Below, piece by piece: positions 1 to 64,000 of a stretch of DNA of 64,000 nucleotides. How positions within the stretch are numbered: the stretch's first letter is position 1; every line of letters begins with the position of its first letter. The notes below the pieces were generated by a model, which was given only the letters and a program-made list of their open reading frames with translations, did not search any database and was not told where the DNA came from. The DNA is from a virus. The translations under genes and the position numbers were made by a program. The stretch lies in the UHGV virus genome UHGV-0036853. One strand, given 5' to 3'.

Positions 1-5
1 AAAAT

Positions 6-23
6 GATAAGTAAGTACTTATA
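6..23. repeat. motif family 1 (ATAAGTAnnTACTTAT-type imperfect palindrome)
   Basis: gataagtaagtacttat; other copies near 3528, 10137, 14851, 17794, 21315, 24750, 28978, 33761, 40675, 42641, 44555, 46064, 51355 and in the cores of palindromes A and B. Confidence 0.6.
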
Positions 24-66
24 TATTTTCAAGAGATAAAAAAGGCGTCCTGTGGACGCCTTGTGT

Positions 67-1140
67 TTACTCTTCTACTGACTCGGTGGGATTGTCTTTT
101 GATCTCCGGTCGTCGATTGCCTGTAAAGCCGCAATGATTTCAGCTAGTGGCTTCTCCCGATACATCTCGACGATCTGTGATTTGGTGTATTTCTTGTCAC
201 CAATTTCTACGCGCCCGCTGGCGTTCTTTGGCAGGTATCCTTCATCCAGCATGTACTCGACGAGCGATTCGATAACGTCGAGGCCACGAGTAGGATCGAA
301 GTAGAATTTCCAGGTGCACTTGCCATACGGTGGTGCAACTTTGTTTTTGATGCACTCTGCGCCTACGTCCTGACCGATCTTCTCTTTACCATCCTTCATC
401 ACCGATGCACCGAGACGGATGCGCACAGAAGCGTAAAACTTCGGTGAATCGCCGCCTGGTGACGTCGTAGGGTCGCCAAACATTACACCGATTTTTGTGC
501 GAACCTGATTCAAGAAGATGATGCAGGCGTTATATTTGCGTGCCCACAAAGCCAGAGTGGGGAAGTTCGCGCTCGTCGCACGAGCAAGCGCCGTATTGTC
601 GTTCATGTTTAGCTGATCTTTGTCTTTGGCAGTGCCTTCAGCCATCTTTTCGAACTTCTCGGCTTTGGAGTTCGGAACCATAGACGCAAGTGAGTCAGCC
701 ACGATACAGATAGGTGCTGATTCAGGAATAAGCTCTTCATCACGTACCAATTTAAGTATTGTGCCGATCAACTCTACAGAGTCTTCGAAGGTATCTGGCT
801 GCTTGTATACCCACTGACCGTCATCCTCATCTGCATTCAAGCCATTGGCTACCGCCAGGCCAACGTCAAAACTGTTCTCATGATCGAGGAATACCGCCAG
901 ACCATCTTGTTTCTGAGCGGAGATCATTGCTGCTGTTGCCAAAAAGGTTTTCCCCGCGCTTGGCGGGCCGAATACTTCTACGATACGACCACATGGGAAA
1001 CCGCCATCGTAACGACCGGAAATAGCTTTGTTTAACGGAGGAAAGCCTGTGTCAATCCAATGAGTTACTTTCTGAATTTCGTCGTTGCTACCGATTTTCT
1101 TTTTCAGAGCAAGTGCCAGTGCGGATTTTCCTTTTGCCAT
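67..1140 (-). CDS. RecA-family recombinase
   Basis: Walker A GPPSAGKT; FLNQVRTKIGVMFGDP and GGDSPKFYASVRIRLG align with the RecA core. Confidence 0.85.
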   Translation of the reverse strand: MAKGKSALALALKKKIGSNDEIQKVTHWIDTGFPPLNKAISGRYDGGFPCGRIVEVFGPPSAGKTFLATAAMISAQKQDGLAVFLDHENSFDVGLAVANGLNADEDDGQWVYKQPDTFEDSVELIGTILKLVRDEELIPESAPICIVADSLASMVPNSKAEKFEKMAEGTAKDKDQLNMNDNTALARATSANFPTLALWARKYNACIIFLNQVRTKIGVMFGDPTTSPGGDSPKFYASVRIRLGASVMKDGKEKIGQDVGAECIKNKVAPPYGKCTWKFYFDPTRGLDVIESLVEYMLDEGYLPKNASGRVEIGDKKYTKSQIVEMYREKPLAEIIAALQAIDDRRSKDNPTESVEE

Positions 1141-1142
1141 GA

Positions 1143-1415
1143 TCAGGCTCCTTTTGTTTTGTTGATTCGTTTTAAAGCGGCGGATTCGTCGAATACAATC
1201 GCATCGTGGTTAAGGAGTCTGGATACACGAGCGAGGATTTTTACGACCTGCTCGCTGACTAATCCAAACTCGCGATCTGTCGCTTTAATTCCGGCAGCGC
1301 CTAGAATTGACGGCAGTGCGATGACAGCGTACTCACCGTGATAAAAGACAATCTCTTTTGCCAGTTGGGTAGGGGTGGTTGTAGCGCCATTAATAATCGA
1401 TTTAAGCATTAGCAA
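1143..1415 (-). CDS. hypothetical protein
   Basis: ORF translationally coupled to flanking genes. Confidence 0.35.
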   Translation of the reverse strand: MLMLKSIINGATTTPTQLAKEIVFYHGEYAVIALPSILGAAGIKATDREFGLVSEQVVKILARVSRLLNHDAIVFDESAALKRINKTKGA

Positions 1416-2353
1416 TACCTTTCGAATGGAAGAACAAACACTTCAAGGTCTTCAAGGAACGAACGGAAATTCAGCTCGTAGCACAGTTGCTCGAATGCTT
1501 TCACGTCACGATTGCCTTTGATTGTTTCGATTTCGGTAGGCGGAAACTTCGTCTCAATCAGGTTCATTAGCGTGATGTTTCTCTTGAACGCTTCGAGCAT
1601 TCGACAGCCTGTTTTCTCGTTGAAGGCATTCTTCGCTAGTTTGTTGAAGGCGGTCTTATGACGCCCTTTATTAACCACGATTGAGCCGTCGTTGATGCCG
1701 CGTACCATCGTTGCGACACTTCCCCATTCATGCAGCAGCTCTTTCGCGCCGCCAGCACCAATGCCACCAACACCGCTAATGTTGTCCGAGTTATCGCCTT
1801 GTAATGCTTTTGCTTCCAAAAATGCGCGAGGCGTGGCGAATCCTGTCAGCTCCGCAAATTGCTCAAAATTAACCTGCTTGTTTTTGGCGTCTTCACGCAG
1901 GCTTACCCAGCTTACGTTTTCGCGAACTAACTGAAGCCAGTCGCTATCGCCTGTTAACAGATAGATGTGTTCAACGGTTGGCTGCGGTGCCATGCGGGAT
2001 ACCAGCAGCCCGGCCAGATCATCCGCTTCTGCATCTTTTGCAATGATTTGGTTAACACCAAGCGCGGTCATCATTTTGAGGATGTATGGCTTCTGGACAG
2101 CAAAGCCTTCCTTCATCTTTTTCATATCAGGATCGTCGTCGCGATTTGCTTTGTAGTCCGGGTAAAAGTCGCGACGCTTGTCACTAAATCCATCCCAAAG
2201 AATCATAGGTCGGGCATGGAGGATGGAGGCATAACGACGGACGTTCTTAACAAAGCCGAAAGCAGCCTGTACTTCCATTTCGCCGTTGTGCAATTTGTCA
2301 GATTGTTGGTGGTAATAACCCAGGCTATTGCCATCTACGAAGAGATAATTCAC
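1409..2353 (-). CDS. 5'-3' exonuclease / flap endonuclease (PIN plus H3TH)
   Basis: FVDGNSLGYY N-terminus, LLTGDSDWLQL and GVGGIGAGGAKELL motifs; start moved from track GTG 2404 to in-frame GTG 2353 behind GGAAGGA because a terminator hairpin lies at 2374-2397. Confidence 0.75.
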   Translation of the reverse strand: MNYLFVDGNSLGYYHQQSDKLHNGEMEVQAAFGFVKNVRRYASILHARPMILWDGFSDKRRDFYPDYKANRDDDPDMKKMKEGFAVQKPYILKMMTALGVNQIIAKDAEADDLAGLLVSRMAPQPTVEHIYLLTGDSDWLQLVRENVSWVSLREDAKNKQVNFEQFAELTGFATPRAFLEAKALQGDNSDNISGVGGIGAGGAKELLHEWGSVATMVRGINDGSIVVNKGRHKTAFNKLAKNAFNEKTGCRMLEAFKRNITLMNLIETKFPPTEIETIKGNRDVKAFEQLCYELNFRSFLEDLEVFVLPFERYC

Positions 2354-2413
2354 CGGTACATTCCTTCCAAAAAGTAAGGCGTCCGTAGACGCCTTACTGG
2401 TCACGTAATGGGA

Positions 2414-3436
2414 TTACAGAGAGTCCAGCTCTCTCAGTAGGTCATCCAGACCTTCGTCTTCCGTCGCAGATGCGGCTGCTACAGATGTCGTTGCGTCTGC
2501 TTCAGACTCTTTGGCTGATGCGGCAGCAGAACTTGTTTCTGATTTAAATTCAGATTCCATTGCTCGCAGAACTTCTTCATCAACCAGACTGGTTGGTTCA
2601 GAAGCTGGAGTGTGGGCGGTTGCTACAGCCGTCGCTCCTTCCGTATGACCAGTGATCGAGCCAAATCCAGGCAGTGCAGAGGCCGATGTTTTCGCTGTTG
2701 AGGAAATTGCTGGTGCCGATGCAGTGGCAGTTGGTGCAGCGATGCCAATCAGACGACCCATAGTGCGAACTGTCGCAAGAAGGCGAGTTTCATCGGCCTG
2801 ATTCACATAAGCAATCAGGTCATGTTGGTTGTTCCAGAATTTATCTTCGATATCACCTTTGAAGACTTTACGTTTTGGTGAAACGTCATATTCTGTATCG
2901 CGACCAGAGCCTGTGCGCTTAATTTGAAATGCGTAACCTTCCTCTTTGCTTAATGGATTGCCGATATCGTCAGCGATGTCTTCGGTGATTGCTTTGCAGA
3001 TATCATCGAACACAGTGGAAGGCAGTTCGATTAACTGACATTTCTCTGCATCGGAGAAATCCTCACGAGTTGAAAGAATGCCGTTTACCAGGTAGCGAGG
3101 GGTTGCACGCATTTGACCGATGCGCTCTTCCATTGCTTTGTTACCCTTGTGACGAGCGCGACCTTCCATCACCATTTCGCATAGCTGACAAGCGCGACCG
3201 TGAGTATGTTGCTCACAAATATAAGCATTGGTTGCTTCTTTACCTTCCTCGTTCTGATACTTAATGTAGTGCATACCAAAAGTCTGGAAGAACTTACCAT
3301 TCGGGTCGTCTTTATTAGGGAAGATGCGGATATAGTTGATGCCGTCTTTTAAGCGGGTCAAATCAGTGTTTTTGCCACGTTTGGCGGCAATGTCTTCACG
3401 AGTTTTGTTAAGCAAATCAAGTAATGTCTTAGACAT
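2414..3436 (-). CDS. gp32-like single-stranded DNA-binding protein
   Basis: YIRIFPNKDDPNGKFF N-terminal block, His-x17-Cys-x8-Cys-x2-Cys zinc pattern, acidic C-terminal tail. Confidence 0.55.
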   Translation of the reverse strand: MSKTLLDLLNKTREDIAAKRGKNTDLTRLKDGINYIRIFPNKDDPNGKFFQTFGMHYIKYQNEEGKEATNAYICEQHTHGRACQLCEMVMEGRARHKGNKAMEERIGQMRATPRYLVNGILSTREDFSDAEKCQLIELPSTVFDDICKAITEDIADDIGNPLSKEEGYAFQIKRTGSGRDTEYDVSPKRKVFKGDIEDKFWNNQHDLIAYVNQADETRLLATVRTMGRLIGIAAPTATASAPAISSTAKTSASALPGFGSITGHTEGATAVATAHTPASEPTSLVDEEVLRAMESEFKSETSSAAASAKESEADATTSVAAASATEDEGLDDLLRELDSL

Positions 3437-3553
3437 GTGTTTCTCCTTGTTGTGATTTGGCCGATGGCGCTATGCGCGTTGGGCTTTCGTTCATTCGTGG
3501 CTCTTTCGAGCTGTTAAATGATAGATCAGTACTTACTTATTATCTATCAAAAA

Positions 3554-3985
3554 TCAACGGGGAGTAATAAAGCGTTCAGAGCCTAATCGATCTAACTCAA
3601 CGATGGCCATCTTCGACGCCTGAACGATCATGTCTCGGCGATGCGAAAAGGCGGCGACAGCATGTTTGTATATGTCTGCGATGTGCCGTGCTTCATCCAA
3701 CTTCTGCCGTTTAGACAGATACTGTGGGTTTGTTTTAACCTTAGCGTCCAGTACAGACTCGTTGAACTTAATGCCGTTCATACTCAAGTTCTTACGCTCT
3801 GTGTCGTATAGCTTTGCTTCAACAGCTTCAAGGTTAAGTTTTGCCTCTGCGACACTTCTTTCTGCATGAGCGAGTTTTGAGCCATACTCCATTAAAAGGC
3901 GGGGTTGTCTACGCCAGACTTCCTCCAGATTGTCTCGGTCAAACTCGAGATCAGACATTATTTTCTCGTAAATATCGGTGATCAT
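3554..3985 (-). CDS. hypothetical protein
   Basis: ORF only. Confidence 0.4.
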   Translation of the reverse strand: MITDIYEKIMSDLEFDRDNLEEVWRRQPRLLMEYGSKLAHAERSVAEAKLNLEAVEAKLYDTERKNLSMNGIKFNESVLDAKVKTNPQYLSKRQKLDEARHIADIYKHAVAAFSHRRDMIVQASKMAIVELDRLGSERFITPR

Positions 3986-4361
3986 AGTGATATATCCATA
4001 CTTATTTTTACGTATTAATTATATCAAAGAAAGGAGTGTTATTTTGTTTAGGAGAGAGTTTTATTAGGGTGCAATAGGTCGAATGTTACATGGTTCAGTG
4101 AGTCGTAAACTTTTGCTTCATGGAGTGGTTTTCAACCTGACAATTTTTTTGTTAATATCAATGAGCTACTTGCATTTTGCTCCGATGATGCAACGTTAGT
4201 TATTGAGTACCGCAGGACATGTGGGAATTAACGCCTGTGGAGAGAACGGTCAGATAGGATCACTCATGGAAGCAGGAACTCTTGTTCGTTAGTACATAGA
4301 GAATGTCAATACTGAAATTGATTCGTAACTGCTCTTTTTCTATATAGTTGAGGATATTACG

Positions 4362-4694
4362 GTGAAAAAAGTATTAGGTGCTATTTTTGGTGGTTTGCTT
4401 CTTCTGCCAGTTGTAAGCAATGCAGCGGATGCACAAAAAGCCGTCGACAATAAAAAACCTGTTAACGCTTGGACCTGTGAAGATTTCTTGGCTGTGGACG
4501 AATCTTTCCAGCCTACAGTTGTAGGTTTTGCTGATGCTCTGAACAAGAAAGGCAAACCCGAAGATGCTGTTTTAGATATTCAGGGGGTTGCTACTGTAAC
4601 TCCTGCGGTCATTCAGGCTTGCACTCAGGATAAAAAAGCCAGCTTTAAAGATAAAGTTAAAGCCGAATGGGACAAAATTAAGAAAGATCTATAA
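4362..4694 (+). CDS. hdeA: acid-stress periplasmic chaperone HdeA homologue
   Basis: signal peptide MKKVLG..LLLLPVVSNAADA; near full-length match to the E. coli HdeA sequence as I recall it; GTG start. Confidence 0.85.
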   Translation: MKKVLGAIFGGLLLLPVVSNAADAQKAVDNKKPVNAWTCEDFLAVDESFQPTVVGFADALNKKGKPEDAVLDIQGVATVTPAVIQACTQDKKASFKDKVKAEWDKIKKDL

Positions 4695-4780
4695 TTCATA
4701 GAGTACGTTTTATCGTATTCTTATTGAATATTGAGCGAGTAAATCTCCTGTTAGGATGTTTTTCTTGAATGGGGTGTAAA

Positions 4781-5107
4781 ATGACAGTTTCATCTCTACG
4801 TAAGGCCATGATTTTTTTAGGTGCAGTAGCTGCTCTTTCGCTGGTGAATGCACAATCTGTGTTGGCTGCCGGTGGTTCAGCTAATGATATGACTTGTCAG
4901 GAATTTATTGACCTGAATCCAAAAGCGATGACGCCAGTTGCTTGGTGGATGCTCCATGAGAAAACAGTATATAAAGGCGGTGATACTGTAACTCTGACTG
5001 AAACGGATCAGACTCAGATTCCTGAAGTGGTTGAATACTGCAAGAAAAACCCACAAAAAAACTTGTATACCTTCAAAGATAAATTGGCAAATGTCCTGCC
5101 TAATTAA
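4781..5107 (+). CDS. hdeB: acid-stress periplasmic chaperone HdeB homologue
   Basis: SSLRKA.IF.GAVAALSLVNAQS..MTCQEFIDLNPKAMTPVAWWMLHE matches HdeB; start taken at internal ATG 4781. Confidence 0.85.
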   Translation: MTVSSLRKAMIFLGAVAALSLVNAQSVLAAGGSANDMTCQEFIDLNPKAMTPVAWWMLHEKTVYKGGDTVTLTETDQTQIPEVVEYCKKNPQKNLYTFKDKLANVLPN

Positions 5108-5113
5108 CTAATA

Positions 5114-5138
5114 AAACCCGCCAAATGGCGGGTTTTTT
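5114..5138. terminator. bidirectional intrinsic terminator
   Basis: hairpin cccgccaaatggcggg flanked by T-runs on both strands, between hdeB and the polymerase gene. Confidence 0.7.
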
Positions 5139-5139
5139 A

Positions 5140-8100
5140 CTATGTCTTAATAGTTTCTGCTACGTCGGCTAATATCGCTTCTAGTCGTTCTCCCTCTTCA
5201 GGTCTGAAGTAAAGAATGTTGGGGTTAAACCCGTAAAAGACAGTAACGTCAAGGTCTGGAAGATACTCCTTCCTGCCGACTAAATCGGATGGCTTGTTTT
5301 TGTTGTTAAACATTGCCGTTGCCCGGCTGCCACACGTCAGCACATAGGTCGGACGCACCAGATTGATCTCTTCACGCATAAAGTCGGTGAACTGGCCGAT
5401 CTCGTCTTTGGTGTAGTCCTTTTCTTTGTCTTTCACCTTTTTGCAAACGCCTGTGACATAGAGATCGCCCATGCGCAAATCCCCAGCCGTCAACAGCTTG
5501 GCCTTAAAATCGTCGTATCCGTTTTCCATAAAGTAACCGGTTCGAGCATCATTGCCGTTCGCATTGTCCAGAATGATCATGATTTTCGGCTTAATACCAA
5601 TGCTGGGGCGGATTAGTTCATCACCCAAGCCCATTTCAGCCGCCATCCGTGTCATGAGCACGTTAATCTCAGCCGAACGTTTGGGGTTCATCTCAAACGG
5701 ACGTGAGGCTTTAACTGCATCTATGACAAGGTTTCCCATCAATTCAGCCTGGTCGCGGAGGCGCTCTGGATCAGTTGCTGGCAGACTACCTGGCTCGATG
5801 GATGCAAACGCCCCTACTTTTTGCAGCGATTCGCGCACTCGACTATTACAGGCACGTTTCTCGACAGCTTCTTCGAATTGCGCAAGTGATTCGAATTTGC
5901 CGCCAACCTTTTCTCGCGCTCTCATGATGGCCAGGCAGCCATTCTCAGAACACCCTTTCACAGCAGAGAAGGGCGCATACAGCACCTGGCTACCATCTTC
6001 AAGCGTGCGGATCTCGATTCGGTTAGATGACACGTTAACGTCTGGTGGCAATACGCGAATACCATAGGTCAGCGCATCTTTAACCAGCCCCTGGTGTTTA
6101 TCTTCGCCAAGAATAGTGAGAGCAGCAGCGAAAAACTCTGCGGGATAATGAGTTTTCAACCACATAGATTGATAACTGATTAAGGAGTAAGCAACAGAGT
6201 GTGATTTGTTGAACTGGTAGGCACCATTCTTTTCGAATGCGGTCCAGATCTCCTTCGCTTTCATCTCTGATAGCCCTGGATGTGACGCTGTAACGCGTAC
6301 TGCGTTTATAGGTAGTTTTGCGCCGTACTCAAGTGCCTCTTCGACAGTTTTCAGAGTTCCGTCTTCGCATTTAAAATGTTCCGCACGGTGAATGCGCTGT
6401 GTAGTGCCATCTTCCAGCTCAACGTCTATCCAGCCAGCTTGAGCCTGAACGATGAACTTCTCGCCCATGCTCTTCATTTTTTCCATGTCTTTTTTGCCGA
6501 TCGCTTTACGAACGCCGTCAGCTTCAGCCATTGTGAAGCCAGCAAGCAATCGAGTCGCGTTCATCGTCTGTTCCTGATAGAGAATCACGCCATTTGTTTC
6601 TGCGGTAAGTTCATCAAGAACGGGGTGTAATGATTCCGGCGTCATAAAGCCTTTGGCGACAGAAACATAATCATCCAACATGCCTGACTGAATTGGTCCC
6701 GGCCGGAAGAGCGCAGTCGTAGCAACGACCGTTTTAAAGCTCATTGGCTCAATTCCACCACCTAAATCTTTAAGCAGCTTGCGCATTGGGCCTGATTCAA
6801 GCTGGAAAACACCTTGAGTGTACCCAGCAGCAAAACCATCCAGCACCTTGCGATCTTCAAGAGAAATGGCATCAAGATTGATATCTTCACCTCTGTTCTC
6901 TTTTATGTAGCGTTTTGCACTATCGAGCAAATCGAGAGTTGCTAGGCCAAGCACGTCCAGCTTAATTAGGCCCATAGCCTCGCAGTAACGCTTGTCAAAT
7001 GCGATACAACGCGCGTCACCACGTCGTTCAACCGGTGTACGTTCTGTCAGAGGAACACCTGCTACGATCATCCCTGCCGCATGTCTACCAAAGCCACGCA
7101 TAAGGCTTTGTAACTTGCAGGCTGCATTGAATGCATCAGGGTATTTTGTCGCGTATTTGTCGAGACTTGCCAGTTGTTCGCGCAGCTCCTCCAATGGAAG
7201 GCTATCATCCTCGACGTTCTTCAGTTCTTTTGATACCGCCATATCTGCGGACTCCACACCATAAATACGAGCGGTGTCACGTAGTGCAGAGGCCGCGCCC
7301 AGGTAGGTGAAGTTCGGAATGCCTGCAACGTAATCTTCGCCGTAGCGTTCATTCAGATACTCGATCACCTCATGGCGACGTGCCTGGCTGAAGTCCAAGT
7401 CCGCATCTGGCAAGTCGAGACGCTCAGGGTTGATGAAACGCTCAAACAGAAGACCGTGACGGATTGGGTCGACGTTGGTTATGCCTATGCACCACGCCAC
7501 CAGAGAACCGGCAGAGGAACCACGACCAGGCCCAACGGGAATGCCAGTTTCACGACTATGATTCATCAGATCGCGCACCATCAGGAAGTAACCACAGAAT
7601 CCCAGGCGAGTAAGCGTGTCCATTTCGTACTTTAGCCGCTCAACATAAACCCTGTTCTCAGAAGCTGGTGGTGTGTAGCCAAACTCTTTTGTGGTAAGAC
7701 GTTTACGCAGCCCTGCAACAGCCAGTTTCATCAGCGTTGCAGGTTCGTCGTCTGCCATCTTGGGCAGTGCTGGTGGCAATTCATGCCAGCGCCATGTACA
7801 GGCTTCGATAATGGCGTCCTGCGTTGTTGAGGCCATTGCAGCTGTTACCGGCACATCCATGCGAACGGAGAAGGCTTTAAGCGCCTCAAGGAGATGGCGG
7901 CGACCATTGACGGCGTTATCTCGCTGGTGGGGGATACGCAGACGATGCGGCTGGTCGATTTTGATGTTGTTCGTAACCATGTGCGCAATGTCTTTAATGT
8001 CTGCATCGTCGATCGATTCGTAATAAGCGGGATAAAACGCTACTGGCTCTATTTTCAGTGCGCTGGCGACTTTCATCGCCCGGAAGTTAATCTGGTCGTA

Positions 8101-8658
8101 GAATGGGGTAGGGTGCGGATAAACCACACTATAGAAGTTGTCTTTTCCACCCGCTGTAATCAGTGTGCTTATAATTTTTGCAAAATCGTTGCGTTGGAAC
8201 ACGCTACCGATGTCGGAAGTGAGCAGGATGATGTTGCCTTTGGCATATGTAGAAACCAACTGTTCGAGCGAGAGACGCGGTACAAAGTAGAACTGTTCTC
8301 GTGTGTTGGCCACCGTCATTAGTTCGCAGATGTCGCGATATCCTTGCTCATTTTTAATTAGAGCGGTAAACGAGTAGTTACGTCCTCGCTCTAATGATTC
8401 CATACATCCCTTAGACTCTTTAGCAAGTTTAGCCCGGTACTCGTATGTGGGATCATCAACGATATTTAGTTTCACACCACAAATAACCGCCATGTCGTCA
8501 CCAGCGGCACGTTGTAGTGGAATAACACTCGCAATATTCATGCTATCTGCTGAAATTACAGCGGTGTAGCCAGCTTCTCTGGCAATCTTCACCGCGTTTT
8601 CCGCTTTTAACGCCGACTCCCCAAGTGAGAAGTCAGTTCGAACCATCAGTGCCTTCAT
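5140..8658 (-). CDS. DNA polymerase III alpha-type (DnaE-like) replicative polymerase
   Basis: 1172 aa, N-terminal PHP-like region, polymerase-core conserved blocks. Confidence 0.85.
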   Translation of the reverse strand: MKALMVRTDFSLGESALKAENAVKIAREAGYTAVISADSMNIASVIPLQRAAGDDMAVICGVKLNIVDDPTYEYRAKLAKESKGCMESLERGRNYSFTALIKNEQGYRDICELMTVANTREQFYFVPRLSLEQLVSTYAKGNIILLTSDIGSVFQRNDFAKIISTLITAGGKDNFYSVVYPHPTPFYDQINFRAMKVASALKIEPVAFYPAYYESIDDADIKDIAHMVTNNIKIDQPHRLRIPHQRDNAVNGRRHLLEALKAFSVRMDVPVTAAMASTTQDAIIEACTWRWHELPPALPKMADDEPATLMKLAVAGLRKRLTTKEFGYTPPASENRVYVERLKYEMDTLTRLGFCGYFLMVRDLMNHSRETGIPVGPGRGSSAGSLVAWCIGITNVDPIRHGLLFERFINPERLDLPDADLDFSQARRHEVIEYLNERYGEDYVAGIPNFTYLGAASALRDTARIYGVESADMAVSKELKNVEDDSLPLEELREQLASLDKYATKYPDAFNAACKLQSLMRGFGRHAAGMIVAGVPLTERTPVERRGDARCIAFDKRYCEAMGLIKLDVLGLATLDLLDSAKRYIKENRGEDINLDAISLEDRKVLDGFAAGYTQGVFQLESGPMRKLLKDLGGGIEPMSFKTVVATTALFRPGPIQSGMLDDYVSVAKGFMTPESLHPVLDELTAETNGVILYQEQTMNATRLLAGFTMAEADGVRKAIGKKDMEKMKSMGEKFIVQAQAGWIDVELEDGTTQRIHRAEHFKCEDGTLKTVEEALEYGAKLPINAVRVTASHPGLSEMKAKEIWTAFEKNGAYQFNKSHSVAYSLISYQSMWLKTHYPAEFFAAALTILGEDKHQGLVKDALTYGIRVLPPDVNVSSNRIEIRTLEDGSQVLYAPFSAVKGCSENGCLAIMRAREKVGGKFESLAQFEEAVEKRACNSRVRESLQKVGAFASIEPGSLPATDPERLRDQAELMGNLVIDAVKASRPFEMNPKRSAEINVLMTRMAAEMGLGDELIRPSIGIKPKIMIILDNANGNDARTGYFMENGYDDFKAKLLTAGDLRMGDLYVTGVCKKVKDKEKDYTKDEIGQFTDFMREEINLVRPTYVLTCGSRATAMFNNKNKPSDLVGRKEYLPDLDVTVFYGFNPNILYFRPEEGERLEAILADVAETIKT

Positions 8659-8842
8659 GTGTTTTTACCTTTCTGGTTTTTTTGATTTTGTCATTGGGGA
8701 AGCCTACGAACTTCCCATGCATCGAAATCGCAACTTCTTTTGCTGATTGGTGACAATCGGGCTTGTCTGGACACACCAGACAAGCCTTACCAGTTTCAGA
8801 AGCAGCGATAAGAGAGCCGAAACATCCTTTACGCACGATCAA
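8633..8842 (-). CDS. small Cys-rich (zinc-ribbon-like) protein
   Basis: CLVCPDKPDCH; coupled between the AAA+ gene and the polymerase gene. Confidence 0.35.
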   Translation of the reverse strand: MIVRKGCFGSLIAASETGKACLVCPDKPDCHQSAKEVAISMHGKFVGFPNDKIKKTRKVKTHEGTDGSN

Positions 8843-10074
8843 CCAAATATTTTTTGAACAACTTCACGAGCCGCTTGTGCAGAAGCTGAAGGGAGTTTGT
8901 TAATGAAAGAACGCTCAATACCTGTCACGAAGTCGCCTCGCATCATTCCAATCTTGGCCGACAACAAAAGCTCACGAGGCCCAATCGGTTGGCTGATGTT
9001 GTGTTCTTCGTAACCATCGCGAACGATACCGGCAAACTTAACCATCTTTTCAGCGTATTCATCCACGATGCCGGCATTTATCAACATGTTGATCTCTGCC
9101 TCTTTGCTCATGTATTTCACATTTGAAACGATGCCAAAACGCGAAAAGTTCGCTGCGTTCTGGATGTTTGTCCCCTGGTACAAGCCAGTTTCATCACCAG
9201 AACCGTTTGTGTTGCCAGTGCCAATGAAAGCAAACCGTTCATGCGGAGTAATGCGACGCCATTCTGGTGTTGCCTCTTTGATGACCAACGCCTCACCTTC
9301 CAGCACAGGCTGATACACGCCAAGAATTTGTGGAAACGCAAAGTCGTATTCATCCGCGAGGTAAACCCAGCCATGCTTCATTGCGAGCGCAAGCAAGCCT
9401 GGCTCGAAATACGTAGAGCCATCACGCGCCAGAATTTGACCCGTAACATGAGCCTCTTCCATTGATGCTGTATGTTGGGCACGGATCAACGGACGATTGA
9501 GCAAAGCACATAGCTGTGTAGGCAATGACGATTTGCCTGTTCCTGCATGACCCCACAAATAGCCAGGTATGCCAAGTTCAAGCATCATGAAAATATCTTT
9601 GATCAGTTCGAAGTCGCCATATACGTAGCCTTTCTTCACTTCGGGAACGAACTCTGGAAACGGCGTATTGACGTTGACGCTAACCATGAGCGGCGTCCCA
9701 CGTTTTGTTCCGAGTTCTTCCACCGTTACGTCTAGCAGTTCGTGAGCTGCGACCAGATCTGTCTTGTACTCAACTGTGCCTATGTAGCCTGGGCTACTGG
9801 TCACGCCAGAAGATTTGGCCATTTCGCTTTTTTGCTCGGCACGTTTAGCTTGAATTGCATCCAGTGCCTTTTTCGATAGCGTTGGTTCATCTGGAAACTG
9901 CGTTGTGTACATTTTCAGTACGGTGTCAGGATCGGCATCTTTTACCGACTCAGGAATGCCTTCGCAATTACCATAGGCTACATGGGACTTAAAATAGTGA
10001 AATGATTTTCCGCACCACTTGCAAACAAGGTAATCAGAAGGATTTTTTTCATTTTGCAGTGCAGTAGTAGTCAT
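8839..10074 (-). CDS. MoxR/CobS-like AAA+ ATPase with N-terminal zinc finger
   Basis: Walker A GHAGTGKSSL, Walker B VYLADEYD, CKWCGKSFHYF N-terminus. Confidence 0.75.
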   Translation of the reverse strand: MTTTALQNEKNPSDYLVCKWCGKSFHYFKSHVAYGNCEGIPESVKDADPDTVLKMYTTQFPDEPTLSKKALDAIQAKRAEQKSEMAKSSGVTSSPGYIGTVEYKTDLVAAHELLDVTVEELGTKRGTPLMVSVNVNTPFPEFVPEVKKGYVYGDFELIKDIFMMLELGIPGYLWGHAGTGKSSLPTQLCALLNRPLIRAQHTASMEEAHVTGQILARDGSTYFEPGLLALAMKHGWVYLADEYDFAFPQILGVYQPVLEGEALVIKEATPEWRRITPHERFAFIGTGNTNGSGDETGLYQGTNIQNAANFSRFGIVSNVKYMSKEAEINMLINAGIVDEYAEKMVKFAGIVRDGYEEHNISQPIGPRELLLSAKIGMMRGDFVTGIERSFINKLPSASAQAAREVVQKIFG

Positions 10075-10169
10075 GCGTTTTTCCTTTGTTCTCTAATGAG
10101 CGTTCAACTTCTTATATAAATATATCATTAACTATCATAAGTAGTTACTTATCATTAAGGCTGTTTTAA

Positions 10170-12278
10170 TCACTTCAAAATGATACGAGATAGTTCAGTA
10201 ACTACAGATGAACCAAGACTATCAACGCTCGTTACCAGGGCATGATTTGCGTAAAATCTCTCCGGTGCGTCAGTCATTATGCCAATTGCCATCAAATCAA
10301 TGTCAGTCTGCGTTTCAATTTGCTTCGCAACCGAACGCAAATGAGCGTCAAAACCTCTCCCAACAGCCCACGGCGCGCCATCACTCAGAATAAGCATGAT
10401 CTTCCTGTCCTCCATGCGACCGGAAAATAACGATGCAAGGCTGGCTATGCTTTCACCATCCACGTTATTAAGAAGTGGGAATGTGTAGCCTACGCACCCC
10501 ATACGTGAGCGAACTTCGCGAGAATTTACCTTTTCATTCCAATTTTTGATGATAGGTAGCATTAAAGATTCAAAGCGAGAGAACTCATACTTGACAGCCT
10601 TAAGTTCTCCTGCCGCCATATGACTACCAAATGTAGTGAAGCCGGTGATAATGTTGGGAACATTTATTCGATCAAGGGCATCGGCGATGGTATATGCACT
10701 TGCAAGAGCCAATTGTATCGTTATACCACTCATTGAACCTGATAAATCAATCACTTGTTGAACACAGGCGTTAACGGCTTTAGATTCTTCTTTTTTACGA
10801 AACACGCGATCATCATTCATTGCTAATCTGTAGATACTAGAACCATGAATGCGCCCCCGACGCTGGCCCGGTATAAACTGAACTCTGTTTCTGCTTGCTA
10901 TTGCACGTTCCAGGTCTTTTGCTAGCGTCGACGAAACACCTGACGAAAGATGCTTTTCAATATATTTGTCGAAGAGCTGGTTGCCTTCAGGAACGATGCG
11001 ATAGCGGCTGATTGGATATCCTCCTAAATCAATATCGGAGAATGTTTTAATAAGCCGTTTGATATGGGCTTCTGCCTGATCAATCGAGCCGATGAAGTCG
11101 TATGAGCGATTGTATGGCCTGTATTCGCTTTTCGAGCTTTCTGTTAACTCGCTTTTAATCGTTTCGGATAGAGCATCTTCTGTCATGCCTCCGACTTCAT
11201 CTTCTATGCTATCCAGCTCCTCTAAAGCCTCTTCCAGACTCATTTTTGACGGAGTTGGAATATCTGAAGAGCCGTCTTCTGTCGTTTTTCTTTTTTCGTG
11301 GTCAGCGGTTAATGATTCTGACGCCGCGTTATCAGAAGCATCAGAATCTGATACCTCTTTATCATTTTCTGTATCATCGAATATTGTTTCTGATGATTCA
11401 GAATTATCTGAATCATCACTGTCGTTATTATCATGTTTGTGCTTACTATGTGATTCTGAGTTGATAGATTTGTGATTATCTAACGCTGAGGGTGTCTCAT
11501 GATCTTCGTTGTCTTCATTGTTTTCTCCAGAGGCATCCGTCTGGTCAGCGTCTGAAGGATCGGAAGTTTTTCCCGGAGCTGACTCCTTACCTTTGCTTTC
11601 ACTTTCAGTGTCTTTGAGGATCTTAGCTATGGTCGCAGCCACCTTTACACAATCCTCGGTGCAAGACATGTTACGCACGGCCACATCGATACCATGTTCT
11701 TTTAATAATGAAATTGGTTTCTCAATGACAGGCCAATATTCATCCATGAAATCTACGAACGGTGCTTGGCCATCCCAGGCTCTTACAACCGGACAGAGAA
11801 AGAAGTTTAGAAAAAGCGCGCGCTGATCTTTGCCACAATAAGCAATAGCCTCTGAAGCCTTTGGTTTAAAGACTTTTTCGATAATAAGGCGCTGAGTTGC
11901 CATCAGATTACGTCTTGTTCCGTTAAAGACCTGACCCATTTTTCGCTCGATGAACACGTCTTCTAAGGCATTCCATAGCGACCAGGAAGGAACGCGTCCT
12001 TTTCCTCTCATTTTGTTGGACACACGAATATCGGTAAACAAAATGTGAGCAACCTCATGATCGAGAAATCCGCGCACAGCATTCATCAATGCCGGTGTTG
12101 CGTTATCCGGGATTGATGGGATGTTTACGAGAATTGGCTCTCCATCATCGTTATAGCGTACATAAGCGTCGTCCCCTCGTTCTGCAACAGGGATGTTTTT
12201 ACCTGAAAGGAGAGCGACTACTCGTTTTACACTGTCACGGAAGTCCTGAACCTCTTTGATGGAACGTTTTTTAGACAT
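10170..12278 (-). CDS. CobT-like von Willebrand factor A (vWA) domain protein
   Basis: MIDAS motif DLSGSMSG; long acidic Ser/Asp-rich low-complexity insert (about 11200-11600). Confidence 0.7.
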   Translation of the reverse strand: MSKKRSIKEVQDFRDSVKRVVALLSGKNIPVAERGDDAYVRYNDDGEPILVNIPSIPDNATPALMNAVRGFLDHEVAHILFTDIRVSNKMRGKGRVPSWSLWNALEDVFIERKMGQVFNGTRRNLMATQRLIIEKVFKPKASEAIAYCGKDQRALFLNFFLCPVVRAWDGQAPFVDFMDEYWPVIEKPISLLKEHGIDVAVRNMSCTEDCVKVAATIAKILKDTESESKGKESAPGKTSDPSDADQTDASGENNEDNEDHETPSALDNHKSINSESHSKHKHDNNDSDDSDNSESSETIFDDTENDKEVSDSDASDNAASESLTADHEKRKTTEDGSSDIPTPSKMSLEEALEELDSIEDEVGGMTEDALSETIKSELTESSKSEYRPYNRSYDFIGSIDQAEAHIKRLIKTFSDIDLGGYPISRYRIVPEGNQLFDKYIEKHLSSGVSSTLAKDLERAIASRNRVQFIPGQRRGRIHGSSIYRLAMNDDRVFRKKEESKAVNACVQQVIDLSGSMSGITIQLALASAYTIADALDRINVPNIITGFTTFGSHMAAGELKAVKYEFSRFESLMLPIIKNWNEKVNSREVRSRMGCVGYTFPLLNNVDGESIASLASLFSGRMEDRKIMLILSDGAPWAVGRGFDAHLRSVAKQIETQTDIDLMAIGIMTDAPERFYANHALVTSVDSLGSSVVTELSRIILK

Positions 12279-12295
12279 GTCTAATCCTTTGTTAT

Positions 12296-12330
12296 GAAAA
12301 CAAATTGTTTACTAGTGTGTTTAATGTAGC
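12296..12330 (-). promoter_or_regulatory. conserved AAACAAnTTGTTT-type motif upstream of vWA gene
   Basis: motif family 2. Confidence 0.5.
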
Positions 12331-12376
12331 ACTGCGCGAACAGGGAACTAAGCCATTCGCGCAGGGAGAAGAGGGG

Positions 12377-12589
12377 TTAACAGATTCTGACGGCTAAAGA
12401 CCCGGAGCCGGTATTGAGAAGCGTGAAGCGTTTGTTGTTAAGTTCGAATATAAAGCCAGTTGTGTCATTCACACCAACCTGAATCTGCTCATTCGGTAGA
12501 TCGGTGAGGATGTCAGCTACACACTCATCAGCTAATTTCTGTACGTGTCCGATCTCAAGAGCGATTAGGCTGGAAATAGTGGTTTTCAT
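12377..12589 (-). CDS. hypothetical protein
   Basis: ORF only. Confidence 0.3.
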   Translation of the reverse strand: MKTTISSLIALEIGHVQKLADECVADILTDLPNEQIQVGVNDTTGFIFELNNKRFTLLNTGSGSLAVRIC

Positions 12590-12840
12590 TCAATCAATCC
12601 ATTCTAACTTATACTATGGTAAGGAATACTACTAAAATTTGTATCAATACTGAATACATCCATATCAGATGCAAGTTAATTTTCTTACCTATTTTGGGCT
12701 AGTTTTTCTCCATGCATGGACCTTTACTCGGTCTTACAAGTGCCTGCCGAAAAAAATGATAATAGCTTTACAACCCTAACCTTTGATGTAATATCGGTAA
12801 GCACTTACCAGAGAGAATTAAACGCGCAAAGGTTGTAACA

Positions 12841-13227
12841 ATGTCTGACAACAAGATTGAATTTATAGAAAGTCGCTATGCTGCTTTTATCGCAGGGCTG
12901 ATTGAATCCTCACCTATGAGTCAGGCCCAAATAGCCAGACTTATTGGTTATAAAAATGCCAACAACCTTTCTTTAATTAAAAGTGGCAAAATTCCTTTGC
13001 CTATCGATAAGGTTCGTCCGTTGGCGCTGGCGCTGGGTATTGAGCCAAGTCGTCTTATGATGATGGTGCTGGAAGAACGCCAACCTGAACTCGCAGCATT
13101 TTTATACAAAGAAGGCACCGCTCCTCTTAACGAGGACGAAAAACAGGTTCTTGCTGCATATAACGAGCGATTCGGTAAAGAGAAAGGCGCATCACAAAAG
13201 GTTGTTGAGGCCATAAAGTCTCTATGA
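12841..13227 (+). CDS. HTH (XRE-like) transcriptional regulator
   Basis: helix-turn-helix signature SQAQIARLIGYKNANNLSLIKSG; convergent with integrase. Confidence 0.55.
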   Translation: MSDNKIEFIESRYAAFIAGLIESSPMSQAQIARLIGYKNANNLSLIKSGKIPLPIDKVRPLALALGIEPSRLMMMVLEERQPELAAFLYKEGTAPLNEDEKQVLAAYNERFGKEKGASQKVVEAIKSL

Positions 13228-14325
13228 AAAATTTACACGAATAAGCTCTGTTGATAGACGATCTCCCTTGAATTTGTGGTCAATTTCGTCTAAATCCGGT
13301 TGCTCTACGATTGATGCGATGTACGTCGAGAAACTTTCTAAGGCGTCTCGCATCTCGTCCATATAATCGTGCCGGTCGTAGACCCGATCTATCCCCTCAA
13401 GACTGTGGTTCATGATTTTGCGTGATACCTCCTGGCTTATGCCTAATGCTGGGAAGTAACTACGCGCAGTACGGCGCAAATCTCGGGGTGTAAATGGCTC
13501 AAGCTCCATCAGTTCTGGTCTTTCCAGAATACGACGTAATGCCTGGGCTATTGCCACTTTGGACATAGGAAGGTCTTTCCCGATTTTTTTATTCGAAGGC
13601 ACGAGCCACTGGCTGTCTTTACCGTATTCGAACAACTCTTCAATGCATGTGCGCATTAATGTGCTTAAAGGCAGCGAATGCTCACGTGCTGACTTGTTTC
13701 TCTTGCCTTGATTCCAAACCCCACGCTTAAGATTGAACTCACTTTTTTTAGCCCGCAGTACTTCGTCAGGTCGTCTTGCTGATACAAGACACAGCCTGGC
13801 CGCCCATTTTGTACCAGCGCACACATTGAAGTAGTCCCATATATTCCAGAACACCCATACCTCTGCGTCGGTCAGCTTCCGCTCGCGAGGTGTGGGCTTT
13901 GCGCCACCGGCAACTTTGTTTAGTGACATATCGTTTAACGGTGACACGTCTATCATCCCCTGGAAGGCGCACCAGCTAAGGAACTGCTTCATCAGAGAGA
14001 AAACGCGGCGGCCCATAACAATTTTGCCATCCAGTATTAGTGGGTTGACCAGTTGGTTCACCATGAACCTATTAATGTCACTTACTTTTACATCGGCAAT
14101 GTGCGGCAAAACATGTATCAAAATACAATGAACAGCGATCTCTGGCCGACGTCTGGTTATCAGCAGAGATAAGCGAGTGAATAACATGAATGCGTCCGAG
14201 AATCTCATATCATTGCTAACCTGCGAGATCATAACGGCCTGCATTTGAGATGCTCTTTCGAGATACTCAATCGCCTCTTTTGAGGTGTTCTCCGCAGCGC
14301 GTGCTCTGTCAAAGCTATTTTTCAT
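13222..14325 (-). CDS. tyrosine recombinase / integrase
   Basis: C-terminal catalytic region with RDLRRTARS, NHSLEG and Y in DRHDYMD. Confidence 0.75.
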   Translation of the reverse strand: MKNSFDRARAAENTSKEAIEYLERASQMQAVMISQVSNDMRFSDAFMLFTRLSLLITRRRPEIAVHCILIHVLPHIADVKVSDINRFMVNQLVNPLILDGKIVMGRRVFSLMKQFLSWCAFQGMIDVSPLNDMSLNKVAGGAKPTPRERKLTDAEVWVFWNIWDYFNVCAGTKWAARLCLVSARRPDEVLRAKKSEFNLKRGVWNQGKRNKSAREHSLPLSTLMRTCIEELFEYGKDSQWLVPSNKKIGKDLPMSKVAIAQALRRILERPELMELEPFTPRDLRRTARSYFPALGISQEVSRKIMNHSLEGIDRVYDRHDYMDEMRDALESFSTYIASIVEQPDLDEIDHKFKGDRLSTELIRVNFS

Positions 14326-14413
14326 ATGACAATCACCGAGTTACGCCGATTCACTGTATAAGTAAACAGTATATTAGGCATAGATTCTTATAGGATCAAG
14401 AGTAAAAGTAACT

Positions 14414-14446
14414 CATTTTCACTAATGATTCCATACATAGTAGGTA
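14414..14446. promoter_or_regulatory. perfect 13-bp-arm inverted repeat, candidate operator
   Basis: aatgattccatac atagtag gtatggaatcatt; half-site copies near 17238-17254 and 18251-18267. Confidence 0.5.
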
Positions 14447-14509
14447 TGGAATCATTTAGACGTTGTTTTTTGAATTTTAAGGGAAACAGGAGTGAGTTTG
14501 GTGGGAATA

Positions 14510-14533
14510 AAAAAACGGCTCCTGTGAGCCGTT
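14510..14533 (-). terminator. intrinsic terminator downstream of glutaredoxin gene
   Basis: hairpin cggctcctgtgagccg followed by T-run on minus strand. Confidence 0.55.
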
Positions 14534-14537
14534 AAAA

Positions 14538-14783
14538 TCAGAGGGTGCTGACGTATGCAGCCAGTTCTGTGTATCCGCCAATCGGCTGGCCATCGATCAG
14601 CACCTGGGGGATAGTCTCTACCGGTTTACCAACAATTTCACTTAGTTTTTCCTTGTCGATACCGGCAGTGGTGATGTCGATGTACTCATAATCACCGTAG
14701 CCATGTCCCTTTAGTTGCTTCGCCAGCTCGACTGCACGTTTGCAGTATGAGCAGTTATCTCGTCCGTAGATAGTGATCGTCAT
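14538..14783 (-). CDS. glutaredoxin (GrxA/NrdH-like)
   Basis: CSYC active site; KPVETIPQVLIDGQPIGGY matches the glutaredoxin fold. Confidence 0.8.
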   Translation of the reverse strand: MTITIYGRDNCSYCKRAVELAKQLKGHGYGDYEYIDITTAGIDKEKLSEIVGKPVETIPQVLIDGQPIGGYTELAAYVSTL

Positions 14784-14956
14784 AACCTAACAAATACCTT
14801 TATAAATATTGATTCGAACATATCAGACTATACTACAAACAGATTTTTTTGATAAGTATGTAGTAACTTATTGATTGACTGGTAAACAATTGAAGTGATT
14901 ATGACAATAGATTACAGTAAGGATTGCCTTGAAATGTACATTTTATAGAGGTTTTA

Positions 14957-15865
14957 ATGATTGGTAAGTTGTCTGATTCTTTGATTGAAAATAAATACAA
15001 CGAATTTAGAGAAGAAATATCTTTACTTTTTGACTATTTAAATCAGATAAATGATACAACAAAGAAAAATATAAAACGTCTTCTAAAAGAAGTGGAGTAT
15101 GCACAGAATCCAGATACTATTATTAATATTAATGAAACTATTAAGATTAAGTGTGGCACAACGTTAGCTCGCCATTTATGTTCAAACCCATATACAGGTT
15201 CAACATTAGAGATAGGTAACAGCGCCATTGATTTAGAAGAAAAGATAAGATTGTGTAATGTTTTGAAGAATAAACAATATCAGTGGGTTATTACTGAAGC
15301 CTATGAGTTACTGGAAGACTATATTGAGGCAATATATGTCTATACTGTATGTGTTCGAAATGATTTCTGGTCCTCAAGTAATTTTGGTAAGGTTGAAGAT
15401 GATGACATTGGGAAAGGGGAAGTTTATTACAAATTATTAAAAGCAAAAAGTAACCCATCGAAAAAAATAATTAAAATTTTCAGAAATAAAATACCTGGCT
15501 TCAAAGAGATAGAAATAAACAACAAGATTGGTAAAAACTATCGCTTTAACATCAAGCTAATTGAACTACTAAGACATACAATAGTACACAATAGTGGACG
15601 ATTCAATGATACAGAAAAATTTATAAATAAGGTTTTAGATGAATCTGAAATAAACGGTAAGAAAAGAGTTATTGGAGAAAGAGCTGTTAGAAGTTACATT
15701 GCTAAAGTGCAAGAAGATGATATTGTAATGCTCTTAGAAAGACCATCTGAAATTTTTGGTTCTTTTGGTGGTTATTTTAACAGAGCAAAATTTTTACTAA
15801 GTGATATTTTAGAATACTCACTAATCATTAAAGAAGAACTAAAATCATATCTAGGCAATCATTAA
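14957..15865 (+). CDS. AT-rich accessory protein, possible HEPN-type (Abi-like) protein
   Basis: 302 aa, low GC by eye, Rx4H motif RHTIVH, own terminator; functional call is weak. Confidence 0.4.
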   Translation: MIGKLSDSLIENKYNEFREEISLLFDYLNQINDTTKKNIKRLLKEVEYAQNPDTIININETIKIKCGTTLARHLCSNPYTGSTLEIGNSAIDLEEKIRLCNVLKNKQYQWVITEAYELLEDYIEAIYVYTVCVRNDFWSSSNFGKVEDDDIGKGEVYYKLLKAKSNPSKKIIKIFRNKIPGFKEIEINNKIGKNYRFNIKLIELLRHTIVHNSGRFNDTEKFINKVLDESEINGKKRVIGERAVRSYIAKVQEDDIVMLLERPSEIFGSFGGYFNRAKFLLSDILEYSLIIKEELKSYLGNH

Positions 15866-15869
15866 CAAA

Positions 15870-15896
15870 AAAAGGGGCCGAAGCCCCTTTGAATTT
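15870..15896 (+). terminator. intrinsic terminator
   Basis: ggggccgaagcccc hairpin followed by T-rich tract. Confidence 0.7.
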
Positions 15897-16044
15897 TGCG
15901 CTGAAAAAAGTGTTGCTAGGATGTTAGCAAGCTATGGTTAAGAACGTCTGCCGTAATTGTCTATCACAGCGTTGAGCGGTCTGGTTTATGTTAGCGGAGT
16001 CTTAATCTGGGTGATTAAAAGGCCAAACCGCTCAACGCTGTGTC

Positions 16045-16131
16045 TGGCGGAGAGTAATGGAATCGAACCATCATCGCTTGCGCAATGGGACGGTTTTCAA
16101 GACCGCTTGAGCACCATGCTCCCTACTCTCC
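16045..16131 (-). tRNA. tRNA-Ser (anticodon UGA), long variable arm
   Basis: cloverleaf by hand: acceptor GGAGAGT/ACTCTCC, anticodon loop CTTGAAA, T-loop GGTTCGATTCC, encoded CCA. Confidence 0.7.
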
Positions 16132-16799
16132 GGCCGTTGTGGTGGCCGGTACTGAATCTCCGGCATACGGTGCAGCCAATTAGGACTACGGACGATCACC
16201 GCTCGCGAAAGGGAAGATTTGCGGCCGCATTTCCCTAACATCCAAGAAAGCTATCGCATCAGTCTGCGAATCCACCACAACGGAAAGAGCATTCACGTCT
16301 CGCGTGCCACCACGAATGGCAACTCAGAGAGTCGAACTCTGAAAATGCTCTTACCTGTTGTGTGCTGTGTCACTCCCTCCGCTATTACCTGGCTTTGCCT
16401 CGACCTTTTAGGTTGCGTCCGATGATAAACAGGGCTGTCGGAAATTTGTCTGTGACACAGCGATAAGAGAACTCGATGCATTTAAGCCAAGCCCCATATG
16501 GGAAGTTCTCTTATCTGTTGTGCGCTCCGTTTCGTGGAGCTAACGGCGGGTGAACAGGCCGCACCAGGTTGGACATATTTCAGCGTTATGCTGTTGCAAG
16601 AGAGCCAAATTGTGATGGTCGGTGCTGAACTCCGACACAGGGTTGTAGCAAGCCCCGCAAAGCGCGCACTACTGTAGTTGCGGCACATCAGCCTGTGCAT
16701 TCACCACAATGTTGAGAACACTGGTTGTCACGCTGCAACGCAACATTTATTCATAGATTGGGATATGACCCCGTTACGCCAATGTTCTCAATATTATGT

Positions 16800-16875
16800 T
16801 GGTGCCGGTTAACGGACTTGAACCGCTGACCATTCGCTTACAAAGCGACTGCTCTACCAACTGAGCTAAACCGGC
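16800..16875 (-). tRNA. tRNA-Thr (anticodon UGU)
   Basis: acceptor GCCGGTT/AACCGGC, D-arm TAGCTCAGTTGGTAGAGCA, anticodon loop TTTGTAA, T-loop GGTTCAAGTCC, CCA. Confidence 0.75.
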
Positions 16876-16879
16876 AATT

Positions 16880-16966
16880 TGGTGGGGAGTGATGGAGTCG
16901 AACCACCCGAGTCGCAATGACAGTAGATTTACAGTCTACCCCGCTACCCCTACGGACTAACTCCCC
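16880..16966 (-). tRNA. tRNA-Tyr (anticodon GUA), long variable arm
   Basis: acceptor GGGGAGT/ACTCCCC, anticodon arm GTAGA-CTGTAAA-TCTAC, T-loop GGTTCGACTCC, CCA. Confidence 0.7.
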
Positions 16967-16971
16967 TAAAT

Positions 16972-17046
16972 TGGCGATGGTGGGTGGATTCGAACCACCG
17001 ACCAGTTGGTTAACAGCCAACTGCTCTACCGCTGAGCTACACCATC
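16972..17046 (-). tRNA. tRNA-Asn (anticodon GUU)
   Basis: acceptor GATGGTG/CACCATC, anticodon arm GTTGG-CTGTTAA-CCAAC, T-loop GGTTCGAATCC, CCA. Confidence 0.7.
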
Positions 17047-17824
17047 AATTCGGCACTGCCAGTATTTATTACTCAACAGTGCCAATCGCGACGGTTTAGT
17101 TTCTGCCAGGAAACGCACCGCTACTTGCACTTTTCGTTAGTGCCAGACGCTTTCGACTTCGCTCAATAGTAGAAGGCAAACTCTTTAAGTAGATGATGTT
17201 TCTGAGGACAGCACCTACTTTGTAATTTATACAATGTGATGTATGGAATCATTTGTTGTGAAAACAGGCACCAATGGCAACAGTGGTTAAACCTACACAA
17301 CTATTCTGTCTTCACAACGTTGAGGCCACTACTCCGATTGAATGTTTGCCCAACATGTTACATATCAACGCTCGCCGGTATCTCTGTGAATAGAACCTTA
17401 GAATTGATAAAAATGTAATGGCCTCAACGTTGTGTGCTGGCTAACCATACCAGCCGGGCTACGTCGCCGCTTTTTAACCCAGTATAAACGACATAATTGA
17501 ACAAAATGACGTAACAGAATGGGCGGTCAGTGGCTAAGAATCCGGGAGTCATATGGAGTTGAAAATATACCGACCGCCCATTCTGTTACTTCATCGGAGG
17601 GAACACTCATGTTCCCTCCTGCGTTCTGCAATCACACTCGCTCAGTGTGTCCCATTTCGGTAACGAGGCTGGAAACTGACCTCGCTGGTGTTTGGCTTAT
17701 TAGGCTACTGCCAGATAGACTTCTTCGTTTGCACTTGTATTTAAGTTCAAACAGTCGCGTCTCAACGAAAACAAAGTCATCTTATACACAAAAGATAAGT
17801 AAGTAAATACTTATCAATATGTTT

Positions 17825-18115
17825 TTATTCGGTTGTGACTTTTTTGATCAAGGCCACTCTAGGACTAGGTGTTCTTGTAATGGTGGCAGTGAATCGTTTC
17901 GCTTGGATAGTAATGGTTTCGTTCTCCTTAAGTTGCCCGTAGCGAGTTTCCACCAGGGTGCCAAGACGCCACAGACCATCATCGATACGTTTATGACTAG
18001 CAAATTTAATCAGCAACAGTTTTACGACTAACTGACCTACGTAAAAGGCGAATGCGACTCCGGCCGCTAAGAAATAGGTGGCCAACCACCAGTCCCAAGA
18101 AGTTAAATTGCTCAT
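17825..18115 (-). CDS. small membrane protein (hypothetical)
   Basis: N-terminal hydrophobic helix WWLATYFLAAGVAFAFYV. Confidence 0.4.
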   Translation of the reverse strand: MSNLTSWDWWLATYFLAAGVAFAFYVGQLVVKLLLIKFASHKRIDDGLWRLGTLVETRYGQLKENETITIQAKRFTATITRTPSPRVALIKKVTTE

Positions 18116-18260
18116 TTTCTAACCTTTGTTTCATGAACTACCCGATACACACGCTTTCCGATGCACAGTGTTTTGGTTTTAAGTTCCTGCTTAATTAAGT
18201 CACGACAGATGCCGAAGCCGATAAGGAAGCCACCCATAAAAGCTAATGAGATGTATGGAA

Positions 18261-18476
18261 TCATTTTAACACTCCTGATTCTACTAATTGCTGTAGCAAT
18301 ACTTTCCCTTTATCAGTTAACTGGTAGTTGGCCGAACACTTCGTTTCAGAAACGTTTGCAACCAACCCTAACCGCTCTAACTTAGCCCGCGTTTTAGGCT
18401 TCCAGTACTCAGGGAACTCTGACCACTTACTGATTTCATGAAGCGTTTCCTTCTCCCGCTTACTTAATACGATCAT
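18261..18476 (-). CDS. hypothetical protein
   Basis: ORF only. Confidence 0.35.
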   Translation of the reverse strand: MIVLSKREKETLHEISKWSEFPEYWKPKTRAKLERLGLVANVSETKCSANYQLTDKGKVLLQQLVESGVLK

Positions 18477-18635
18477 CCTTAATCTCCTTCACTGTGTGGG
18501 TTATTTCTACAATGCGATAAATACGACCGCGTCGTTCTATAACACCGCTTTTAATGTAGTCATTGATGCAACTGGACATCACCACAATACCGATTAAAAA
18601 ACCAACCGCTAAAAATGCAATCATCCAGCCGAGCA

Positions 18636-19958
18636 TCATTCTTTATCTCCGATTCGATCTTCTGTATCGCGTAAGCAACGCGGCCATTTCAGTCGTGGGT
18701 GGCGTAAGCTGCCATCCGGCGTTTTCTCGTGACAATGAACCTCGACAATACGACCACGGTACTTCTCTTTATTGTTCCAGATCTCGTCCAGATATTTATG
18801 CTTAATGCCGCTCGCACGAACAATCACACCGTTTTCAAGTCGAATAACAATTTTTCCAAGCGTGTTGGCAAAACCAGAGTCCGGGTCGCCCGGCTCAAAG
18901 TCGATAATTTCACCATCTTCTGAATCTTCGTCTTTTAACTTCCACCAGCTGCGGGTACGTTTAAACTCGTAAACAGAGTTCGGATCTTTGCCCATCTCCC
19001 CTTCTTCGTTATCGTCCAGGCGTTTCATGAAGCGTTCGATGAAGTCTTCGTGGCTATGGATGATGTAGAACGGATGTAGGTGAATGTCTTGCGCGTAGTC
19101 TTCACTGCGATCGTTTTTGAACAACGCCACGAGAATAGCCAGGCGCTCTTTCAGCTTCATACCTGTCTTTGCATACTCTTTGGATTTAGCCTGTGCCCGC
19201 CATTCCGGTAGGAAGAAGTCGAAAACATGATAAATAGCGCCAATTGCCTGCACGTTCTTTTTGCGCAATGCAGATACGGACTGGTTAAATGAACCGGCTG
19301 TTCCTTCACCATCGAAGAAGATGTGTTTGTGGCCTGAAAGTTTGCCTAATTCGAGCATGGCTGGCTTTAGGTGATCGAGAGACGTGATTGGATTACCAGT
19401 ACGAGAAAGGAAGTTCACCTCTTCCTCGTCAACAATAACCTCGCAAATTACTCGCAAACCATCGAGCTTAAGGCTGCCAATCATCGGCCATTTTGCTTTA
19501 GGATTTGGCTTGAAGGGGTATTTGTCGCCTTTTTCTTTATACGGTGACGCCAGCTGCACCTCGAATTTCGGAATGGGATTTTCAAAAACCTTGTTGCATA
19601 GGCTAATCCCAACGCCAGCTTTCGGATCTTTTAAGAGGAAACGACGGAACACGTCCTGCCCATCGGCGCACATTGACGCCACGATAGACTCAACAGCAGC
19701 TATTGCTGCGTTCCCCGTCAGCTCGCGAGAGGCCAGCTTATTCAGTATATCAATGGCTTTTTCGTCACTTGGGACGGACTCACTAAGCGGCTCTGCCACT
19801 TTGTATTTCTTTACCCCAAAACGGATGAAAGGGTTGAGCATCAATGAAACCATGCTTTGCTCGAAGTCATCCATGTTGGCCAATGCCTCTTTTTTTGCAT
19901 TGGTTCCCATAGTTTTCATTTCGTCCAGCTTATGCTTAAGTGCGATCAACTTTTTCAT
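18636..19958 (-). CDS. ATP-dependent DNA ligase
   Basis: adenylation motif I KLDGLR; FFDGEG; basic C-terminal block. Confidence 0.8.
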   Translation of the reverse strand: MKKLIALKHKLDEMKTMGTNAKKEALANMDDFEQSMVSLMLNPFIRFGVKKYKVAEPLSESVPSDEKAIDILNKLASRELTGNAAIAAVESIVASMCADGQDVFRRFLLKDPKAGVGISLCNKVFENPIPKFEVQLASPYKEKGDKYPFKPNPKAKWPMIGSLKLDGLRVICEVIVDEEEVNFLSRTGNPITSLDHLKPAMLELGKLSGHKHIFFDGEGTAGSFNQSVSALRKKNVQAIGAIYHVFDFFLPEWRAQAKSKEYAKTGMKLKERLAILVALFKNDRSEDYAQDIHLHPFYIIHSHEDFIERFMKRLDDNEEGEMGKDPNSVYEFKRTRSWWKLKDEDSEDGEIIDFEPGDPDSGFANTLGKIVIRLENGVIVRASGIKHKYLDEIWNNKEKYRGRIVEVHCHEKTPDGSLRHPRLKWPRCLRDTEDRIGDKE

Positions 19959-20437
19959 TGTTGTTTTGCCTCCATATGTTGATCGATTTGCTCATGTGTT
20001 TCTTTTGTTGTTTCTTCAAGCAACGCCGCATACACGTCAGTGATCGCTGTTTGTGATGTGGTGCTCTTCTTAACCATGCTATTAATCGTTACACTGTCAC
20101 GTTTTCGTTTTATAGTTCTGGCTTGTTTATTCCGTTCTTCAACCTCCTTAATGAGCGCGGTCATATCTTCGAAATACAGAGATTCTCCTTTACGAATCTC
20201 TTCAACCATCATTTTTAACGCCTTGCATTTGCCTGCTTTGATAGCGGTTGCGCACGACTGGAATGAAGTTCGAGGAAGACGGTTTTCTTTGAAGGCAAGA
20301 ATGGTGTGCTGGCAAACGGAGTAGCTGCAATATGCCGACTCACCGTTTATCTTTACTTCCTCACAACGAAGTGAATAACCATTATTTCCTGAAATAGAGG
20401 GGATTTTTGACAAATCAGCTTTCACAACTACCGCCAT
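19955..20437 (-). CDS. hypothetical protein
   Basis: ORF coupled to ligase gene. Confidence 0.4.
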   Translation of the reverse strand: MAVVVKADLSKIPSISGNNGYSLRCEEVKINGESAYCSYSVCQHTILAFKENRLPRTSFQSCATAIKAGKCKALKMMVEEIRKGESLYFEDMTALIKEVEERNKQARTIKRKRDSVTINSMVKKSTTSQTAITDVYAALLEETTKETHEQIDQHMEAKQQ

Positions 20438-20492
20438 AAATAATCTTGTACTTACCTATCGTTATTTGCGTAAAAAACGACGCGCGGAGAGA

Positions 20493-21275
20493 TTACCAAC
20501 TTCCCCAGCTAACCATCTTGCGCTGATTGCTTTCTAAGCGATAGGGGACAAGAAGCTCTGTGACATGATTGGTGGCGTATGATTTAGCCTCTTGCTCTAT
20601 CATCGGTAATTCGTTAGCAATCCTGACCATCTTCCCAGCAAATTCCGCCATTACGCCATCACATGCCTTCCCAGCATCAATAACGATATGCACCAGATCC
20701 AACTGGCTTTTGCACATGTCGCAAAGAGACGCATACTCACTCTCTCTGATTACATTTACGGCATCATTAGCCCCTTTATTAAGCAAGACTTCCAACAGGT
20801 TTGTCGGGGTAACAAAATCGGCTTTAAGTGACAATGTTCTCTCACCTTTTATCGACCGTAAGTACTCTTCGTAGTTTTGCTTGTCTTCCAGCAAAACTAA
20901 GCTATGCATAGTTAGAAGTGATTCCTGAATAGCCTCTTCAATAATACTGTCGTTTGGCGCACAAAAAACGGTATTTGTGTAGATCACTTTTCCATCCATC
21001 CATGCACCAACCTGCACTTTAAGACTGAGCGGGTTTTCTTTGCTAATAAAAACAACTAATGCAGAACGCCGTGCACAAGAAGGTTCACCCCATACGTGTA
21101 ACTCAACCTTCAGATAAGGTAGCCCTGGTAGCGGGATCTCAACCAAACGAGTGGCGATATGATCCATTGCCGTTTTTACCGCTTTTTCAATGATGTCTAG
21201 TCGATTGCTCTCGCTGATTTCTAAACCAGTTTTATCAATGATGTCGCAGGCTAATTTCTGAATTTCGTCTTTCAT
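20493..21275 (-). CDS. hypothetical protein
   Basis: ORF only. Confidence 0.45.
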   Translation of the reverse strand: MKDEIQKLACDIIDKTGLEISESNRLDIIEKAVKTAMDHIATRLVEIPLPGLPYLKVELHVWGEPSCARRSALVVFISKENPLSLKVQVGAWMDGKVIYTNTVFCAPNDSIIEEAIQESLLTMHSLVLLEDKQNYEEYLRSIKGERTLSLKADFVTPTNLLEVLLNKGANDAVNVIRESEYASLCDMCKSQLDLVHIVIDAGKACDGVMAEFAGKMVRIANELPMIEQEAKSYATNHVTELLVPYRLESNQRKMVSWGSW

Positions 21276-21350
21276 ACCAACTCCTAGCTAACAGATGAAA
21301 GTATTCTTACAGAAAGATAAGTAATCATCTACTTATTTTAGCGGCACTTG

Positions 21351-22604
21351 TTACGATAGCGCCTTAATGCCCAAAACCTTGCTTTGCAACTCCAACTGTT
21401 TGGTATACGGTTTTGCCCGATAATAGGCTTTGATAATTTGTTCTGGCGTTGCACCGCCCGGGTCGAGTCCTTCCTCACCCAAACACGCAACTTTGACATT
21501 AAGACCGATACTGGTCAGTCGCCTGGCTGCGGCCATAGTGTTGCGTATAGCTTGCTTTTCACTATCCCACATCATGATCACATTACGTAACCCACGCGCC
21601 TTGAGCGTCAGGAACGCGCCTAACTGATCTTCTGCATCCTGAGTGGTGTTACCAGATAGATGCATCCCGAACGTTCCTATCGGTTCCACGTAATCACGTA
21701 ATGTTTCTTCATCAAAAATAGCTCGTTTAACCCCCATAACATCGAACGCCCCCTCACAGACAACTACAGTCTGTTTGCCGACCGCATTATGGCCGTTGTA
21801 GAGAAACTTACCTGAAGCTGGAAGCTGCATAGGAAAGAGGTAGCGGCGTTCTGCTGTACCGGTAATGTCTCGTCCCTGAAATGTCTTCATTACCCCATCC
21901 AGATCGTAAACCGGTATCAGTATTCGCATATCGAATATCTGTCCTTTAACCTGATCTGTATACGGATCTACATAAGCGTGCTTGCCTTCGACGCAGTATC
22001 GTAGGTCAAAATACTTTGCCATTTCAGGCGATATGTTTCGTTCAACCAGATAGTCTGGAAGACGGCCATCTATAGGAAGTTCGTAATGACGAGGGAGTGC
22101 AAGTGGTCCCTCTAACTCGACTGTGCTTGTAAGCACTATCTCTTCTTTCTTTGGTGCCCACCCCTGGGAAAGAAGAGCGTTCTGCACATATTCCTCGAAC
22201 TGTCGTCGTGATTTACCGCTGTAGTGCTTGAGGAAGACCAGCTTATTGAACTGAATCTCTTCGGGATGATCACCAGCGAAGCATTTGCCGACGCCACTGG
22301 TCAGATTGAAATATACCTTCCAGTTGGAGCTGCCGCATACCGGACACTCCTTGATATTCACTTCACGACCGCGAGCACTCACGCCTCCACGTCGATAAAC
22401 GATACCTTCAGTGTCCAACCATTGTTCAAAATCTAATTCGGTAATTAGCTCTTTCAGCTCGCTCACGATAATTCCACTTTTAACAGGCAATATTGTGACC
22501 AACCTAAATGTTGATATAACATAAAGGCTCATGTGTTTTTCTTTTGTGGTTTGGCAAAAGAAAAGTTGTTTCACCAATGAATCAAGCGTGGAGGTGTTCT
22601 CCAC
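21351..22604 (-). CDS. DNA primase (zinc finger plus TOPRIM)
   Basis: CPVCGSS..KCFAGDHPE zinc motif; TOPRIM VVVCEGAFDVMG. Confidence 0.75.
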   Translation of the reverse strand: MENTSTLDSLVKQLFFCQTTKEKHMSLYVISTFRLVTILPVKSGIIVSELKELITELDFEQWLDTEGIVYRRGGVSARGREVNIKECPVCGSSNWKVYFNLTSGVGKCFAGDHPEEIQFNKLVFLKHYSGKSRRQFEEYVQNALLSQGWAPKKEEIVLTSTVELEGPLALPRHYELPIDGRLPDYLVERNISPEMAKYFDLRYCVEGKHAYVDPYTDQVKGQIFDMRILIPVYDLDGVMKTFQGRDITGTAERRYLFPMQLPASGKFLYNGHNAVGKQTVVVCEGAFDVMGVKRAIFDEETLRDYVEPIGTFGMHLSGNTTQDAEDQLGAFLTLKARGLRNVIMMWDSEKQAIRNTMAAARRLTSIGLNVKVACLGEEGLDPGGATPEQIIKAYYRAKPYTKQLELQSKVLGIKALS

Positions 22605-22613
22605 GCTTATTTT

Positions 22614-23954
22614 TTAGGTAACGTCTAAGATCCGCTCAATGAAGCGCATTTGTTCGAGGTTTTGTTTAACACGAATGCTGATCCCTCCCTGCTGGTTACG
22701 TGAACCAGCAAAGTAGAGACGAGCCTCTCCTTTCGCTTCTTCTTCTTCGGTTTTGTTGATCGTTATTACCAGGTCAGCAATACGTACTTTTTCGATGTTG
22801 TCGGCGGCGTGCATCATTGTGGCAACTTCTGACGCGCCACCTTCACGGTTTGTCTGCGATGCCGTGATTCCAGCAACGTTATGTTTGTCATAAAGAGCAC
22901 GTAAATCGGTGTAGATACTACGAATGTTGGCGCGATCATCACGAAGGTCATAACTGGCACGCATCAAATCTGCGTAGTCGACAACAAGCATGTCAGGCAC
23001 CATGCCATTGGCTTTCATACTGTTAAGCATACGGTCCAGATCTGCCGGTGACATACTTCCTGACGGACGCTCAACAACCCACAAACTACCAATCCCCTTA
23101 GTGGCTCCCAACTCTGCCAACTTACGATGAACTTCATCGCGCCGTTCCACCAGCTTGGACATTTCCGTCTCCGACAATCTTGCATCAAAGCGGTCGGACA
23201 AAATGTTGGTGTGAACCTCCAGCGAGAGATACAGAACATTGTAGCCAGCAAGCGTTGCGTTTATGGAAAACTCACCCATTGCGGTCGATTTACCGGATTT
23301 AGCGAACCCCATGAAGAGCACCATTTCGCGCTTTGCCCAGCCTTTTTGGTACAGCAACCTATCGAGAAGAGGGAGTCCTGTTGTAATACTGTTTGGTACA
23401 TACTCCTCTGAAGCCTCATATTCACGCGCTTTCAATCGCTCACTTGCGGAGGTGTAGTAGTCATAGATTCCGGTCGCTTCGTTCGATCCAATCTGCTGAA
23501 CCTTGGCCATGATTGCCATCGCCCCCTGAAAGTCGCCTTTCTCTTTCAGTTCAGCAGCCTTAATCAGAGCATCATCAAACGCTACGCTTTTTGCGAAGGT
23601 TGATACCTGGTCAACCATGTACGAGGTATCGGACAATTTTTCTGCAAGGATGCGCTTAAACGCAGCAACAACATCGGCGAATAGTTCCTCACGGATAGTC
23701 TTATCGCGTTTCGCACGCTTAAGCATATCCAGAATTGCAGATGAAGAGGGCGCGCTCTTGTACATACGGTAATAGCCCGAAACCATATTAACCAATATGG
23801 CATTGGCCGCATTGGCAAATTGGCTAGGTACAACAAGATCTCCCGCACGAGTAAGAAACTCGTGATCACGACAAAAATAGGCCGTCAATCTGTTCTGAAA
23901 ATCTTCATCAAACTCTTCGGACAGCCCGCGTCCTGTATGGCAAAGTTCTGTCAT
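22614..23954 (-). CDS. DnaB-like replicative helicase
   Basis: Walker A GFAKSGKST, Walker B LVVDYADLM, RecA-fold C-terminal domain. Confidence 0.7.
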   Translation of the reverse strand: MTELCHTGRGLSEEFDEDFQNRLTAYFCRDHEFLTRAGDLVVPSQFANAANAILVNMVSGYYRMYKSAPSSSAILDMLKRAKRDKTIREELFADVVAAFKRILAEKLSDTSYMVDQVSTFAKSVAFDDALIKAAELKEKGDFQGAMAIMAKVQQIGSNEATGIYDYYTSASERLKAREYEASEEYVPNSITTGLPLLDRLLYQKGWAKREMVLFMGFAKSGKSTAMGEFSINATLAGYNVLYLSLEVHTNILSDRFDARLSETEMSKLVERRDEVHRKLAELGATKGIGSLWVVERPSGSMSPADLDRMLNSMKANGMVPDMLVVDYADLMRASYDLRDDRANIRSIYTDLRALYDKHNVAGITASQTNREGGASEVATMMHAADNIEKVRIADLVITINKTEEEEAKGEARLYFAGSRNQQGGISIRVKQNLEQMRFIERILDVT

Positions 23955-23970
23955 GTGCTTTCCTTTGTTT

Positions 23971-24002
23971 TTTAAACAAATTGTTTTCTAGTATTAGTTA
24001 AT
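23971..24002 (-). promoter_or_regulatory. motif family 2 copy upstream of DnaB-like gene
   Basis: ttaaacaaattgttttctagtattagttaatt. Confidence 0.5.
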
Positions 24003-24747
24003 TAGATAGGGGATCAATAAACCGCCGTGCTTCTTCCAGTTCTTCTGGAAAGTGGGCGGAAATAAGGCGCTCTGGAACTATTTCCATTAGCCAGATAGCG
24101 GAGAAAATTGCGCGTATGCGCTTGCTGCGGGGGATGGTGCGTAAACGCTCCAGAATCCACTCAAAATAGCTTTCCTGGATCGGGTTAAACTGCATGTCTC
24201 CCATATGCTTAAAACTAACCAGAGAGTCATCCAGACGGGTTGTTGCGCGTCTGGCTAATTTCTCTTCAAATATCTCAATCAGTTCTGGCTGCCACAAATG
24301 CTGTGGGCGAGGCAGCTTGTCCCACAGACGTCGTGCAGCTGCGGAAAGCACGGTGGAGATAAAGTAGTCGTATGAGCAGCAATAGCGGTCAGCAAACTGG
24401 CGTGCTTTCCATAGCGACGTTTTATTGGCAGTCGACAACTCCTGATAAGGCAGGCGTTTTAACCCGGTGGTGAACGGAGCTGTTTCAAAGTGTTCACGAC
24501 CGTGCGTCAGCATAATATTTGAGTACTGACGTTTGTATGCCTCCGTAAAAAGACAGGTGGCCATCAGAGGATGCATGTCGCGGTAATCAAACCACTTCGT
24601 CTCGAAGAGTTCAGCCTCGTCTTTACAGCGCGACAAGCCAATGTTTTCAGCGACCCACTTGTCCATAACAGCGGTATTCCACTCTGTCATGAAGTCGTAC
24701 TGGTCGTTGTCGATGGTATCGAAAAAGATTTGGCTCATGTGGCTCAC
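23998..24747 (-). CDS. hypothetical protein (replication-module associated)
   Basis: ORF only. Confidence 0.45.
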   Translation of the reverse strand: MSHMSQIFFDTIDNDQYDFMTEWNTAVMDKWVAENIGLSRCKDEAELFETKWFDYRDMHPLMATCLFTEAYKRQYSNIMLTHGREHFETAPFTTGLKRLPYQELSTANKTSLWKARQFADRYCCSYDYFISTVLSAAARRLWDKLPRPQHLWQPELIEIFEEKLARRATTRLDDSLVSFKHMGDMQFNPIQESYFEWILERLRTIPRSKRIRAIFSAIWLMEIVPERLISAHFPEELEEARRFIDPLSN

Positions 24748-24855
24748 CTGGTAGGTAGTTACTTACTTATCACAATGAGCGGATGATAGCGACTGGTGTC
24801 AGTTTTTGGAAGTGAAAACGGAAGGGAGTTGTTCTGGTGGGTGTCTTTTAAAAGA

Positions 24856-24910
24856 CCTGCTTCCGTATATATATTTAATAAGTTACTTATTATTTAAATA
24901 CAGAAACAGG
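24856..24910. repeat. large imperfect palindrome A with flanking conserved tail (agctgccagaccgg)
   Basis: arms cctgcttccgtatatat / atacagaaacagg around the TAAGTTACTTA core. Confidence 0.7.
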
Positions 24911-24940
24911 TTCTGATTGAAGCTGCCAGACCGGAAGTTG

Positions 24941-25300
24941 TCAGCCTTTTTTCATGAGTTCTCGCTTGATTTCATCGGTACGCATCGTTACATCGGCAGC
25001 TGTGATCGCCTCGTTAAGTTTCACGATGTCCTCGATTTCCTGCGGTGTCTTCTCCGCAAGATGGAAAATAGCAGCACGAATCACATCAGAGCGGGTGAAT
25101 TTCTCGAAGCGAGGGATGAACTTCATCATCTCCAGCAGTTCGAAGTATTCGTCTTCCAGTGACATTGTGCGGCTTTTAATTTTCTCTTTGCCACGAGTCG
25201 GGCGTCCCTGTGGTCTGACTGGTTGGCGCAAAGGAGTTGTGTTCTTAGCCGGTGCATCAGGCTCTTTGCGCTTTGCTAGGTCACCCATTTTCATGGACAT
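24941..25300 (-). CDS. small partition-associated DNA-binding protein (ParG-like, putative)
   Basis: small basic protein immediately downstream of and coupled to the ParA gene. Confidence 0.4.
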   Translation of the reverse strand: MSMKMGDLAKRKEPDAPAKNTTPLRQPVRPQGRPTRGKEKIKSRTMSLEDEYFELLEMMKFIPRFEKFTRSDVIRAAIFHLAEKTPQEIEDIVKLNEAITAADVTMRTDEIKRELMKKG

Positions 25301-25968
25301 TATTCTTCTTCCTCCAGACTCAACAGATAATCTACAAATTCTTCAAACTCGGCTTCCGCCTTTTTGTCGCGCTCGCTACCGGTCATTTCAAAGATAGAAC
25401 GACCAGACTCTTCCGCATCATCGTAGACGTTGCGGTTATATAGATTGACAGGCGCAGACTCGATGCCAAACGTCTCAACAATCTCTTTAGCCGCCAGAAT
25501 GCGAGACACTTGTGATGGCAAAGCCGGGCACTGGTTCATGACCGCGCGGACCTTCACTTTATCGTTTACATTGCGAACATTGTCGATAATAGGATCGATG
25601 TCACGTAAAGATTTCAAATCACGACGCTTAGGACGCAGCGGGATAATGATAACGTCGGCCATCAGCATCGCTTGTCGCTGAATTTCGGAGTCAAAGCCAC
25701 CAGCATCTACCACTACAAACTCAGCTCTACCCTGAAGCGATTTTAGGTGCTTAATGATGTCATCCTGAACGTATGCAAAAGGAATCAGCTCAAGATCTTC
25801 GTTCTGTCGACGGTCTTCACACCAGCTTGTTGTAGTGCGCTGAATATCTATATCAGTGATATAAACCTTCTTCTTCTTTTTGACTTTCAGGCAAACGGCA
25901 ATTTGCTGGGCAACAGTAGATTTGCCAGGCCCGCCCTTTGTGCCGCCAACCACAAAGATCTTGGTCAT
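25300..25968 (-). CDS. ParA/ParF-type partition ATPase
   Basis: deviant Walker A GGTKGGPGKST. Confidence 0.8.
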   Translation of the reverse strand: MTKIFVVGGTKGGPGKSTVAQQIAVCLKVKKKKKVYITDIDIQRTTTSWCEDRRQNEDLELIPFAYVQDDIIKHLKSLQGRAEFVVVDAGGFDSEIQRQAMLMADVIIIPLRPKRRDLKSLRDIDPIIDNVRNVNDKVKVRAVMNQCPALPSQVSRILAAKEIVETFGIESAPVNLYNRNVYDDAEESGRSIFEMTGSERDKKAEAEFEEFVDYLLSLEEEE

Positions 25969-25986
25969 TGGAGAGTTCCCTTTGCG

Positions 25987-26035
25987 TATATAATTATCGT
26001 CTGAAACAACTTGTTTTCTTATATGTGATATAGCC
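25987..26035 (-). promoter_or_regulatory. motif family 2 copy upstream of ParA gene
   Basis: gaaacaacttgttttcttatatg. Confidence 0.5.
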
Positions 26036-26105
26036 TAAATGCCTACGGCTGTGGTGTAAAGGTTTAATGATAGGTACATAGATTTGGTAAGGACTTAATA
26101 ACAAA

Positions 26106-26125
26106 AAACCCGCCGTAGCGGGTTT
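26106..26125 (-). terminator. intrinsic terminator
   Basis: cccgccgtagcggg hairpin followed by T-run on minus strand. Confidence 0.6.
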
Positions 26126-26130
26126 AGGAA

Positions 26131-26907
26131 TTAGTGGTTGGTAGACCTGGCATCAAATGTTGTAACGCCCACTTCAATGTGGCGGTCTTCTTTGGAGATG
26201 ATGGTGAGAATCTGACTAGATGGGTCTATGCTGACAGCCATAGGGTTCCAGTGACGTAACTGAGCCTCGCTGTTCAATAGCAGCGCATCCCACGGTTTGA
26301 CGCCATTCTGCCCAATACCACCTTCAACAAGGACATCTATAAATTCTTTATTTAAATTGTCATAGATTTGGACACGCCCGACCAGAAGCATACCGACCGC
26401 CCAAATTCTGGCACCGTAAACCGTCTGATGGTCATCACATACCACATGGTCATGCCAATTGAGAAGGAAATTGTAAACTCTTCTAGCAAGTCCCTTTTGT
26501 TCCTTTGAAGGGGTTACAAATGCCCCTTTGATCTGGACCCCAAGGTGAGAGCCTTTTTGTGAGCGAAACTGGAAACGTTTGTAGACGAACCTGGCAATCT
26601 GAATGCCGTCATCATCTTCTTGTTCATCACCAACTAACTCACGAACACTATGAACTATCTCTGCTTCTGAATACCCCTGCTCGTCAAGATCCATTGCATG
26701 TTCTTGAAGCCAATCTGCATCAGGGTCGCCTACAAATGATACTGTCAAACAGTAATCATAATTAGATCCCGTCAAGGACCATTCTGTGAGCCGTAAAACA
26801 GAAAAATCAGAGTTAACCATGTAGCCAACTCTGATTTTTTCTCTTGTTTCACATTCAGGGAAATCAGACAGTACTTTTGAATACTCTGCTATGAATGATG
26901 GTGACAT
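26131..26907 (-). CDS. hypothetical protein
   Basis: ORF only. Confidence 0.45.
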   Translation of the reverse strand: MSPSFIAEYSKVLSDFPECETREKIRVGYMVNSDFSVLRLTEWSLTGSNYDYCLTVSFVGDPDADWLQEHAMDLDEQGYSEAEIVHSVRELVGDEQEDDDGIQIARFVYKRFQFRSQKGSHLGVQIKGAFVTPSKEQKGLARRVYNFLLNWHDHVVCDDHQTVYGARIWAVGMLLVGRVQIYDNLNKEFIDVLVEGGIGQNGVKPWDALLLNSEAQLRHWNPMAVSIDPSSQILTIISKEDRHIEVGVTTFDARSTNH

Positions 26908-27306
26908 TTAGTTCGCTAGCCGCATATCCGTAGGTGAATCCAGTTTCGCTATTTTAACATCTACGCGGTATTTATCTTTGATAAATTTAGCTATTTTGCT
27001 TTCAATCTCATAGAAAGCATCCGGTTCACAACGCACAACATCGGGAAACTGTTTTTCTGGCTTAACAAGGAAACGTAACCGATTGTTGAGCACCATCATT
27101 TCTGCAAACAATTTGATGGTAAACTTGCCTTCTTCAACGTCACTTTTAAGGTTAACGATGAAACGCTGATCCTTAAGCATACCTGGTTTGTTCATTTCAC
27201 GAATTTGGAGCGAGTCATCCCAGTACCGCAACGGAACCGATGCGATCATCTTGGTACAGTCTCTTATCGTCTGAATAGAACGAGATGCGTTAAGTGCAGT
27301 ATGCAT
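26908..27306 (-). CDS. hypothetical protein
   Basis: ORF only. Confidence 0.45.
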   Translation of the reverse strand: MHTALNASRSIQTIRDCTKMIASVPLRYWDDSLQIREMNKPGMLKDQRFIVNLKSDVEEGKFTIKLFAEMMVLNNRLRFLVKPEKQFPDVVRCEPDAFYEIESKIAKFIKDKYRVDVKIAKLDSPTDMRLAN

Positions 27307-27480
27307 GTTTCCACCTTAGCCGGTAATAACTTTATGTCATAGCGGCGACCTTGTCGGTTTAGAGGCTACGAGTATGCGTCGATTTATTAAAACAAGGTAT
27401 GATTTACTTGACATCCATGCATCAAATCTACCTTGTGCTCTAATAATATGCAAATTTTATGTTAGAAAACGCCACTTTTG

Positions 27481-27711
27481 TTATGGCACTTTTCTGCCCC
27501 ATCCACACAATCGCTCCCCAATCATATTGTGAAAAAGCACCTCTCTTTCAGTCTCTTCGGTCATGAGATCATCACGGCTGATGTATAGCGGTGTAGCCGC
27601 ATCGCAGAAAAGCACACCAGCGGGTTGAGGCTTAATCACGCAACCACTTATTGTGCAACTCATGATGAACAGTAGAAGCATCCTTGCGCCGTAACTCATC
27701 AAGTGTTTCAT
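27481..27711 (-). CDS. putative o-spanin (Rz1-like lipoprotein)
   Basis: lipobox ISGC after MKHLMSYGARMLLLFIMS; start taken at the internal Met of track ORF 27481..27789. Confidence 0.4.
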   Translation of the reverse strand: MKHLMSYGARMLLLFIMSCTISGCVIKPQPAGVLFCDAATPLYISRDDLMTEETEREVLFHNMIGERLCGWGRKVP

Positions 27712-27883
27712 TTTTGACGTCCACTGTGCTTTGAAGTCGTTTCCTGTCTTCCTGTTTTGCCTTCTCTTCCATTGCTCGTCGCGCCGCATTTCCGCCCATC
27801 GTGTAAGCGCCGACCAGAACGAAAAGAACGGCAGCCAGCGTAATCAAAGCAACTTTTAGCTTTGTCATCAGGCTGCCTAGCAT
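27632..27883 (-). CDS. putative i-spanin (Rz-like)
   Basis: N-terminal TM helix then charged coiled-coil region; overlaps lipoprotein ORF in another frame. Confidence 0.4.
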   Translation of the reverse strand: MLGSLMTKLKVALITLAAVLFVLVGAYTMGGNAARRAMEEKAKQEDRKRLQSTVDVKNETLDELRRKDASTVHHELHNKWLRD

Positions 27884-27884
27884 A

Positions 27885-28604
27885 TTAGACCATCCCTTTC
27901 TGGTGTCTTCTCACCTGCGACCAGGCGATAAATCCAGCCACAACAATAGTGGCAATACCGAAGATGATGCGTACTGTATCCCCGCTAGAGATATGACCTT
28001 GTGCTTTATCCATAGCAGCGGAAACCTGCGGCATAACATCGGCCAGCTGCGCCAGACCAATACCTGCTGTAACAGTTGCGCCTGCTGTTTCTTTAGTTAC
28101 AGGAACAGCCTTCACGGTTTTCACCGGCTTAACGACGCCAGCTCGACGCAGACCTTCCTCAATAACTTCTGCCGCATACCAGGTGTTCAGCGTTTTTAGC
28201 GGACCTCGCCCATTCTCATGGCGAATGATTGCCTCAACCAAAGGTCGAAGAATGTCGTAATCATGCAGATCGATAATCATGTCTGCGGTTACACCAACGG
28301 CTTTAGACACCTCATTAATGTAGGCGTCAGTGTTGTTTTCATTCGGCGGTGCCCAACGTTCAATAACTTCACGAATGGTATCGATACTTGAGCCGTCTTT
28401 TGCGCGACGTTTGTCGTGGTAGGTAATTAGAGTCACCGCCAGCGCACGAATCCCCCAAACAGGGTCTTTAAACGTGCAAAAGCGCGGTTCGTCTGGATTC
28501 GCAACCAGACCTTGCCACGGTGATCCTTTATCAAGATTACCGGGGTTATTATTACGAATGCCTCTCGGAGTCTTCATCCTTGATCTCCTGTTATTGCAGT
28601 CCAT
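27885..28604 (-). CDS. lysis-cassette protein with C-terminal membrane anchor (endolysin-like, uncertain)
   Basis: position next to spanins; hydrophobic C-terminal helix; no catalytic motif recognised. Confidence 0.3.
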   Translation of the reverse strand: MDCNNRRSRMKTPRGIRNNNPGNLDKGSPWQGLVANPDEPRFCTFKDPVWGIRALAVTLITYHDKRRAKDGSSIDTIREVIERWAPPNENNTDAYINEVSKAVGVTADMIIDLHDYDILRPLVEAIIRHENGRGPLKTLNTWYAAEVIEEGLRRAGVVKPVKTVKAVPVTKETAGATVTAGIGLAQLADVMPQVSAAMDKAQGHISSGDTVRIIFGIATIVVAGFIAWSQVRRHQKGMV

Positions 28605-28926
28605 TTTTTACGCCATACGCGGCTAACCCCAAAAGCAGTGCAGTAATAATGAACGACGTTATTTTAGAAACAATGCCGCCAAAGAACCCACTGGAGATGG
28701 AATCTAACCGGTTAAGGAGCTTGTCCAGATTGGAGTGTTGAATACTATGTTGCGCCGGGGTCATATCACCAAAGTAGGTTTTCAGCTGATCATTGACCTC
28801 CTGGCCAATTTCTTCACGTAGCTCTTTACCTAATTTGCCAACAACCTCCCGAGCAACGATCGCGGCAATACGCTCAACTTGCTCTGTTGTAACGCCCGCC
28901 ATCTCGTTCGACATGTTTTCCTCCAT
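28591..28926 (-). CDS. small membrane protein (C-terminal TM)
   Basis: hydrophobic C-terminal helix ITSFIITALLLGLAAYGV. Confidence 0.35.
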   Translation of the reverse strand: MEENMSNEMAGVTTEQVERIAAIVAREVVGKLGKELREEIGQEVNDQLKTYFGDMTPAQHSIQHSNLDKLLNRLDSISSGFFGGIVSKITSFIITALLLGLAAYGVKNGLQ

Positions 28927-28995
28927 GAAAAGTCAAATCGGGATGGCGGATTTATATCACATTTCACCCTTTTGTTGTAGGTGTGTACTTACCTA

Positions 28996-29229
28996 TCATT
29001 CAGCATTGCAACGGACTGATGAGAAAGCACCTACTCCTACCCATCGCCAGTTATAGATGCTACCCGCTTTGTATAAGGTATAGTCGTTCACTTTTTTAAC
29101 AGCATATATGGGTATGACTGTCTCCTGTCCACCAATGATAGCCTCACCATAACATATAGGTGTCGGCAATTTCTGGCAGCCAGTAAGAGAGAGAACAACA
29201 GCTATTGTTAGAAATAATCTTTTCATCAT
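28996..29229 (-). CDS. small lipoprotein
   Basis: signal peptide with lipobox LTGC. Confidence 0.5.
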   Translation of the reverse strand: MMKRLFLTIAVVLSLTGCQKLPTPICYGEAIIGGQETVIPIYAVKKVNDYTLYKAGSIYNWRWVGVGAFSSVRCNAE

Positions 29230-29236
29230 TTACTCA

Positions 29237-29845
29237 TCAGTTATACAGATTTCTATTTATTACCGGTACTCTGCCATTTACGCTAAAACTATGGCCGCCA
29301 TTAAGTTGGTTTACGAATATCGAGCTAACAGTATTTCCATATGCCGCATATCCATAAACCATTGTCATGGCTCCGCCCGGTACTGGAACAGCGAACACAT
29401 TCGCATATGTTGGGATTATCGCTGGTGGGTAATCAAAAACATGCCCTCCAGAGCTGTTCCACTCCGTATTATTAAGAAAGGTAAATGAAAGTGGGATATT
29501 TGCCGTATTATAGATTTCCTCCCCTTGTGCATTGAAAAAACTCATGCCCCAAGTTTCTTTTTTGGCTATACCTTTCGAAAATACGTATATCGTGGCACTA
29601 GAGTCGCTACCCTGACCTCCGAAACTGTAAATCACCTGGTTGTTACGCACTATTCTGTTGGCTATTAATGAAACAGCTTTCGAATAGGCAACAAAAATCA
29701 TCGGTGAACGATCTGGAGATATTTGGGTGTTAAACTCTGTCCCGCCGGACAAAGAAACAACCTGCTTTCTCTGAAAAACGATAGGAGACAAAGAAGGAGA
29801 CATCCAGACCTTCCCGTCAGATCGATATATCTTGCTTCCGTACAT
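29237..29845 (-). CDS. hypothetical protein downstream of tail fibre
   Basis: ORF; start overlaps upstream stop (TAATG). Confidence 0.4.
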   Translation of the reverse strand: MYGSKIYRSDGKVWMSPSLSPIVFQRKQVVSLSGGTEFNTQISPDRSPMIFVAYSKAVSLIANRIVRNNQVIYSFGGQGSDSSATIYVFSKGIAKKETWGMSFFNAQGEEIYNTANIPLSFTFLNNTEWNSSGGHVFDYPPAIIPTYANVFAVPVPGGAMTMVYGYAAYGNTVSSIFVNQLNGGHSFSVNGRVPVINRNLYN

Positions 29846-30099
29846 TATTTTTGAAAAACCAATATGTTTAAATTACCACTAGCTCCAGACCATGAAATGG
29901 TATTTCCAGAAACCGTAAGACTTGTGTATTTCCCATTGGTTACGTCCATTATGTAATAGTCGATTCCCAATCCCGCCTCAACATCATATGTTCTACTTCC
30001 AGAACCAGAGGGAGTAAAATAATCGAGGTAATAAACAGGGGCCAACGCATCGACCATCTCCTGTCTTGATGGCGACCAAACCTGTGCACCATAGCTCAT
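29845..30099 (-). CDS. hypothetical protein downstream of tail fibre
   Basis: ORF. Confidence 0.4.
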   Translation of the reverse strand: MSYGAQVWSPSRQEMVDALAPVYYLDYFTPSGSGSRTYDVEAGLGIDYYIMDVTNGKYTSLTVSGNTISWSGASGNLNILVFQK

Positions 30100-30189
30100 A
30101 AATATATCCTTATAACTGCGGTTGTGAGGCCATATTTATCGACCTCACAACCATCTTATAAATTATCCTTATTAGAAATAATGTCTAAA

Positions 30190-33100
30190 TCAGTTGCTTG
30201 TTGCCCCAACAGTACCGGCAAATTTCAGCCATTGACCTGACGGACTTCTATTACTACGGTAGTGATAAACGAGGATTGCGTTTGTCACTCCACCGTAGTC
30301 AGCTTTATGTGACGTTGTTAAACGAATTGTATAATCACCGTTAGGTAGATTAAAAACTTCGATTATAGATTCTGCTAATTCTACAGCACCAAATCCCGTT
30401 ATATTGTTGATACTGCCAGCATTGAATCCCATAGCATCGCCAAAGCCAATCCAATAACTTTTGCTAAATGCCCCATTTGATTTAAGGTGGCTAATGAATG
30501 TGGACAAACTCATGCCCATATCCCCACCAGAAACAGAGGAAGTTCGCACAGTCATGCTTGGAAGAGAACTACTCTTCACATAGGAACTGAGAAGGTTTGT
30601 TACCTCTGTTTTCGTATAAGCATTAAGGTTAGCCGCAGTCAAAGTTATATCGGCAGAGCCATCAAACGCCACACCAGCAATTTTCCTTGCTGTCTGCAAT
30701 TTTGTGGCGGTTGCAGCATTACCAGTAGTGTTCTGATTACCGGTCGTATTCACACCAGGTAAGTTAATATTGGCTGTACCGTTAAAACTAACACCACCGA
30801 TAGTACGAGCCGTTTGTAACTTCGTGGCTGAAGCTGCGTTACCAGTCGTATTCTGATTACCCGCTATATTAACACCCGGCAAGTTAATATTGGCGGTACC
30901 ATTAAACGACACACCTCCAATTGTTCTGGCTGTCTGCAACTTCGTTGCAGAGGCTGCGTTGCCAGTAGTGTTCTGATTACCGGTGGCATTGACACCTGGA
31001 ATAGAGTCTTTGGACGTATAAACTTGCGCCCATTCAGACCAACTGGATGCATCCGTATCTCGTCGCGAACGTACATGTACAGGCGCATGAGCACCACTTG
31101 TACCGCTCCAACCTATGAACAACTCACCTTCACCAACGGCCGTTGCGCCCTTAAGATGAAGCACATTCCCGTAAGTCGAAGGGTAGCCATTGTTATATGC
31201 CTCGTACATCTGCAATCCAGTCGCAGCACCTTGTGTTGTACCGGTGAGCGCAGTAACGCGTCCTCTGGACGTAATTGTTGGTATTGAAATATTCGCAGAG
31301 CCGTTAAACGACACCCCGTTAATAGTTCTAGCAGTTTGCAACTTGGTCGCTGTGGCCGCGTTACCGGTAGTGTTCTGATTACCGGCAGCATTAACACCAG
31401 GCAAATTAATATTCGCAGTGCCATCGAAGCTAACACCACCGATGGTTCTTGCTGTCTGCAATTTAGTAGCTGTAGCAGCATTACCTGTGGTGCTTTGGTT
31501 GCCAGCTTTGTTAACTCCGGGCAAGTCGATGTTGGCAGTTCCGTTAAATGAAACGCCACCAATCGTTCTTGCCGTTTGAAGTTTTGTAGCGGTTGCGGCA
31601 TTACCAGTAGTGCTCTGATTACCTGCCGTGTTTACACCAGGCAAATTTATGTTCGCAGATCCATCGAAGGCCACGCCGCCGATAGTTCTTGCAGTCTGCA
31701 ATTTCGTGGCGGTACTCGCATTGCCATTCAATGAACCAGTTAATCCACCAGTAACAGACAACGGACCTGAAACCGTCCCTCCTGATGTTGATAATGCACC
31801 TATATCCGATGGCGTAGGTTTGTATTTTGTATTGTAGTCTCGTCGCCAGCCTGGAGAATAATCTGTCCCGTGGTTAATATAAGTAAATTGAGCGTTAGCA
31901 GTACCACCACCGCTAGATGTTGTTGGTGTGGTAACGCGGATCGTCATTGCTGACTTTATCCCCATTACCTCAATTACTGCCCCGGCAAGATGAATATTGC
32001 CACAACCAGTATCAGTAATGATTTTGTTGTTGCCATACGACCATGAGCCTTTACACATCCAGTACGGATGATTAAACGCCCCTTGAGAGTCCAACCATTC
32101 GACAAACTGTGCCGTAGTCCAGTTTCCTGCTGTTGTACTTACAGAGCCTCCAAATGCTCGCCCAGCGCCAATATTTTTCGTGAAGGTATCCTTACCTGGT
32201 ATATCAGCACCATTCTGGTTCTTCGCCAATCGGCTATTCGCATTGTCATTCGCAGCTTTAACTGCCTTTGGAGTTGCAGCCAGTGATTCGCTGGTGCTAT
32301 CGACAGCACTGCTAAGTTTCACAACACCTTTAGTTGTAAGGCTTGCGTCTTCCATCGCAACTGCACCGGCAATCTCTTCAGCACGATCAGCGGCAGCTTC
32401 TGCACGGGTCGCAGCGGATTCAGCAGCAGTTTTGCTCTGAGATGCAGCCGTCGCACTGCCTGCCGCCTCTGTTGCTTTCGTGGATGCCGTTGAAGCACTA
32501 CCCTTCGCAGCTGATGCCTGCTTGGTCGCCTCATCCTTTGAAGCAGACGCCGAGGTGGCTGATGCTGACGCAGAACTTGCAGATTCAGCAGCCGCAGTCT
32601 TAGAGGAAGCGGCATTGTCTTCTGAAGACTTTGCATTTGTTTCAGAGGTTTTCGCTGCTGATGCTGAATTTTTAGCGGCTGTAGCCTGATTCGTCGCCTC
32701 AGTCGCTTTTGCGGTAGCTGTTGCCGCTGATGACGACGCGCTTTCCGCAGATTTTCCTGCCGCAGTTGCACTTGATGAAGCACTATCCGCACTTGCTGAG
32801 GCTGCGCTTGCTGACGCTTCTGCCGCAGATTTCGAACTGTTTGCAGACGATGCACTCTGCCCGGCTGCCGTTTCAGATGCTTTTGCGTTTGTCTCTGACG
32901 CTTTTGCTGCCTTAGACGAATTTTCAGCTTCTGTTGCAAATGATGCCGCCGCGTTTGCACTCGATGAAGCGTTAGCCTCTGATGCTTTAGCCGCATCCTT
33001 AGATGCAGAGGCACTGGACGCAGATGTGGCCGCCTCCGATGCTTTAGTCGACGCTACAGATGCTGATTCTGCTGCCGCGACATATGCTGATTCTGCGTTC

Positions 33101-33717
33101 GTTTCAGATTTTTTCGCAGCAGTTGCACTCGCACTTGCAGCACTTTGTGAGGATTCCGCAGCGGATGCACTTTGAGACGCTTGAGAGGCTTTTTCTCCAG
33201 CGGTATTGGCGCTTTCTGCTGCTGCGGCAGCACTGGCCGCCGCCTCACGAGCTTTGTCGCCAGCAGCGTCAATCGCATCGGTGTTATTTTTATACCACTC
33301 AACGTTTTCGTTGTGCTCGTTGACGATCTGCATCAGCGGCTTAACGGTCACTTCTGTACCGTCTTCACGCTCGATTGTCACCTCATCCAGCGCAGTCAAC
33401 CAACTGCGCATGGACTTGGAATCAGCCGACATACGCGACATTAGCGCAGTAAAGCGCGCGCTAAACTGTGTTAAGTCGCCTTCATAGGTCGTAATGATTC
33501 GGCACGGAACTTCAGACTGAGTTTCGCCGGTATAAGGTTCTGAGAGAACAATATTCGTATCGCTTGTTACGCGCTTGATCTCATACAGCTTATTGTCGGG
33601 GCCAATGACGATCATCCCCGGCAACACACCATTAGCTGTTACGTTCCAGGCTGTCCCAACCCCAACCAGAGTATTGCTACCCTGTGTAAATGTGATAGTA
33701 CCTTCCCTGTACCACAT
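30190..33717 (-). CDS. long tail fibre protein with Ala/Ser-rich stalk and tandem repeat units
   Basis: 1175 aa; about 8 copies of GVSFNGTANINLPGVN..GNQNTTGNAA.ATKLQTARTIGG; long A/S/E-rich low-complexity region. Confidence 0.75.
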   Translation of the reverse strand: MWYREGTITFTQGSNTLVGVGTAWNVTANGVLPGMIVIGPDNKLYEIKRVTSDTNIVLSEPYTGETQSEVPCRIITTYEGDLTQFSARFTALMSRMSADSKSMRSWLTALDEVTIEREDGTEVTVKPLMQIVNEHNENVEWYKNNTDAIDAAGDKAREAAASAAAAAESANTAGEKASQASQSASAAESSQSAASASATAAKKSETNAESAYVAAAESASVASTKASEAATSASSASASKDAAKASEANASSSANAAASFATEAENSSKAAKASETNAKASETAAGQSASSANSSKSAAEASASAASASADSASSSATAAGKSAESASSSAATATAKATEATNQATAAKNSASAAKTSETNAKSSEDNAASSKTAAAESASSASASATSASASKDEATKQASAAKGSASTASTKATEAAGSATAASQSKTAAESAATRAEAAADRAEEIAGAVAMEDASLTTKGVVKLSSAVDSTSESLAATPKAVKAANDNANSRLAKNQNGADIPGKDTFTKNIGAGRAFGGSVSTTAGNWTTAQFVEWLDSQGAFNHPYWMCKGSWSYGNNKIITDTGCGNIHLAGAVIEVMGIKSAMTIRVTTPTTSSGGGTANAQFTYINHGTDYSPGWRRDYNTKYKPTPSDIGALSTSGGTVSGPLSVTGGLTGSLNGNASTATKLQTARTIGGVAFDGSANINLPGVNTAGNQSTTGNAATATKLQTARTIGGVSFNGTANIDLPGVNKAGNQSTTGNAATATKLQTARTIGGVSFDGTANINLPGVNAAGNQNTTGNAATATKLQTARTINGVSFNGSANISIPTITSRGRVTALTGTTQGAATGLQMYEAYNNGYPSTYGNVLHLKGATAVGEGELFIGWSGTSGAHAPVHVRSRRDTDASSWSEWAQVYTSKDSIPGVNATGNQNTTGNAASATKLQTARTIGGVSFNGTANINLPGVNIAGNQNTTGNAASATKLQTARTIGGVSFNGTANINLPGVNTTGNQNTTGNAATATKLQTARKIAGVAFDGSADITLTAANLNAYTKTEVTNLLSSYVKSSSLPSMTVRTSSVSGGDMGMSLSTFISHLKSNGAFSKSYWIGFGDAMGFNAGSINNITGFGAVELAESIIEVFNLPNGDYTIRLTTSHKADYGGVTNAILVYHYRSNRSPSGQWLKFAGTVGATSN
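30680..31700 (-). repeat. intragenic tandem repeats (~110 bp units) in tail fibre gene
   Basis: near-identical DNA units encoding the repeated fibre motif. Confidence 0.7.
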
Positions 33718-33809
33718 GTTGAATATGCTCCTTGATTTGGCGGGCTATCCTTGCCCGCCATTAAGTAAGTACATACTTATTTTTACCGATGTAAATATTT
33801 TTTTCTACA

Positions 33810-36800
33810 TTACAGAAGGCCAATTCTTACTCGTAGGACGTTGTTATCGTCATAAACGTCAATCCGCTGACCATTTATGACCAGTCGCCCATTACCTCCG
33901 CTATTACCGTTGATCTCAAGCGTTCCATTTTTGCCGAACCGCCATCCAGATCTACCGCTAACAAAATTGGTAGATTGCAGATCGCCTACTTTTGCATTGG
34001 TGATTGTGCCATCCTTGATATACGCACCATTCATATAGGCGATACTGTTTTCGATAACAAATGGCGTGGTGATCTTCCCGTTAACAGAGTTGACCAAACC
34101 AAATCTGTCCGCCTGCACCAAAAACTGAGAAAGACCGGTGGTGTCGATACCAAGCGCAATACCGGCAACATACTTCTGCCCTCCGCTCGTTGAAGTCTCC
34201 ATTTTCAACGTCCACGCGGTTGAGACTTTTTTGTTGGTATCAGCAATGGCCGTTGCCTGCTGTTGAATTGTCGCGGTATTTCCATCCACCTCTGCTTTCA
34301 GAGTATCGATTCGCCCACTTAGAGCATTATCTGCCTGCGTTCTCGCTGTCGTTTCAGTTGTGACCGCCGCAGAAATGTTGGCTGCTGTTTGAGACTCTAA
34401 GTTTGTGATTTGAGTCGCCAGTGCCGCATCTTGCTCTGTACGCGTTTTCGTTTCGGTTGCTACAGCCGCTTTAATATCCTCTTTGTATTGAGAGGTCAGC
34501 TTGGTGATCTGAGATGACAACGCCGAGTCAGCATCAGTTCGAGCCTGCGTTTCAACTGCAACGGCCGCACTAATATCTTTCGCAGTCTGTGCTTTTAAAC
34601 TTGAAACCTCTTTTGTTAAAGCGGTATCACCATCTGCACGAGCCGTTGTTTCTCTGGCAAGAGATGCCTCGAGATCATTAGCTTTTGCTGTAAGAGACGT
34701 AATCTGAGTGGACAATGCACTATCGGCATCAGTCCTTGCCTTTGTCTCTACAGCAACCGCTGCGGCAATATCAGTTCCGGTCTGTGCTCGCAGGCTGTTA
34801 ATTTCTCGTGAGAGCGCCTGGTCAGCACTTGCCCTGGCCTCCTGCTCCTGAGTGATGGCAGCGGATATATCACCGTCAACCTTTGACTGAAGCTGGTTTA
34901 TTTGTTTGGCTAATGCAGAGTCCCCGCTTGCTCGAGCCTCCTGCTCACTACGTATTGCAGCAGAAATATCATCATCAACCTTTGCCTGAAGTTGGGTGAT
35001 CTGACTTGCCAGAGCCGAATCTTCCGTTGCTCGGGCTTCTTGCTCTTCCTTAATAGCTGCGACGATATCGTTGCTTACTTTCGACTCAAGCTGAGTGATC
35101 TGTGTCGTCAGAGCTTCATCGGCAGATGTACGAGCCTCCTGCTCTGTACTAATCGCCGCGCTGATATCTCCTTCAAACTTAGATTGCAGCTGAGTGACAC
35201 GCTTTGCCAACGCTTCATCGCCATCGGCACGAGCGGTGGACTCTTCCAGAATACTGGCCTTAATGTCTTCGCCAATTTCTACGCGAATTTCCTCAACCTT
35301 CGTGGCCATTGCAGACATATCATCAGCAAAGGTTTTCTGTGTTGTTGCGATCTTCGCGTTATTGACCATCTGCTTGTGCTGGTCTTCATCTTGACGAAGA
35401 GCCAGGTCAATATTTGTTTTGGCTAACGCCTCAATGTTCGTAGTCAGTTCTGCACTGGCACGATCGACCTCTGCAACCGTCTTTTTCATTTCTTCAACAG
35501 CAGCGGAGCTTTCCTCTACCGTTGACTGCAACACTTCCAGTTGTTTAGCGTTTGCAGCATCGCCTTCAACACGAGCCTCGCTTTCCTTAGCAATAAGAGC
35601 TGCTGCTTCATCTCTTGCAGCCTTTATTGCCTCGACTGTATTAGCGAGAGCTTTATCGTGTTCAGATACGGTGTTTTCGATTTCAACAATTGCAGCATCA
35701 GTAGCATCAATTTTTTCAAACGCTTCATTGACCTTGTCGATCGTTGCCGAAACCTCACCTTTAAGCTCGGTTTGTGCGTTCTCCAAAGCATCGCTACGCT
35801 CGTTGAATTTTATTTCAAAATCCGCGAGGTTATCGCTGAACTGCTTATCTAATTCAGCTATATCTTCCTTAACGTCGTTTACCGACCCCTCCAAAGATTC
35901 GACGCTCTGGTTGATATGCTCATTTAACTCGTCAACTGCTTCTTGAGAGGCTTTGCTGTTGATGTCCTCAAGCAGAGCCTGACCAAGCTCAGACGATGTA
36001 ATCTTACCTTCCAGGAACGACAGTACATCGCGAGTTGTCGCCTCTGTACCCAAGTTTGAGTTCGGAGGACTTAACATGCCGCGCTTGTTCGATGCTCGAA
36101 CCCAGTAATACCACGTTTCACTATCCCCAAGACCAGCATGTGTAAAGGTGGTGCTTGCAGACTCCGCGATCAGTTTCGCCGTATCCAGATTGTTGGTCTG
36201 GGATGCGTAAACATTAATGTGATCAAGGTCTACCGAATCTGGATTAACCCAATTTAGTATCACATTACGATAGTCTCCAACGGCCGTTAATGACGTTGGT
36301 GCATCCGGCGGTGTCATTGTGCCCAGCACCTGATAAACGGTACTGATAATTTCTGTTTTTTTACCGTTGAATGAAACCGCATACAGTTGGAAGTCGTAGC
36401 GTCCATTCTCCGCGACATTAACGATTTCGTATTGCTCTTCGGTTACACGCGCCGATTGCCAGTTCGATACATTGTTTTCATCAGAACGTCGCCAACTGAT
36501 CCAATACTCTGGAGATTTCCCTTCCCATGTTGCAGTCAGTTTTACTGACAGGTTTCCCGGGCTTGAGAGATAAGTCCCTTCAGTGATTTGCAAATTAGAT
36601 GGCTTGGAGTAAGTCGGGTCCAATACCGTCGTATTCTGCGGGATAAGCGTTGCACCATTGTCGATTGCCTCATATTTAGACGGATTGTTCTCAACAGCGG
36701 TGATGTCAAAGCTACCCGGCGTTTCCCCCTGCGCGATGTTAACGATGCGAACGCGCATAGGTTCGAGATCTGGTTCTGTAATTGTCCAGACACCGTTCAA

Positions 36801-38540
36801 AACAGGCGTTTCCGCTGACGACAGGGCTTTTGAAAACGTAACCTTTGTTATGTTTTCGCCAGTTTCAAGAACATCGCGTTCAACGATTTTGCCTTCCTGA
36901 TTCAATATCCGAATAAAGCTGCCGCTTTTAGCTAACGACACAGGCGCATCGAGAGTGATGCTGTTTTTGGTAAACTCCACAATTCGACCGGAGTTACGTT
37001 TACCTGCACGATATTTGTTCTGAATCAGAACGGTTTCACCGGGCATCAGAAATGAGGCGTCTAAGCCGGCAGTAAATGTAATTACATCCGACTCCATTCT
37101 GGCGGTATACAAAAGCCACAAACCAACTCGGTGAGCCTGGCCTCGGCTTGTACATCCAAATGCTACGACTTCTGTTTTACGCTCACCATAACGGCGCATT
37201 GCGTCCTGATCTTCAACGTACTCGATGTTTTGCTTATAACCGTCCTCCTTGTTGTTGTAGGTCACGAGCGCAACGGATGGGCGATCTTTACGCGCAGAAC
37301 CTTTATAGGTAAACAGTCCATCTTTGACGTTGGAGTTGGTAAACATCATTACCGGATCTGATGGGCTATCCTGCATGATGTTAACCATGCCACCAGCCCA
37401 AAACACCATGCCGCGGAATGCACCGGCAATATCCTGAATTAATCGGTATGCGTCTTGTCGACTGGTGATCTGCGTATTGATTGCAAAGCGTTTCTCTTTA
37501 CCCCCAAAGCCATCATCGACCTCTTCGTCACAATATCGACCAATCAGGTAGAGCTGGCCGAGGTCAATCATGGATTCCGACACAAATTGCCCAAGACCAT
37601 ACCGAGTATTGGTAAGCAAATCGTAGAGAATCCACGCAGGGTTTGAAGAAGACAACAGCTTAAAAGTACCGTCCCATACGCCGACATAAGTATTGGTGTA
37701 TTCGTTGTAGTTTGACGGCACTCGAATTTTGATACCGCGCACCAAATACGAACGAGAAGGCATTGTGCTACCAAACTGCTCTGAATTGACCTTTAAGCCA
37801 ACAAGTGCAGAGTTAGGGTAGTTCATGGGTGTATCTACAATCTCACCTATGGAATCAACCCATGTGTCGTTGTAGAGGTACTGGCTACTGTTATCATCTG
37901 TAAGACGAATCACCCTAACCTTGTATGCACGACCAGGCTTAGGTAGTTTCAGCTCATAGCTACGGTAATACACTCCTGTTTTCTTTGCCGTTAGCGTGAT
38001 ATCAACGCTTTTCTCACCTTCTGCCACTACATCAGAAAATGTTGCGTCTCCGTTGGCGATCTGGAATTTGTACTTCACCGTAGTGCCATTTGTATCGCCA
38101 GAGCTTTTATCAACGCTACGTAAAGAGGGGAATTTCATGATGACACGAACGCGATCAGCTTCATCGTTATCGATTGAAACCGTAACGTCGTGTGTTTTTT
38201 TAAGCTGAATATTTACGGACTTAGGCGTTTCAACAAAATCAAAACCAGCCATTGGCGTCTGGTCTTGTGAGCCGTCACGAAAATCCCATGTAATACCGCT
38301 GAAGTTGGAAGAGCCATCTTCATTCAAGATCGGTAAATCGTCGATGAAGATCGACTTTGCGCCATTTACCAGGCCACCGATAACCCCCTCACCAAGAAGG
38401 TCGAGGATGGCTGCCATAGCACGAGAATTGACAGTATCATCAGCTTCAACCGGGGTACGGCTGGAGCTTTTACTTTTCTTGCCACCAGCACCGGCAATAA
38501 GAAGCGGTAATTTTTTCTTCTTGAACTGTTCCATGTCCAA
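33810..38540 (-). CDS. lambda J-like tail tip / host specificity protein with C-terminal coiled-coil repeat extension
   Basis: NPAWILYDLLTNTRYGLG block typical of J-family; C-terminal ~30-aa repeats DISAAV..E..ART.AD.AL. Confidence 0.8.
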   Translation of the reverse strand: MDMEQFKKKKLPLLIAGAGGKKSKSSSRTPVEADDTVNSRAMAAILDLLGEGVIGGLVNGAKSIFIDDLPILNEDGSSNFSGITWDFRDGSQDQTPMAGFDFVETPKSVNIQLKKTHDVTVSIDNDEADRVRVIMKFPSLRSVDKSSGDTNGTTVKYKFQIANGDATFSDVVAEGEKSVDITLTAKKTGVYYRSYELKLPKPGRAYKVRVIRLTDDNSSQYLYNDTWVDSIGEIVDTPMNYPNSALVGLKVNSEQFGSTMPSRSYLVRGIKIRVPSNYNEYTNTYVGVWDGTFKLLSSSNPAWILYDLLTNTRYGLGQFVSESMIDLGQLYLIGRYCDEEVDDGFGGKEKRFAINTQITSRQDAYRLIQDIAGAFRGMVFWAGGMVNIMQDSPSDPVMMFTNSNVKDGLFTYKGSARKDRPSVALVTYNNKEDGYKQNIEYVEDQDAMRRYGERKTEVVAFGCTSRGQAHRVGLWLLYTARMESDVITFTAGLDASFLMPGETVLIQNKYRAGKRNSGRIVEFTKNSITLDAPVSLAKSGSFIRILNQEGKIVERDVLETGENITKVTFSKALSSAETPVLNGVWTITEPDLEPMRVRIVNIAQGETPGSFDITAVENNPSKYEAIDNGATLIPQNTTVLDPTYSKPSNLQITEGTYLSSPGNLSVKLTATWEGKSPEYWISWRRSDENNVSNWQSARVTEEQYEIVNVAENGRYDFQLYAVSFNGKKTEIISTVYQVLGTMTPPDAPTSLTAVGDYRNVILNWVNPDSVDLDHINVYASQTNNLDTAKLIAESASTTFTHAGLGDSETWYYWVRASNKRGMLSPPNSNLGTEATTRDVLSFLEGKITSSELGQALLEDINSKASQEAVDELNEHINQSVESLEGSVNDVKEDIAELDKQFSDNLADFEIKFNERSDALENAQTELKGEVSATIDKVNEAFEKIDATDAAIVEIENTVSEHDKALANTVEAIKAARDEAAALIAKESEARVEGDAANAKQLEVLQSTVEESSAAVEEMKKTVAEVDRASAELTTNIEALAKTNIDLALRQDEDQHKQMVNNAKIATTQKTFADDMSAMATKVEEIRVEIGEDIKASILEESTARADGDEALAKRVTQLQSKFEGDISAAISTEQEARTSADEALTTQITQLESKVSNDIVAAIKEEQEARATEDSALASQITQLQAKVDDDISAAIRSEQEARASGDSALAKQINQLQSKVDGDISAAITQEQEARASADQALSREINSLRAQTGTDIAAAVAVETKARTDADSALSTQITSLTAKANDLEASLARETTARADGDTALTKEVSSLKAQTAKDISAAVAVETQARTDADSALSSQITKLTSQYKEDIKAAVATETKTRTEQDAALATQITNLESQTAANISAAVTTETTARTQADNALSGRIDTLKAEVDGNTATIQQQATAIADTNKKVSTAWTLKMETSTSGGQKYVAGIALGIDTTGLSQFLVQADRFGLVNSVNGKITTPFVIENSIAYMNGAYIKDGTITNAKVGDLQSTNFVSGRSGWRFGKNGTLEINGNSGGNGRLVINGQRIDVYDDNNVLRVRIGLL

Positions 38541-38551
38541 AAAATCCTTGA

Positions 38552-39142
38552 TTACATAAGCTGGTCGATGGTGATAGAAGAACTCACGACCTGTGAGCCA
38601 ACTAAAATTTCCTCGCCATAGATAAGCTGTACAGGGTTCCCCTGGTTTGTTGTGTTTTGAGGTCCATCAAAGTAATAAGAGTTCGAGTTATCCGCCTGCC
38701 TCACACTTTCGTTAGTGGCTTGCGGAGATATGATTTGCGCTATACCGCCCATCATCAGTGACAAACCGAGAGGCGCAAGAGCGGGCACCCATATCGAGGC
38801 AACCATTAATACTGCTCCAACAACCGTCTGAAACCATCCAAAAGCAGATCCACCACTTCCTCGCGGAACAGGGGTAATGCGGATTTTTGCAATATTGTCA
38901 GACTGCCCCATCATCTGATATTCACTCTCGTCCACAGACCACTTGTGGCCCTGTTTATTGGTGATCTGGATGTGGTATCTGTCATAGGTTTTGATATTGC
39001 GCTTCATCCATGCTTTAAACCCAGGCTTGTTGGCCTCAATTAAATCCAGAGCCTGTTTTGTATTGCGCACCTTTAGATGCCAGTGGCGGCCAAAATGTTT
39101 GGCCATAGGGCCGCCAAGCTGCACATGAACTAACTCAGACAC
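38552..39142 (-). CDS. tail assembly protein I-like
   Basis: position and hydrophobic C-terminal region. Confidence 0.6.
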   Translation of the reverse strand: MSELVHVQLGGPMAKHFGRHWHLKVRNTKQALDLIEANKPGFKAWMKRNIKTYDRYHIQITNKQGHKWSVDESEYQMMGQSDNIAKIRITPVPRGSGGSAFGWFQTVVGAVLMVASIWVPALAPLGLSLMMGGIAQIISPQATNESVRQADNSNSYYFDGPQNTTNQGNPVQLIYGEEILVGSQVVSSSITIDQLM

Positions 39143-39954
39143 GTCTCATCTCCCTTGAGCAAGTCTTTGTGACGCAAGTGATGCGTCGTATGTTTCTGAT
39201 ACATCCCGCCGTAATAAGCACGACAACTTAGGCGGTCGATCTGGTGATGAAGAATCATTCCATCACCGATATAAACCGCGCAGTGGTCAGGCATTTTCCC
39301 GTATTGGATAAAGAAGATGTCCCCACGTTGAGGCTCTGTTCCGGGTGCAAGCCGTACCAATCCTTCGTTTCGGTAGTTCTGGTCGAGAATGTCGTTATCG
39401 CCGGTGTACCATGATGGAATATGCAGGTGTGCGTTCGGGTTTAGTTCGACGTTAAACTCACGCTTCAAATAGTCCCGACACAACATCCAGCAATCGAATA
39501 CGCCAAATACATACGGTCTGCCCAGGTATGGCATTTCGAAACCATCAGGAGTGATCACATTCATCTCGCTAAAATGGAAAGGGGCATCTCCCTCAACATT
39601 CTTGCGAATAGCCAGAATCATCCACGGAACTTCCGTCGCTTCGCAGCCTGCACGATCGGCATCAGATGCTTCTGCTGATTCATCAGTATGTGAATGCCAG
39701 ATTGCGATAACATCACCCGCATCCTCTGCCGCCATAATGTCGTCAACGTGCATTACAAAAGTGTTCTGCGGGTTCTCCGAAACATTCCGCGCTTCCATAA
39801 AGCGATATTTGTCGCCATTAGTTCTAACCAGAAAGCCACACGCTTCATTAGGGTAGCGATTTATGGCGCAGAGATAGATTTGCTGCATAACGTCAGAGCC
39901 AAGCTCAGGGATTGCTTTATTACCCATACCGCGTAGCTCCAATAAATCCGCCAA
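39130..39954 (-). CDS. tail assembly protein K-like (JAMM/MPN plus NlpC/P60)
   Basis: HSHTDESAEASDADR metal motif; Cys-His peptidase-like region; true start may be internal. Confidence 0.75.
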   Translation of the reverse strand: MADLLELRGMGNKAIPELGSDVMQQIYLCAINRYPNEACGFLVRTNGDKYRFMEARNVSENPQNTFVMHVDDIMAAEDAGDVIAIWHSHTDESAEASDADRAGCEATEVPWMILAIRKNVEGDAPFHFSEMNVITPDGFEMPYLGRPYVFGVFDCWMLCRDYLKREFNVELNPNAHLHIPSWYTGDNDILDQNYRNEGLVRLAPGTEPQRGDIFFIQYGKMPDHCAVYIGDGMILHHQIDRLSCRAYYGGMYQKHTTHHLRHKDLLKGDETCLS

Positions 39955-40618
39955 AATGGATCACACCGTCGGCAAAATAATTCCGACGCGCATTACAGGC
40001 GTCATAACGTTTTGTGCAGTAATCCGCACCAGACATAGACGTCTGCTGGTTATTTTTGTCGAAATATGGACCGGTATAGCCGCATTCTGGCCCTCGGTAT
40101 TTCCACGGGCAGGTGTTTTTAATGATCTGACGATACGGCAGTTGCACCCCCATCAAATCGAACACACTGGACAATTCAAACTCGACAACCTGATGAGTTT
40201 CGAGAGTTTTCTGTTCGATAAACCACATTTCATCCGGGAAATGTTGGTTTGGATCTGCTGTTGGGTTGCCGTCTTTAAAATTAACGGCATCGAGGAAGCG
40301 AGCCAGCGTCATCTTGCGAATAATGCGGCAGCCAACAAGATCGTCGTTTGCCTGAACTTCCGCAGAGACGGTTCCGGCAAAGTTCGATACCTGAATTTTT
40401 GGACGTGGCAACGTTCCCTGGCCAGTTTTATCAAAGCCTGATGCTTTGATTGGCCACGGCTCGTATGTCACTCCTTGCCAGACGACCGGTTGCATCAGTT
40501 CGTTTGTTCCGGCGTGGAAGAATAGCTTCCCCCCTGAAGTTGTGTTCGACATATCCAGTACGAACAACTCAATGAGTGCAGAGGGAGATAAGCTCTGAAT
40601 ATCAGCTTTAATTCCCAT
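39920..40618 (-). CDS. minor tail protein L-like
   Basis: VVWQG..Y.P.PIK.SGF and C-terminal CPWKYRGPECGY cysteine cluster; start moved to ATG 40618 behind AAGGA. Confidence 0.8.
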   Translation of the reverse strand: MGIKADIQSLSPSALIELFVLDMSNTTSGGKLFFHAGTNELMQPVVWQGVTYEPWPIKASGFDKTGQGTLPRPKIQVSNFAGTVSAEVQANDDLVGCRIIRKMTLARFLDAVNFKDGNPTADPNQHFPDEMWFIEQKTLETHQVVEFELSSVFDLMGVQLPYRQIIKNTCPWKYRGPECGYTGPYFDKNNQQTSMSGADYCTKRYDACNARRNYFADGVIHFGGFIGATRYG

Positions 40619-40700
40619 TGTTTCATCCTTGAAATAAGTAGGCGCTAACATCCTGTCAGCGCCACAATGATAGTAAATTAGTACTTACTTATCCAGATAC

Positions 40701-41036
40701 TTAAGCCTCAAATACTTGTCTGAATGGAGCGGTTAATACTGCGTACCCCTGATATCGCTTGACCGTATGACTGTCACATACAACTACAATCCGTTTTCCT
40801 CTTGGATTAACCCAATAGAACGACTCAACGCCTGCTCGCTCAGTCAGGAAGTCATCGATTGCATTAATTTCGTTGTATGATCTGGTAAAGGTTAACGACC
40901 ATTCTTCTTTAATACGATTAAGACCTTGAGCTTGTCGCTGCTCGTAGTCATCACCAAAATTAAGTACCGTTACATTCGGTTTTACGCTTTTTTCAGATTC
41001 GTAATCTGGATACCAATTAAACGTTTGTCTTTCCAT
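40701..41036 (-). CDS. minor tail protein M-like
   Basis: size, position, FGDDYEQRQAQGLN block. Confidence 0.7.
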   Translation of the reverse strand: MERQTFNWYPDYESEKSVKPNVTVLNFGDDYEQRQAQGLNRIKEEWSLTFTRSYNEINAIDDFLTERAGVESFYWVNPRGKRIVVVCDSHTVKRYQGYAVLTAPFRQVFEA

Positions 41037-41078
41037 CTCACATCCTTGTGAGACTGCCCCGGTCGGGGCAGTCGATAG

Positions 41079-41828
41079 TTAGTTACGTTGAGTGTTTGGG
41101 TTGAGTGATCCGCCAGGGCGTTTCTCTTGAGCGATAGTCTCAAGCGCGATTGCTTTCATCCGTTGAGCGGCATTGTTCCATATGCTTTCTGTATCGCCGG
41201 ATTCAGTTGTGCTACCGTCACTATGGACGTTGATCTCAATTGATACCGGAGAAAGAACATTTCCTCCTCCACTCATACCATCGGTACTGAGCGTTACAGG
41301 GATTGTTCGACCATCAGGCAATGGAACATACGCCTCATTCATAGAACCTTCCCCAAACAACGCTAATTGAGGTGAGTTAGCAATACCGCCTTTCTGGTAT
41401 GCCCGGAGCGGGATCACGCCGTCTTTTCCGAATATTCCTCCATTTGCAAACTTCGGGATTGCAGGAATGCCTTTAGTTCCGTCAGCCACACTGCTGGTTG
41501 CGGTTTTAGCAGAGCTTGATGTCACGCTGTCGAAACCACCGCCAGCCCAAGCTGAAACAAGACCAGATGCAACCGTTGCTCCAAAACTCAACCACTTATT
41601 ACCAGAGCCGGAAGCATTAGCTCCAAGCATTGCAAACGCGGCAGACAGCGCGCCGGTAACAGAGCTGAGGTTCTGCATCGAGAAGATGGAGTCCTTCACG
41701 GCTTTTGTCTCGGCATCTTTGGCTTCAGTGCTATCAAATAGCCCTGATACCCAGCTACCAATCGCATTTGTTGCTGTGCCAATTGCGCTGGTGGTCTGCT
41801 GTGTTGTTTGCCCCAATCCAGTTCCCAA
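41079..41828 (-). CDS. Gly/Ser/Ala-rich structural protein resembling the C-terminal part of a tape measure protein
   Basis: FANGGIFGKDGV..EGSMNEAYVPLPDG; overlaps upstream ORF by ~130 nt in another frame. Confidence 0.4.
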   Translation of the reverse strand: MGTGLGQTTQQTTSAIGTATNAIGSWVSGLFDSTEAKDAETKAVKDSIFSMQNLSSVTGALSAAFAMLGANASGSGNKWLSFGATVASGLVSAWAGGGFDSVTSSSAKTATSSVADGTKGIPAIPKFANGGIFGKDGVIPLRAYQKGGIANSPQLALFGEGSMNEAYVPLPDGRTIPVTLSTDGMSGGGNVLSPVSIEINVHSDGSTTESGDTESIWNNAAQRMKAIALETIAQEKRPGGSLNPNTQRN

Positions 41829-42595
41829 GTAACGGTTTTATTTGTTGCTCCTGCCGGCTCGACATTTGCGGTCAGCTGAACAGTTTTGTTTGCCTCAACG
41901 GTTGTGCTATTTGGGTCGATTTCGACGCCGGTAACAGCCACAACAGGCGCAGTTACTTCCACCGTTGCAGTTGCCTTTTTGCTGCCATCTTGGGAAACGA
42001 TCTCAATCGTCGCAGTGCCAACTTCTACACCAGTAACGTTCCCGCTCTGGTCTACCGTTGCCTTATCTTCATTTTTGGAAGACCAGGTAACAGCCTTATT
42101 CGTCGCATTTGACGGCTGAACATTCGCTTTCAGACTGACTGATTTCCCTTTCTCAACAGAGGTTGAGTCTGGCGTTACCGTTACGGATTGAACGGCTACC
42201 GGATTTACGGTGACTTCCACTGAAGCGGAAAGCTGGGTTTCCTGATCAGTTGCAGTAATTTTTACTTTGCCTGGTGCTACGCCAGTTACTAATCCAGTGC
42301 CGTTAACGGTTGCAATTTGATCATTGGCTGACTTCCAGGTGAATGAACTGGCACTCTTACCCATACTAATACCTGCACTAAGTTGAACAGTTTTCCCAAC
42401 CAAAACTGACGGTGAAGCCGGGGTTATGTTTACGGATTGGGAGAGGGGAACCGCCTGCAAACAAGCAGATAGCTGACTTTGTTGCCGCTCGGTTAAAGGT
42501 TCATCGGAGATAGAATTGGTAAATCCGGCGCGACACATATGCCCCGTAAAATCCGAAAATGCCTCTTCCGTAATCTTCATCTTTTGTTCTGGCAT
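41696..42595 (-). CDS. virion protein with three bacterial Ig-like (Big_2) domains
   Basis: three repeats of the type VTV.P.S.SV..GK.V.L.A.V.P..ATNK.VTWSS. Confidence 0.6.
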   Translation of the reverse strand: MPEQKMKITEEAFSDFTGHMCRAGFTNSISDEPLTERQQSQLSACLQAVPLSQSVNITPASPSVLVGKTVQLSAGISMGKSASSFTWKSANDQIATVNGTGLVTGVAPGKVKITATDQETQLSASVEVTVNPVAVQSVTVTPDSTSVEKGKSVSLKANVQPSNATNKAVTWSSKNEDKATVDQSGNVTGVEVGTATIEIVSQDGSKKATATVEVTAPVVAVTGVEIDPNSTTVEANKTVQLTANVEPAGATNKTVTWELDWGKQHSRPPAQLAQQQMRLVAGYQGYLIALKPKMPRQKP

Positions 42596-42612
42596 TTCTT
42601 GCTCCTACAAAA

Positions 42613-42637
42613 AGGGTGGGCGTATAGCCCACCCTTA
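42613..42637 (-). terminator. intrinsic terminator after capsid gene
   Basis: gggtgggc...gcccaccc hairpin followed by TTTTTGT on minus strand. Confidence 0.7.
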
Positions 42638-42668
42638 AACTTAGATAATTACTTATCTACCGCACTGA

Positions 42669-43544
42669 TTAAATTTTTACATTGGTCAGTGCAGCGATAG
42701 CCTTATCGTGCTTATTCGCCAGAGAGCAGTACCACTTCACACGGGTACGTACTGCGTCTTTGTTCTGTACAGTACCAATGTTTTCAACAACGATACCTGC
42801 GTTATCGCCGCCATACAGACCAGTAACGCCGTTCTCTTCTGACAGATGCAAGCAGTAGATGCTTGCTTTGCCAGCATCGGTCGGGATGAAGTCGTTGATG
42901 ATGAACGGAACGCCGTTATGACACAGCATCGGACGACCGAAGTTCTCCATCATGATTTCAGACGGACCTACATTTACTGTACGCAGCAGCGCACGGTAAG
43001 CACGAAGGTGCTCTGAACGCATCATGATGCAGTCAGCACCAAGATCTTTCACCGCATCGACCAGTTCGTCGAACATAGAGAAAGTCATAGATGCACCGGC
43101 GATATCGATCTTCTGATCTGCGTGCATCAGGCGTGGAATACCGTCGAACGCTTTGTTGTTGGAGCTGGAGTCACCCAAAATCAGGTTGCGGCGGAACGCA
43201 CGAGCCAGACCTTTAACTTTCTGACGAACCTGAATAGCCAACTGGTTATTGGTGTCGGCCATAGTGGTTGCCAGGAATTTATCAACGTCTACGTCACCAG
43301 CCAGAATACGCAGTTTCGCAACGCATTCTTCGAAGGTTGCTGCACCTTCAGGGATGGTGTCGTTAACGTCGATGAAGGTAGCTTCACTCAGCGTTTTTTC
43401 ACGGTTGTACAGATATGCCTTTGAATTAATTTTCATAAAAGGCAGGATGGCAAACAGGTCATCGCGATCGATGATAGTTTCGATCACACCCTGTTCAAGT
43501 TCGTTGTTAGACAGCTTTTCAGCTTCTTCACGCAGTAATGGCAT
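42669..43544 (-). CDS. putative major capsid protein
   Basis: position after scaffold-like protein, followed by strong terminator; no direct fold evidence. Confidence 0.45.
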   Translation of the reverse strand: MPLLREEAEKLSNNELEQGVIETIIDRDDLFAILPFMKINSKAYLYNREKTLSEATFIDVNDTIPEGAATFEECVAKLRILAGDVDVDKFLATTMADTNNQLAIQVRQKVKGLARAFRRNLILGDSSSNNKAFDGIPRLMHADQKIDIAGASMTFSMFDELVDAVKDLGADCIMMRSEHLRAYRALLRTVNVGPSEIMMENFGRPMLCHNGVPFIINDFIPTDAGKASIYCLHLSEENGVTGLYGGDNAGIVVENIGTVQNKDAVRTRVKWYCSLANKHDKAIAALTNVKI

Positions 43545-43569
43545 CTATCAATTCCCTTTGATTTAGATG

Positions 43570-44457
43570 TTACTTAAGTCCAATTTTCCCCAGACCGGAG
43601 GCCAACTTATCCATAGTCGACTTGTTCTTCGGTTGGGATATTGTGTAGGTCGATTTGGAATGTGAGCCTACACCCTGCTTGGCTTCGCTACGCATCAATG
43701 CGTCAGCTTCCGGATCTGCCCGCACAATGCGTTCAATCGCGGATTCAAACGGCAACGGCTTACCTTCACCGTCAACCAGAACAGCTCGTTCTTTATGACC
43801 TGCCGGTTTGTCATAACCCACTACGCTACCGTCTTCACCCACTTCAAAATGAGAACCGTAGATCACGCGGGCTTTTGCCGGAGTCATCAGAACTTTGTCA
43901 CGTAGGAAGAGAGAGTTACTGAAGGAAGCGCCCACGGTCATCTCGACTAATTGAGATTTCAGTGATGCGTTTTCACTTTCCAGTGCTGCATAACGTTCGT
44001 CACGCTGTGCCAGCTCTGCCTGGTGTGCTTCGATCATCTGTTTTTTAACAGCATCGAACTCACCACGACGCTCCAGTTCAGCTTGCTCCGCCTCACGACG
44101 TGCGTTTTCTGCGGCCTGTTCAGCTTCTAAAAGCTGGCGAGCACGCGCCGGGTCGATATCACCGTACTGAGCAAGCTGATCGGCCAATGTGCGCTCTTTC
44201 TCTTTGCGCTTCATGTTCTCTTTCAGCAGTTCAGCACCAGCTTTCTTGGTTTTGCGAAGTTCGACCAGTAACTCTTCATGAGTCATGCCAGCGTATTCGT
44301 CATCACCCTTCGGCTGCTCTTTTTGTTCACCCTGCTTGTCAGGATCTTGTGTACTCTGCTCATTATCAGCAGCTACACCGCCAGCGCCCCCACGCTCATG
44401 CGCTTCAGCAACATCCATCAGACCACGACGGGCCAAAAGCATTTGCCACAGTTTCAT
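43570..44457 (-). CDS. putative scaffolding protein (coiled-coil, charged)
   Basis: E/A/R/Q-rich heptad region between portal and capsid genes. Confidence 0.45.
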   Translation of the reverse strand: MKLWQMLLARRGLMDVAEAHERGGAGGVAADNEQSTQDPDKQGEQKEQPKGDDEYAGMTHEELLVELRKTKKAGAELLKENMKRKEKERTLADQLAQYGDIDPARARQLLEAEQAAENARREAEQAELERRGEFDAVKKQMIEAHQAELAQRDERYAALESENASLKSQLVEMTVGASFSNSLFLRDKVLMTPAKARVIYGSHFEVGEDGSVVGYDKPAGHKERAVLVDGEGKPLPFESAIERIVRADPEADALMRSEAKQGVGSHSKSTYTISQPKNKSTMDKLASGLGKIGLK

Positions 44458-44478
44458 AAAAATTCCCTTTGTTACTTA

Positions 44479-46053
44479 TCACTCGTTCTCTTGAGTAGAT
44501 GAGTCCCCATTCCCTCGGGGTTGATCTTGCCCGCTTTCTTGGGCCACACCACGATCATAAGTAAGTACTGACTTATTTTCAAGGGTATTTAGATCATTTT
44601 TTGGCGGAAAATTCAAGAGATCTTTATCAAATTCCTTTTTCATCGCCTCAGTAATGTTCGGGAAAATCTTCTCAATAAGCATTTCCATCTGGTGACGACG
44701 TACAGAGTCCGGTGCCTGAAGTAATGACAGTTTCTCGGCAACAGAAAATTCATCTGTAAGGCCACGAATATCGAAACTTTCTGGATACGCAATTAAAGAG
44801 TGGTCTTCGTCCAGATCTACCCCCATCCATTTCGCAACCAGTAGCATGATTTGGCGTTCAGCCCTTTCCAGACGCTCTGCTTTTGTGACAAGCAAGCTAT
44901 TTACACGCTGGAAGTCATACATTTTTGCGGCACCAGATGAGTTATCGATTCCCTGTGCGTTGTCCTGCTTCGTTCGCTCACCAGCTACACCAACTGAATG
45001 GTAGATTTCGTTAATCACCGTCTTAATCGTAGTGATGATCATCTGAGCTTGTTTCGGGTCTGGTGACAGATAAAACGGCTGGTTTCCACCTTCAGAATCG
45101 TAGGTGAAGACTCGCTTTGTGCCCATTTCAAGCACTTTAGTGTGGTTTTCATCACCAGGTAAAAGCGACTGTACCGGTATAGCCAACTGGCTAAATGTCT
45201 GATCCTGAATAATGGCATCAAGGTTTGACAGATAGTTTGCAACCGCACGATCAAGATAAGCGATATCATCGATCAACGATGGGCTGAAATACGGTGATTC
45301 ACTTTCTCCAATACAATCAACAGGAAACACAGGAACTACGCCGAGATTATGCTCACCGCTATCCTCTAAAATAACTTTTGCCTGACGGCGACCTGCTCCA
45401 CCAGCGCCCTTCTTCACTTCCTCACGGAACAGATACCACTCGTTTTGTGTCCACAGACGATAACGTTGGTATTCCTGACCTGTAGAAGTAAAAGGATCTG
45501 CGTCATCACGAGCGACTTCCACAATTAACGCCCACAACATATTCCCGTCGTCGTCCCATGCCACATCCAGCATTTGCTGAGGTGAAATCCAGTAGGCGTA
45601 GGCGCGAGCATCTTTCTTTTTCTCGTCAGCTACTGACTCAACATCACCACTCATCGTGCTATCGACAACAACCCATATGCGACCGTAAATAGACGACTGC
45701 AAATCAATAGCGGCCATAAATGAGTCAATAGAGGCATTCTGGCGAGTCGCACGTTTCCAGAAATTGCGGATCTGCTCTGGTGCCTCTTCGATATTTCTAT
45801 GAATGTCTTCTTTAAAGAGATATTTGTTGATGAGGTTTACCACCTCACGAGTGTGGTTGAAGCGATAAGCACGTTCAACTCGCTCCTTAAACTCCTGATC
45901 TCCCTCTTTAAAGTAACGAAAGATATTGTCTGTAAACCAACCACGCCCGCCAGCGTAAGTGCTGGCGAGGAAGTCCCAATGTTCTTTTTTCTTTTCGTAT
46001 TCCGGGTGGCGTCGCGCCACCAGATCCTTAATTTGTTTGTCGTTCAATTCCAT
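44479..46053 (-). CDS. putative portal protein
   Basis: 524 aa directly downstream of terminase large subunit. Confidence 0.55.
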   Translation of the reverse strand: MELNDKQIKDLVARRHPEYEKKKEHWDFLASTYAGGRGWFTDNIFRYFKEGDQEFKERVERAYRFNHTREVVNLINKYLFKEDIHRNIEEAPEQIRNFWKRATRQNASIDSFMAAIDLQSSIYGRIWVVVDSTMSGDVESVADEKKKDARAYAYWISPQQMLDVAWDDDGNMLWALIVEVARDDADPFTSTGQEYQRYRLWTQNEWYLFREEVKKGAGGAGRRQAKVILEDSGEHNLGVVPVFPVDCIGESESPYFSPSLIDDIAYLDRAVANYLSNLDAIIQDQTFSQLAIPVQSLLPGDENHTKVLEMGTKRVFTYDSEGGNQPFYLSPDPKQAQMIITTIKTVINEIYHSVGVAGERTKQDNAQGIDNSSGAAKMYDFQRVNSLLVTKAERLERAERQIMLLVAKWMGVDLDEDHSLIAYPESFDIRGLTDEFSVAEKLSLLQAPDSVRRHQMEMLIEKIFPNITEAMKKEFDKDLLNFPPKNDLNTLENKSVLTYDRGVAQESGQDQPRGNGDSSTQENE

Positions 46054-46079
46054 TTGAATAACCTTAGATAATTACTTAC

Positions 46080-47336
46080 CTATCGAGAACCACCAAGAAT
46101 AACACGGTTTTTGACTGGATACCTACGATGTACTGGATAGCCCAATGCGTCTGCACTATGCTCAATGCCACCTGTCTTATCCATATCTCGTGTTCCAGGC
46201 TTGTAGATGACTTTTTCCAGTGAATCAATCAAATGCTTGCACTTCGGATCGATATACAACCGGATATCTCCAGATGCGGTCATCAGCATTCGGTTAACAG
46301 CATTAACACGATCCGCAATTGGCGGGTGCTTTTTCGAATAATCGACACGTAAGAATCCCTTCTCTTTGAAAATGTCGACGTCAGACTCCCCGCGAGCATG
46401 TTGGCGATAAGCACCTGCCGGATCTGGAAATACCGTTATCTGTGATTTCCAGCGCCAGAAGCGTCTCTCAAGCTCATCACAAACCTCTGCCGTGTTAGAG
46501 GAAAAGAGCACCAATTCATCAATTGCCCATAGCTCGCCGTTTGGCTGAGGTTGCAAAATTACGGAAGACATCGGGTCAATGTTGAAGTCCTGTCCTACCC
46601 ATATAGGCAACCGAGGGTTGAATTGAAGCGGTTTAACATGCACGTTACGATCGAACGGGTAGTAAACGCGACCGGACATGTTCTCAAAGCTGGCTAGGTA
46701 CTCCTGAGCGAACGATTTGGGGTCCATATCGTTCTTAGCAGCTTCAATTTCCGCCGTAGGTACAAACGGAGAATCGGCAGTTACAAACTGCCAGCTCTTC
46801 CACTGTCCCTTTCGTTGCAGCTCTACGTTCTGACCTATAGTCCACAGTTTGTGAAATTCCGAGAAGCCTTTTGGCGTTCCAATGATCAGTGCACCGCCGC
46901 GTGTCGATGAAAGAGTTGGTCGTAGTACCTTGTACCAGGTATCAGCCTTCATATCCTGAAATTCATCAAGCACTACAAAATGCAACGCAACGCCGCGCAG
47001 AGTGTCAGGCTTATCAGCACCTTTAAGGGCGATCTCCGAACCGTTCTTCAACACGATTGTCATCGTGGTGTCGTTCTTTTTCCTAACCCACTTACGAGGC
47101 AGAACTTCCTGTAGATCGTCCCACAAAATCTGACGAGCCATCTGATAAGTCGGGGCGACATACCAGACCCTTTGCTTTTTTTCCTTTGCAGCCGCACGAA
47201 TAATAGTTGAGATCGACAACCGGGATTTCCCCCAGCGTCGACCAGCACAAACAACTTTAAATCGATGCGGTGACTGGAAGACTTTCATCTGTCCAGAATG
47301 CAACTGCACAAGACTTAGAGAGGACGGGATTGCCAT
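46080..47336 (-). CDS. terminase large subunit
   Basis: Walker A CAGRRWGKS, Walker B FVVLDEF, C-terminal nuclease-like region. Confidence 0.8.
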   Translation of the reverse strand: MAIPSSLSLVQLHSGQMKVFQSPHRFKVVCAGRRWGKSRLSISTIIRAAAKEKKQRVWYVAPTYQMARQILWDDLQEVLPRKWVRKKNDTTMTIVLKNGSEIALKGADKPDTLRGVALHFVVLDEFQDMKADTWYKVLRPTLSSTRGGALIIGTPKGFSEFHKLWTIGQNVELQRKGQWKSWQFVTADSPFVPTAEIEAAKNDMDPKSFAQEYLASFENMSGRVYYPFDRNVHVKPLQFNPRLPIWVGQDFNIDPMSSVILQPQPNGELWAIDELVLFSSNTAEVCDELERRFWRWKSQITVFPDPAGAYRQHARGESDVDIFKEKGFLRVDYSKKHPPIADRVNAVNRMLMTASGDIRLYIDPKCKHLIDSLEKVIYKPGTRDMDKTGGIEHSADALGYPVHRRYPVKNRVILGGSR

Positions 47337-47968
47337 TATTCGTCCTCCCCTTCACTTCCATCATCTGTCGCATCAAATTCGCTTAGAGCTTCTTCTTCCA
47401 AAGTCTCAAGCAATTCGTCATCGATGATTTCAGGCTCGTCGTCTTCCTGACGTAATTTCGCCACCTGGGAAGGTGTAAGCTCACCAAATACCAAGTTCGG
47501 AATTTCTTCCTCGTCATTTTCTGCATGATCCATACCCAACGCTTTGGACGAAACTTCAAAGCATTTTGCAAGGGTATTACTTGCTCTCTGTAAGCTCTTG
47601 AGAGAATCCTCAATCGCCCCTAAAGGCTTACCCTCACGTTTGGCCGTAGTGACTTCGACCATCACCATCTGCCCCAACGCATACGCCCAGCCGTCATAAC
47701 GTGTACGACGTTCTTCTATCTTTTCCGCACGGGCTTTAGCGCGAAGCTCTGCGTCAGATTTAAGAGACTCACGAACCATCTTCCCAACAGAGTCCGCGCC
47801 TTTCTCTAATCCTCGCTTTTTGAAATGTCTGGAGAGTGTTTCACGACGAATGCCGTACTCTTCCTCCAGCTTTGAGAGTGTATATTCGCCTGACGTCCAT
47901 TTGGCTTCAGCTTCGGCCCACTCAGCTGGTGTCAGGCGAGTTTTTACCTCGTCTTTTTCGACCGTCAT
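47336..47968 (-). CDS. putative terminase small subunit
   Basis: HTH-like N-terminus, acidic C-terminal tail, coupled to large subunit. Confidence 0.45.
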   Translation of the reverse strand: MTVEKDEVKTRLTPAEWAEAEAKWTSGEYTLSKLEEEYGIRRETLSRHFKKRGLEKGADSVGKMVRESLKSDAELRAKARAEKIEERRTRYDGWAYALGQMVMVEVTTAKREGKPLGAIEDSLKSLQRASNTLAKCFEVSSKALGMDHAENDEEEIPNLVFGELTPSQVAKLRQEDDEPEIIDDELLETLEEEALSEFDATDDGSEGEDE

Positions 47969-48007
47969 AGATCCCTCTAAAACACACAGAGCGCGTCCAT
48001 GCGCTCT

Positions 48008-48066
48008 AAAACAACTTGTTTACTGCATCTGCTAACCAACTTGTTTTCTGGGGTGTTTAATTAGGT
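48008..48066 (-). promoter_or_regulatory. two motif family 2 copies upstream of terminase small subunit gene
   Basis: aaaacaacttgtttac and ccaacttgttttctgg. Confidence 0.5.
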
Positions 48067-48085
48067 CTGGGCATATCTTACTAAG

Positions 48086-48140
48086 CCTGCTTCCGTATAT
48101 ATTTAATAAGTTACTTATTATTTATATATACAGAAGCAGG
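48086..48140. repeat. large near-perfect palindrome B, second copy of element A
   Basis: arms cctgcttccgtatatat / atatatacagaagcagg around the TAAGTTACTTA core; followed by agctcccagaccg. Confidence 0.75.
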
Positions 48141-48164
48141 TCTTTAAATAAGCTCCCAGACCGA

Positions 48165-48431
48165 TTACATCACCAGTAACTTCGCTTTGGCTCGACCTAA
48201 AGTGGTTAACCCAAGAGTCCGGCGGTGATAGCGATTGTCACTGCGTTGGCGCGTATGCCCTTTCTCCACCAGCCCCTTTTTTATCAGAGCGCGAATTGAG
48301 AACTGGATACTTTGCTTGGTTGTCTTGTACGGCAAAACTTCAAGCAATTCGTCCAGATCAAGTAGATGACCTCGCTCATAACCGAGATTGAGCGTTTTGA
48401 TGATGTCCTTTTGTTTATCGGTTAACGTCAT
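48165..48431 (-). CDS. small winged-HTH-like DNA-binding protein
   Basis: SIQFSIRALIKKGLVEK helix pattern; last gene of operon. Confidence 0.35.
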   Translation of the reverse strand: MTLTDKQKDIIKTLNLGYERGHLLDLDELLEVLPYKTTKQSIQFSIRALIKKGLVEKGHTRQRSDNRYHRRTLGLTTLGRAKAKLLVM

Positions 48432-48440
48432 GGCAAATCC

Positions 48441-49331
48441 TTATGCCGGTAAAGCAATTTCTAACGGTTTATCCAAAGGTTGTTTGTCGAATGCCAGCAG
48501 TGGCAGCGTGTCAGGCAGTCGACGGCCAAAGTCAGGGTTTCGGTACACACCATACAACGGAGACGTAAAGCTCAGGTTGTGAATGTCCTTGAGCAGCTTC
48601 ACAATGCTGGCCTCGTCCACCAGACTGTCGGCAATGTCCTGAATCGTCGTGCCACGATTCCGCCCAGCTTTTGCCAGGGAACTGTTCTTGTGGTAGTCCG
48701 CCACCAGATCACGCAGTGCACGGCGACGACGAGACTCGCTCATTGCGAACAACTCTTTGACGATCGCCTCGTTATCACCCGGGTCAGAACGGAAATGGCG
48801 CTGGAATACACGCAGTGCACTTTCATAGCTCTTCGGTCGCTCAGGGCGGATGAACTTAAACCCTGCTTTCATGGCGAAGGGATTGTATTTGCTCATCGAG
48901 GACTGGATCTCAATGATTGGCCGGTCATGCATCCTGCTAACCAGGTTAATCATTCGATAAGAGACGCCTACGCCACGATACTGAGTATCCACAACTGAGC
49001 GACTGATCACCGCAAAGTTGTTATTCACGTACCGACCCCAGTACTGGTTAGCCACGGTGGTATTAGTGGTTGGTTTCAACTTAGGAAACATGCGGTGGCG
49101 AGGTGCCAACAGTAGTTTCGGGTAAGCCATAACCACGACGCCCACCAGACGGTCATCAAGTTCGCAGCGATAGTAAGTTGGCGCGAAAGGTTTGCCGTCT
49201 GTTTTGTAGTGAAGCGACTTAAGAGCGTGCCAGTCCTCTACAGTTCCCTTTGTAACAGTCATTCGCTCCAGAAAGTCCAGATGACGCGGAAACTCTTCAG
49301 GGCGGTAGCGTTTAATGATGATGTCCGTCAT
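48441..49331 (-). CDS. GNAT-family acetyltransferase-like protein
   Basis: QYRGVGVSYRMIN resembles the GNAT acetyl-CoA binding motif. Confidence 0.45.
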   Translation of the reverse strand: MTDIIIKRYRPEEFPRHLDFLERMTVTKGTVEDWHALKSLHYKTDGKPFAPTYYRCELDDRLVGVVVMAYPKLLLAPRHRMFPKLKPTTNTTVANQYWGRYVNNNFAVISRSVVDTQYRGVGVSYRMINLVSRMHDRPIIEIQSSMSKYNPFAMKAGFKFIRPERPKSYESALRVFQRHFRSDPGDNEAIVKELFAMSESRRRRALRDLVADYHKNSSLAKAGRNRGTTIQDIADSLVDEASIVKLLKDIHNLSFTSPLYGVYRNPDFGRRLPDTLPLLAFDKQPLDKPLEIALPA

Positions 49332-49993
49332 GAATGGACCTCATCGTGACTACCATTGTGATATTCCACCTTCACGCGTTCTTTGTAGTGCTTGGTGATC
49401 TGCATATCCGGGCGCAGCGCGTTCTTCAGGTCTTCGTGAGTCGTCGCCACCATTACCGTCGCACCAACCTTTCGAGCGGCACGCTGGAGGTTAGACGCCA
49501 CAACCTGAGCGGTTACACGGTCGAGAACAGCGCCGAACTCGTCAGCAGCCCACACTTTAGCGCCTGACTCAATCAGTTTGGCAATCTTGAGACGATATTT
49601 CTGGCCGTCTGACATTTCAGAAGGCTTGCGAACAAACAGATATGCATCGTTCAGACCAGCCATAGATAACAACCCAAGCGCATCACTGGTCGTTTTGCCC
49701 AACTGATCGATGACGTTAACCTCATTATCGAAGGTAAAATCATCGATGGAGGCTACAGACAGCCCTTCATCCTTCATCTGTCGTTGCAACTCGCGCAGCA
49801 CAACGGATTTGCCGGAACCGGATTGGCCGGTGATGTACACCACATCGCCCTGCTTCACTTCCAGCTCCAGATTGTCGTAAAGCGTCCACTCTTTTTCGTC
49901 CAGGCCAAGCCCGAACGACTCAGCGATTTCCAACGTGCGCGTGGTTTTATTTACGCGTGTCTGAAACGATACGTTGATGATGTATTTGCTCAT
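49328..49993 (-). CDS. stand-alone ABC-type ATPase
   Basis: Walker A GQSGSGKS, signature-like MSDGQKYR, Walker B VWAADEF, H-loop TTHE. Confidence 0.7.
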   Translation of the reverse strand: MSKYIINVSFQTRVNKTTRTLEIAESFGLGLDEKEWTLYDNLELEVKQGDVVYITGQSGSGKSVVLRELQRQMKDEGLSVASIDDFTFDNEVNVIDQLGKTTSDALGLLSMAGLNDAYLFVRKPSEMSDGQKYRLKIAKLIESGAKVWAADEFGAVLDRVTAQVVASNLQRAARKVGATVMVATTHEDLKNALRPDMQITKHYKERVKVEYHNGSHDEVHS

Positions 49994-50691
49994 GCAGCCA
50001 TCTCCCCGGAAGAGATCTTCTCCGCATATGCCACAAATGCGTCTACCCCGCTTTCTCCCGTCATTTCTTCCATGTGGGCAAGCAAATCACCAACAACAAT
50101 GGCAGAGCCAGCAGGGAGCGTTTTAAAGCCCAATACGTCGACAACACGTACTTCTTCCGCTGCAACTTCACGACTGATCTCGGTGTGTTCATCCTTCTGT
50201 CGTTTAGTTTCTTCGCCAAGATCGATAACTAGCGAGTCGGTGTCCATTTCTTCTGTCATACTGCCAACGAGAACATTCAACTCACGCTCTTCAAAGCCGA
50301 AAACCTCGATATCGTCCAGAACAAGCGACTCAAGCTCTTTCTGTAGCTTAATTGCATCGTAATCAATGCTGGCAAGTCGGTTATCTTCAAGGCGCTTCGC
50401 ACGAACCTCGTCATCACTGAGATCATCGCGAACAATAACCGGTACGCGCTCAAGTCCAGCAAAAATTGCAGCCTCACGGCGGCCGTGGCCAGTAATAATT
50501 ACGTCGTTCTTATCGACCGTAATTGGCTGGTCAAATCCGCGCTTTTTAATGGCTGCGGCTAGATCTCGGATCTGCTGTTCATCATGCTTTTTGGCATTCA
50601 TCTCATAGGGAATAAGATCTGCCGGGTCGCGATATACGATTTCAAACTTTTTGGTCATTACATACGCTCCTTGTAGTAGTCGACCAGCCAC
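49990..50691 (-). CDS. ParB/Srx-like domain protein
   Basis: ParB N-domain motif ITGHGRREAA. Confidence 0.65.
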   Translation of the reverse strand: MAGRLLQGAYVMTKKFEIVYRDPADLIPYEMNAKKHDEQQIRDLAAAIKKRGFDQPITVDKNDVIITGHGRREAAIFAGLERVPVIVRDDLSDDEVRAKRLEDNRLASIDYDAIKLQKELESLVLDDIEVFGFEERELNVLVGSMTEEMDTDSLVIDLGEETKRQKDEHTEISREVAAEEVRVVDVLGFKTLPAGSAIVVGDLLAHMEEMTGESGVDAFVAYAEKISSGEMAA

Positions 50692-51356
50692 ACCAGAGCC
50701 TCACCAGCGTTCTCCATTTCATTACCGGTGTTAATAGCCTGTTCTTTGATGATGTTTTTTATGGTTTCTGCAACACGATCTGACGCATCGAAAGTTACTT
50801 TGAAGCGCATGGTCTGATGTTCCGCACCCACACGTTCGGTTTTCTCCCGTTTGTCGGTATCGACAGGCTCATCACTACCACGAGACAACGCCTCCAGTGC
50901 TTCAAGGTCGATTGCCGCCTCTTTTGCTAAAACCATCGAGATTTCGTCGTCATACGGGGCGATTTCAGACAGTTGATAGTCAAGTTCTGACTGAATTTCT
51001 TCAATGAAGCGTTGCAATGCGATTTGGTCGTCTTCACCGTATCGCTCGTTGTCCACCAGTGACATCTGTTTAGCTACGACATCGCTAATTTTGCCCACAG
51101 AAAGCACTGGAACCGTTGAAATTCCTTGCTCAATAGCGGCACGCCAGCGATGTTCACCGCCGAGGATTTCAAAAAATCCATCTTCAAGTTCACGAGCCAA
51201 AATTGGCTTAAAAAAGCCCAATTTTTCGATAGAACCTTTCAGTTTTTCAAAATTCTGCGCACCAACCGAATTGGTGTTCCAGGTATTCGGGCGAAGGTTG
51301 GCAACATCAACCTGCAAAATCGTGATTTTTACATCCATTTTATTGCTACAATCCAC
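50658..51356 (-). CDS. ParB/Srx-like domain protein
   Basis: ParB N-domain motif ILGGEHRWRAA. Confidence 0.65.
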   Translation of the reverse strand: MDCSNKMDVKITILQVDVANLRPNTWNTNSVGAQNFEKLKGSIEKLGFFKPILARELEDGFFEILGGEHRWRAAIEQGISTVPVLSVGKISDVVAKQMSLVDNERYGEDDQIALQRFIEEIQSELDYQLSEIAPYDDEISMVLAKEAAIDLEALEALSRGSDEPVDTDKREKTERVGAEHQTMRFKVTFDASDRVAETIKNIIKEQAINTGNEMENAGEALVWLVDYYKERM

Positions 51357-51420
51357 TAAGTAATCACTTACTTATTATAATAGCCAAATAACATACAAAA
51401 GGCACTAAGGAAAGAGGTTT

Positions 51421-52980
51421 ATGACTGTTCGGATTGTATCTAACGCAGTAAATGCGCTTATTTCTGGCGCAGATGACAAGGTAAAGCAACTGGTGCAGCA
51501 AATGTTGAGCTACGAAGTCGAGACTGGCGACTGGAAGGGCACAAGCACGATGTTCAACTGGAGTAAAAACTCGTTCCCTGCTGGCTTTGCCAAGCCTGTA
51601 GCGGCGAACTTGAACAAGGCGGGCATCAAATGTGTTCATATCCGCAAAGACAAAGCCCCGGCGCTTGGTAAACCAAATCCGGCGGTTAACCCATTCCCAT
51701 ACAATCCTGATTATGCGTATCAGGATCAGACTGTGGAAACACTGGTTCGAGAGGGAATGATGATTGCGCAGATCGCTACTGGTGGCGGGAAATCTAACGT
51801 TGCCTGCAAAGCAGCTGCACGTATCGGTCGAATGACATTATTTTTAACAACCCGCTCTGTTCTGATGTTTCAAATGGCCGAAAACTTCCAGAGATCCATC
51901 GACTACCGCGCCGAAAATGGCGAACCGTGGTTAAAAGACCAAAAGGTTGGAGTCATTGGCTCGGGTGAGTTCCAGGTATCACGACATATCAACGTCGCTA
52001 CAGTTCAAACTCTTGCAAGTTTCCTCGAAGAACCACCACGCGATGCAACACCAGATAAGAAAAGCTACCACCTCAAACGTCGGGAGTTGGTGAAACGCTT
52101 CCTTTCAAGTGTCTCTCTTCTTATTCTGGAAGAGGCGCATGAGTCTTCAGGCTCAAATTTCTATGACATCGCCAGATTATGTGTGAACGCAGACTATCGT
52201 CTGGCGCTTACAGCCACGCCGTTCATGAAGGATTCGACGGAAGCCAACATGCGCCTGATGGCGGTGGCCGGGCGAATTGAAATTAAAGTCACAGAAAAGT
52301 ACCTGATTGATCGAGGCATTCTGGCAAAGCCGTACTTCCTTTATCATAAAGTTGCCTACAAGCCAGACGAGGCCAGAATCAAGGCCGAACTTGCCAACAA
52401 ACACCTAAATTTTAGAGTAGGTATGAGCACTGCCTACCAAAAGGCTTATCAGCTGGGCATCGTGTATAATTTGGGACGTAACGAGGCCATAGTACGAGAT
52501 GCATTGCTCTATAAGCAACATTCTCTCAATTGTATGACTCTGGTTCGTCTTAAACGCCACGGGCAAATCCTGATGGAAATGATGAAAGAGTCCGGCCTTA
52601 GAGTTGACTTCATCTATGGGGAATCTAACCAGGCCACAAGGCAAGCAAAGCTGAACAGTTTAGCGTCTGGAGAAATAGATGTTTTAATAGGCTCGACTAT
52701 TCTGGATGTCGGTGTTGATGTGCCAAGCGTTGGCGCGGTCATTCTTGCTGGTGGTGGGAAAGCAGAAGTTGAAATGAGGCAGCGTGTCGGTCGTGGCTTA
52801 CGAGCCAAGAAGAATCAGGCAAACGTATGTTTTATCACTGATTTTATTGACATTAGCAACAAATATCTGTTGTCTCACTCTTATGAGCGAAAACACATCA
52901 TCGACACCACACCTGGCTTTGCAGAAGGTGTATTGCCTATTGATGGCGCATTCGATTTTGGAGTTCTGAAACGAGATTAG
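51421..52980 (+). CDS. SF2 (DEAD/DEAH-like) helicase
   Basis: Walker A ATGGGKS, motif II LILEEAH, C-terminal helicase domain. Confidence 0.75.
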   Translation: MTVRIVSNAVNALISGADDKVKQLVQQMLSYEVETGDWKGTSTMFNWSKNSFPAGFAKPVAANLNKAGIKCVHIRKDKAPALGKPNPAVNPFPYNPDYAYQDQTVETLVREGMMIAQIATGGGKSNVACKAAARIGRMTLFLTTRSVLMFQMAENFQRSIDYRAENGEPWLKDQKVGVIGSGEFQVSRHINVATVQTLASFLEEPPRDATPDKKSYHLKRRELVKRFLSSVSLLILEEAHESSGSNFYDIARLCVNADYRLALTATPFMKDSTEANMRLMAVAGRIEIKVTEKYLIDRGILAKPYFLYHKVAYKPDEARIKAELANKHLNFRVGMSTAYQKAYQLGIVYNLGRNEAIVRDALLYKQHSLNCMTLVRLKRHGQILMEMMKESGLRVDFIYGESNQATRQAKLNSLASGEIDVLIGSTILDVGVDVPSVGAVILAGGGKAEVEMRQRVGRGLRAKKNQANVCFITDFIDISNKYLLSHSYERKHIIDTTPGFAEGVLPIDGAFDFGVLKRD

Positions 52981-52982
52981 TT

Positions 52983-53261
52983 ATGAGCGAAAAGAAAACA
53001 ACTTATTGTCAGGTGGCATTGTCTGATAAGGCCAATGACAAACTTGGAAAGTTTCAAATGAAACTAAAAGAAAAAAACATCAAAATGTCTAAGGCTGAAG
53101 TTATCAATACCATCCTAGAGGCGATGACGATGGCTGAGTTTGATAAAGTTTCCTCTGCCGTTGGAGTCTCTGCTAAGGCTCGTGAGAAAATCATGCGCAT
53201 CTATGAAAACTCTAATATGACAAAGGAAGACCTAGAACAAATTCTAAGCAAACTGCCATAA
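52983..53261 (+). CDS. small hypothetical protein coupled to helicase gene
   Basis: ORF. Confidence 0.4.
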   Translation: MSEKKTTYCQVALSDKANDKLGKFQMKLKEKNIKMSKAEVINTILEAMTMAEFDKVSSAVGVSAKAREKIMRIYENSNMTKEDLEQILSKLP

Positions 53262-53515
53262 CATTTCGCATTCCCTCCATCCGCCAATTCCAAGATGTGC
53301 TTACTTGTAAAAGGAGCACATCAATTGATGCGGCCTAGAGAATGAATTTAATCAAGACAAACATTGAATGATTAATAGACTACGATAGTGTCCAACAGGG
53401 CATTCTCATGTGACATTTGTCACATTTTTAACCGCATAAGTCTCCGGCTGAAAAAAGTTCTTGATTGGCTGAATGATATTTGTAGGCTTATCAATGTTTA
53501 TAGCCGGAGGTGTGA

Positions 53516-54058
53516 ATGGGTGTACTTGACATTGATAGTAATTACTTAAGTGCAAGGCGAATAAAGGAATGTGTTCATATCTATTGTAAATCAAAGCAGT
53601 CTTGTTTAGAAAAGCAGGCGTACCTAACATCTTCTCAAAAAGGAGAGCACAAACTCATCAAATATAAACTAAAGGCTTCGCGCAAAGATCGTTATGAGCA
53701 CTATATATACGTAAAGGATATTGAAGGTACCAAGACAAATTGCGGTATTATCTTTTATCCCTATGATATATCAAGACTGTTCTCCATTATGAAATCCTGT
53801 GTCGGCGTAGCTCCAGGTAAATTAGAGTTGCATTCAAACTTATACGATTACCCAAATGCTCAAAAACTGATAAACGATAGCACTTCGTCCTATGGATTTT
53901 CGTTTCTCTTTAAGAATCATCTCGCATTGAAAGATTTCATCGAAAAATACAATGAAGGAATAATATCAGGCGAATTAAATTTCAACAAAATCTGCGGAGA
54001 TATAAAAAGGGACGACCTCTTAATAGATATTTACAACAGAACCCAAGTTAACGTGTAA
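53516..54058 (+). CDS. hypothetical protein (AT-rich island)
   Basis: ORF, low GC. Confidence 0.45.
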   Translation: MGVLDIDSNYLSARRIKECVHIYCKSKQSCLEKQAYLTSSQKGEHKLIKYKLKASRKDRYEHYIYVKDIEGTKTNCGIIFYPYDISRLFSIMKSCVGVAPGKLELHSNLYDYPNAQKLINDSTSSYGFSFLFKNHLALKDFIEKYNEGIISGELNFNKICGDIKRDDLLIDIYNRTQVNV

Positions 54059-54085
54059 CCATCCATTAATCATAGCCAGACAAAT

Positions 54086-54505
54086 ATGAAAGTAACAAAC
54101 CTAATTATTTTAACACTAGCCACATCACTAATTGGGTGTTCATCTTCATCTATATCTGTTTCAAAGGCAAAGTATGCACCTCAAAGCAGAATATTTAAAT
54201 ATCAAACACCACATGAGTCTAGTCTAACAATAGTTAGAGACAAAGGGCTGGTTGGTTCTGGATGTAACGCTTCCATATTCATCAATGGAGAAACGGCAGC
54301 AAAATTGGAACCTGGTGAAAAAGCAACTTTCTATCTTAATGAAGGAGATTGGATCGTTGGGACATCAATTGAAAGTTCAGGTCTTTGCGCATTTAACCCC
54401 TCTAGGATGGAGCGAGAAATAAAACTAAAGCAAGGCGACGCGAAAACATATCGGGTTTTCACTACCTGGGATGGTACAATGGATATATTGCCAACCACTT
54501 TATAA
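54086..54505 (+). CDS. lipoprotein (AT-rich island)
   Basis: lipobox LIGC. Confidence 0.5.
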   Translation: MKVTNLIILTLATSLIGCSSSSISVSKAKYAPQSRIFKYQTPHESSLTIVRDKGLVGSGCNASIFINGETAAKLEPGEKATFYLNEGDWIVGTSIESSGLCAFNPSRMEREIKLKQGDAKTYRVFTTWDGTMDILPTTL

Positions 54506-54509
54506 TGAT

Positions 54510-55034
54510 ATGACGACGAAAGACATCACCTACGGTGTGCCAGCAGAAGTCTGGCCTCGAGATTACACTAACGTTGAAAAACTACTGATGTTCTGGCGCA
54601 GAGAACAAATTCCTGTAAGGGCCACTCTCGAAGATGGTCAGGCGTTTTGCATGTACGTTTATGGCCTCATGCCATCTCGTAACAAAGTTGACCTTTGCCC
54701 AGCCCCTTTTGACAAAGAAAATCGTATAAGGCTCCCAATTGAACGCATTAGTACAATTGAATCAGGTGTGGTTGACAGTATCGCTCACGATTTCAAAGGT
54801 CGACTAACAGTTCACCCTGATTATGTCGATAATCGGCCATCACGCCGCGATTTTTTTGCAATTTGCAACCAAGCCTACAAAGCAAACAAATCTATAAGGG
54901 TGTACATGGCGGATGGCCGTGAAATTGAGGGGGTGTCAGCAGGCGCAGATGCTTGTCAGGTTACACTACGTGTCGAGAACGGTAGAAAAATAGTTGTTTT
55001 GTTCGATTGGGTTGAACGAATTTTGCCTTTTTGA
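54510..55034 (+). CDS. hypothetical protein (AT-rich island)
   Basis: ORF; start moved to ATG after upstream stop. Confidence 0.45.
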   Translation: MTTKDITYGVPAEVWPRDYTNVEKLLMFWRREQIPVRATLEDGQAFCMYVYGLMPSRNKVDLCPAPFDKENRIRLPIERISTIESGVVDSIAHDFKGRLTVHPDYVDNRPSRRDFFAICNQAYKANKSIRVYMADGREIEGVSAGADACQVTLRVENGRKIVVLFDWVERILPF

Positions 55035-55037
55035 GTT

Positions 55038-55346
55038 ATGAAATCGATATTGTTACCACCATTATTTTTACTTTGCTCAGTTGCGGCAAATGCAATGGAC
55101 TATAAGCCTGTCATTCAGTCGCTGATGAATGACGTGTGCTCAACGTCTCAGAATGTATCAGTTTGCATGTATCAATTTTCGGCAGCCGTAAAAGCAGGAA
55201 AAGCGATAGGTGAGAATGTGGAACTGTGTAAGAAAGTGGCAAATGAAGAACGAGCAATGTTGGATTGCGAATCTAGCGAGTCATCGGCACAGTTCGTTGA
55301 TGCGCTATTTGACACCAATCGTAAGGCTGTAGAGTCTGTCCAATAA
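55038..55346 (+). CDS. small secreted Cys-containing protein
   Basis: signal peptide ending ANA. Confidence 0.5.
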   Translation: MKSILLPPLFLLCSVAANAMDYKPVIQSLMNDVCSTSQNVSVCMYQFSAAVKAGKAIGENVELCKKVANEERAMLDCESSESSAQFVDALFDTNRKAVESVQ

Positions 55347-55536
55347 ATCTATAAGGTTAATAACCGGCTAAGTCCGGTTATTATTTTTCACATCACTTCT
55401 TTATATCTATAAATCAAATAATCTAAATATATATAAGGTCGAAAGCCGTAATCGATTATTTATTTAGGGAACACCTTCGACGATCTCGCTTTTATTTCTA
55501 GGACTTTCATCCCTGCAAAAAATTTTAAAAAAACAC

Positions 55537-55564
55537 TTGCAATCTTTTTTCGCGTATCGATAAT
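55537..55564 (+). promoter_or_regulatory. sigma70-like promoter for 55630 gene
   Basis: TTGCAA, 16-bp spacer, GATAAT; strong RBS AAGGA before ATG. Confidence 0.5.
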
Positions 55565-55629
55565 TGAACTCGTCGAAAGCGAAGACGCTAACGACAATAA
55601 ATTTTAAATTTACATAAGGAAAAATTATC

Positions 55630-56280
55630 ATGGCTAACATTATCATTTCTAAAAAATCCATCATTGAAGCTGCTTCCATTGTATCCGATGAACTGCGCGA
55701 AAAAGCAGATCTGGCAACTCAAACATATAACGAACATTATAAAAATGGTACGCACACTAAAGCAGACAAAGCAAATATGCAAGCTGCGACCACTAAACTT
55801 GCTTACTTCATCAACAACGTCGTAAACGCAGTAGAAGACGAAAAATTATGCTCTGTTTTCTACTATGCGATTAAAGCAAGCAAACAAGCGCCAGAAGTAT
55901 TTTTCCGTGATGCAATGACTAATAGTTATTCACTGGAAAAACTGGTTTATCTGGTTAAATCCATTAAAGCTGGTAAATGCGTTTATTCCGTCGCTGATAT
56001 GTCAGGATCTCGTGTATTCGCTTTAATCGATATGATTAACGACGAGATCGACACGTTCACTAATGGCGCTGTTTTCGATTTAATGAATGAAGCTAAAAAA
56101 GCGTGCGAAATTAAATTGGACGCTGGCTATACTCAAGCCAACCAGTTGATCAATCTTTGCGAACGTCTCGGACTTGTTGAGAAAGTCAAAGGAGCTGGGA
56201 GCGCAAAAGCTGGTACTCAGCAATATCGCTTCATTAAAAATGATTTCTACAATTATTTAGCTGATGCTTTCAAAGCGTAA
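55630..56280 (+). CDS. hypothetical protein with own strong promoter
   Basis: 216-aa ORF. Confidence 0.55.
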   Translation: MANIIISKKSIIEAASIVSDELREKADLATQTYNEHYKNGTHTKADKANMQAATTKLAYFINNVVNAVEDEKLCSVFYYAIKASKQAPEVFFRDAMTNSYSLEKLVYLVKSIKAGKCVYSVADMSGSRVFALIDMINDEIDTFTNGAVFDLMNEAKKACEIKLDAGYTQANQLINLCERLGLVEKVKGAGSAKAGTQQYRFIKNDFYNYLADAFKA

Positions 56281-56292
56281 TTAATGGAATCA

Positions 56293-56311
56293 AGCGCCCA
56301 CTATGGGCGCT
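56293..56311 (+). terminator. hairpin, copy 1 of two identical ones
   Basis: agcgcccactatgggcgct. Confidence 0.5.
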
Positions 56312-56328
56312 TTAAAGGAGCTTTAAAA

Positions 56329-56532
56329 ATGGTCAGCTATGACAAGATCCGCGCAGAATATCGCGCAAAGTATCGCGCTTATAAACTGGAATTAATCGAT
56401 GATTTGATCGCGCAACGCGACCAATTAAATTTTACGTTTTCTGATTTGCTTAACAGCAAGCGAGATTGCAAGCGCAAACGTGAATACTTACGTTTAAGCA
56501 CATTAATCGGAAAACTTCAAAATTCTATTTAA
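56329..56532 (+). CDS. small hypothetical protein
   Basis: start after AAAGGAG. Confidence 0.45.
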   Translation: MVSYDKIRAEYRAKYRAYKLELIDDLIAQRDQLNFTFSDLLNSKRDCKRKREYLRLSTLIGKLQNSI

Positions 56533-56553
56533 TTTTTTTTAAGGAGCTTAATC

Positions 56554-56784
56554 ATGTTTGTTCTTATCGCTGGCGTTAACGTCCATAATGAATATTATGT
56601 TAATCGCATCGCTGGGATCGCTGGTTACGCTGGGCGCTCAGTCGAGCTTATAGATGAAACGACGCGCAAAATTGACTTATTGAGCGACCAGGAGCGAAAA
56701 AAAGCAGACGTGAACGACGCTGATATATTTTTAATGTTAAAAGCGTTTGTAGAAATGGGATTTGAAATCAGTTTACATAAATAA
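56554..56784 (+). CDS. small hypothetical protein
   Basis: RBS AAGGAG. Confidence 0.45.
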   Translation: MFVLIAGVNVHNEYYVNRIAGIAGYAGRSVELIDETTRKIDLLSDQERKKADVNDADIFLMLKAFVEMGFEISLHK

Positions 56785-56788
56785 AATC

Positions 56789-56815
56789 GAGCGCCCACTA
56801 TGGGCGCTTTTTTCG
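56789..56815 (+). terminator. intrinsic terminator, copy 2 of identical hairpin
   Basis: agcgcccactatgggcgct followed by TTTTTT. Confidence 0.65.
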
Positions 56816-57400
56816 TTTCCAATACTTCCACCATAACGCGCCATCATTGGCGCGTTTTTTATTGTCTTTGACTCACTCCAACAACATAAAAATAAGCGCC
56901 AAAATAACGCCATAGACGCGCTTTTATATCCTTGCCAGTACATACCCATTACTTAACGCATTAACGCGCTTAAAACGCGTTATATTGCGCTATAACGTAT
57001 GGCTAATCATTAATTTTTATTCTTGCTATGTGATCCGCGTTTATTTGTCGGCGCGGATCGGCATTTTGTGTTGTTCTGTGTCCGCTCGCGTATTATGTGC
57101 GCGTGATTTTTCACATAATCACACCACTTAATCACGTATGTGATTACGCTACGAAAGAAATCTGGATGTCTCAGGCGACGAAAGTCATCATGATTTTCCC
57201 CGCTCGCCTGTCCGACAACCGCTGGTTGGATTCCACCAGCTTCCCGATGTTTTTTCTACATAAAGGCGAATGCAGCCGTTTCCCGAAAAAATCCTGGCCG
57301 TTTCCCGTCGGCTCATGAATACGTTCCTCGCCGTTTCTGAAAATTTCCCTGCGGCAGCTGGTGGCTATAGAGAAAGGGCCGTTTCTGGCCCTCTTCTCAG

Positions 57401-57883
57401 TTACACGCCATCAAGGATGTGGATGCGGTTGCTTGTGTATACATTCAACATAAAGTTAGCGCAAAACAGTTTCCATGTATCAACGCCAGCGGTATACGTA
57501 ATGTTTTTGCATTTAATTGCATTGTTGGCGATCCGCATCCCCTGCGATACTGCTTCATCGTCGGAAAATTTGAACGACGATTGAGTTTTAATCCAGACAG
57601 AAATCTGCGTAGCGAACTCAATCAGCTTGGACTGGCAGAATCGCCCGGAGCGCACCGGAAAGACGAACGTTCCGAATCCAGAATTTACCACATACGCTTT
57701 CTCAAATACCCGCGAGTAACGACGATTGCCAATGATGTCGCGTGCAATAATGCATTTTTCTTGTGCTGACAGTTCTACCGTCTCATTGTCGCGCCATGCA
57801 CCAAGTACTCGTTTTTCAATGTCAGAGAACGTTACAGCGATATTGCCATGTGCGGGTGCGTTTACAGTAGCGATAAAATTCAT
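57401..57883 (-). CDS. hypothetical protein
   Basis: ORF with conserved upstream motif. Confidence 0.5.
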   Translation of the reverse strand: MNFIATVNAPAHGNIAVTFSDIEKRVLGAWRDNETVELSAQEKCIIARDIIGNRRYSRVFEKAYVVNSGFGTFVFPVRSGRFCQSKLIEFATQISVWIKTQSSFKFSDDEAVSQGMRIANNAIKCKNITYTAGVDTWKLFCANFMLNVYTSNRIHILDGV

Positions 57884-57900
57884 GATTAATTCCTTATAGT

Positions 57901-57950
57901 AAATAACAAATTGTTTTCTTGTTGGTGTTAATTATCGTTGTACGAATAAG
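57901..57950 (-). promoter_or_regulatory. motif family 2 copy
   Basis: aaataacaaattgttttcttgttggtgttaattatcg. Confidence 0.5.
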
Positions 57951-58087
57951 GCGTCAAAGTGGAAAGTTGCGGTAGCCGGACGGGAACAGGTGGGTTTGTC
58001 GGTTGCCTGGAGGTAAGAGGTTGGTGTTTTTAGCCTGCGGGAAACAGGATGGTCATTTAAGGCCACCAGCATTGGTGACCTTATTCT

Positions 58088-58369
58088 TCAGTGGAGCAGA
58101 CCGATGTCGATGGTATCCCCTGAATCATCCACACGGATCATCAGCATGGCGAAGGCGTTTAGTGGATAGCTTGCGTGCCATTCAGGGAAGCGGTCATCTC
58201 GCATGAAGTCGGCAATGTCGTAAACGATGCCCTCAAAGTGAAAGAATCTCGTGCTTACCTGCTCGTCATATTCCACATGATCCATTTCTTGCTGTTCTGT
58301 TTCCGGCAAGTCCAGCCATGATTCGAGTAATACATTTTGTGCTTTGGTGGTAATGGTGAAATCAGTCAT
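58088..58369 (-). CDS. small acidic protein
   Basis: start moved to ATG 58369 behind AGGA; the track N-terminus would overlap the upstream motif. Confidence 0.45.
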   Translation of the reverse strand: MTDFTITTKAQNVLLESWLDLPETEQQEMDHVEYDEQVSTRFFHFEGIVYDIADFMRDDRFPEWHASYPLNAFAMLMIRVDDSGDTIDIGLLH

Positions 58370-58388
58370 GAGCATATCCTCACTGCGT

Positions 58389-58440
58389 AAACATGTTGTT
58401 TTCTTGTTGGTGTAATTATCGCAGTGTAGATAAGGCATAA
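58389..58440 (-). promoter_or_regulatory. motif family 2 copy
   Basis: aaacatgttgttttcttgttggtgtaattatcg. Confidence 0.5.
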
Positions 58441-58704
58441 AAGAAGTTAATACAGGCTGAATACACAAGAAAGGTTCTCGAAGTTGATAGCCAGGTTTCA
58501 AACTAACCTTCGGTTATTAAAAGTCATTTAAGACCACCAATGCTGGTGGCCTTAATAATTATCGCCCGATTACGCTAAGGATCTTTTCCTCAACTGATTT
58601 GTTGTTGCGACTAAACTGCCTTGCGTATCTAATGACAGAAGAGGCGTTTCGCTTTCTGACCATTTCGGCTCTTTCCTTCAGGCGTTTCTTGAAATCGCCC
58701 ATAT

Positions 58705-59079
58705 TTACCACCAGGCGCAGAACGTCAGTCTGTTATTGTGAAAGTCGTGGTTCCTGATCAGGTCTTCCACAAGTTTTTTCAGCTTGTCCACGTCATGCCA
58801 GTAACCTTCATCGTACTCCTGACTGCCGAAGAAAAAACCTTCCCGGGTAGGCAAGTACTCTTCGCAATTACTTTCGTTTATGTGCATCAAATGAGCCTTC
58901 AGAAAACAAATGTCATTCATCGTTAATTCTAAAAGCTCACAATTTTCGACTTCACCTACGTTGCGCTCCATCCACCCAACGAGCGCATTGAACTTACGGA
59001 AGTAAGCAACCCGCTTTCTGGATGCCTCATTATTCAGATCGTTTTTTGGCTGCGTCTCAATGTAAATATCAAGCCCCAT
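58705..59079 (-). CDS. hypothetical protein
   Basis: start at ATG 59079 behind AAGGAA. Confidence 0.45.
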   Translation of the reverse strand: MGLDIYIETQPKNDLNNEASRKRVAYFRKFNALVGWMERNVGEVENCELLELTMNDICFLKAHLMHINESNCEEYLPTREGFFFGSQEYDEGYWHDVDKLKKLVEDLIRNHDFHNNRLTFCAWW

Positions 59080-59125
59080 GATGGTTTCCTTATTAAGTTG
59101 CTTCAGTGAAATCATTTTCACAAAT

Positions 59126-59160
59126 CAGATAAGGCAGAAAACAAATTGTTATCGGGTATA
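59126..59160. promoter_or_regulatory. motif family 2 copy, apparent opposite orientation
   Basis: agataaggcagaaaacaaattgttatcgg. Confidence 0.4.
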
Positions 59161-59164
59161 AGAA

Positions 59165-59187
59165 AATGGCGCGGTTTACGCGCCATT
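59165..59187 (-). terminator. intrinsic terminator
   Basis: ggcgcg..cgcgcc hairpin downstream of 59197 gene. Confidence 0.5.
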
Positions 59188-59196
59188 TAAAGAGGA

Positions 59197-59592
59197 TTAA
59201 GCGAATACGCTTTCAGGGATTAAGGTGTCAGCAGGAATGCCGGAGGTAATACGCAGACCGTACTGACCAATCCAGGTGGTGCTGGTGTTCAGGCTGGAGG
59301 TGAATACGGAATTAACCATATTCATCATGGTTTCAAACACCTCTTCATCAACCTGGCGGAAGTAGTTCTCGATTTTCAGCAGCAGCGGGTCAGTTGCATC
59401 GAGAATGGACTGGTATTGAGTCGCGTACTCGCCGCCGGAGGCATCACCTTTACGCACGATCGTACTGGCCTGTACTTCGGCACCAGTTTCGGTGTTGTAC
59501 GTAACAACGGTGATTTTTGCCACATTCTTACCTTCGGCGGTTTCAGAGGCATAGTAAACATCAACTGTCAGTTTTTCGCGTTTAACGGTCAT
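59197..59592 (-). CDS. hypothetical protein
   Basis: ORF. Confidence 0.45.
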   Translation of the reverse strand: MTVKREKLTVDVYYASETAEGKNVAKITVVTYNTETGAEVQASTIVRKGDASGGEYATQYQSILDATDPLLLKIENYFRQVDEEVFETMMNMVNSVFTSSLNTSTTWIGQYGLRITSGIPADTLIPESVFA

Positions 59593-59656
59593 TTCACTCT
59601 CCGTAGTGTCTTGGTTATTTTTCTATTTTATAGTCGTAGGTATGTACTTACAATAC

Positions 59657-59684
59657 AAAAAAGCCCCGTAATGATGGCGGGGCT
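59657..59684 (-). terminator. intrinsic terminator
   Basis: agccccgccatcattacggggct followed by TTTTTT on minus strand. Confidence 0.65.
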
Positions 59685-59718
59685 GTCGTACTGTCGACTA
59701 ATTACCACTTGCACATTA

Positions 59719-60030
59719 TCAGGCTATTGCCATCACTGATGCTCTCTGAATTTCTTGCTGGGCCACGCGGTTAACTTCCATCAAAGCCAGTTCGAGCTGA
59801 TGTTCCGGCCACATTCTTTGAAATGCCACCCAGCCTTTTCCACGCTGGCGACGAACATTCATTACATAACGAGTAAAGGTGTTTTTATCGAAAGACACCG
59901 CTGTTTCACGGAACAGACGAATAGAGGTTCCATTGGCAACGATGTCCAGCAAAGTTAATTGAGCAACCAGCGCAGGCTTCTCTTTTCTCTTCTGGTCTTT
60001 GTCCAGACCAAGAACCAATGATTTTTTCAT
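59719..60030 (-). CDS. small basic hypothetical protein
   Basis: start at ATG 60030 behind GGAG. Confidence 0.45.
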   Translation of the reverse strand: MKKSLVLGLDKDQKRKEKPALVAQLTLLDIVANGTSIRLFRETAVSFDKNTFTRYVMNVRRQRGKGWVAFQRMWPEHQLELALMEVNRVAQQEIQRASVMAIA

Positions 60031-60040
60031 CACAACTCCG

Positions 60041-60080
60041 TAAACAACTTGTTTTCTCAATGGCGTAAATAATACCAGTG
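60041..60080 (-). promoter_or_regulatory. motif family 2 copy
   Basis: taaacaacttgttttctcaatggcgtaaataata. Confidence 0.5.
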
Positions 60081-60184
60081 AGAAAACGGCTACAAAGCAT
60101 ATTGATCAGGTACATGAGCGATATGCAGGTTCTTCCCTGCGGCTACAGATGAAGTTAAGCCAGCATTGCTGGCTTTGGTTGGGT

Positions 60185-60514
60185 TTACTCGAATACTTCA
60201 AGAAACTCCTGAACATCCCAATGCTGGACAAGGTGAAGATAGACCTTAGAAATCACGTCATTCTCGCTATCGCATGTGAAGTAGTACTTCTGGCTGCGGT
60301 TGTATGTGTCCACACAAAATTCGCTCATATCCATAAAGTCAGCATCTTCACCCATGTCGCAAATCATCAAAGCAGGTGCATCATCACGAGTCATCAGCTC
60401 AAGCACCCACCGCGAATTGATCAGAGTGGAAGACCAACCTTCTAACTCATAAAACTGATCAAACTCTTTTTGAGTCAATTTCTTGATTTGGTTGATGTCG
60501 ATATGTGCAAACAT
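60185..60514 (-). CDS. small acidic protein
   Basis: start at ATG 60514 behind AAGGA; D/E-rich. Confidence 0.45.
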   Translation of the reverse strand: MFAHIDINQIKKLTQKEFDQFYELEGWSSTLINSRWVLELMTRDDAPALMICDMGEDADFMDMSEFCVDTYNRSQKYYFTCDSENDVISKVYLHLVQHWDVQEFLEVFE

Positions 60515-60526
60515 AAAGCAATCCTT

Positions 60527-60580
60527 AAACAACATGTTTTCTTATTGGTGTTATTATCGCAATAACACACAGGCGAAAAA
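60527..60580 (-). promoter_or_regulatory. motif family 2 copy
   Basis: aaacaacatgttttcttattggtgttattatcg. Confidence 0.5.
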
Positions 60581-60699
60581 GGATTTTATTCCGGTGAATG
60601 TGGTTTTGGCAGTGAGTTTTCAGGTTCAGTACCGAGTACAATTTTTACATTATTCTGATTTAGTGGCCGAAGATGGCTGGTGGGCAGAATAATCCTCTC

Positions 60700-62000
60700 C
60701 CCGAAAACCTACTGAAATCGATTGTGACCCGCTGGCTGTCTGGCACAATTACGCTGTAGCTGGGCATTCAGAGGGAATCCAGCGGTAAGTAAGTCCGCCT
60801 GCACGTGAGCGTCTCTCTCCTTCCCGCACATTACAGGTGGGCAGCCGCAACTCTCCCTCACGCTATACCGGTACGCCACCGTTCCTGAACCGGCATCGAA
60901 CCTTTTCCCGAAATCCACACAGGCAACTCGACCGTTTCCCTGAAAACCTCCAGCCGTTCCCCGAAGGCAACCCAGCCGTTTCTGTAGCGGGATGCAGCCT
61001 TTTCCCTGTATGGACCGAAGGCTGACCGTAGGGGTGTTACGGGGGATAAAATCAGGAGTTGAATAAATACGAAAAAGGAGGCGACACCCCTCCTTCCCTC
61101 CCCACTTATACATACCTGGCTTCTTCGCTATACATGTTGTGTTTTATTCGTGTTTTATCTGTCTCAACCTCTCTATAGGCGTTAATGCTCACTCCTTCCA
61201 GAGCGTTCTATACGGCGACTATTCCTGTTGGTGAATTGGGTGTGTTGTTCTCTCTGTCGGTGTAAATGGTTTCGTTCGTTTTGCGGTGGTTCTTCTGTGG
61301 GGGTGTTCTCGTCGTTTTGGTGATTGTTCTTCTCCGTGTATGGAGTAATGGCAGGTGGGCGATTCCTTTCGTTATTGTGTTTGAGTTGTTTGTCTGGAGT
61401 GCGTGAAGGGCTTTTGTAGTTATTCGTGTATTGGGTAATGGCGTTTCCCGTGATTGTTATGTTTCGTGTCTTTTGGGATTGAGAGAATCCTTGCGGTTAC
61501 AGGCTTCGTTGGGTTTTCAGTGATTCTGGTGTTCTTCGCTGTTTGGGGAATGGCGTGTCGTGGGTATCGCGCGTGTGAATGTTTTCGGATTGCCTGTGAA
61601 AGTTAGGTTGGTTGTCCGGTAGCCTGGGAAGAAGAGGTGGGTCTTTTCGGTGGCCTGCCATAAAGAGGTTGGTTGTTTTTGGGAATGGCATGTGTGTTAT
61701 TTAGTTGTTTTGTTATGCCTGAAAATAAGTTGTTTATATGGTTGTGTAACGCAACGGGAGCGATTTTGAGCGTGTGTTTTTGTTGGTAGTGTGTTGAGTT
61801 GTCTGTGGTGAAAATTGGACGCTGTGGAGCTGTCTGCTGCGTAGGATTACGGGTATAAGAAGTGATGTGTGAAAACGTCAATTTTTTAGACCAAATCGGG
61901 TGAAAGCGTTGACGTTTCGTTGATCTGTTATTCAGTTGTTTTCTTGTTTGTATAAACAACTATAACCTATTGATATTTAAGGATGTGATTGCAGGCATGG
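60700..62000. other. ~1.3-kb gene-poor, strongly G+T-skewed (plus strand) region with spaced short repeats
   Basis: TTCCCnGAAA-like repeats at 60.70-61.0 kb; four spaced GGGnAATGGC-like repeats at about 61336, 61427, 61540 and 61681. Confidence 0.5.
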
Positions 62001-62087
62001 AAGGGGAGTAGTGGCGATCAACGGATTCTTATAGAAAAGAATCAAATTGTGACCGCCATTATCAACGGTTTGAATATGTTTTCAGAT

Positions 62088-62396
62088 TTACCAGTTCCAG
62101 CACTCTAGCCCTTCAACGACTGGTGCACCACAATCAAAATGTACAGAGTCAAAGCCTACATCAAGTACCTTCTGAATGTTAGCAATCGCGCCTTCGGATA
62201 TACCATATCGACGCAAGTTGTCTTTCCAGACATCATCCTGTAACCCGGCGTGGACAATACAACCGCCGTCAATTTGCGAAACCCAATCCAGCTCATTGCT
62301 TGCGATCATGAACCGGCGAGCATCTTCCTCTGATGTATGAGATGAACTGATCAATGCCACCTGGTAGGCTTGGGTAATGTTCAACATTTCAACCAC
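62088..62396 (-). CDS. hypothetical protein (last gene before chromosome junction)
   Basis: ORF with two upstream motif copies. Confidence 0.45.
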   Translation of the reverse strand: MVEMLNITQAYQVALISSSHTSEEDARRFMIASNELDWVSQIDGGCIVHAGLQDDVWKDNLRRYGISEGAIANIQKVLDVGFDSVHFDCGAPVVEGLECWNW

Positions 62397-62400
62397 TCCG

Positions 62401-62470
62401 AAACAATTTGTTTTCTTATATGGCTTATTATCTCAATTAACAAAAGTCAGAAAACAAATTGTTTTAGGCA
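62401..62470 (-). promoter_or_regulatory. two motif family 2 copies
   Basis: aaacaatttgttttcttatatggcttattatc and agaaaacaaattgtttta. Confidence 0.5.
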
Positions 62471-62547
62471 TATGTAAATCAGAAGGGATTGCGTCTATAT
62501 GAAAATGCCCAGCGTGTTGCCGGGCATTGCGAACAGAGGTTGTTTAG

Positions 62548-64000
62548 TTACTTAACCTGGTGGCCTGGTTTAGCGCCAGCATCCGGGCTTAACAGGAAGA
62601 TATCTTTCCCGCCAGGGCCAGCAGCCATCACCATGCCTTCGGAGATACCGAAGCGCATTTTACGCGGAGCCAGGTTAGCCACCATAATGGTGTGACGACC
62701 AATCAGTGCCTGTGGGTCTGGATAAGCAGAACGGATGCCTGAGAAGACATTGCGTTTTTCACCACCGAGATCCAGTGTCAGACGCAACAGTTTGTCAGAA
62801 CCTTCAACAAACTCCGCGTTTTCAATCAGCGCCACACGCAGGTCAACTTTGGCGAAGTCGTCAAAGGTGATGGTTTCCTGAATCGGGTCGTCAGCCAGTG
62901 GGCCAGTTACCGGTGCGGCTGTGGCTTTCACTTCTTCTTTGGATGCTTCCACCAGTGCTTCCACCTGTTTCATATCGATACGGTTATACAGTGCTTTGAA
63001 CGGATTCACTTTATGGCTCAACAGCGGTTGCTGAATACCATCCCAGGTCAGTTCTGTATTCAGGAATGCTTCTGCACGTTCAGTCAGTTTCGGCAGTACC
63101 GGTTTCAGGTAAGTCATCAGCACGCGGAACAGGTTAATGCCCATAGAGCAAATCGCCTGCAGATCTGCATCGCGACCTTCCTGCTTCGCCACCACCCACG
63201 GAGCCTGTTCATCGACATAGCGGTTAGCCAGGTCAGCCAATGCCATGATTTCACGGATAGCTTTACCAAATTCGCGGCTTTCCCATGCTTCGCCAATCAC
63301 TTCAGCGGCATCAGTAAAGGTTTTGTACAGTTGCGGGTCAGCCAGTTCGCTTGCCAGCACGCCGTCAAAACGCTTGTTGATAAAGCCCGCATTACGGGAG
63401 GCCAGGTTAACCACTTTGTTCACGATATCGGCATTCACACGCTGAACGAAATCCTCCAGGTTGAGATCGATATCATCAATGCGCGAAGACAGTTTGGCGG
63501 TGTAGTAGTAACGCAGGCTGTCAGCGTCAAAATGATTCAGCCAGGTGCTGGCTTTAATAAAGGTGCCGCGAGACTTGGACATCTTCGCGCCGTTCACCGT
63601 CACATAGCCGTGAACAAACAGGTTGGTCGGCTTGCGGAAGTTGCTGCCTTCCAGCATGGCAGGCCAGAACAGGCTGTGGAAGTAAACAATATCTTTACCG
63701 ATGAAGTGGTACAGCTCGGCGGTGGAGTCTTTCTTCCAGTATTCATCGAAGCTGGTGGTATCGCCGCGCTTGTCGCACAGATTCTTGAAGGAACCCATGT
63801 AGCCAATCGGTGCGTCCAGCCAGACGTAGAAATATTTACCCGGCGCGTTCGGAATTTCAAAACCGAAGTACGGCGCATCGCGGGAGATATCCCACTGTTG
63901 CAGGCCAGATTCAAACCACTCCTGCATTTTATTTGCCACTTGCTCCTGCAACGCGCCGCTGCGGGTCCATGCCTGCAACATTTCGCTGAAAGAAGGCAGA
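62548..64000 (-). CDS. metG: methionine--tRNA ligase, C-terminal two-thirds (partial, continues past window end)
   Basis: KMSKS motif, anticodon-binding and C-terminal tRNA-binding regions read as E. coli MetRS. Confidence 0.9.

Follow-up and report, generated by a model that had tools for sequence, protein, structure and literature searches.

Which function is served by the five co-oriented genes that lie between the helicase and terminase genes of UHGV virus genome UHGV-0036853? A first-pass annotation of this 64,000-nucleotide stretch (the window) had described a tightly coupled operon for two ParB-like proteins, an ABC-type ATPase, a GNAT-like protein and a small winged-helix protein, and had guessed at a role in DNA modification, exclusion or packaging. 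No paper that describes or experimentally characterises the operon was found in the literature searched.

Five overlapping or closely spaced genes form an operon

All five ORFs are present on the minus strand at the coordinates given in the first reading, and inspection of the ORFs and their junctions confirmed a co-oriented, tightly coupled operon. The ParB1 ORF (50658..51356) opens from a GTG at 51356, and the start is probably the ATG at 51338, which gives a protein of 226 aa. ParB2 (49990..50691) encodes a paralogous protein. The 34-nt overlap with ParB1 (50691/50658) that had been reported requires a GTG start of ParB2 and is thus start-dependent. The ATG at 50658 is likely the better start, since it has an AAGGAG Shine-Dalgarno sequence, the alignment to PHROG 930 begins at residue 12, and phage Cyrano is annotated likewise; from this start, ParB2 would have 222 aa and would overlap the stop of ParB1 by 1 nt (TAATG). 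The ATGA overlaps at the junctions of ParB2 with the ATPase gene (49993/49990) and of the ATPase gene with the GNAT gene (49331/49328) were found as described. The last gap, between the GNAT gene and a gene of 88 codons, is 9 nt with a GGA inside, not 10 bp. These three downstream genes, also on the minus strand, encode a stand-alone ABC-type ATPase of 221 aa without a membrane partner (49328..49993), a basic GNAT-fold acyltransferase subunit of 296 aa (48441..49331) and a basic winged-helix protein of 88 aa, here p88 (48165..48431).

The flanks are as first annotated, with a helicase on one side and the terminase on the other. Upstream lies a divergent gene (51421..52980, plus strand) for a UvsW-like superfamily-2 helicase with ResIII, DEAD and Helicase_C matches. 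The 64 bp between this gene and ParB1 (51357..51420) are the sole non-coding DNA upstream of ParB1 and contain a TATAAT hexamer; a promoter scan of this region returned no full consensus, and the operon promoter is presumed to lie here. Downstream are a gene for an acidic 210-aa TerS-like protein (47336..47968, minus strand), TerL and the portal gene.

The ParB-like proteins consist of a ParB_N domain and an acidic C-terminal half

The assignment of two ParB domains and one ABC ATPase was borne out by Pfam. ParB_N was matched in ParB1 (E 3.3e-13) and in ParB2 (E 1.5e-8), and the two proteins are 33% identical over this N-domain. ParB1 belongs to PHROG 723 (E 2e-79) and ParB2 to PHROG 930 (E 1e-112), both labelled 'ParB-like partition protein'. 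The homology of ParB1 to Spo0J and Noc is confined to the N-domain. HTH_ParB (PF17762) had no match in ParB1 or ParB2 at E<=0.1; as a control, the same model does detect the 461-aa ParB of contig L133. What aligns to the Spo0J HTH is an acidic region, and the ParA-interaction motif (L/F/I)G(K/R)G(L/F/I) was present in none of 75 ParB1 and none of 61 ParB2 orthologues. Across the orthologue set the ParBs are uniformly acidic with a pI of about 4.6 (4.6 for ParB1), and the C-terminal halves of both are acidic and poorly conserved. The ParB1 motifs G-x-H-R and D-N-x-R-Y-G are kept across orthologues that are only 33-40% identical, and the motifs P-Y-x-x-N-x-K-x-H and G-H-G-R-x-E-A of ParB2 are conserved as well.

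We considered the ParBs as small terminase subunits and rejected this identity, as they fall into PHROGs 723 and 930 and a separate TerS-like gene overlaps the start of TerL. The ParBs are orthologous neither to small terminase subunits nor to centromere-binding partition ParBs, the two identities that the first-pass annotation had named as speaking against an undescribed system.

The ATPase and GNAT subunits retain their catalytic motifs

The ATPase matched ABC_tran (Pfam E 5.8e-13), and all its motifs are intact: Walker A GQSGSGKS (G56-S63, with K62), signature MSDGQ (M127-Q131), Walker B VWAADE (D151-E152) and the H-loop THE (H186). Its closest sequence likeness is to the nucleotide-binding domains of transporters and not to SMC, Rad50 or UvrA. 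An ABC transporter was nevertheless rejected, given that no permease is found among the five proteins or their flanks and that the GNAT protein is the fusion partner of the ATPase elsewhere.

In the GNAT protein, a GNAT domain (residues ~20-165) is followed by an extra C-terminal domain of ~130 aa. A Foldseek search with the GNAT model placed NAT10, TmcA and Mom within the top 11 of 350,542 chains, and NAT10 and TmcA gave the longest alignments (250-397 columns). The matches to the GNAT domain are generic, in that Mom, NAT10 and TmcA score no better than acetyltransferases of protein N-termini or of small molecules, and the similarity to TmcA and NAT10 is at the level of the fold, with no sequence-level match. 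When the GNAT alignment was compared with Mu Mom, the hhalign probability was 0.2% and only the generic motif A loop aligned.

Throughout, the GNAT subunit and p88 have a basic pI of ~9.7-9.9 (median of 9.85 for p88 orthologues). The AF2 model of p88 (pLDDT 81.8) has an H-H-H-beta-hairpin-H topology and reached Foldseek TM scores of 0.70-0.76 to APE_0880a, AF1382, MepR and MarR, which supports the winged helix proposed earlier.

The ABC and GNAT genes belong to a virus-associated fused family

Homology places the ABC and GNAT genes, as a split form, in the COG2401 'ABC-type ATPase fused to acetyltransferase' family, which is already catalogued and of which MK0520 is an example. The 221-aa ATPase is homologous to one half of the fused proteins and the GNAT protein to the C-terminal half, and the family name is used in the Cyrano and JGI annotations. 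The COG2401 type is a single polypeptide; in contrast, the window has two separate, translationally coupled genes with an ATGA overlap, and its GNAT protein carries the extra ~130-aa C-terminal domain. Split genes were also found in Oenococcus unk162. By far the most relatives have the two domains fused, with 185 ABC-GNAT architectures counted among the proteins retrieved. The fused family has more than 2,000 members, mostly virus-associated; the gene is found widely among viruses and is lacking in the core genomes of cells. The catalytic residues of both the ATPase and the GNAT domain do not vary among 19 divergent members (19-43% identical), and the window proteins share the same invariant ATPase residues and the same H-Y and R..V..P..G residues of the GNAT domain. 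Neither the virus association nor the ParB partnership of the COG2401 type was found in the papers searched.

This partnership recurs in several forms. Five phages unrelated to one another (Streptococcus 315.4, Gordonia Axumite, Gordonia Jace, Oenococcus unk162 and Leptospira LE3) have a ParB_N gene that overlaps the start of the ABC(-GNAT) gene. The three domains are also fused in archaeal viruses; single ParB_N-ABC-GNAT proteins occur in contig L133, in 9 loci of archaeal genomes and in four distinct protein clusters (50% identity). Since 12 of the 19 clusters of fused ABC-GNAT proteins have no ParB neighbour, ParB is not universally required. The fused gene lies beside TerL in some viruses and beside DNA polymerase III alpha in others, and it is also found next to a primase-polymerase, ribonucleotide reductase and a PurA/PurZ-like gene; one fused ABC-GNAT is further joined to a family-B DNA polymerase (PolB). 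Genes for ASCH domains, formyltransferases, and aspartate decarboxylase with CoA-transferase occur near the triad or fused genes. An amidoligase, with or without GGACT, occurs near fused genes, and amidoligase, GGACT and SocA_Panacea stand together in a prophage. In one Porphyromonas phage, a neighbour is annotated as 'acr candidate'.

The operon is a fixed core of the SSU5-like lineage

Whether the quintet is kept together elsewhere, as the first-pass annotation had asked, was examined in 123 related loci. The order ParB-ParB-ABC-GNAT-wHTH-TerS-like-TerL was found in 106 of them, ABC and GNAT are separate genes in 120, and p88 is present in nearly all (121 matches) at an invariant position. 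The helicase and terminase flanks are the same throughout, and the helicase is likewise divergent in nickie, RHEph10, ANB28, L085 and L086. The block is a fixed core of the whole SSU5/Nickievirus/RHEph10 lineage of phages, to which the window belongs as part of an SSU5-like phage-plasmid. This holds also for those members that have been described as non-temperate, and Nickievirus phages, which have no annotated lysogeny functions, carry the block equally conserved. Phage nickie also encodes tRNAs near the block. These results uphold the position of the 'system' between helicase and terminase genes but not its sense as an accessory island, since the block belongs to the lineage core and has constant flanks. 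Similarly, the five genes are kept together as a unit within the lineage, but the second ParB and p88 were seen only there, and the evolutionarily meaningful core is the triad of ParB_N, ABC ATPase and GNAT.

Directly after the operon, where a palindrome had been noticed, lies palindrome B (48064..48162), an imperfect palindrome of ~95 bp whose outer arms are rich in GC and whose core is rich in AT (DNA fold of -25.8 kcal/mol, z of -7.85). Many dissimilar relatives have comparable palindromes at the same position with different arm sequences, and the GenBank records of SSU5 and Cyrano terminate inside palindrome B. The TerS-like gene follows p88 in the typical lineage locus, and its stop overlaps the TerL start. 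Its product matched PHROG 867 'DNA binding domain' (E 2e-100) and had no Pfam, NCBIfam or PDB match; from its position it is a candidate small terminase subunit. Two AACAAnTTGTT motifs upstream of this gene (48008-48047) suggest that it may be a transcription unit separate from the operon. A homologous copy of palindrome B (24838-24932) lies right beside the ParA-type partition locus that had been noted at 25 kb. This locus, with a ParA/MipZ-type ATPase and a 119-aa partner (25968-24941, minus strand), is ~23 kb from the block, and no ParA gene was found in or beside the block.

The operon may encode an acyltransferase that acts on viral DNA

On the basis of the folds, the preserved catalytic motifs, the coupling and conservation of the genes, the domain fusions and the genomic contexts, all of which are shown above, we tentatively propose that the operon may encode a multi-subunit, ATP-dependent acyltransferase that acts on the phage's own DNA, a serious possibility rather than a probability. 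We infer that the target would be a nucleobase or a base that carries a modification already, at about the time of replication and packaging, and that the basic GNAT subunit would bind acyl-CoA, most simply acetyl-CoA, and carry out the transfer. The ABC ATPase would be its obligatory partner, whose ATP-dependent dimer could supply the mechanical step by which a base within the duplex is reached. The acidic ParB_N proteins, which have no DNA-binding domain, might activate the enzyme or load it on double-stranded DNA in an NTP-gated manner, and p88 might serve in DNA targeting or in operon regulation. The benefit would presumably be protection from host nucleases.

Several observations argue for DNA acylation. 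ParB_N, ABC and GNAT are linked physically and functionally by fusions, overlaps and invariant residues; the contexts of the fused gene are those of DNA metabolism, not of transport or partition; its neighbours are typical of acyl or amino-acid chemistry and of modified-base handling; and basic GNAT and p88 proteins stand beside acidic ParBs, with NAT10, TmcA and Mom in the Foldseek top 11. In addition, a DNA thymine dioxygenase needs, specifically on double-stranded DNA, activation by a phage ParB-like protein that has no DNA-binding domain (PMC13229309), ParB-CTPase folds are fused to methyltransferases and an acetyltransferase (PMC12704722), and DNA is acylated by two enzymes of the GNAT fold, Mom and PaMx11 gp48 (PMC13219725, PMC8989533). 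Against it stand the generic GNAT matches, the absent profile kinship with Mom, the transporter-like ATPase and the missing ParB neighbour in 12 of 19 fused clusters. No donor-synthesis enzymes accompany the block in the SSU5 lineage, the amidoligase and GGACT neighbours could just as well point to the modification of peptides or proteins, N-acylated exocyclic amines of bases are not always stable, as for N6-acyl-adenine (PMC13219725), and modified DNA in these phages was not reported in the papers searched. Among the three roles first guessed, DNA modification is clearly favoured over exclusion, and a packaging-accessory role is possible. It is also conceivable, if rather doubtful, that ParB_N, ABC ATPase and GNAT form an unrecognised class of ATP-driven, ParB-activated DNA N-acyltransferases that place an undescribed acyl mark on the DNA of bacterial and archaeal tailed viruses; the mark would then be acetyl or, in some lineages, of a beta-alanyl or formyl type.

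An accessory role in packaging or genome organisation, which we consider unlikely, would have ParB_N, ABC and winged-helix proteins assemble on the palindrome by terS, as on a cos/pac-type site, and present concatemers to the terminase, while the GNAT protein has a regulatory role or acetylates a protein partner such as the terminase, the portal or a nucleoid protein. The block does stand immediately upstream of the TerS-like gene and TerL in the typical lineage locus (with the full ordered set in 106 of 123), TerL follows within a few genes in 315.4, Axumite, LE3, L133 and L087 and immediately precedes the genes in archaeal viruses, and a positionally conserved palindrome, in which the linear SSU5 and Cyrano records end, separates block and terS. 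However, the fused gene is far from the terminase, in replication or nucleotide modules, in SPbeta-like phages, Nonlabens P12024S, L134, L135, L137 and the PolB fusion; the ParBs have no recognisable DNA-binding domain, the TerS-like gene with its AACAAnTTGTT elements seems to be transcribed separately, and the strictly conserved acyl-CoA site is left without a reason. A role in host takeover or anti-defence, in which ABC-GNAT would acetylate a host protein or small molecule (such as a defence effector, a signalling nucleotide or an antibiotic-like toxin) with the ParB_N proteins as adaptors or DNA mimics, appears quite improbable. It would suit a gene that is common among viruses and missing from the core genomes of cells, a superfamily that often acts on proteins and small molecules, strongly acidic ParBs, the 'acr candidate' neighbour, and the prophage with amidoligase, GGACT and SocA_Panacea. 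Typical anti-defence loci are variable, unlike this vertically inherited, position-fixed block; moreover, PADLOC matched no system, the PolB fusion and the adjacency to polymerase and terminase genes point to the virus's own DNA metabolism, and the basic GNAT and winged-helix proteins suggest nucleic-acid binding.

It is very unlikely that the substrate is RNA, with the enzyme an analogue of TmcA/NAT10 that forms N4-acetylcytidine or a similar base on phage or host tRNA or mRNA. The logic of an ATPase with a GNAT domain, the long Foldseek alignments, the tRNAs near the block in phage nickie and ASCH-domain neighbours in two phages are in line with this. The ASCH domain is PUA-like and is present in E. 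coli YqfB, an N4-acetylcytidine hydrolase. The ParB_N partners, the winged helix and the PolB, PolIII and TerL contexts nevertheless point to DNA, the annotated stretches examined of 315.4, Oenococcus unk162 and LE3 contain no tRNA gene, and the ATPase is an ABC domain, whereas TmcA has a helicase-type module. Least plausible, and barely so, is a second system of plasmid partition or incompatibility, in which the ParBs would bind palindromes as centromeres, with palindromes A and B as candidate parS sites, and the ABC ATPase would replace ParA. Two ParB_N proteins are present, the homologous copy of palindrome B adjoins the ParA locus, and duplicated ParB genes in related phage-plasmids were assumed to be partition genes by Pfeifer et al. 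(PMC7969092). But both ParBs are acidic and have neither HTH_ParB nor the ParA-interaction motif, and the window has a complete ParA locus with its partner elsewhere, which is why a primary partition role is unlikely, as the first-pass annotation had surmised. The equal conservation of the block in Nickievirus phages also argues against partition, and the invariant GNAT partner and the ParB-ABC-GNAT fusions are not explained by it.

Comparison with known systems

That no named defence system fits agrees with the PADLOC search, which gave no system match and only weak domain-level matches (the ParB part of MTase_II, mad3/mad8 and the PtuA P-loop), with none for the GNAT protein. Among GNAT enzymes that modify DNA, Mu Mom is a GNAT-fold adenine aminoacyl-transferase that uses Gly-tRNA and needs no ATPase or ParB, and the hhalign result led us to reject Mom-type membership. 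PaMx11 gp48 acetylates 5-aminomethyl-dU in DNA and needs a pre-installed aminomethyl group and a 5-hmdU pathway, for which no genes were found in or beside the block. With ParABS, the window ParBs share the ParB/Srx (CTPase-fold) N-domain, a box-II-like G-x-x-R and a box-III-like D/E-N-x-R; they differ in being acidic, in having no HTH_ParB, ParA-binding motif or adjacent ParA, and in their ABC ATPase and GNAT partners.

TmcA and NAT10 are ATP-dependent RNA cytidine N4-acetyltransferases that use acetyl-CoA and ATP to modify a base in structured nucleic acid. Like the window proteins, they couple a P-loop ATPase to a GNAT domain, which in TmcA/NAT10 is followed by a nucleic-acid-binding C-terminal region. 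Their ATPase module is of the helicase type, whereas that of the window is of the ABC type and its predicted substrate is DNA, and the resemblance is one of analogy and a common GNAT fold. In the 5mYOX176/ParB176 system (O'Toole et al., PNAS 2026, PMC13229309), a ParB with an NTP-binding N-domain and no DNA-binding domain adjoins a DNA-base-modifying enzyme. The window ParBs are similarly ParB_N-only proteins without an HTH, whose genes overlap those of downstream enzymes; here, two paralogous ParBs are present, and the enzyme is an ABC ATPase with a GNAT subunit instead of an Fe/2-oxoglutarate dioxygenase.

Five coupled genes between helicase and terminase genes

The window is an SSU5-like phage-plasmid. 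Over its 47300–52000 region, identity is 98.5–99.3% with the Escherichia phages CMS-2020a, PhiR41_1 and Cyrano, falling to about 85% with Salmonella phage SSU5 and to about 80% with Klebsiella relatives. Five translationally coupled ORFs lie on the minus strand at 51356–48165, which confirms the coupled five-gene operon reported in the first-pass annotation. The ParB1 and ParB2 genes meet in a TAATG overlap, the ParB2/ATPase and ATPase/GNAT junctions are both ATGA overlaps, and the gene for the 88-aa protein (p88) is preceded by a 9-nt gap. The 34-nt overlap previously placed between the two ParB genes (50691/50658) stems from an upstream GTG; the ATG at 50658, with an AAGGAG Shine-Dalgarno sequence ahead of it, is favoured as the ParB2 start because the PHROG 930 alignment begins at residue 12 and the Cyrano annotation agrees. 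Scans of the block for promoter and terminator consensus sequences found sites no more numerous than in shuffled sequence.

On its 5′ side the block is flanked by a divergent gene for a UvsW-like helicase, and on its 3′ side by a gene for a TerS-like protein of 210 aa (its stop codon overlaps the start of TerL) and then by the TerL and portal genes. The identity of the 210-aa protein as TerS was not upheld by homology (no match in Pfam, NCBIfam or the PDB), and the name reflects position only. After the helicase gene, here and in relatives, lies a gene for a conserved 92-aa protein (52983–53261, plus strand; PHROG 1466, E = 1e-45) that is weakly similar to a transcriptional-repressor PHROG (E = 5.5e-4). 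In addition, G+C content falls to 0.36 at 14001–16000 and to 0.39–0.41 at 52001–56000, compared to about 0.47 elsewhere, and both GC and AT skew are reversed in these stretches, which may be accessory DNA that the phage-plasmid has gained recently.

Properties of the five proteins

The only domain carried by ParB1 and ParB2 is the N-terminal (CTPase-fold) one of ParB, detected by Pfam at E = 3e-13 and 1.5e-8, respectively. The two are 33% identical across it, and their matches to Spo0J, Noc and ParB structures are confined to that domain; a domain search found HTH_ParB in neither. In 75 distinct orthologues of ParB1 and 61 of ParB2, which share just 27–40% identity, conservation is highest at the nucleotide-pocket motifs: ParB1 has G-x-H-R and D-N-x-R-Y-G, and ParB2 has P-Y-x-x-N-x-K-x-H and G-H-G-R-x-E-A. 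The ParA-interaction motif was found in none (0/75 and 0/61). Both proteins are acidic (pI 4.6).

The 221-aa protein has all catalytic motifs of an ABC nucleotide-binding domain and forms a complete domain of this kind. No permease partner was found for it, and with a GNAT protein as its partner, its identity as an ABC transporter was rejected. For the 296-aa protein, Pfam returned nothing significant (best, Acetyltransf_10, E = 0.037, under the gathering cutoff), and neither NCBIfam nor sequence and profile searches of the PDB gave a match; its GNAT fold was resolved by structure prediction only. A specific kinship with Mom, tempting from a correspondence of H-Y, R111 and Ser, was dropped at an hhalign probability of 0.2%. 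The p88 model is a winged helix (pLDDT 81.8) that matches MarR, MepR and AF1382-type DNA binders with TM scores of 0.70–0.76. All orthologues of the GNAT subunit (median pI 9.7) and of p88 (median pI 9.85) are basic. Kinship of p88 with the 119-aa partner of the window's ParA, both genes adjoining a copy of the same palindrome, was rejected (BLASTP E = 0.52), and so was a defence-system identity for the block, for which PADLOC gave weak domain matches only.

Conservation of the block within the phage lineage

The block is conserved far more deeply than expected. A first scan of viral contigs gave only near-identical relatives, and diversity was reached through the encoding contigs and a second scan with an alignment of fused proteins. 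The same order (helicase, divergent ParB–ParB–ABC–(0–3 small ORFs)–GNAT–small protein, gap, TerS-like, TerL, portal) is kept in Pseudomonas phage nickie, Rhizobium phage RHEph10, Stenotrophomonas phage ANB28, an Ectothiorhodospira contig and a 3.27-Mb metagenomic contig, where the GNAT subunits are 41–47% identical to that of the window. When 178 fetched loci were scored with purpose-built profiles, the lineage formed a single cluster of 123 loci, and the full ParB, ParB, ABC, GNAT, p88, TerS, TerL order was found in 106 of them, most of the others being interrupted by contig ends. Since this order is conserved across the lineage, the block is a vertically inherited core feature rather than a mobile accessory island. 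Nickievirus phages, for which no lysogeny genes are annotated, belong to the lineage as well. The protein cluster of the 296-aa subunit comprises 1,192 sequences.

In distant relatives, small unrelated ORFs (encoding DUF2829, Phage_gp49_66, a RyR-domain protein and others) sit between the ABC and GNAT genes, as in nickie (L002:5591-5926) and at three further fetched loci (L003:5339-5841 and 6479-6898; L085:8705-8995; L086:7961-8999), and RHEph10 and nickie carry further inserts around the ParB genes. The ABC/GNAT interval thus looks like a moron-insertion hot spot within an otherwise fixed operon.

A widespread family of ABC–GNAT fusions

By exhaustive profile search, the GNAT subunit has 942 relatives. 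Those outside the phage family are mostly 440–560 aa long, match in their C-terminal half and are ABC_tran + GNAT fusions by Pfam; therefore, the two genes of the window are the split form of a fused protein. The fused family has more than 2,000 members, many from Bathyarchaeia, Nitrososphaeria and Methanocella and some from Firmicutes, and the catalytic residues of both ATPase and GNAT are invariant in 19 highly divergent members. Unusual variants include a 1260-aa fusion of family-B DNA polymerase, ABC and GNAT with RecA adjacent (P0199, L115:2580-6362) and two proteins of 847 aa (P0168) and 665 aa (P0155); apart from the polymerase fusion, the variations are an intein/LAGLIDADG insertion within the ABC domain and a C-terminal TFIIB-repeat domain.

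The contexts of the fused genes are viral and DNA-centred. They lie directly 3′ of TerL in Bathyarchaeial proviruses, 5′ of the terminase and portal genes in a Desulfofarcimen prophage and directly 5′ of the DNA polymerase III alpha gene in SPbeta-like phages of about 98 kb, or adjoin genes for a primase-polymerase, a class II ribonucleotide reductase and a PurA/PurZ-like adenylosuccinate synthetase. In a 96-kb viral contig (L137:4905-7516), the ABC–GNAT gene overlaps the start of the PurA/PurZ-like homologue. Phage PurZ enzymes lead to 2-aminoadenine genomes, and this arrangement may tie the module to another base-replacement pathway.

The link to ParB is recurrent and independent. Five unrelated phages (Streptococcus prophage 315.4, Gordonia phages Axumite and Jace, Oenococcus phage unk162 and Leptospira phage LE3) have a ParB_N gene that runs into the start of the ABC(-GNAT) gene. 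In one viral contig (L133), a single 666-aa ORF, followed by TerL, comprises ParB_N (residues 10–110), a Zn-ribbon, ABC (206–411) and GNAT (415–666); the latter three parts were confirmed by Pfam, while the ParB part matched ParB2 of the window by BLASTP (E = 6e-6) and solved ParB-family proteins (E = 2.9e-5). This triple architecture occurs in four separate 50%-identity protein clusters. It was also counted in 9 ORFs of archaeal genome loci, mostly Bathyarchaeia, a number that includes only clear cases, since the ParB profile missed many archaeal loci matching residues 1–401 of the fusion. Twelve of the 19 ABC–GNAT clusters have no ParB; ParB is therefore a frequent but optional partner. In some Bathyarchaeia MAGs, such as MFD01476.bin.1.243 and MFD02416.bin.1.260, related ParB_N–ABC(-GNAT) genes are present in multiple copies per genome. 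Among 74 loci on Bathyarchaeia genome contigs (L180-L255), only 10 have a TerL-like gene within 4 kb; the genes may belong to a multi-copy integrated element other than a tailed provirus.

Palindromes and repeated sites around the block

Just 3′ of the p88 gene lies palindrome B (about 48064–48162; z = −7.85), and its homologue, palindrome A (about 24838–24932), lies immediately downstream of the gene for the 119-aa ParA partner. Both are about 95 bp long, with GC-rich arms and an AT-rich core, and are about 75–80% identical; the arm matches at one other place in the window compared to 0 expected. Many dissimilar relatives carry palindromes of the same design at the p88/TerS junction, with differing arm sequences. 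The linear GenBank records of SSU5 and Cyrano terminate within palindrome B (at about 48103–48104 in the window), about 8 nt from the dyad centre, which is compatible with a cos site beside terS; the shared end could also be a mere convention of record orientation. The palindromic element could be a cos-type site, a centromere or protein-loading site, or a shared terminator or operator.

There are 23 occurrences of the near-palindromic motif AACAAnTTGTT compared to 2.0 expected, among them sites in the window at 12299, 23975, 26005, 48010, 48035, 52997, 57905, 58390, 59140, 60043, 60528, 61724, 62402 and 62453. It is found upstream of parA, of the DnaB-like helicase gene and of the TerS-like gene, and a related inverted pair lies at the equivalent place in nickie (L002:4318-4357). 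These results suggest that the motif is a conserved operator or promoter element of some regulator, and that the five genes form a transcription unit apart from the terminase genes. The ParA/MipZ-type ATPase (222 aa) and its overlapping 119-aa partner, which had no family match, are encoded at 24941–25968 on the minus strand and adjoin the gene for the DnaB-like helicase (446 aa; 22614–23954, minus strand); together these genes make up the corner of the element devoted to plasmid maintenance and replication.

Proposed function and comparison with known systems

For the folds, intact active-site motifs, gene coupling, fusions and contexts that we observed, the most likely function, put forward tentatively, is the transfer of acyl groups from acyl-CoA to viral DNA, driven by ATP and assisted by ParB. 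Viral DNA would be the acceptor and, in the SSU5-like lineage, acetyl-CoA the presumed donor; the ParBs may serve as activators or loaders and p88 as a targeting or regulatory subunit, and the benefit would be protection from host nucleases. Against this model, the structural matches of the GNAT subunit are generic, it has no specific kinship with Mom, and the ATPase is closest to transporter nucleotide-binding domains; the literature searched held no report of DNA modification in these phages. Elsewhere, an ASCH domain gene comes directly after ABC–GNAT in the Oenococcus and Streptococcus phages (another is nearby in the Desulfofarcimen prophage), a formyltransferase gene in Axumite and a Porphyromonas phage, and an amidoligase gene, with or without gamma-glutamylcyclotransferase, in two independent lineages. 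In Jace, the genes directly after ABC–GNAT encode aspartate decarboxylase and a family III CoA-transferase, a plausible route to a beta-alanyl-CoA donor. Phage base-hypermodification clusters carry such enzyme sets (PMC8989533). Under the proposed model, the acyl group would differ from lineage to lineage, for example in Jace and Axumite.

An accessory for packaging or genome organisation, working at the adjacent palindrome, is an unlikely alternative to the acyltransferase, and an anti-defence or host-takeover acetyltransferase is more doubtful still. We consider an RNA or tRNA acetyltransferase improbable. Least probable of all is a second partition system, since the ParBs lack both the HTH and the ParA-binding motif and are acidic, the block is conserved in phages without annotated lysogeny genes, the GNAT partner is invariant, and a separate ParA and 119-aa partner locus exists (25968–24941).

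The prediction of a DNA acyltransferase is specific and cheaply tested by nucleoside mass spectrometry. If it holds, an ABC ATPase coupled to a GNAT would be a new enzyme class, possibly making a new chemical mark among viral DNA modifications, and a family whose more than 2,000 members currently go by the label ‘ABC transporter’ or ‘general function prediction only’ would gain a function. Clinical Escherichia, Klebsiella and Salmonella commonly carry SSU5-like phage-plasmids, and if these elements mark their DNA, restriction evasion, horizontal transfer and sequencing-based epigenetic surveys would be affected. Whatever the substrate, the domains joined in the triple fusion and kept in synteny across phyla make up a cleanly delimited machine of three components that can be tested.

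Roles of ParB in DNA modification were reportedly first proposed by Iyer et al. in 2013. Kaljevic et al. (2025) showed that ParB-CTPase folds are common across phages, bind diverse NTPs and are fused to methyltransferases, PUA-like domains and an acetyltransferase (PMC12704722). O’Toole et al. (2026) described a phage ParB-like protein, with NTP-binding and C-terminal domains and no DNA-binding domain, that a thymine dioxygenase needs on dsDNA and not on ssDNA (PMC13229309); the model proposed here, if true, would extend ParB-fold activators to a second, unrelated type of DNA-modifying enzyme, in bacteria and archaea. No description of a ParB, ABC and GNAT module was found in the literature searched. 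The earlier suggestion of an undescribed system, possibly for DNA modification, is supported in part and made sharper. The block elaborates a viral triad that is itself widespread, and it belongs to the core of its phage lineage. GNAT enzymes that act on DNA have precedents in Mom, a GNAT-fold enzyme that uses Gly-tRNA to acylate adenine in dsDNA (PMC13219725), and in the GNAT gp48 of PaMx11, which acetylates aminomethyl-uracil in DNA (PMC8989533). A further precedent is given by TmcA and NAT10, in which an ATPase is coupled to a GNAT and cytidine is acetylated in RNA; both are within the Foldseek top 11 for the GNAT model. Taken together, the uncharacterised triad fits best as a variant of the machinery by which viruses modify DNA with the help of ParB.

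Follow-up and report, generated by a model that had tools for sequence, protein, structure and literature searches.

An FljA-family gene and a winged-helix gene in two adjacent transcription units of an SSU5-like phage-plasmid

Layout of the arm and the promoter cassette of unit A

The window, meaning the whole 64,000-nucleotide stretch of DNA analysed here, is an SSU5-like phage-plasmid with 99% identity to E. albertii pEA11_2. The stretch under study (53262–56820) belongs to the short plus-strand arm of this element (51421–56861). The same arm carries a DEAD-box helicase gene (51421–52980, plus strand) and, directly downstream and translationally coupled to it, orf92 (52983–53261, plus strand), which lies just outside the stretch and encodes a small basic protein (phrog_1466; GC 0.38). 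Its product is 89% identical to CYRAN_117 of the related element Cyrano, transcribed 12-fold over background in a lysogen of E. coli LF82. The ORF list gives seven plus-strand ORFs in the stretch, g1 to g7. GC content is 0.388 across 53262–56820 compared with 0.463 in the rest of the window; this is approximately the lowest 3.5-kb stretch in the window, with 0.7% of sliding windows as low.

An earlier note on this DNA described the locus as a single accessory island. The sequence features that it listed, including the lower GC of the seven ORFs, are all present where it placed them. The stretch is nevertheless composed of two ordinary transcription units that are only partly accessory and do not make up a new exclusion island. 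Unit A (53408–55388, plus strand) comprises a promoter cassette, g1-g2-g3-g4 and an intrinsic terminator; unit B (55537–56861, plus strand) comprises a conserved promoter, g5, a first hairpin, g6, g7, a second hairpin and a second terminator. The division rests on the terminator at 55358–55383 and the promoter at 55537–55564, each of which is kept in relatives.

Alignments and the Cyrano sequence show that a 188-aa gene, whole in PhiR41_1, pAMPD1, Cyrano and L011, is deleted in the window apart from its 3' end (...TTGAATGATTAA), which remains upstream of unit A (53350–53375, plus strand). This remnant is followed by the palindrome ATGTGACATTTGTCACAT (53408–53425, no strand), which is perfect and occurs once in the window. 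Its core, TGTGA-N6-TCACA (53409–53424), has a chance expectation of 0.06 and was present in 6 of 100 shuffles; it is the core of the CRP-binding consensus, with agreement at 10 of 10 core positions. The half-sites are kept in relatives and the 6-nt spacer changes freely (CATTTG, CATTCA, CATTCG or TTTATA), the pattern expected of a protein that reads both half-sites. The palindrome always travels with a promoter-like block, CTCCGGCTGAAAAAAGTTCTTGATTGGCTGAATGATATTTGTAGGCTT (53442–53489, plus strand), located upstream of the variable first gene. This block is nearly invariant in five elements with divergent flanks, and Cyrano has it too; judged by its letters, its −35/−10 hexamers could be TTGATT...TAGGCT, or GATATT could serve as the −10.

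That the palindrome is not a CRP site at all, and serves instead as a weak intrinsic terminator for the gene before it or as the operator of an element-encoded regulator, is a serious alternative to which we give roughly one chance in three. As RNA, the palindrome folds into a weak 7-bp hairpin (−8.1 kcal/mol, z −3.5) followed by TTTTT; it lies 34 nt past the stop codon of the intact gene in PhiR41_1, L011 and Cyrano; the T-run is kept in most relatives; and in pAMPD1 an A-to-G change retains a G-U pair while breaking the TCACA half-site. However, the stem holds only three G-C pairs and was not called by the terminator scan, and the agreement with the CRP core, the free spacer and the constant association with the downstream block all argue for a CRP-type site. 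The palindrome had been called operator-like, yet a phage-repressor operator might be expected to have a second copy in the window, and none is present; a CRP-type site or a weak terminator is the better reading. With a CRP-type core in its promoter cassette, expression of unit A would probably be tied to cAMP-CRP.

Genes of unit A and the possible target of its FljA-family protein

The four genes of unit A are spaced 3–27 nt apart. The variable first gene, g1 (53516–54058, plus strand), encodes a 180-aa cytoplasmic protein behind a strong GGAGG ribosome-binding site. Its sole match is phrog_31250, with no match in Pfam, NCBIfam or PADLOC; it occurs in 25 PLSDB plasmids, is rare among relatives and was not found in any phage record. 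With a GC of 0.348, g1 has 11% rare codons; g2 is likewise rich in them.

The products of g2 and g4 are directed to the envelope. The 139-aa lipoprotein encoded by g2 (54086–54505, plus strand) has a lipobox, LIG|C, at residues 15–18, Ser at +2 and two further conserved cysteines, and matches phrog_890, labelled 'lipoprotein'. Found in 415 plasmids, it has homologues in SSU5, pMT1, the lambdoid phages mEp390 and HK639, and Vibrio and Pseudomonas phages; those of mEp390 and HK639 sit within tail operons as inserted extra genes (morons). The 102-aa secreted protein encoded by g4 (55038–55346, plus strand) has a signal peptide, MKSILLPPLFLLCSVAANA, with n, h and c regions and the end A-N-A, and four conserved cysteines in its mature part. 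In Klebsiella pJN2-26 and pAMPD1 the gene after the FljA-like one is a g4 homologue that retains both the signal peptide and all four cysteines; the 83-aa call made by PGAP in pEA11_2 removes the signal peptide. Many temperate phages also carry a g2-like gene as an extra; we propose that the g2 product is a lipoprotein of the outer-membrane type, that the four-cysteine protein g4 is periplasmic, and that both would modify the envelope. The unit ends in the terminator TAATAACCGGCTAAGTCCGGTTATTA followed by TTTTT (55358–55388, plus strand; −12.6 kcal/mol, z −4.5).

Between these two genes lies g3 (54510–55034, plus strand), which would be the functional centre of unit A. Its 174-aa product is a member of the FljA family for which Sm/Hfq-like domains in tandem are predicted; a 187-aa reading from 54471 has no homologue support, the conserved start being 54510. 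The earlier statement that no product matches a recognisable family was wrong, because g3 matches Pfam PF03614 (FljA) over its full length (E 1e-83). It is 35% identical to the cluster 'phase 1 flagellin gene repressor FljA [Salmonella enterica]' (E 1e-36) and shares with FljA the motifs DI(T/S)YG..AE.WPRDY, PS.RD(F/Y)F.IC and FDWV.RI. The action of FljA and FljA-z66 on fliC mRNA is post-transcriptional, and FljA of Salmonella blocks translation of this mRNA (PMC2652032; bioRxiv 10.1101/2025.10.27.684867). The predicted tandem fold of g3 fits this RNA-binding, post-transcriptional mode.

The expression data come from the LF82 lysogen of Cyrano, an element that differs from the window upstream of its FljA-like gene; in that lysogen the g3 homologue CYRAN_114 (78% identity) is expressed, its log2 value going from 4.2 in LB to 7–8 in another medium and in macrophages. 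With no partner flagellin gene beside it, g3 would shut off flagellin in a motile host and supply no replacement. Unit A most likely serves lysogenic conversion through post-transcriptional silencing of flagellin, the presumed target of g3. A host-modifying role, one of two that had been suggested for the locus, is thus plausible, since its central gene belongs to a family of flagellin translational repressors.

The distribution of g3 gives some weight to a different target. The gene occurs in 835 plasmids, with full-length homologues in 826, of which Klebsiella plasmids form the largest group (345) and those of Y. pestis number 62. Klebsiella and Y. pestis are hosts without flagella. That g3 is kept intact in them suggests that its target may be something other than flagellin, or something in addition to it, and an identity to FljA of only 35% also counts against flagellin. 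A less likely but serious reading is that g3 works as the element's own Sm-like RNA-binding regulator, acting on phage-plasmid or non-flagellar host mRNA, and that Salmonella FljA is a specialised offshoot of this family of mobile-element proteins. Purifying selection on g3 (dN/dS 0.06–0.27) extends to the Klebsiella and Y. pestis pairs, and the gene is always in the same slot beside backbone genes and never next to a flagellin gene. The family itself is tiny (29 matches among 1.84 billion representatives); of its roughly six full-length clusters, several are on phage-plasmid-sized contigs or lack a known context, and that of Salmonella FljA is the only one to extend to contigs of chromosome size. 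A 166-aa clade with only 23% identity is found on phage-plasmid-sized Klebsiella contigs, and Klebsiella pC714_2 has a similarly divergent FljA-like gene in the same slot. Against this, all experimentally characterised members of the family repress fliC, the motifs are common to g3 and FljA, many host genera are motile and the elements may pass between hosts, and no candidate target was identified within the element.

The winged-helix gene of unit B and the accessory character of the stretch

Unit B is preceded by three conserved non-coding blocks, ATATATAAGG, ATTTATTTAGGGAACACCTTCGA and TTTTATTTCTAGGACTTTCAT (55427–55510, plus strand), upstream of the g5 promoter. Elements from E. coli, Salmonella and Klebsiella agree at every column of these blocks, which are candidate regulator-binding sites. 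The sigma-70-type promoter (55537–55564, plus strand) consists of TTGCAA, 16 nt and GATAAT, with 9 of 12 matches. The near-consensus promoter and strong ribosome-binding site attributed to g5 are supported by this match, by a conserved AAGGA and by conservation of both hexamers in six of six aligned relatives, but not by a promoter scan, which found 11 such sites against 11.9 expected by chance and so no excess.

The 216-aa product of g5 (55630–56280, plus strand) has a long helical hairpin at its N-terminus and a winged helix at its C-terminus, its fold match being to the general winged-helix class only. The gene occurs in 815 plasmids, with at least 80% identity across genera, and very few of its codons are rare (1.4%). 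The carriers of g3 and g5 (about 820 plasmids) include pHCM2, pMT1 and the Klebsiella plasmids noted above; the order of the two genes is conserved even in the divergent pC714_2, which argues for backbone rather than recent cargo. Both belong to the backbone shared by the SSU5-like group as a whole, and both are under purifying selection.

Taken together, we consider it reasonably probable that unit A is a lysogenic-conversion operon and unit B a winged-helix backbone operon, although the weak or absent Shine-Dalgarno sequences of g2, g3 and g4 count against this.

A single island of accessory DNA, acquired recently and encoding envelope-directed products that bring about superinfection exclusion or modify the host, is an unlikely explanation. 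Low GC, the rare codons of g1 and g2, the encoded lipoprotein and secreted protein, the insertion positions filled by g2 relatives in other temperate phages, and the variable content between orf92 and g5 among relatives would all be consistent with it. However, a terminator followed by a promoter breaks the region in two, g3 and g5 are too widely and constantly present to be recent cargo, and PADLOC, Pfam and PHROG searches gave no homology to exclusion or defence proteins, leaving superinfection exclusion unsupported. The accessory label applies to g1 and the promoter cassette (25 plasmids) and partly to g2, not to g3 or g5, and envelope targeting describes only two of the seven products. Nor does g5 behave as cargo expressed in lysogeny: its homologue CYRAN_113 (98% identity) is at the detection floor in the LB-grown LF82 lysogen, and the Cyrano promoter, with the same −35 and −10 as that of the window, is silent there.

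Constitutive, high expression of g5-g7 in the prophage state, for example for maintenance or immunity, is less probable still: the conserved promoter and AAGGA, the few rare codons and the extreme conservation of g5 would suit it, but CYRAN_113 and the g7 homologue CYRAN_112 (92% identity) are both at the floor in LB, and the putative master repressor of Cyrano is another gene, CYRAN_45. Both transcripts show a modest rise, to log2 ~5.5, only at 6 h in macrophages. We propose that g5 is a putative DNA-binding winged-helix protein that is kept silent during lysogeny; its most likely role is that of a regulator of the element, expressed early or on induction.

Duplicated hairpins around the small-gene cassettes

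The last small genes are bracketed by two identical hairpins, as had been described. The sequence AGCGCCCACTATGGGCGCT occurs exactly at 56293–56311 and 56790–56808 (chance expectation 0.00), each copy folding at −15.5 kcal/mol; in relatives the stem is invariant and the loop alternates between CTA and TAG. The first copy (56293–56311, plus strand) lies directly 3' of the g5 stop codon and is followed by TTTAAAGGAG, that is, by three U and then the g6 ribosome-binding site without a full U-tract; from its sequence, it is a leaky terminator or 3' stabiliser. The second, followed by TTTTTT (56790–56814, plus strand; z −4.4), forms the complete intrinsic terminator of unit B. Its flank TTTTTTCGTTTC is kept in 13 relatives, and the right-hand copy retains it in all elements compared. 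A second, tandem intrinsic terminator, AACGCGCCATCATTGGCGCGTT followed by TTTT (56835–56861, plus strand; −15.7 kcal/mol, z −5.75), lies beyond it.

Between the hairpins, g6 (56329–56532, plus strand) encodes a 67-aa basic helical protein (phrog_6145), for which the inherited label 'MIT/CorA transporter' is untenable, as it has no hydrophobic segment, and g7 (56554–56784, plus strand) a 76-aa protein (phrog_1585). Both are cassette genes, g6 being absent in Cyrano, pAMPD1 and L011, and g7 in SSU5, Klebsiella pJN2-26 and Kluyvera. The duplicates are copies of the g5 terminator, with g6 and g7 as cassettes inserted between them; loss of the U-tract from the upstream copy would allow transcription to read through into the cassettes. 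The spacing of the hairpins in other elements is 247 nt with g6 only, 271–274 nt with g7 only and 496–497 nt with both, and 307 nt in Y. pestis. In Klebsiella pC714_2 the two copies are 45 nt apart with a geneless interval, and Buttiauxella has a single hairpin with a U-tract straight after g5.

Layout and composition of the plus-strand arm

The 3.6-kb query (53262-56820) matched the Escherichia albertii plasmid pEA11_2 over its full length at 99.0% identity and several ~110-kb E. coli plasmids at 98%, with partial matches to Salmonella phage SSU5 and to the E. coli phages Cyrano, PhiR41_1 and CMS-2020a. According to the pEA11_2 annotation, the minus strand across the span of the window encodes dnaE, a primase, a DnaB-like helicase, a ligase, an integrase, and tail, capsid, portal and terminase proteins, and two ParB-like genes come after this replication and structural block. 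At ~51.4 kb the coding strand switches to a short plus-strand arm (a DEAD-box helicase gene, a 92-aa ORF and then seven genes, g1 to g7), and minus-strand genes resume from ~57.4 kb. Based on the plasmid and phage matches and on the gene content and layout of pEA11_2, we conclude that the window is an SSU5-type phage-plasmid. SSU5-like phage-plasmids rank among the extrachromosomal elements most often met in clinical Enterobacterales; examples are pHCM2 (S. Typhi), pMT1 (Y. pestis) and plasmids by the hundreds from Klebsiella, E. coli and Enterobacter. Two MAG-derived relatives (L011, 'Bacillota bacterium'; L012, 'Candidatus Fimivivens') and two proteins (P0077, Gemella morbillorum; P0171, Finegoldia magna) are of typical enterobacterial SSU5-like type under Gram-positive labels, most likely a binning or contamination artefact of public records.

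All seven plus-strand ORFs listed by the earlier note are present, and the low GC that it reported was confirmed (0.388 in the feature vs 0.463 in the rest of the window, of which this is essentially the lowest 3.5-kb stretch). Rare codons account for 11–14% of g1 and g2, 8.6% of g3 and 1.4% of g5, so that codon usage also sets the first genes apart from the last. Two other compositional features were observed in the window: a minus-strand cluster of four tRNA genes (Ser-TGA, Thr-TGT, Tyr-GTA, Asn-GTT; 16045-17046) adjoins its lowest-GC kilobase (15001-16000, GC 0.314), and 61001-62000 shows a sharp strand-composition excursion (GC skew +0.32, AT skew -0.35) that is unique within the window.

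The stretch is not the single island that had been proposed: a terminator after g4 and a promoter before g5 divide it into two transcription units, A (g1 to g4) and B (g5 to g7). The conserved intrinsic terminator of unit A (55358-55383 followed by a T-run, plus strand, -12.6 kcal/mol, z -4.5) starts 12 nt past the g4 stop codon, and the g5 promoter, also conserved, lies ~150 nt beyond it. Within unit A the genes are separated by 27 nt (g1-g2), 4 nt (g2-g3) and 3 nt (g3-g4), and only g1 has a strong Shine-Dalgarno sequence (GGAGG). The sigma70 promoter of g5, described earlier as near-consensus, is present (TTGCAA-16-GATAAT) but reaches just 9/12 matches; sites of this type are not enriched in the window (11 found vs 11.9 expected in shuffled sequence), and the g5 hexamers are invariant in six relatives from E. 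coli, Salmonella and Klebsiella. With up to one mismatch allowed, none of the 14-mers in the two promoter regions has a further copy in the window, and therefore no shared operator was found.

Superinfection exclusion, one of the functions suggested by the earlier note, found no support in family searches: no defence or exclusion family was matched by the region's proteins in PADLOC (none of eight proteins, E up to 1), Pfam or PHROGs. NCBIfam gave no match for these proteins, a BFVD fold search gave none below E 0.001, and Rfam returned nothing above noise in 52500-58500. The alternative cargo genes of relatives had no match in PADLOC, and Pfam found nothing in the variable cargo genes of PhiR41_1 and L011. 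The region thus does not point to a new system of defence or exclusion. While the individual features of the earlier note are all there, its reading of them as an accessory island with exclusion or host-modifying cargo gives way to a mosaic of backbone genes (a homologue of the flagellin repressor FljA and a winged-helix gene) and inserts (a g1 cassette, a lipoprotein gene, g6 and g7) in a well-sampled phage-plasmid family. Apart from the question raised by the FljA homologue, this is an ordinary backbone and moron mosaic.

A FljA homologue in the phage-plasmid backbone

The earlier note had recognized no protein family in the region. However, the product of g3 (54510-55034, 174 aa) is an end-to-end match to 'Repressor of phase-1 flagellin' (Pfam PF03614) with 279.8 bits (E 9.9e-84; cut-off 24 bits), its residues 5-171 covering profile positions 1-170 of 170. 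As genuine FljA we used P0182, which represents a cluster of 1141 members under the name 'phase 1 flagellin gene repressor FljA [Salmonella enterica]'. Over 171 aa, again end to end, g3 and P0182 are 35% identical (E 1e-36), and the two have motifs in common at the N-terminus (DI(T/S)YG..AE.WPRDY), in the centre (PS.RD(F/Y)F.IC) and at the C-terminus (FDWV.RI). On these sequence criteria g3 is a member of the FljA family. The family is small: a profile search of 1.84 billion representative proteins recovered 29 members, with about six clusters at full length. A scan of genome contigs with FljA-clade patterns recovered phage-plasmid copies only, and no chromosomal fljA. The annotation 'repressor of phase 1 flagellin' already stands in the SSU5 and pHCM2 records, and our literature search found neither a paper tying fljA to SSU5, pHCM2 or phage-plasmids nor a functional study of a phage-plasmid FljA-like protein. 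The SSU5 gene itself, SSU5_121 (4325-4771 of SSU5 locus L002, 148 aa), apparently has a mis-annotated start, as it is without the conserved FljA-like N-terminus MTNITDITYG...; a 175-aa reading starts at L002 4244.

The known mode of action of FljA and of FljA-z66, which is plasmid-borne, is post-transcriptional: binding to the leader of fliC mRNA blocks translation (PMC2652032; post-transcriptional action on fliC mRNA is also described in bioRxiv 10.1101/2025.10.27.684867). In size g3 is close to FljA (174 vs 179 aa), and like FljA-z66 of pBSSB1 it is located on an extrachromosomal element. Yet every characterised fljA is co-transcribed with an alternative flagellin gene, whereas the neighbours of g3 are a lipoprotein gene (g2) and a secreted-protein gene (g4), with no fljB, fljB-z66, invertase or invertible promoter. 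Flagellin and invertase genes are likewise absent next to the g3 counterparts of pEA11_2, SSU5, pJN2-26, Cyrano and pC714_2, and the sole annotated recombinase gene, a site-specific integrase, lies ~47 kb from g3. The locus is therefore not a phase-variation module of the fljBA/hin type, which combines fljA with an alternative flagellin gene and a switchable promoter. By analogy with FljA, an orphan protein of this kind would shut off flagellin without replacing it.

Unlike FljA, g3 is part of a phage-plasmid backbone, in a family found most often in non-flagellated Klebsiella. By tblastn it occurs in 835 PLSDB plasmids, full-length in 826 of them, with hosts in Klebsiella (345), Escherichia (229), Enterobacter (92), Yersinia (62) and Salmonella (60); the Yersinia carriers include pMT1 of Y. 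pestis CO92, and those in Salmonella include pHCM2-sized plasmids of ~106.7 kb. Pairwise dN/dS ranges from 0.06 to 0.27, including pairs with Y. pestis at unsaturated dS and pairs with a Klebsiella copy. This distribution and these ratios argue that g3 is a backbone gene under purifying selection and not an accessory one. K. pneumoniae and Y. pestis are non-flagellated, so the conservation of g3 in such hosts suggests that the elements often change hosts or that flagellin mRNA is not the target.

In the divergent Klebsiella plasmid pC714_2 the gene order is helicase, small ORF, FljA-like gene, 100-aa protein and g5-like gene. The FljA-like gene of this K. pneumoniae element (3495-4031 of locus L017) occupies the same slot, with 35% identity to g3 in tblastn. 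Another FljA clade of 166 aa (P0199), found on phage-plasmid-sized Klebsiella contigs, is 23% identical to g3; P0197 and P0202 are further proteins noted in this connection.

In the predicted structure of g3, an N-terminal helix and a five-stranded bent sheet superpose on Hfq, which points to an Sm/Hfq-like fold. The corresponding Pfam profile (Hfq, PF17209) scores g3 at 16.8 bits (E 0.005) and a homologue at 19.6 bits, below the cut-off of 27, so that g3 is not an Hfq member by sequence, and a PDB sequence search with the g3 profile returned nothing. Hfq and LSm proteins have one such unit per subunit, whereas the single predicted chain of g3 has two; this tandem arrangement is read from the model, since an internal repeat is not significant in the sequence (hhalign probability 1.7%). 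We consider it possible, though rather doubtful, that g3 is a core RNA-binding regulator with a tandem Sm fold that acts not on flagellin mRNA but on the translation of one of the element's own mRNAs or of another host mRNA, and that the Salmonella phase-variation repressor FljA is a domesticated offshoot of the mobile-element family. On this reading the FljA family would gain a fold, an origin and a second function, and a g3 homologue acting on another RNA would give a new role to a family known only from flagellar phase variation. The only point that we find moderately surprising is that a predicted Sm-like FljA protein is a conserved core gene in elements of largely non-flagellated hosts.

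Expression of the counterparts in a lysogen was taken from published RNA-seq of E. coli LF82 carrying Cyrano (log2 values; PMC9928086 S1 Table), the columns of which we read as an LB overnight culture followed by culture medium and macrophage-associated bacteria, the latter two each sampled at 1 h and 6 h. The g3 counterpart CYRAN_114 (78% identity) rises from 4.2 in LB to 7.0-8.1 in the other conditions, and hence the Cyrano FljA-like gene is expressed in the lysogen and inducible. In contrast, the g5 counterpart CYRAN_113 (98% identity) stays at 2.3-2.8 in LB, the floor, and at 2.8-3.9 in the others with a maximum of ~5.5 in macrophages at 6 h, and the g7 counterpart CYRAN_112 (92% identity) at 2.3 in LB (floor) and 3.0-4.9 elsewhere. 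The Cyrano g5 operon is thus essentially off in the lysogen despite its identical promoter.

The 92-aa ORF upstream of g1 (orf92, 52983-53261) is coupled to the helicase gene and has a low GC of 0.38. Its Cyrano counterpart, CYRAN_117 (89% identity), is one of the Cyrano genes with the strongest transcription in the lysogen, at 12-fold over the element background in LB and high in all conditions. With a weak PHROG match to a 'transcriptional repressor' family (phrog_4268, E 5e-4), orf92 could regulate the plus-strand arm.

The putative g1 promoter cassette and the envelope proteins

The palindrome reported upstream of g1, ATGTGACATTTGTCACAT, was found exactly at 53408-53425 and is unique in the window. 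It contains a TGTGA-N6-TCACA core (53409-53424) for which 0.06 occurrences are expected by chance in the window. The CRP consensus, as at lac and malT, is AAATGTGATCTAGATCACATTT. The palindrome agrees with this consensus at 10/10 core positions and in the 3' TTT flank, for 15/22 positions overall. In pEA11_2, PhiR41_1, L011 and Cyrano the half-sites are kept and the 6-nt spacer varies, and pAMPD1 has one mismatch; spacers among the relatives are CATTTG, CATTCA, CATTCG and TTTATA. From the centre of this candidate CRP site to the g1 start codon the distance is 100 nt. Candidate -10 elements would place the site at about -70 or -78, the position near -70 being compatible with GATATT (53475-53480) as the -10. 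Unlike a plain CRP site, the palindrome can also fold as a weak terminator, and it may act as one: the hairpin (-8.1 kcal/mol) has a T5 tail, and 34 nt separate it from the stop codon of a preceding 188-aa gene, which relatives have intact and of which the window has a remnant.

As a candidate promoter element, the palindrome is part of a cassette. It is always followed by a near-invariant 48-nt block with TTGATT...GATATT/TAGGCT, beyond which comes a first gene that differs between elements and has a strong RBS. In the window this gene is g1 (53516-54058); PhiR41_1 has a 23%-identical g1 relative, L011 a 196-aa gene and Cyrano a 32-aa ORF. The cassette with g1 is rare, and tblastn of g1 against phage genomes gave no match. 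In SSU5, pJN2-26, Cyrano, pMT1 and Buttiauxella no CRP-type site was found ahead of the FljA-like gene. The whole promoter cassette is missing from SSU5, pMT1, Buttiauxella and Klebsiella pJN2-26; there the genes for the lipoprotein and the FljA-like protein either come directly after orf92 or are preceded by other upstream regions. Because of these absences, we assign the CRP-type cassette to the g1-type insert and not to FljA-like genes generally; a CRP-dependent promoter cassette would have arrived together with that insert. Since flhDC is itself CRP-activated, the FljA homologue would, under the predicted CRP control, be induced together with the flagellar regulon of the host. If the homologue silences flagellin, carriage would alter motility, sensitivity to flagellotropic phages and innate immune recognition of flagellin, all under catabolite control.

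Both envelope-directed products of the earlier note, a lipoprotein and a signal-peptide protein, were recovered by rule-based reading. The product of g2 (54086-54505) starts with MKVTNLIILTLATSLIG followed by C, where a lipobox of the form [LVI][ASTVI][GAS]C ends the signal peptide (LIG-C, residues 15-18, Ser at +2), and the lipobox cysteine is invariant among homologues. That of g4 (55038-55346) starts MK-SILLPPLFLLCSVA-ANA, then M, and has the positive n-region, hydrophobic h-region (maximum hydropathy 2.12 at residue 3) and AXA motif of a Sec signal. Counterparts of g4 after the FljA-like gene in Klebsiella pJN2-26 and in pAMPD1 (24-26% identity) keep the signal peptide and four cysteines. 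The PGAP call of the pEA11_2 homologue (83 aa; 5834-6085 of locus L001) drops the signal peptide, apparently through a mis-annotated start.

The lipoprotein gene g2 is a member of phrog_890, with homologues in SSU5, pMT1 and temperate Vibrio and Pseudomonas phages, as well as inside the tail operons of lambdoid mEp390 and HK639, which are classic moron positions. It occurs in 415 plasmids, about half of the group. Like the superinfection-exclusion lipoproteins Llp of T5 and Cor of phi80, N15 and HK022, g2 is a phage-encoded product found in temperate phages and has an outer-membrane-type sorting signal, but no sequence or profile similarity to them was detected. Mature g2 (~121 aa) is about twice their size. 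An exclusion role of g2 and g4 is possible but unsupported. Unit A also resembles morons, lysogenic-conversion genes with autonomous expression (lambda bor and lom, HK97-type inserts), in its lower GC, distinct codon usage, own promoter-like cassette and terminator, and in the transcription of the Cyrano g3 homologue in the lysogen. Unlike in morons, however, only g1 and the promoter cassette are sporadic (g1 is found in 25 plasmids), whereas g3 is universal in the group.

The g5 unit, its duplicated hairpin and the downstream non-coding stretch

The g5 protein (gene at 55630-56280) may resemble winged-helix regulators of the MarR/ArsR type, but only at the level of the general fold class: it had no Pfam match, a PDB sequence search with its profile returned nothing, and its N-terminal 60-residue helical hairpin is foreign to those families. 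We considered and rejected a role as prophage master repressor, as in the Cyrano lysogen the g5 homologue is silent and the putative repressor is another gene.

The duplicated hairpins noticed earlier were verified as an exact 19-nt sequence at 56293-56311 and 56790-56808 (0.00 expected by chance). Hairpin 1 lies directly past the g5 stop codon in all relatives, with an invariant stem. It is followed by TTTAAAGGAG, with just 3 U, and then by the ribosome-binding site of g6; given this short U-tract, we read it as a leaky terminator or stabiliser. Three structures have the form of Rho-independent terminators: hairpin 2 (56790-56808 followed by TTTTTT), 56835-56856 and the unit A terminator. The hairpin loop is CTA in most elements and TAG in copy 1 of PhiR41_1 and pJN2-26 with an identical stem (window copy 1 and the corresponding hairpins of L004 and L005), which looks like inversion or template-switch turnover within the palindrome.

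The hairpins were compared across 13 loci. Buttiauxella has one copy, with a U-tract. Two copies are found 45 nt apart with no gene between them in Klebsiella pC714_2, 247 nt apart with g6 between them in SSU5, pJN2-26 and Kluyvera, 271-274 nt apart with g7 between them in Cyrano, pAMPD1 and L011, 307 nt apart in Y. pestis pMT1, and 496-497 nt apart with both g6 and g7 between them in the window, pEA11_2, p108 and PhiR41_1. The right-hand copy always retains TTTTTTCGTTTC, while the left-hand copy adjoins the ribosome-binding site of the cassette. From this arrangement we conclude that g6 (56329-56532) and g7 (56554-56784) are small cassettes inserted in the terminator of g5 with duplication of the hairpin. 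Copy 1, having lost its U-tract, should allow read-through, and copy 2 and the second terminator (56835-56856) would end unit B. The g6 family (SSU5_119, phrog_6145) is labelled 'MIT family metal ion transporter / CorA', which we reject, as g6 is a basic protein of 67 aa without a hydrophobic segment (maximum 15-residue hydropathy 0.32).

Downstream of unit B, ~540 nt (56862-57400) are non-coding and lie between convergent genes. Further terminator-like hairpins occur there at 57031-57060 and 57087-57103, AATCAC/GTGATT inverted repeats at 57103-57145, and a TAACGC/AACGCG motif cluster at 56834-56980 holds 4 of the window's 22 TAACGC copies. Compared with distant relatives, the stretch has ends that are 75-80% conserved and a variable middle. 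A DNA-binding protein may act on it, for instance at an origin, an operator or a partition site.

What the first reader, a model, noticed from the sequence alone, without database searches (positions are those of the whole stretch)
56800..57120. Hairpin-dense non-coding stretch after the AT-rich island
About 300 bp with at least five GC-rich inverted repeats, including aacgcgccatcattggcgcgtttttt and the palindrome aatcacgtatgtgatt, and no convincing ORF. It could be a stack of terminators, a small-RNA locus or a protein-binding origin-like region.
Basis: seen in the sequence. Interest (0 to 1): 0.35.

Follow-up and report, generated by a model that had tools for sequence, protein, structure and literature searches.

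The report
Terminator stack beside iteron-like repeats
The hairpin-rich stretch is mostly a row of ordinary transcription stop signals where two opposing operons meet in an SSU5-type phage-plasmid, but the same unannotated gap also holds a conserved array of evenly spaced repeats that looks like a protein-binding site, possibly part of the phage's replication origin.

Summary
Window 56800-57145 is hairpin-dense: folding z is -5.0 on the + strand and -4.0 on the - strand, with 10 terminator-like sites against 2.5 expected. It has no conserved ORF.

The window is an E. coli SSU5-like phage-plasmid. The finding lies in a 616-bp convergent gap (56785-57400) that is conserved and unannotated in 784 plasmids, including Y. 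pestis pMT1 and S. Typhi pHCM2.

- **Left third:** tandem + strand intrinsic terminators. T1 and T2 are near-invariant and T3 is degenerate in this window. They close the rightward operon.
- **Hairpins at 57032-57145:** specific to this lineage. They surround a conserved -10-like TAT-N-AT.
- **Outside the flagged coordinates:** four direct GCCGTTTCY repeats (array A, spacing 22/33/48) abut the leftward operon's terminator and are flanked by an inverted pair of Chi sites.
- **Second module:** a paralogous array B (six repeats) lies 3.6 kb away. These are the only two clusters in a 109-kb relative.
- **Shared 9-mer:** the same 9-mer is one arm of the origin iterons in a lambdoid phage family.

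I read the gap as terminators plus a phased protein-binding element, most likely related to a lytic origin. That function is inferred, not shown. No Rfam family, conserved RNA fold, initiator, AT-rich unwinding region or DnaA boxes were found.

The parts
56293..56311 (+). First copy of the T1 hairpin AGCGCCCACTATGGGCGCT, after the 216-aa ORF inside the rightward operon. Its T-run is weak, so it is probably an attenuator or processing hairpin.
   Evidence: Exactly two copies in the window against 0.01 expected. Both copies are kept in 9 of 10 relatives checked and are the only two in a 109-kb relative.
56789..56814 (+). T1, an intrinsic terminator: 9-bp stem with 6 G-C pairs, 3-nt loop and T6. 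It starts 5 nt after the stop of ORF 56554..56784. It may also act on the - strand, where a T-rich tail follows in some lineages.
   Evidence: Stem and T-run are invariant in 11 sequences chosen by BLAST alone. The loop is sometimes inverted, ACTAT to ATAGT.
56835..56862 (+). T2, an intrinsic terminator: AACGCGCCA-loop-TGGCGCGTT plus T6.
   Evidence: The stem is near-invariant and the loop is free to vary. One-sided changes give G.U on the + strand. L093 carries a compensatory A-U to G-C change.
56895..56928 (+). T3 position. It is degenerate in this window (AAGCGC, 18-nt loop, GCGCTT, then TTAT). Most relatives have AAACGCG-N9-CGCGTTT followed by TTAT.
   Evidence: (terminator scan of homologues) and alignment A2.
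56939..56953 (.). Conserved block GTACATACCCATTAC, function unknown.
   Evidence: Nearly invariant in A1 and A2.
56962..56982 (.). Inverted repeat TAACGCGCTT/AAACGCGTTA. It occupies the position of the variable-number AGCGCGTTTT decamer repeats, which give phased T-tracts in relatives.
   Evidence: I14. Copy number is 2 in pMT1, 3 in most relatives and 5.3 in Buttiauxella.
57032..57059 (.). Hairpin GATCCGCG-N12-CGCGGATC, which carries the only two GATC sites of the gap. As a hairpin it is specific to the E. coli lineage.
   Evidence: The arms are not complementary in SSU5, pHCM2 or pMT1.
57082..57096 (+). Conserved CGCTCGCG followed by TATTAT (57091-57096). The pattern TAT-N-AT is invariant except at position 4, as in a -10 box. 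The only TTG-like -35 candidate sits at a 19-nt spacing.
   Evidence: This was the best conserved promoter-like position (median score 8.0). The stricter consensus scan found no promoter.
57092..57145 (.). TAATCAC occurs three times.
   Evidence: Relatives carry different sequence here.
57233..57240 (-). Chi site (GCTGGTGG on the - strand), to the left of array A.
57252..57268 (.). Conserved block TTTTCTACATAAAGGCG immediately before the repeats.
57272..57391 (+). Array A: four direct repeats with core GCCGTTTCY at 57275, 57297, 57330 and 57378, spaced 22, 33 and 48 bp. The fourth repeat lies inside the terminator hairpin.
   Evidence: The cores are nearly invariant while the spacers vary.
57344..57364 (+). 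Conserved TTTCCCTGCGGCAGCTGGTGG, ending in a Chi site (GCTGGTGG, 57357-57364) on the + strand.
   Evidence: Invariant in A1. Chi is exact in most lineages and one base off in pMT1, SSU5 and E. cloacae.
57369..57391 (-). Intrinsic terminator of the leftward operon: GGGCC-AGAAAC-GGCCC followed by TTTCTCT, 10 nt after the stop of ORF 57401..57883.
   Evidence: Sequence and fold. The stem is GGGCC/GGCCC in E. coli types and GGGGC/GCCCC in the others.
60875..61013 (+). Array B, the paralogue of array A: six repeats at 60875, 60897, 60928, 60950, 60972 and 60994, spaced 22, 31, 22, 22 and 22 bp, in the same orientation as A.
   Evidence: Also present in SSU5 and in Klebsiella-type relatives, and absent from the rearranged pMT1.
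61072..61093 (-). Intrinsic terminator on the - strand (GGAGG-GGTGTCG-CCTCC plus T5) just upstream of array B in the - sense. This is the same arrangement as at array A.
   Evidence: Sequence and the alignment of modules A and B.

Best explanation
The flagged stretch is the left two-thirds of a 616-bp conserved non-coding spacer (56785-57400). In it, a short rightward accessory operon and the very long leftward DNA-metabolism transcription unit of an SSU5-type phage-plasmid meet head-on.

**Shown.**
- The first ~140 bp are tandem Rho-independent terminators for the rightward operon. T1 and T2 are strong and conserved; T3 is present in most relatives and degenerate here.
- The leftward operon has its own terminator at 57369-57391.
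- The hairpins at 57032-57145 are lineage-specific.
- Between the two terminator sets lies array A: four direct GCCGTTTCY repeats spaced in multiples of about 11 bp.
- Array A has a paralogue, array B, 3.6 kb away in the same orientation. Each array sits directly after a - strand terminator.

**Inferred.**
- The arrays are binding sites for one phage-encoded DNA-binding protein that loads cooperatively on one face of the helix.
- The two arrays act together as a cis element of the phage rather than of the plasmid.
- The role I favour is a bipartite iteron-type lytic replication origin or enhancer, working like phage P4 ori plus crr or like the iterons of lambda-type origins.
- The inverted Chi pair would then shield the element from RecBCD coming from either side.
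- The conserved -10-like TAT-N-AT may drive rightward transcription across the array.
For: **Identity and context.**
- The window is 96% identical to Escherichia phages CMS-2020a, PhiR41_1 and Cyrano.
- The gene map of a 99%-identical plasmid shows convergent operons at the gap.

**Conservation.**
- 784 PLSDB plasmids match the gap, 374 of them over at least 80% of its length. None carries an annotation apart from spurious small CDS.

**Terminators.**
-.

**Arrays.**
- GCCGTTTCY occurs 7 times in the window against 1.1 expected, with 4 copies inside 110 bp.
- A position-weight scan finds only clusters A and B in the 64-kb window and in the whole 109-kb relative.
- Modules A and B align, terminator hairpin included.
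- Array B is kept in SSU5 and in Klebsiella-type relatives.

**Link to the phage rather than the plasmid.**
- The gap is conserved across hosts whose plasmid replicon types differ: IncFIB, rep_cluster_488 and rep_cluster_763.
- Array B is lost in pMT1.

**Iteron analogy.**
- The same 9-mer is the conserved arm of the ATTCGGC-N6-GCCGTTTCC iterons. These lie inside O-like replication initiator genes (phrog_9773) of a lambdoid phage family.

**Chi.**
- 19 sites in the window against 1.4 expected.
- The inverted pair around array A is present in 62 of 72 unique homologues. The left site sits at a different distance from the repeats in this window's own version of the segment.
Against: - No AT-rich unwinding region is conserved next to array A. 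The only AT-rich patch, 56980-57019, is specific to this lineage.
- DnaA boxes are at chance level.
- No initiator was identified. The adjacent 160-aa protein has no Pfam family and no fold match. No local small protein resembles the O-like initiator: tblastn was negative and hhalign probabilities were 1% or less.
- GC skew of the whole plasmid falls monotonically and shows no origin signature.
- The shared 9-mer was found by searching for it, so its presence in lambdoid iterons may be coincidence.
- T3 is weak in this window, and the -10-like element has no good -35. The consensus promoter scan found none.
- Nothing here shows termination, protein binding or replication directly.
Confidence: 0.5

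Rival explanations
1. Operator or roadblock arrays. The GCCGTTTCY repeats bind a phage transcription regulator. It either backs up the adjacent terminators as a roadblock, insulating neighbouring operons, or controls promoters of the 57401-60535 gene block. There is no role in replication.
For: Both arrays sit directly after a - strand terminator and bracket one block of six small leftward genes. Direct repeats at 11- or 22-bp phasing are also typical of response-regulator-type activators (general knowledge). No unwinding region or initiator was found.
Against: Four to six phased sites are many for an operator. No recognisable promoter lies next to array A. No DNA-binding regulator was identified among the neighbours.
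Confidence: 0.2
2. Terminators only. The gap is just the buffer between convergent operons. Apart from the terminators, the conserved blocks and repeats have no function of their own.
For: T1, T2 and the - strand terminator explain the strongest hairpins. The central 150 nt has been replaced in three lineages.
Against: The repeat cores are nearly invariant while the overall identity of the gap falls to 60-68%. A second, paralogous array is kept 3.6 kb away. Spacing of 22 and 33-34 bp is preserved. The Chi pair is kept.
Confidence: 0.12
3. A rightward non-coding RNA. The conserved TAT-N-AT fires a ~150-300-nt transcript. It acts as an sRNA, or as an antisense RNA to the 3' end of the 160-aa gene.
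For: The -10-like pattern is invariant except at position 4. Small hairpins downstream keep 96% pairing, with one compensatory pair. The one-sided changes that keep a pair all give G.U, which pairs only on the + strand. The window's own version folds with z = -5.0 on the + strand.
Against: There is no Rfam family, and the covariation term is about 0. The segment folds no better than shuffles in SSU5, pHCM2 and pMT1-type sequences, with z from +0.9 to -0.8. No + strand terminator follows. There is no good -35. The pMT1 sRNA catalogue (PMC3770706) places its three pMT1 RNAs elsewhere.
Confidence: 0.1
4. A centromere (partition site) or an origin of transfer. The repeats would be bound by the ParB-like proteins encoded 6 kb upstream, or the hairpins would be nicked by a relaxase supplied in trans.
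For: Two ParB N-terminal-domain genes lie at 49990-51356. Dispersed centromere sites are known in phage-plasmid N15 (from memory).
Against: The site is not adjacent to any par operon. The repeats are asymmetric, unlike palindromic parS. 757 of 784 matching plasmids are typed non-mobilizable. pMT1 is maintained without array B.
Confidence: 0.05

Closest known systems
Tandem Rho-independent terminators at convergent operon ends
   Same: A GC-rich stem with a T-run directly after the stop codon, two to three in series on one strand, and an opposing terminator for the other operon.
   Different: The T1 and T2 stems are sequence-invariant across genera rather than drifting through compensatory changes. 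T1 exists as two identical copies within the same operon.
Lambda-type origin iterons, in particular the ATTCGGC-N6-GCCGTTTCC iterons inside O-like initiator genes (phrog_9773) of a lambdoid phage family (L119 and others)
   Same: Four to six direct repeats about two helical turns apart, with an identical 9-mer GCCGTTTCC.
   Different: Here the repeats are non-coding and lack the inverted ATTCGGC arm. No O-like protein is encoded, and no adjacent AT-rich, GATC-rich unwinding region is conserved.
Satellite phage P4 ori plus crr, a bipartite origin (from memory, not tested)
   Same: Two separated clusters of the same short iteron, a few kb apart in the same orientation.
   Different: No alpha-type primase-helicase initiator is linked to the sites, and no replication data exist.
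Chi sites (GCTGGTGG), the RecBCD regulatory sequence
   Same: Exact octamers, about 13-fold over-represented in the element. The pair around array A is oriented so that RecBCD arriving from either side meets an active Chi, as around a bidirectional origin in E. coli.
   Different: There is no statistically clear genome-wide switch of Chi orientation at the gap (9:3 against 4:6). Activity was not tested.

Membership tests
Intrinsic (Rho-independent) terminator | GC-rich stem-loop followed within 0-2 nt by a T-run | tested here: met
   T1 has 9 bp with 6 G-C pairs plus T6. T2 has 9 bp with 6 G-C pairs plus T6. The - strand terminator is at 57369-57391. T3 is weak in this window.
Intrinsic (Rho-independent) terminator | Lies just downstream of a gene on the same strand | tested here: met
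   T1 starts 5 nt after the stop of ORF 56554..56784. The - strand terminator lies 10 nt after the stop of ORF 57401..57883.
Intrinsic (Rho-independent) terminator | Transcripts end there | not testable with these tools
   Needs Term-seq or 3' RACE.
Iteron-type replication origin | Three or more direct repeats in helical phase | tested here: met
   Array A has 4 sites spaced 22/33/48 bp. Array B has 6 sites spaced 22/31/22/22/22 bp.
Iteron-type replication origin | Adjacent AT-rich unwinding element | tested here: not met
   GC is 45-55% around array A. The AT-rich patch at 56980-57019 is lineage-specific. A conserved ~35-bp AT-rich stretch exists only next to array B.
Iteron-type replication origin | DnaA boxes or other host-factor sites | tested here: not met
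   One relaxed match in the gap; the window has 5 against 7.5 expected.
Iteron-type replication origin | Cognate initiator gene | tested here: inconclusive
   There is no O-like or RepA-like homologue nearby. The neighbouring proteins are of unknown function.
Iteron-type replication origin | Supports replication | not testable with these tools
   Needs an origin-trap or marker-frequency experiment.
Known small RNA or cis-regulatory RNA family (Rfam 15) | Match at or above a family's gathering score | tested here: not met
   Only three tRNAs in the window reach threshold. The best sub-threshold hit in the gap scores 26.9 bits against a threshold of 56.4.
Structured non-coding RNA (any) | Conserved fold with covariation and stability above shuffles | tested here: inconclusive
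   Covariation terms are -2.1 and +0.4 kcal/mol. Hand-picked hairpins have one compensatory pair, with 40 of 500 shuffles reaching the observed score. z is about 0 in most lineages.
Chi (RecBCD) site | Exact GCTGGTGG | tested here: met
   57233-57240 on the - strand and 57357-57364 on the + strand.
Protein-coding gene | Reading frame conserved among homologues | tested here: not met

The most novel reading that the evidence does not exclude
Arrays A and B are the two halves of a previously unrecognised bipartite, iteron-type lytic replication origin shared by the whole SSU5 supergroup of phage-plasmids, which includes pMT1 of Y. pestis and pHCM2 of S. Typhi. In this reading, the origin is bound by a still-unidentified phage initiator. 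It is shielded from RecBCD by Chi sites facing outwards. It may be fired by transcription, with the strongly G+T-skewed 850 nt next to array B forming an R-loop that the phage's own RNase HI and UvsW-like helicase would process.
Probability: 0.2. Interest if true: 0.65.

Novelty: new member of a known kind. Interest (0 to 1): 0.4.

Why it matters
SSU5-type phage-plasmids are common in clinical Escherichia, Klebsiella, Salmonella, Enterobacter and Yersinia, and some carry resistance genes. Their cis-acting sites are essentially uncharted.

This gap is conserved in nearly 800 sequenced plasmids and is annotated in none. Showing that most of its hairpins are ordinary terminators removes a false lead.

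The paired, phased repeat arrays with flanking Chi sites give a concrete and cheap target for finding the lytic origin, or a key regulator-binding site, of this family.

Tried and rejected
- **Rfam.** Searches at gathering and at permissive thresholds found no family.
- **Small ORF in the gap.** The frame is not conserved.
- **Consensus RNA structure.** The whole gap and the central segment show little covariation. Comparing + and - strand stability in 13 homologues gave no consistent signal.
- **Promoters.** The consensus sigma-70 scan found none. My own position-weight scan gave only the TAT-N-AT site.
- **The 160-aa neighbour.** No Pfam family. Homologues occur only in SSU5-like elements. 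The AlphaFold2 model has pLDDT 80 and no PDB fold match, best E = 0.33.
- **O-like initiator homologue.** tblastn and hhalign against 12 local protein families were negative.
- **P1-type RepA iterons and the Cyrano repA primers.** Absent from the window and from the closest plasmid.
- **DnaA boxes.** At chance level.
- **Whole-plasmid GC skew.** Monotone, with no origin signature.
- **Published pMT1 sRNAs.** sR082, sR083 and sR103 map elsewhere on pMT1.
- **XerCD (dif/cer-like), Tus (Ter) and sigma-54 motifs.** Checked by eye against remembered consensus sequences. No conserved match was seen. This is not a formal test.
- **Unread paper.** A 2026 preprint on phage-plasmid heteroresistance mentions pMT1, pHCM2 and an origin of replication. 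It could not be opened.

Full report
**What the window is.** The region 56500-57500 is 96% identical to Escherichia phages CMS-2020a, PhiR41_1 and Cyrano, and matches Salmonella phage SSU5 more distantly. The window is therefore part of an SSU5-type phage-plasmid. Annotated relatives show the layout.
- Almost all genes run leftward, on the - strand.
- A short rightward block (51421-56784) diverges from the ParB-like and terminase block.
- This rightward block meets the end of a very long leftward run of DNA-metabolism genes head-on.
- The finding lies in the resulting convergent gap, 56785-57400 (616 bp), between ORF 56554..56784 (+) and ORF 57401..57883 (-).

**Checking the observation.** The quoted palindrome AATCACGTATGTGATT is at 57130-57145, just beyond the stated end.
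- Terminator-like sites number 10 in 56200-58000 against 2.5 +/- 1.6 in shuffles.
- Folding of 56785-57120 gives z = -4.98 on the + strand and -3.98 on the - strand.
- The right half of the gap gives z = -3.9 and -2.85.
- No ORF is credible. The 50-aa CDS that PGAP calls in a 99%-identical E. albertii plasmid changes frame and length, or lacks its ATG, among 72 unique homologues.

**Conservation.** The gap matches 784 PLSDB plasmids from Klebsiella, Escherichia, Enterobacter, Yersinia (pMT1), Salmonella (pHCM2), Citrobacter and Cronobacter.
- 374 of them match over at least 80% of its length, at identities down to 66%.
- No meaningful annotation exists anywhere.
- I aligned 11 sequences chosen by BLAST alone (A1) and 18 diverse ones (A2). 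I also collected 72 unique versions from 85 loci.
- Overall identity to the window falls to 60-68%, yet sharply conserved islands remain.

**The left part is a terminator stack.**
- T1 (56789-56814) and T2 (56835-56862) are 9-bp stems with 6 G-C pairs, each followed by T6. T1 begins 5 nt after the operon's last stop codon.
- Both stems are essentially invariant, while the T2 loop varies freely.
- The few stem changes give G.U on the + strand. One lineage (L093) shows a compensatory A-U to G-C change.
- Most relatives have a third hairpin plus T-run, AAACGCG-N9-CGCGTTT. In this window it is degenerate, at 56895-56928.
- T1 has an identical second copy at 56293-56311 inside the operon. These are the only two copies in the 109-kb relative, and both are kept in 9 of 10 relatives checked.
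- The leftward operon ends in its own terminator at 57369-57391. Its stem differs in a compensatory way between lineages: GGGCC/GGCCC against GGGGC/GCCCC.

**The remaining flagged hairpins are lineage-specific.**
- GATCCGCG-N12-CGCGGATC (57032-57059) and the hairpins at 57092-57145 have no counterpart in SSU5, pHCM2 or pMT1. The central ~150 nt exists in three unrelated versions.
- What is conserved there is CGCTCGCG followed by TAT-N-AT (57082-57096). Its pattern of invariance resembles a -10 box.
- My position-weight scan ranks it the best conserved promoter-like position.
- However, its only -35 candidate sits at a 19-nt spacing, and the stricter consensus scan finds no promoter.

**Is there a rightward RNA?**
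- Evidence for: three small hairpins downstream keep 96% pairing, with one compensatory pair. The one-sided changes that keep a pair all give G.U pairs that work only on the + strand.
- Evidence against: RNAalifold's covariation term is about zero. The segment folds no better than shuffles in most lineages. Rfam has nothing. The published Y. pestis RNA-seq catalogue puts its three pMT1 RNAs elsewhere.
- I rate a small-RNA locus as possible but weak.

**The conserved array lies outside the flagged coordinates.**
- At 57272-57391 there are four direct repeats with core GCCGTTTCY, spaced 22, 33 and 48 bp. The last one lies inside the leftward terminator hairpin.
- The cores are nearly invariant and the spacers vary. 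The 22 and 33-34 bp spacings are kept in relatives.
- A scan of IMG/VR for two such cores 10-16 nt apart found a second copy of the array in SSU5-like genomes. That led me to window 60875-61013 (array B): six repeats spaced 22/31/22/22/22 bp, in the same orientation.
- A weight-matrix scan finds only these two clusters in the window and in the complete 109-kb relative.
- Modules A and B align with each other, including a - strand terminator hairpin on the same side.
- Array B is present in SSU5 itself. It is missing from pMT1, where that region is rearranged.

**A shared 9-mer with lambdoid origin iterons.**
- The same IMG/VR scan showed that GCCGTTTCC is the conserved arm of 22-25-bp-spaced iterons, ATTCGGC-N6-GCCGTTTCC.
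- These lie next to a GATC-rich AT stretch inside the gene for an O-like replication initiator (phrog_9773) in a family of lambdoid phages. That is the classical lambda origin layout.
- This shows what such arrays can do. Because I found it by searching for that 9-mer, it is an analogy rather than evidence of relationship.

**Chi sites.**
- The conserved block after repeat 3, TTTCCCTGCGGCAGCTGGTGG, ends in the RecBCD Chi octamer.
- Chi occurs 19 times in the window against 1.4 expected.
- One Chi on the - strand (57233) and one on the + strand (57357) flank array A, so RecBCD arriving from either side meets an active Chi first. This orientation argument rests on established RecBCD biology.
- The pair is present in 62 of 72 unique homologues.
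- Another Chi, conserved in the one Klebsiella-type relative examined, lies about 200 bp left of array B.
- The genome-wide Chi orientation bias changes only weakly at the gap, 9:3 against 4:6.

**Interpretation.**
- Shown: a terminator stack, an opposing terminator, lineage-specific hairpins, and two paralogous, phased, strongly conserved repeat arrays that are unique in the genome.
- Inferred: the arrays bind a phage protein on one face of the helix. I assign them to the phage rather than to plasmid maintenance for two reasons. The gap is conserved across hosts with different plasmid replicon types, and pMT1 is maintained without array B.
- I favour an origin or origin-enhancer role, like lambda iterons or P4 ori/crr.
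- Against that reading, there is no conserved unwinding region at array A, DnaA boxes are at chance level, and GC skew gives no signal.
- No initiator was found either. The 160-aa neighbour has no family or fold match, and no local protein resembles the O-like initiator.
- An operator or roadblock role is the main rival.

**Verdict.** The flagged feature is real and largely ordinary: transcription terminators at a convergent junction. The surrounding gap contains an undescribed, family-wide cis element that deserves a simple experimental test.

Noticed in passing
window 60550-62050: A second large ORF-poor region of about 1.5 kb, unannotated in the PGAP-annotated relative. It holds array B. 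It also holds an 850-nt stretch (61100-61950) that is strongly G+T-rich on the + strand (GC skew +0.32, AT skew -0.35), with degenerate ~100-nt repeats containing GGAATGGC/GTAATGGC.
   Followed up: partly
whole window, e.g. 7664, 7769, 7923, 57233, 57357, 60676: The Chi octamer GCTGGTGG occurs 19 times in 64 kb against 1.4 expected from shuffles. That density matches or exceeds the E. coli chromosome and suggests selection for protection from RecBCD.
   Followed up: partly
window 57915-57930, 58400-58415, 60538-60553: The conserved motif TTTCTTGTTGGTGTTA occurs 3 times against 0.15 expected. Each copy lies just upstream, in the - sense, of the start of a small leftward gene. It may be a shared promoter or translation-control element.
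   Followed up: no
window 54471-55034 (+): A protein with a full-length match to Pfam Flag1_repress (FljA, repressor of phase-1 flagellin; E = 1e-83) and a faint Hfq-like hit. It is encoded in the AT-rich rightward operon that the terminators close.
   Followed up: no
window 16803-17046 (-): Three tandem tRNA genes, with bit scores of 75.5, 69 and 41.9 to Rfam tRNA.
   Followed up: no
window 62548-63981 (-), running off the window end: A methionyl-tRNA synthetase gene carried by the phage-plasmid. It is annotated as metG in relatives.
   Followed up: no
window 14957-15865 (+): A 302-aa ORF in a very AT-rich island (GC 0.31) between the integrase/glutaredoxin genes and the tRNAs. It looks like an acquired accessory or defence gene.
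   Followed up: no
window 30659-31726 and 34837-35045: Long tandem repeats with periods of 120 and 99 nt and 71-75% matches. From the gene map of the relative they probably lie inside tail or tail-fibre genes.
   Followed up: no
L017 3912-3964 (Buttiauxella relative); equivalent to window ~56960-57000: The decamer AGCGCGTTTT varies in copy number between relatives: 2 in pMT1, 3 in most, 5.3 in Buttiauxella. A neighbouring TCTGGCGAYR decamer also varies. The resulting T-tracts, phased at 10-11 bp, should bend the DNA.
   Followed up: partly
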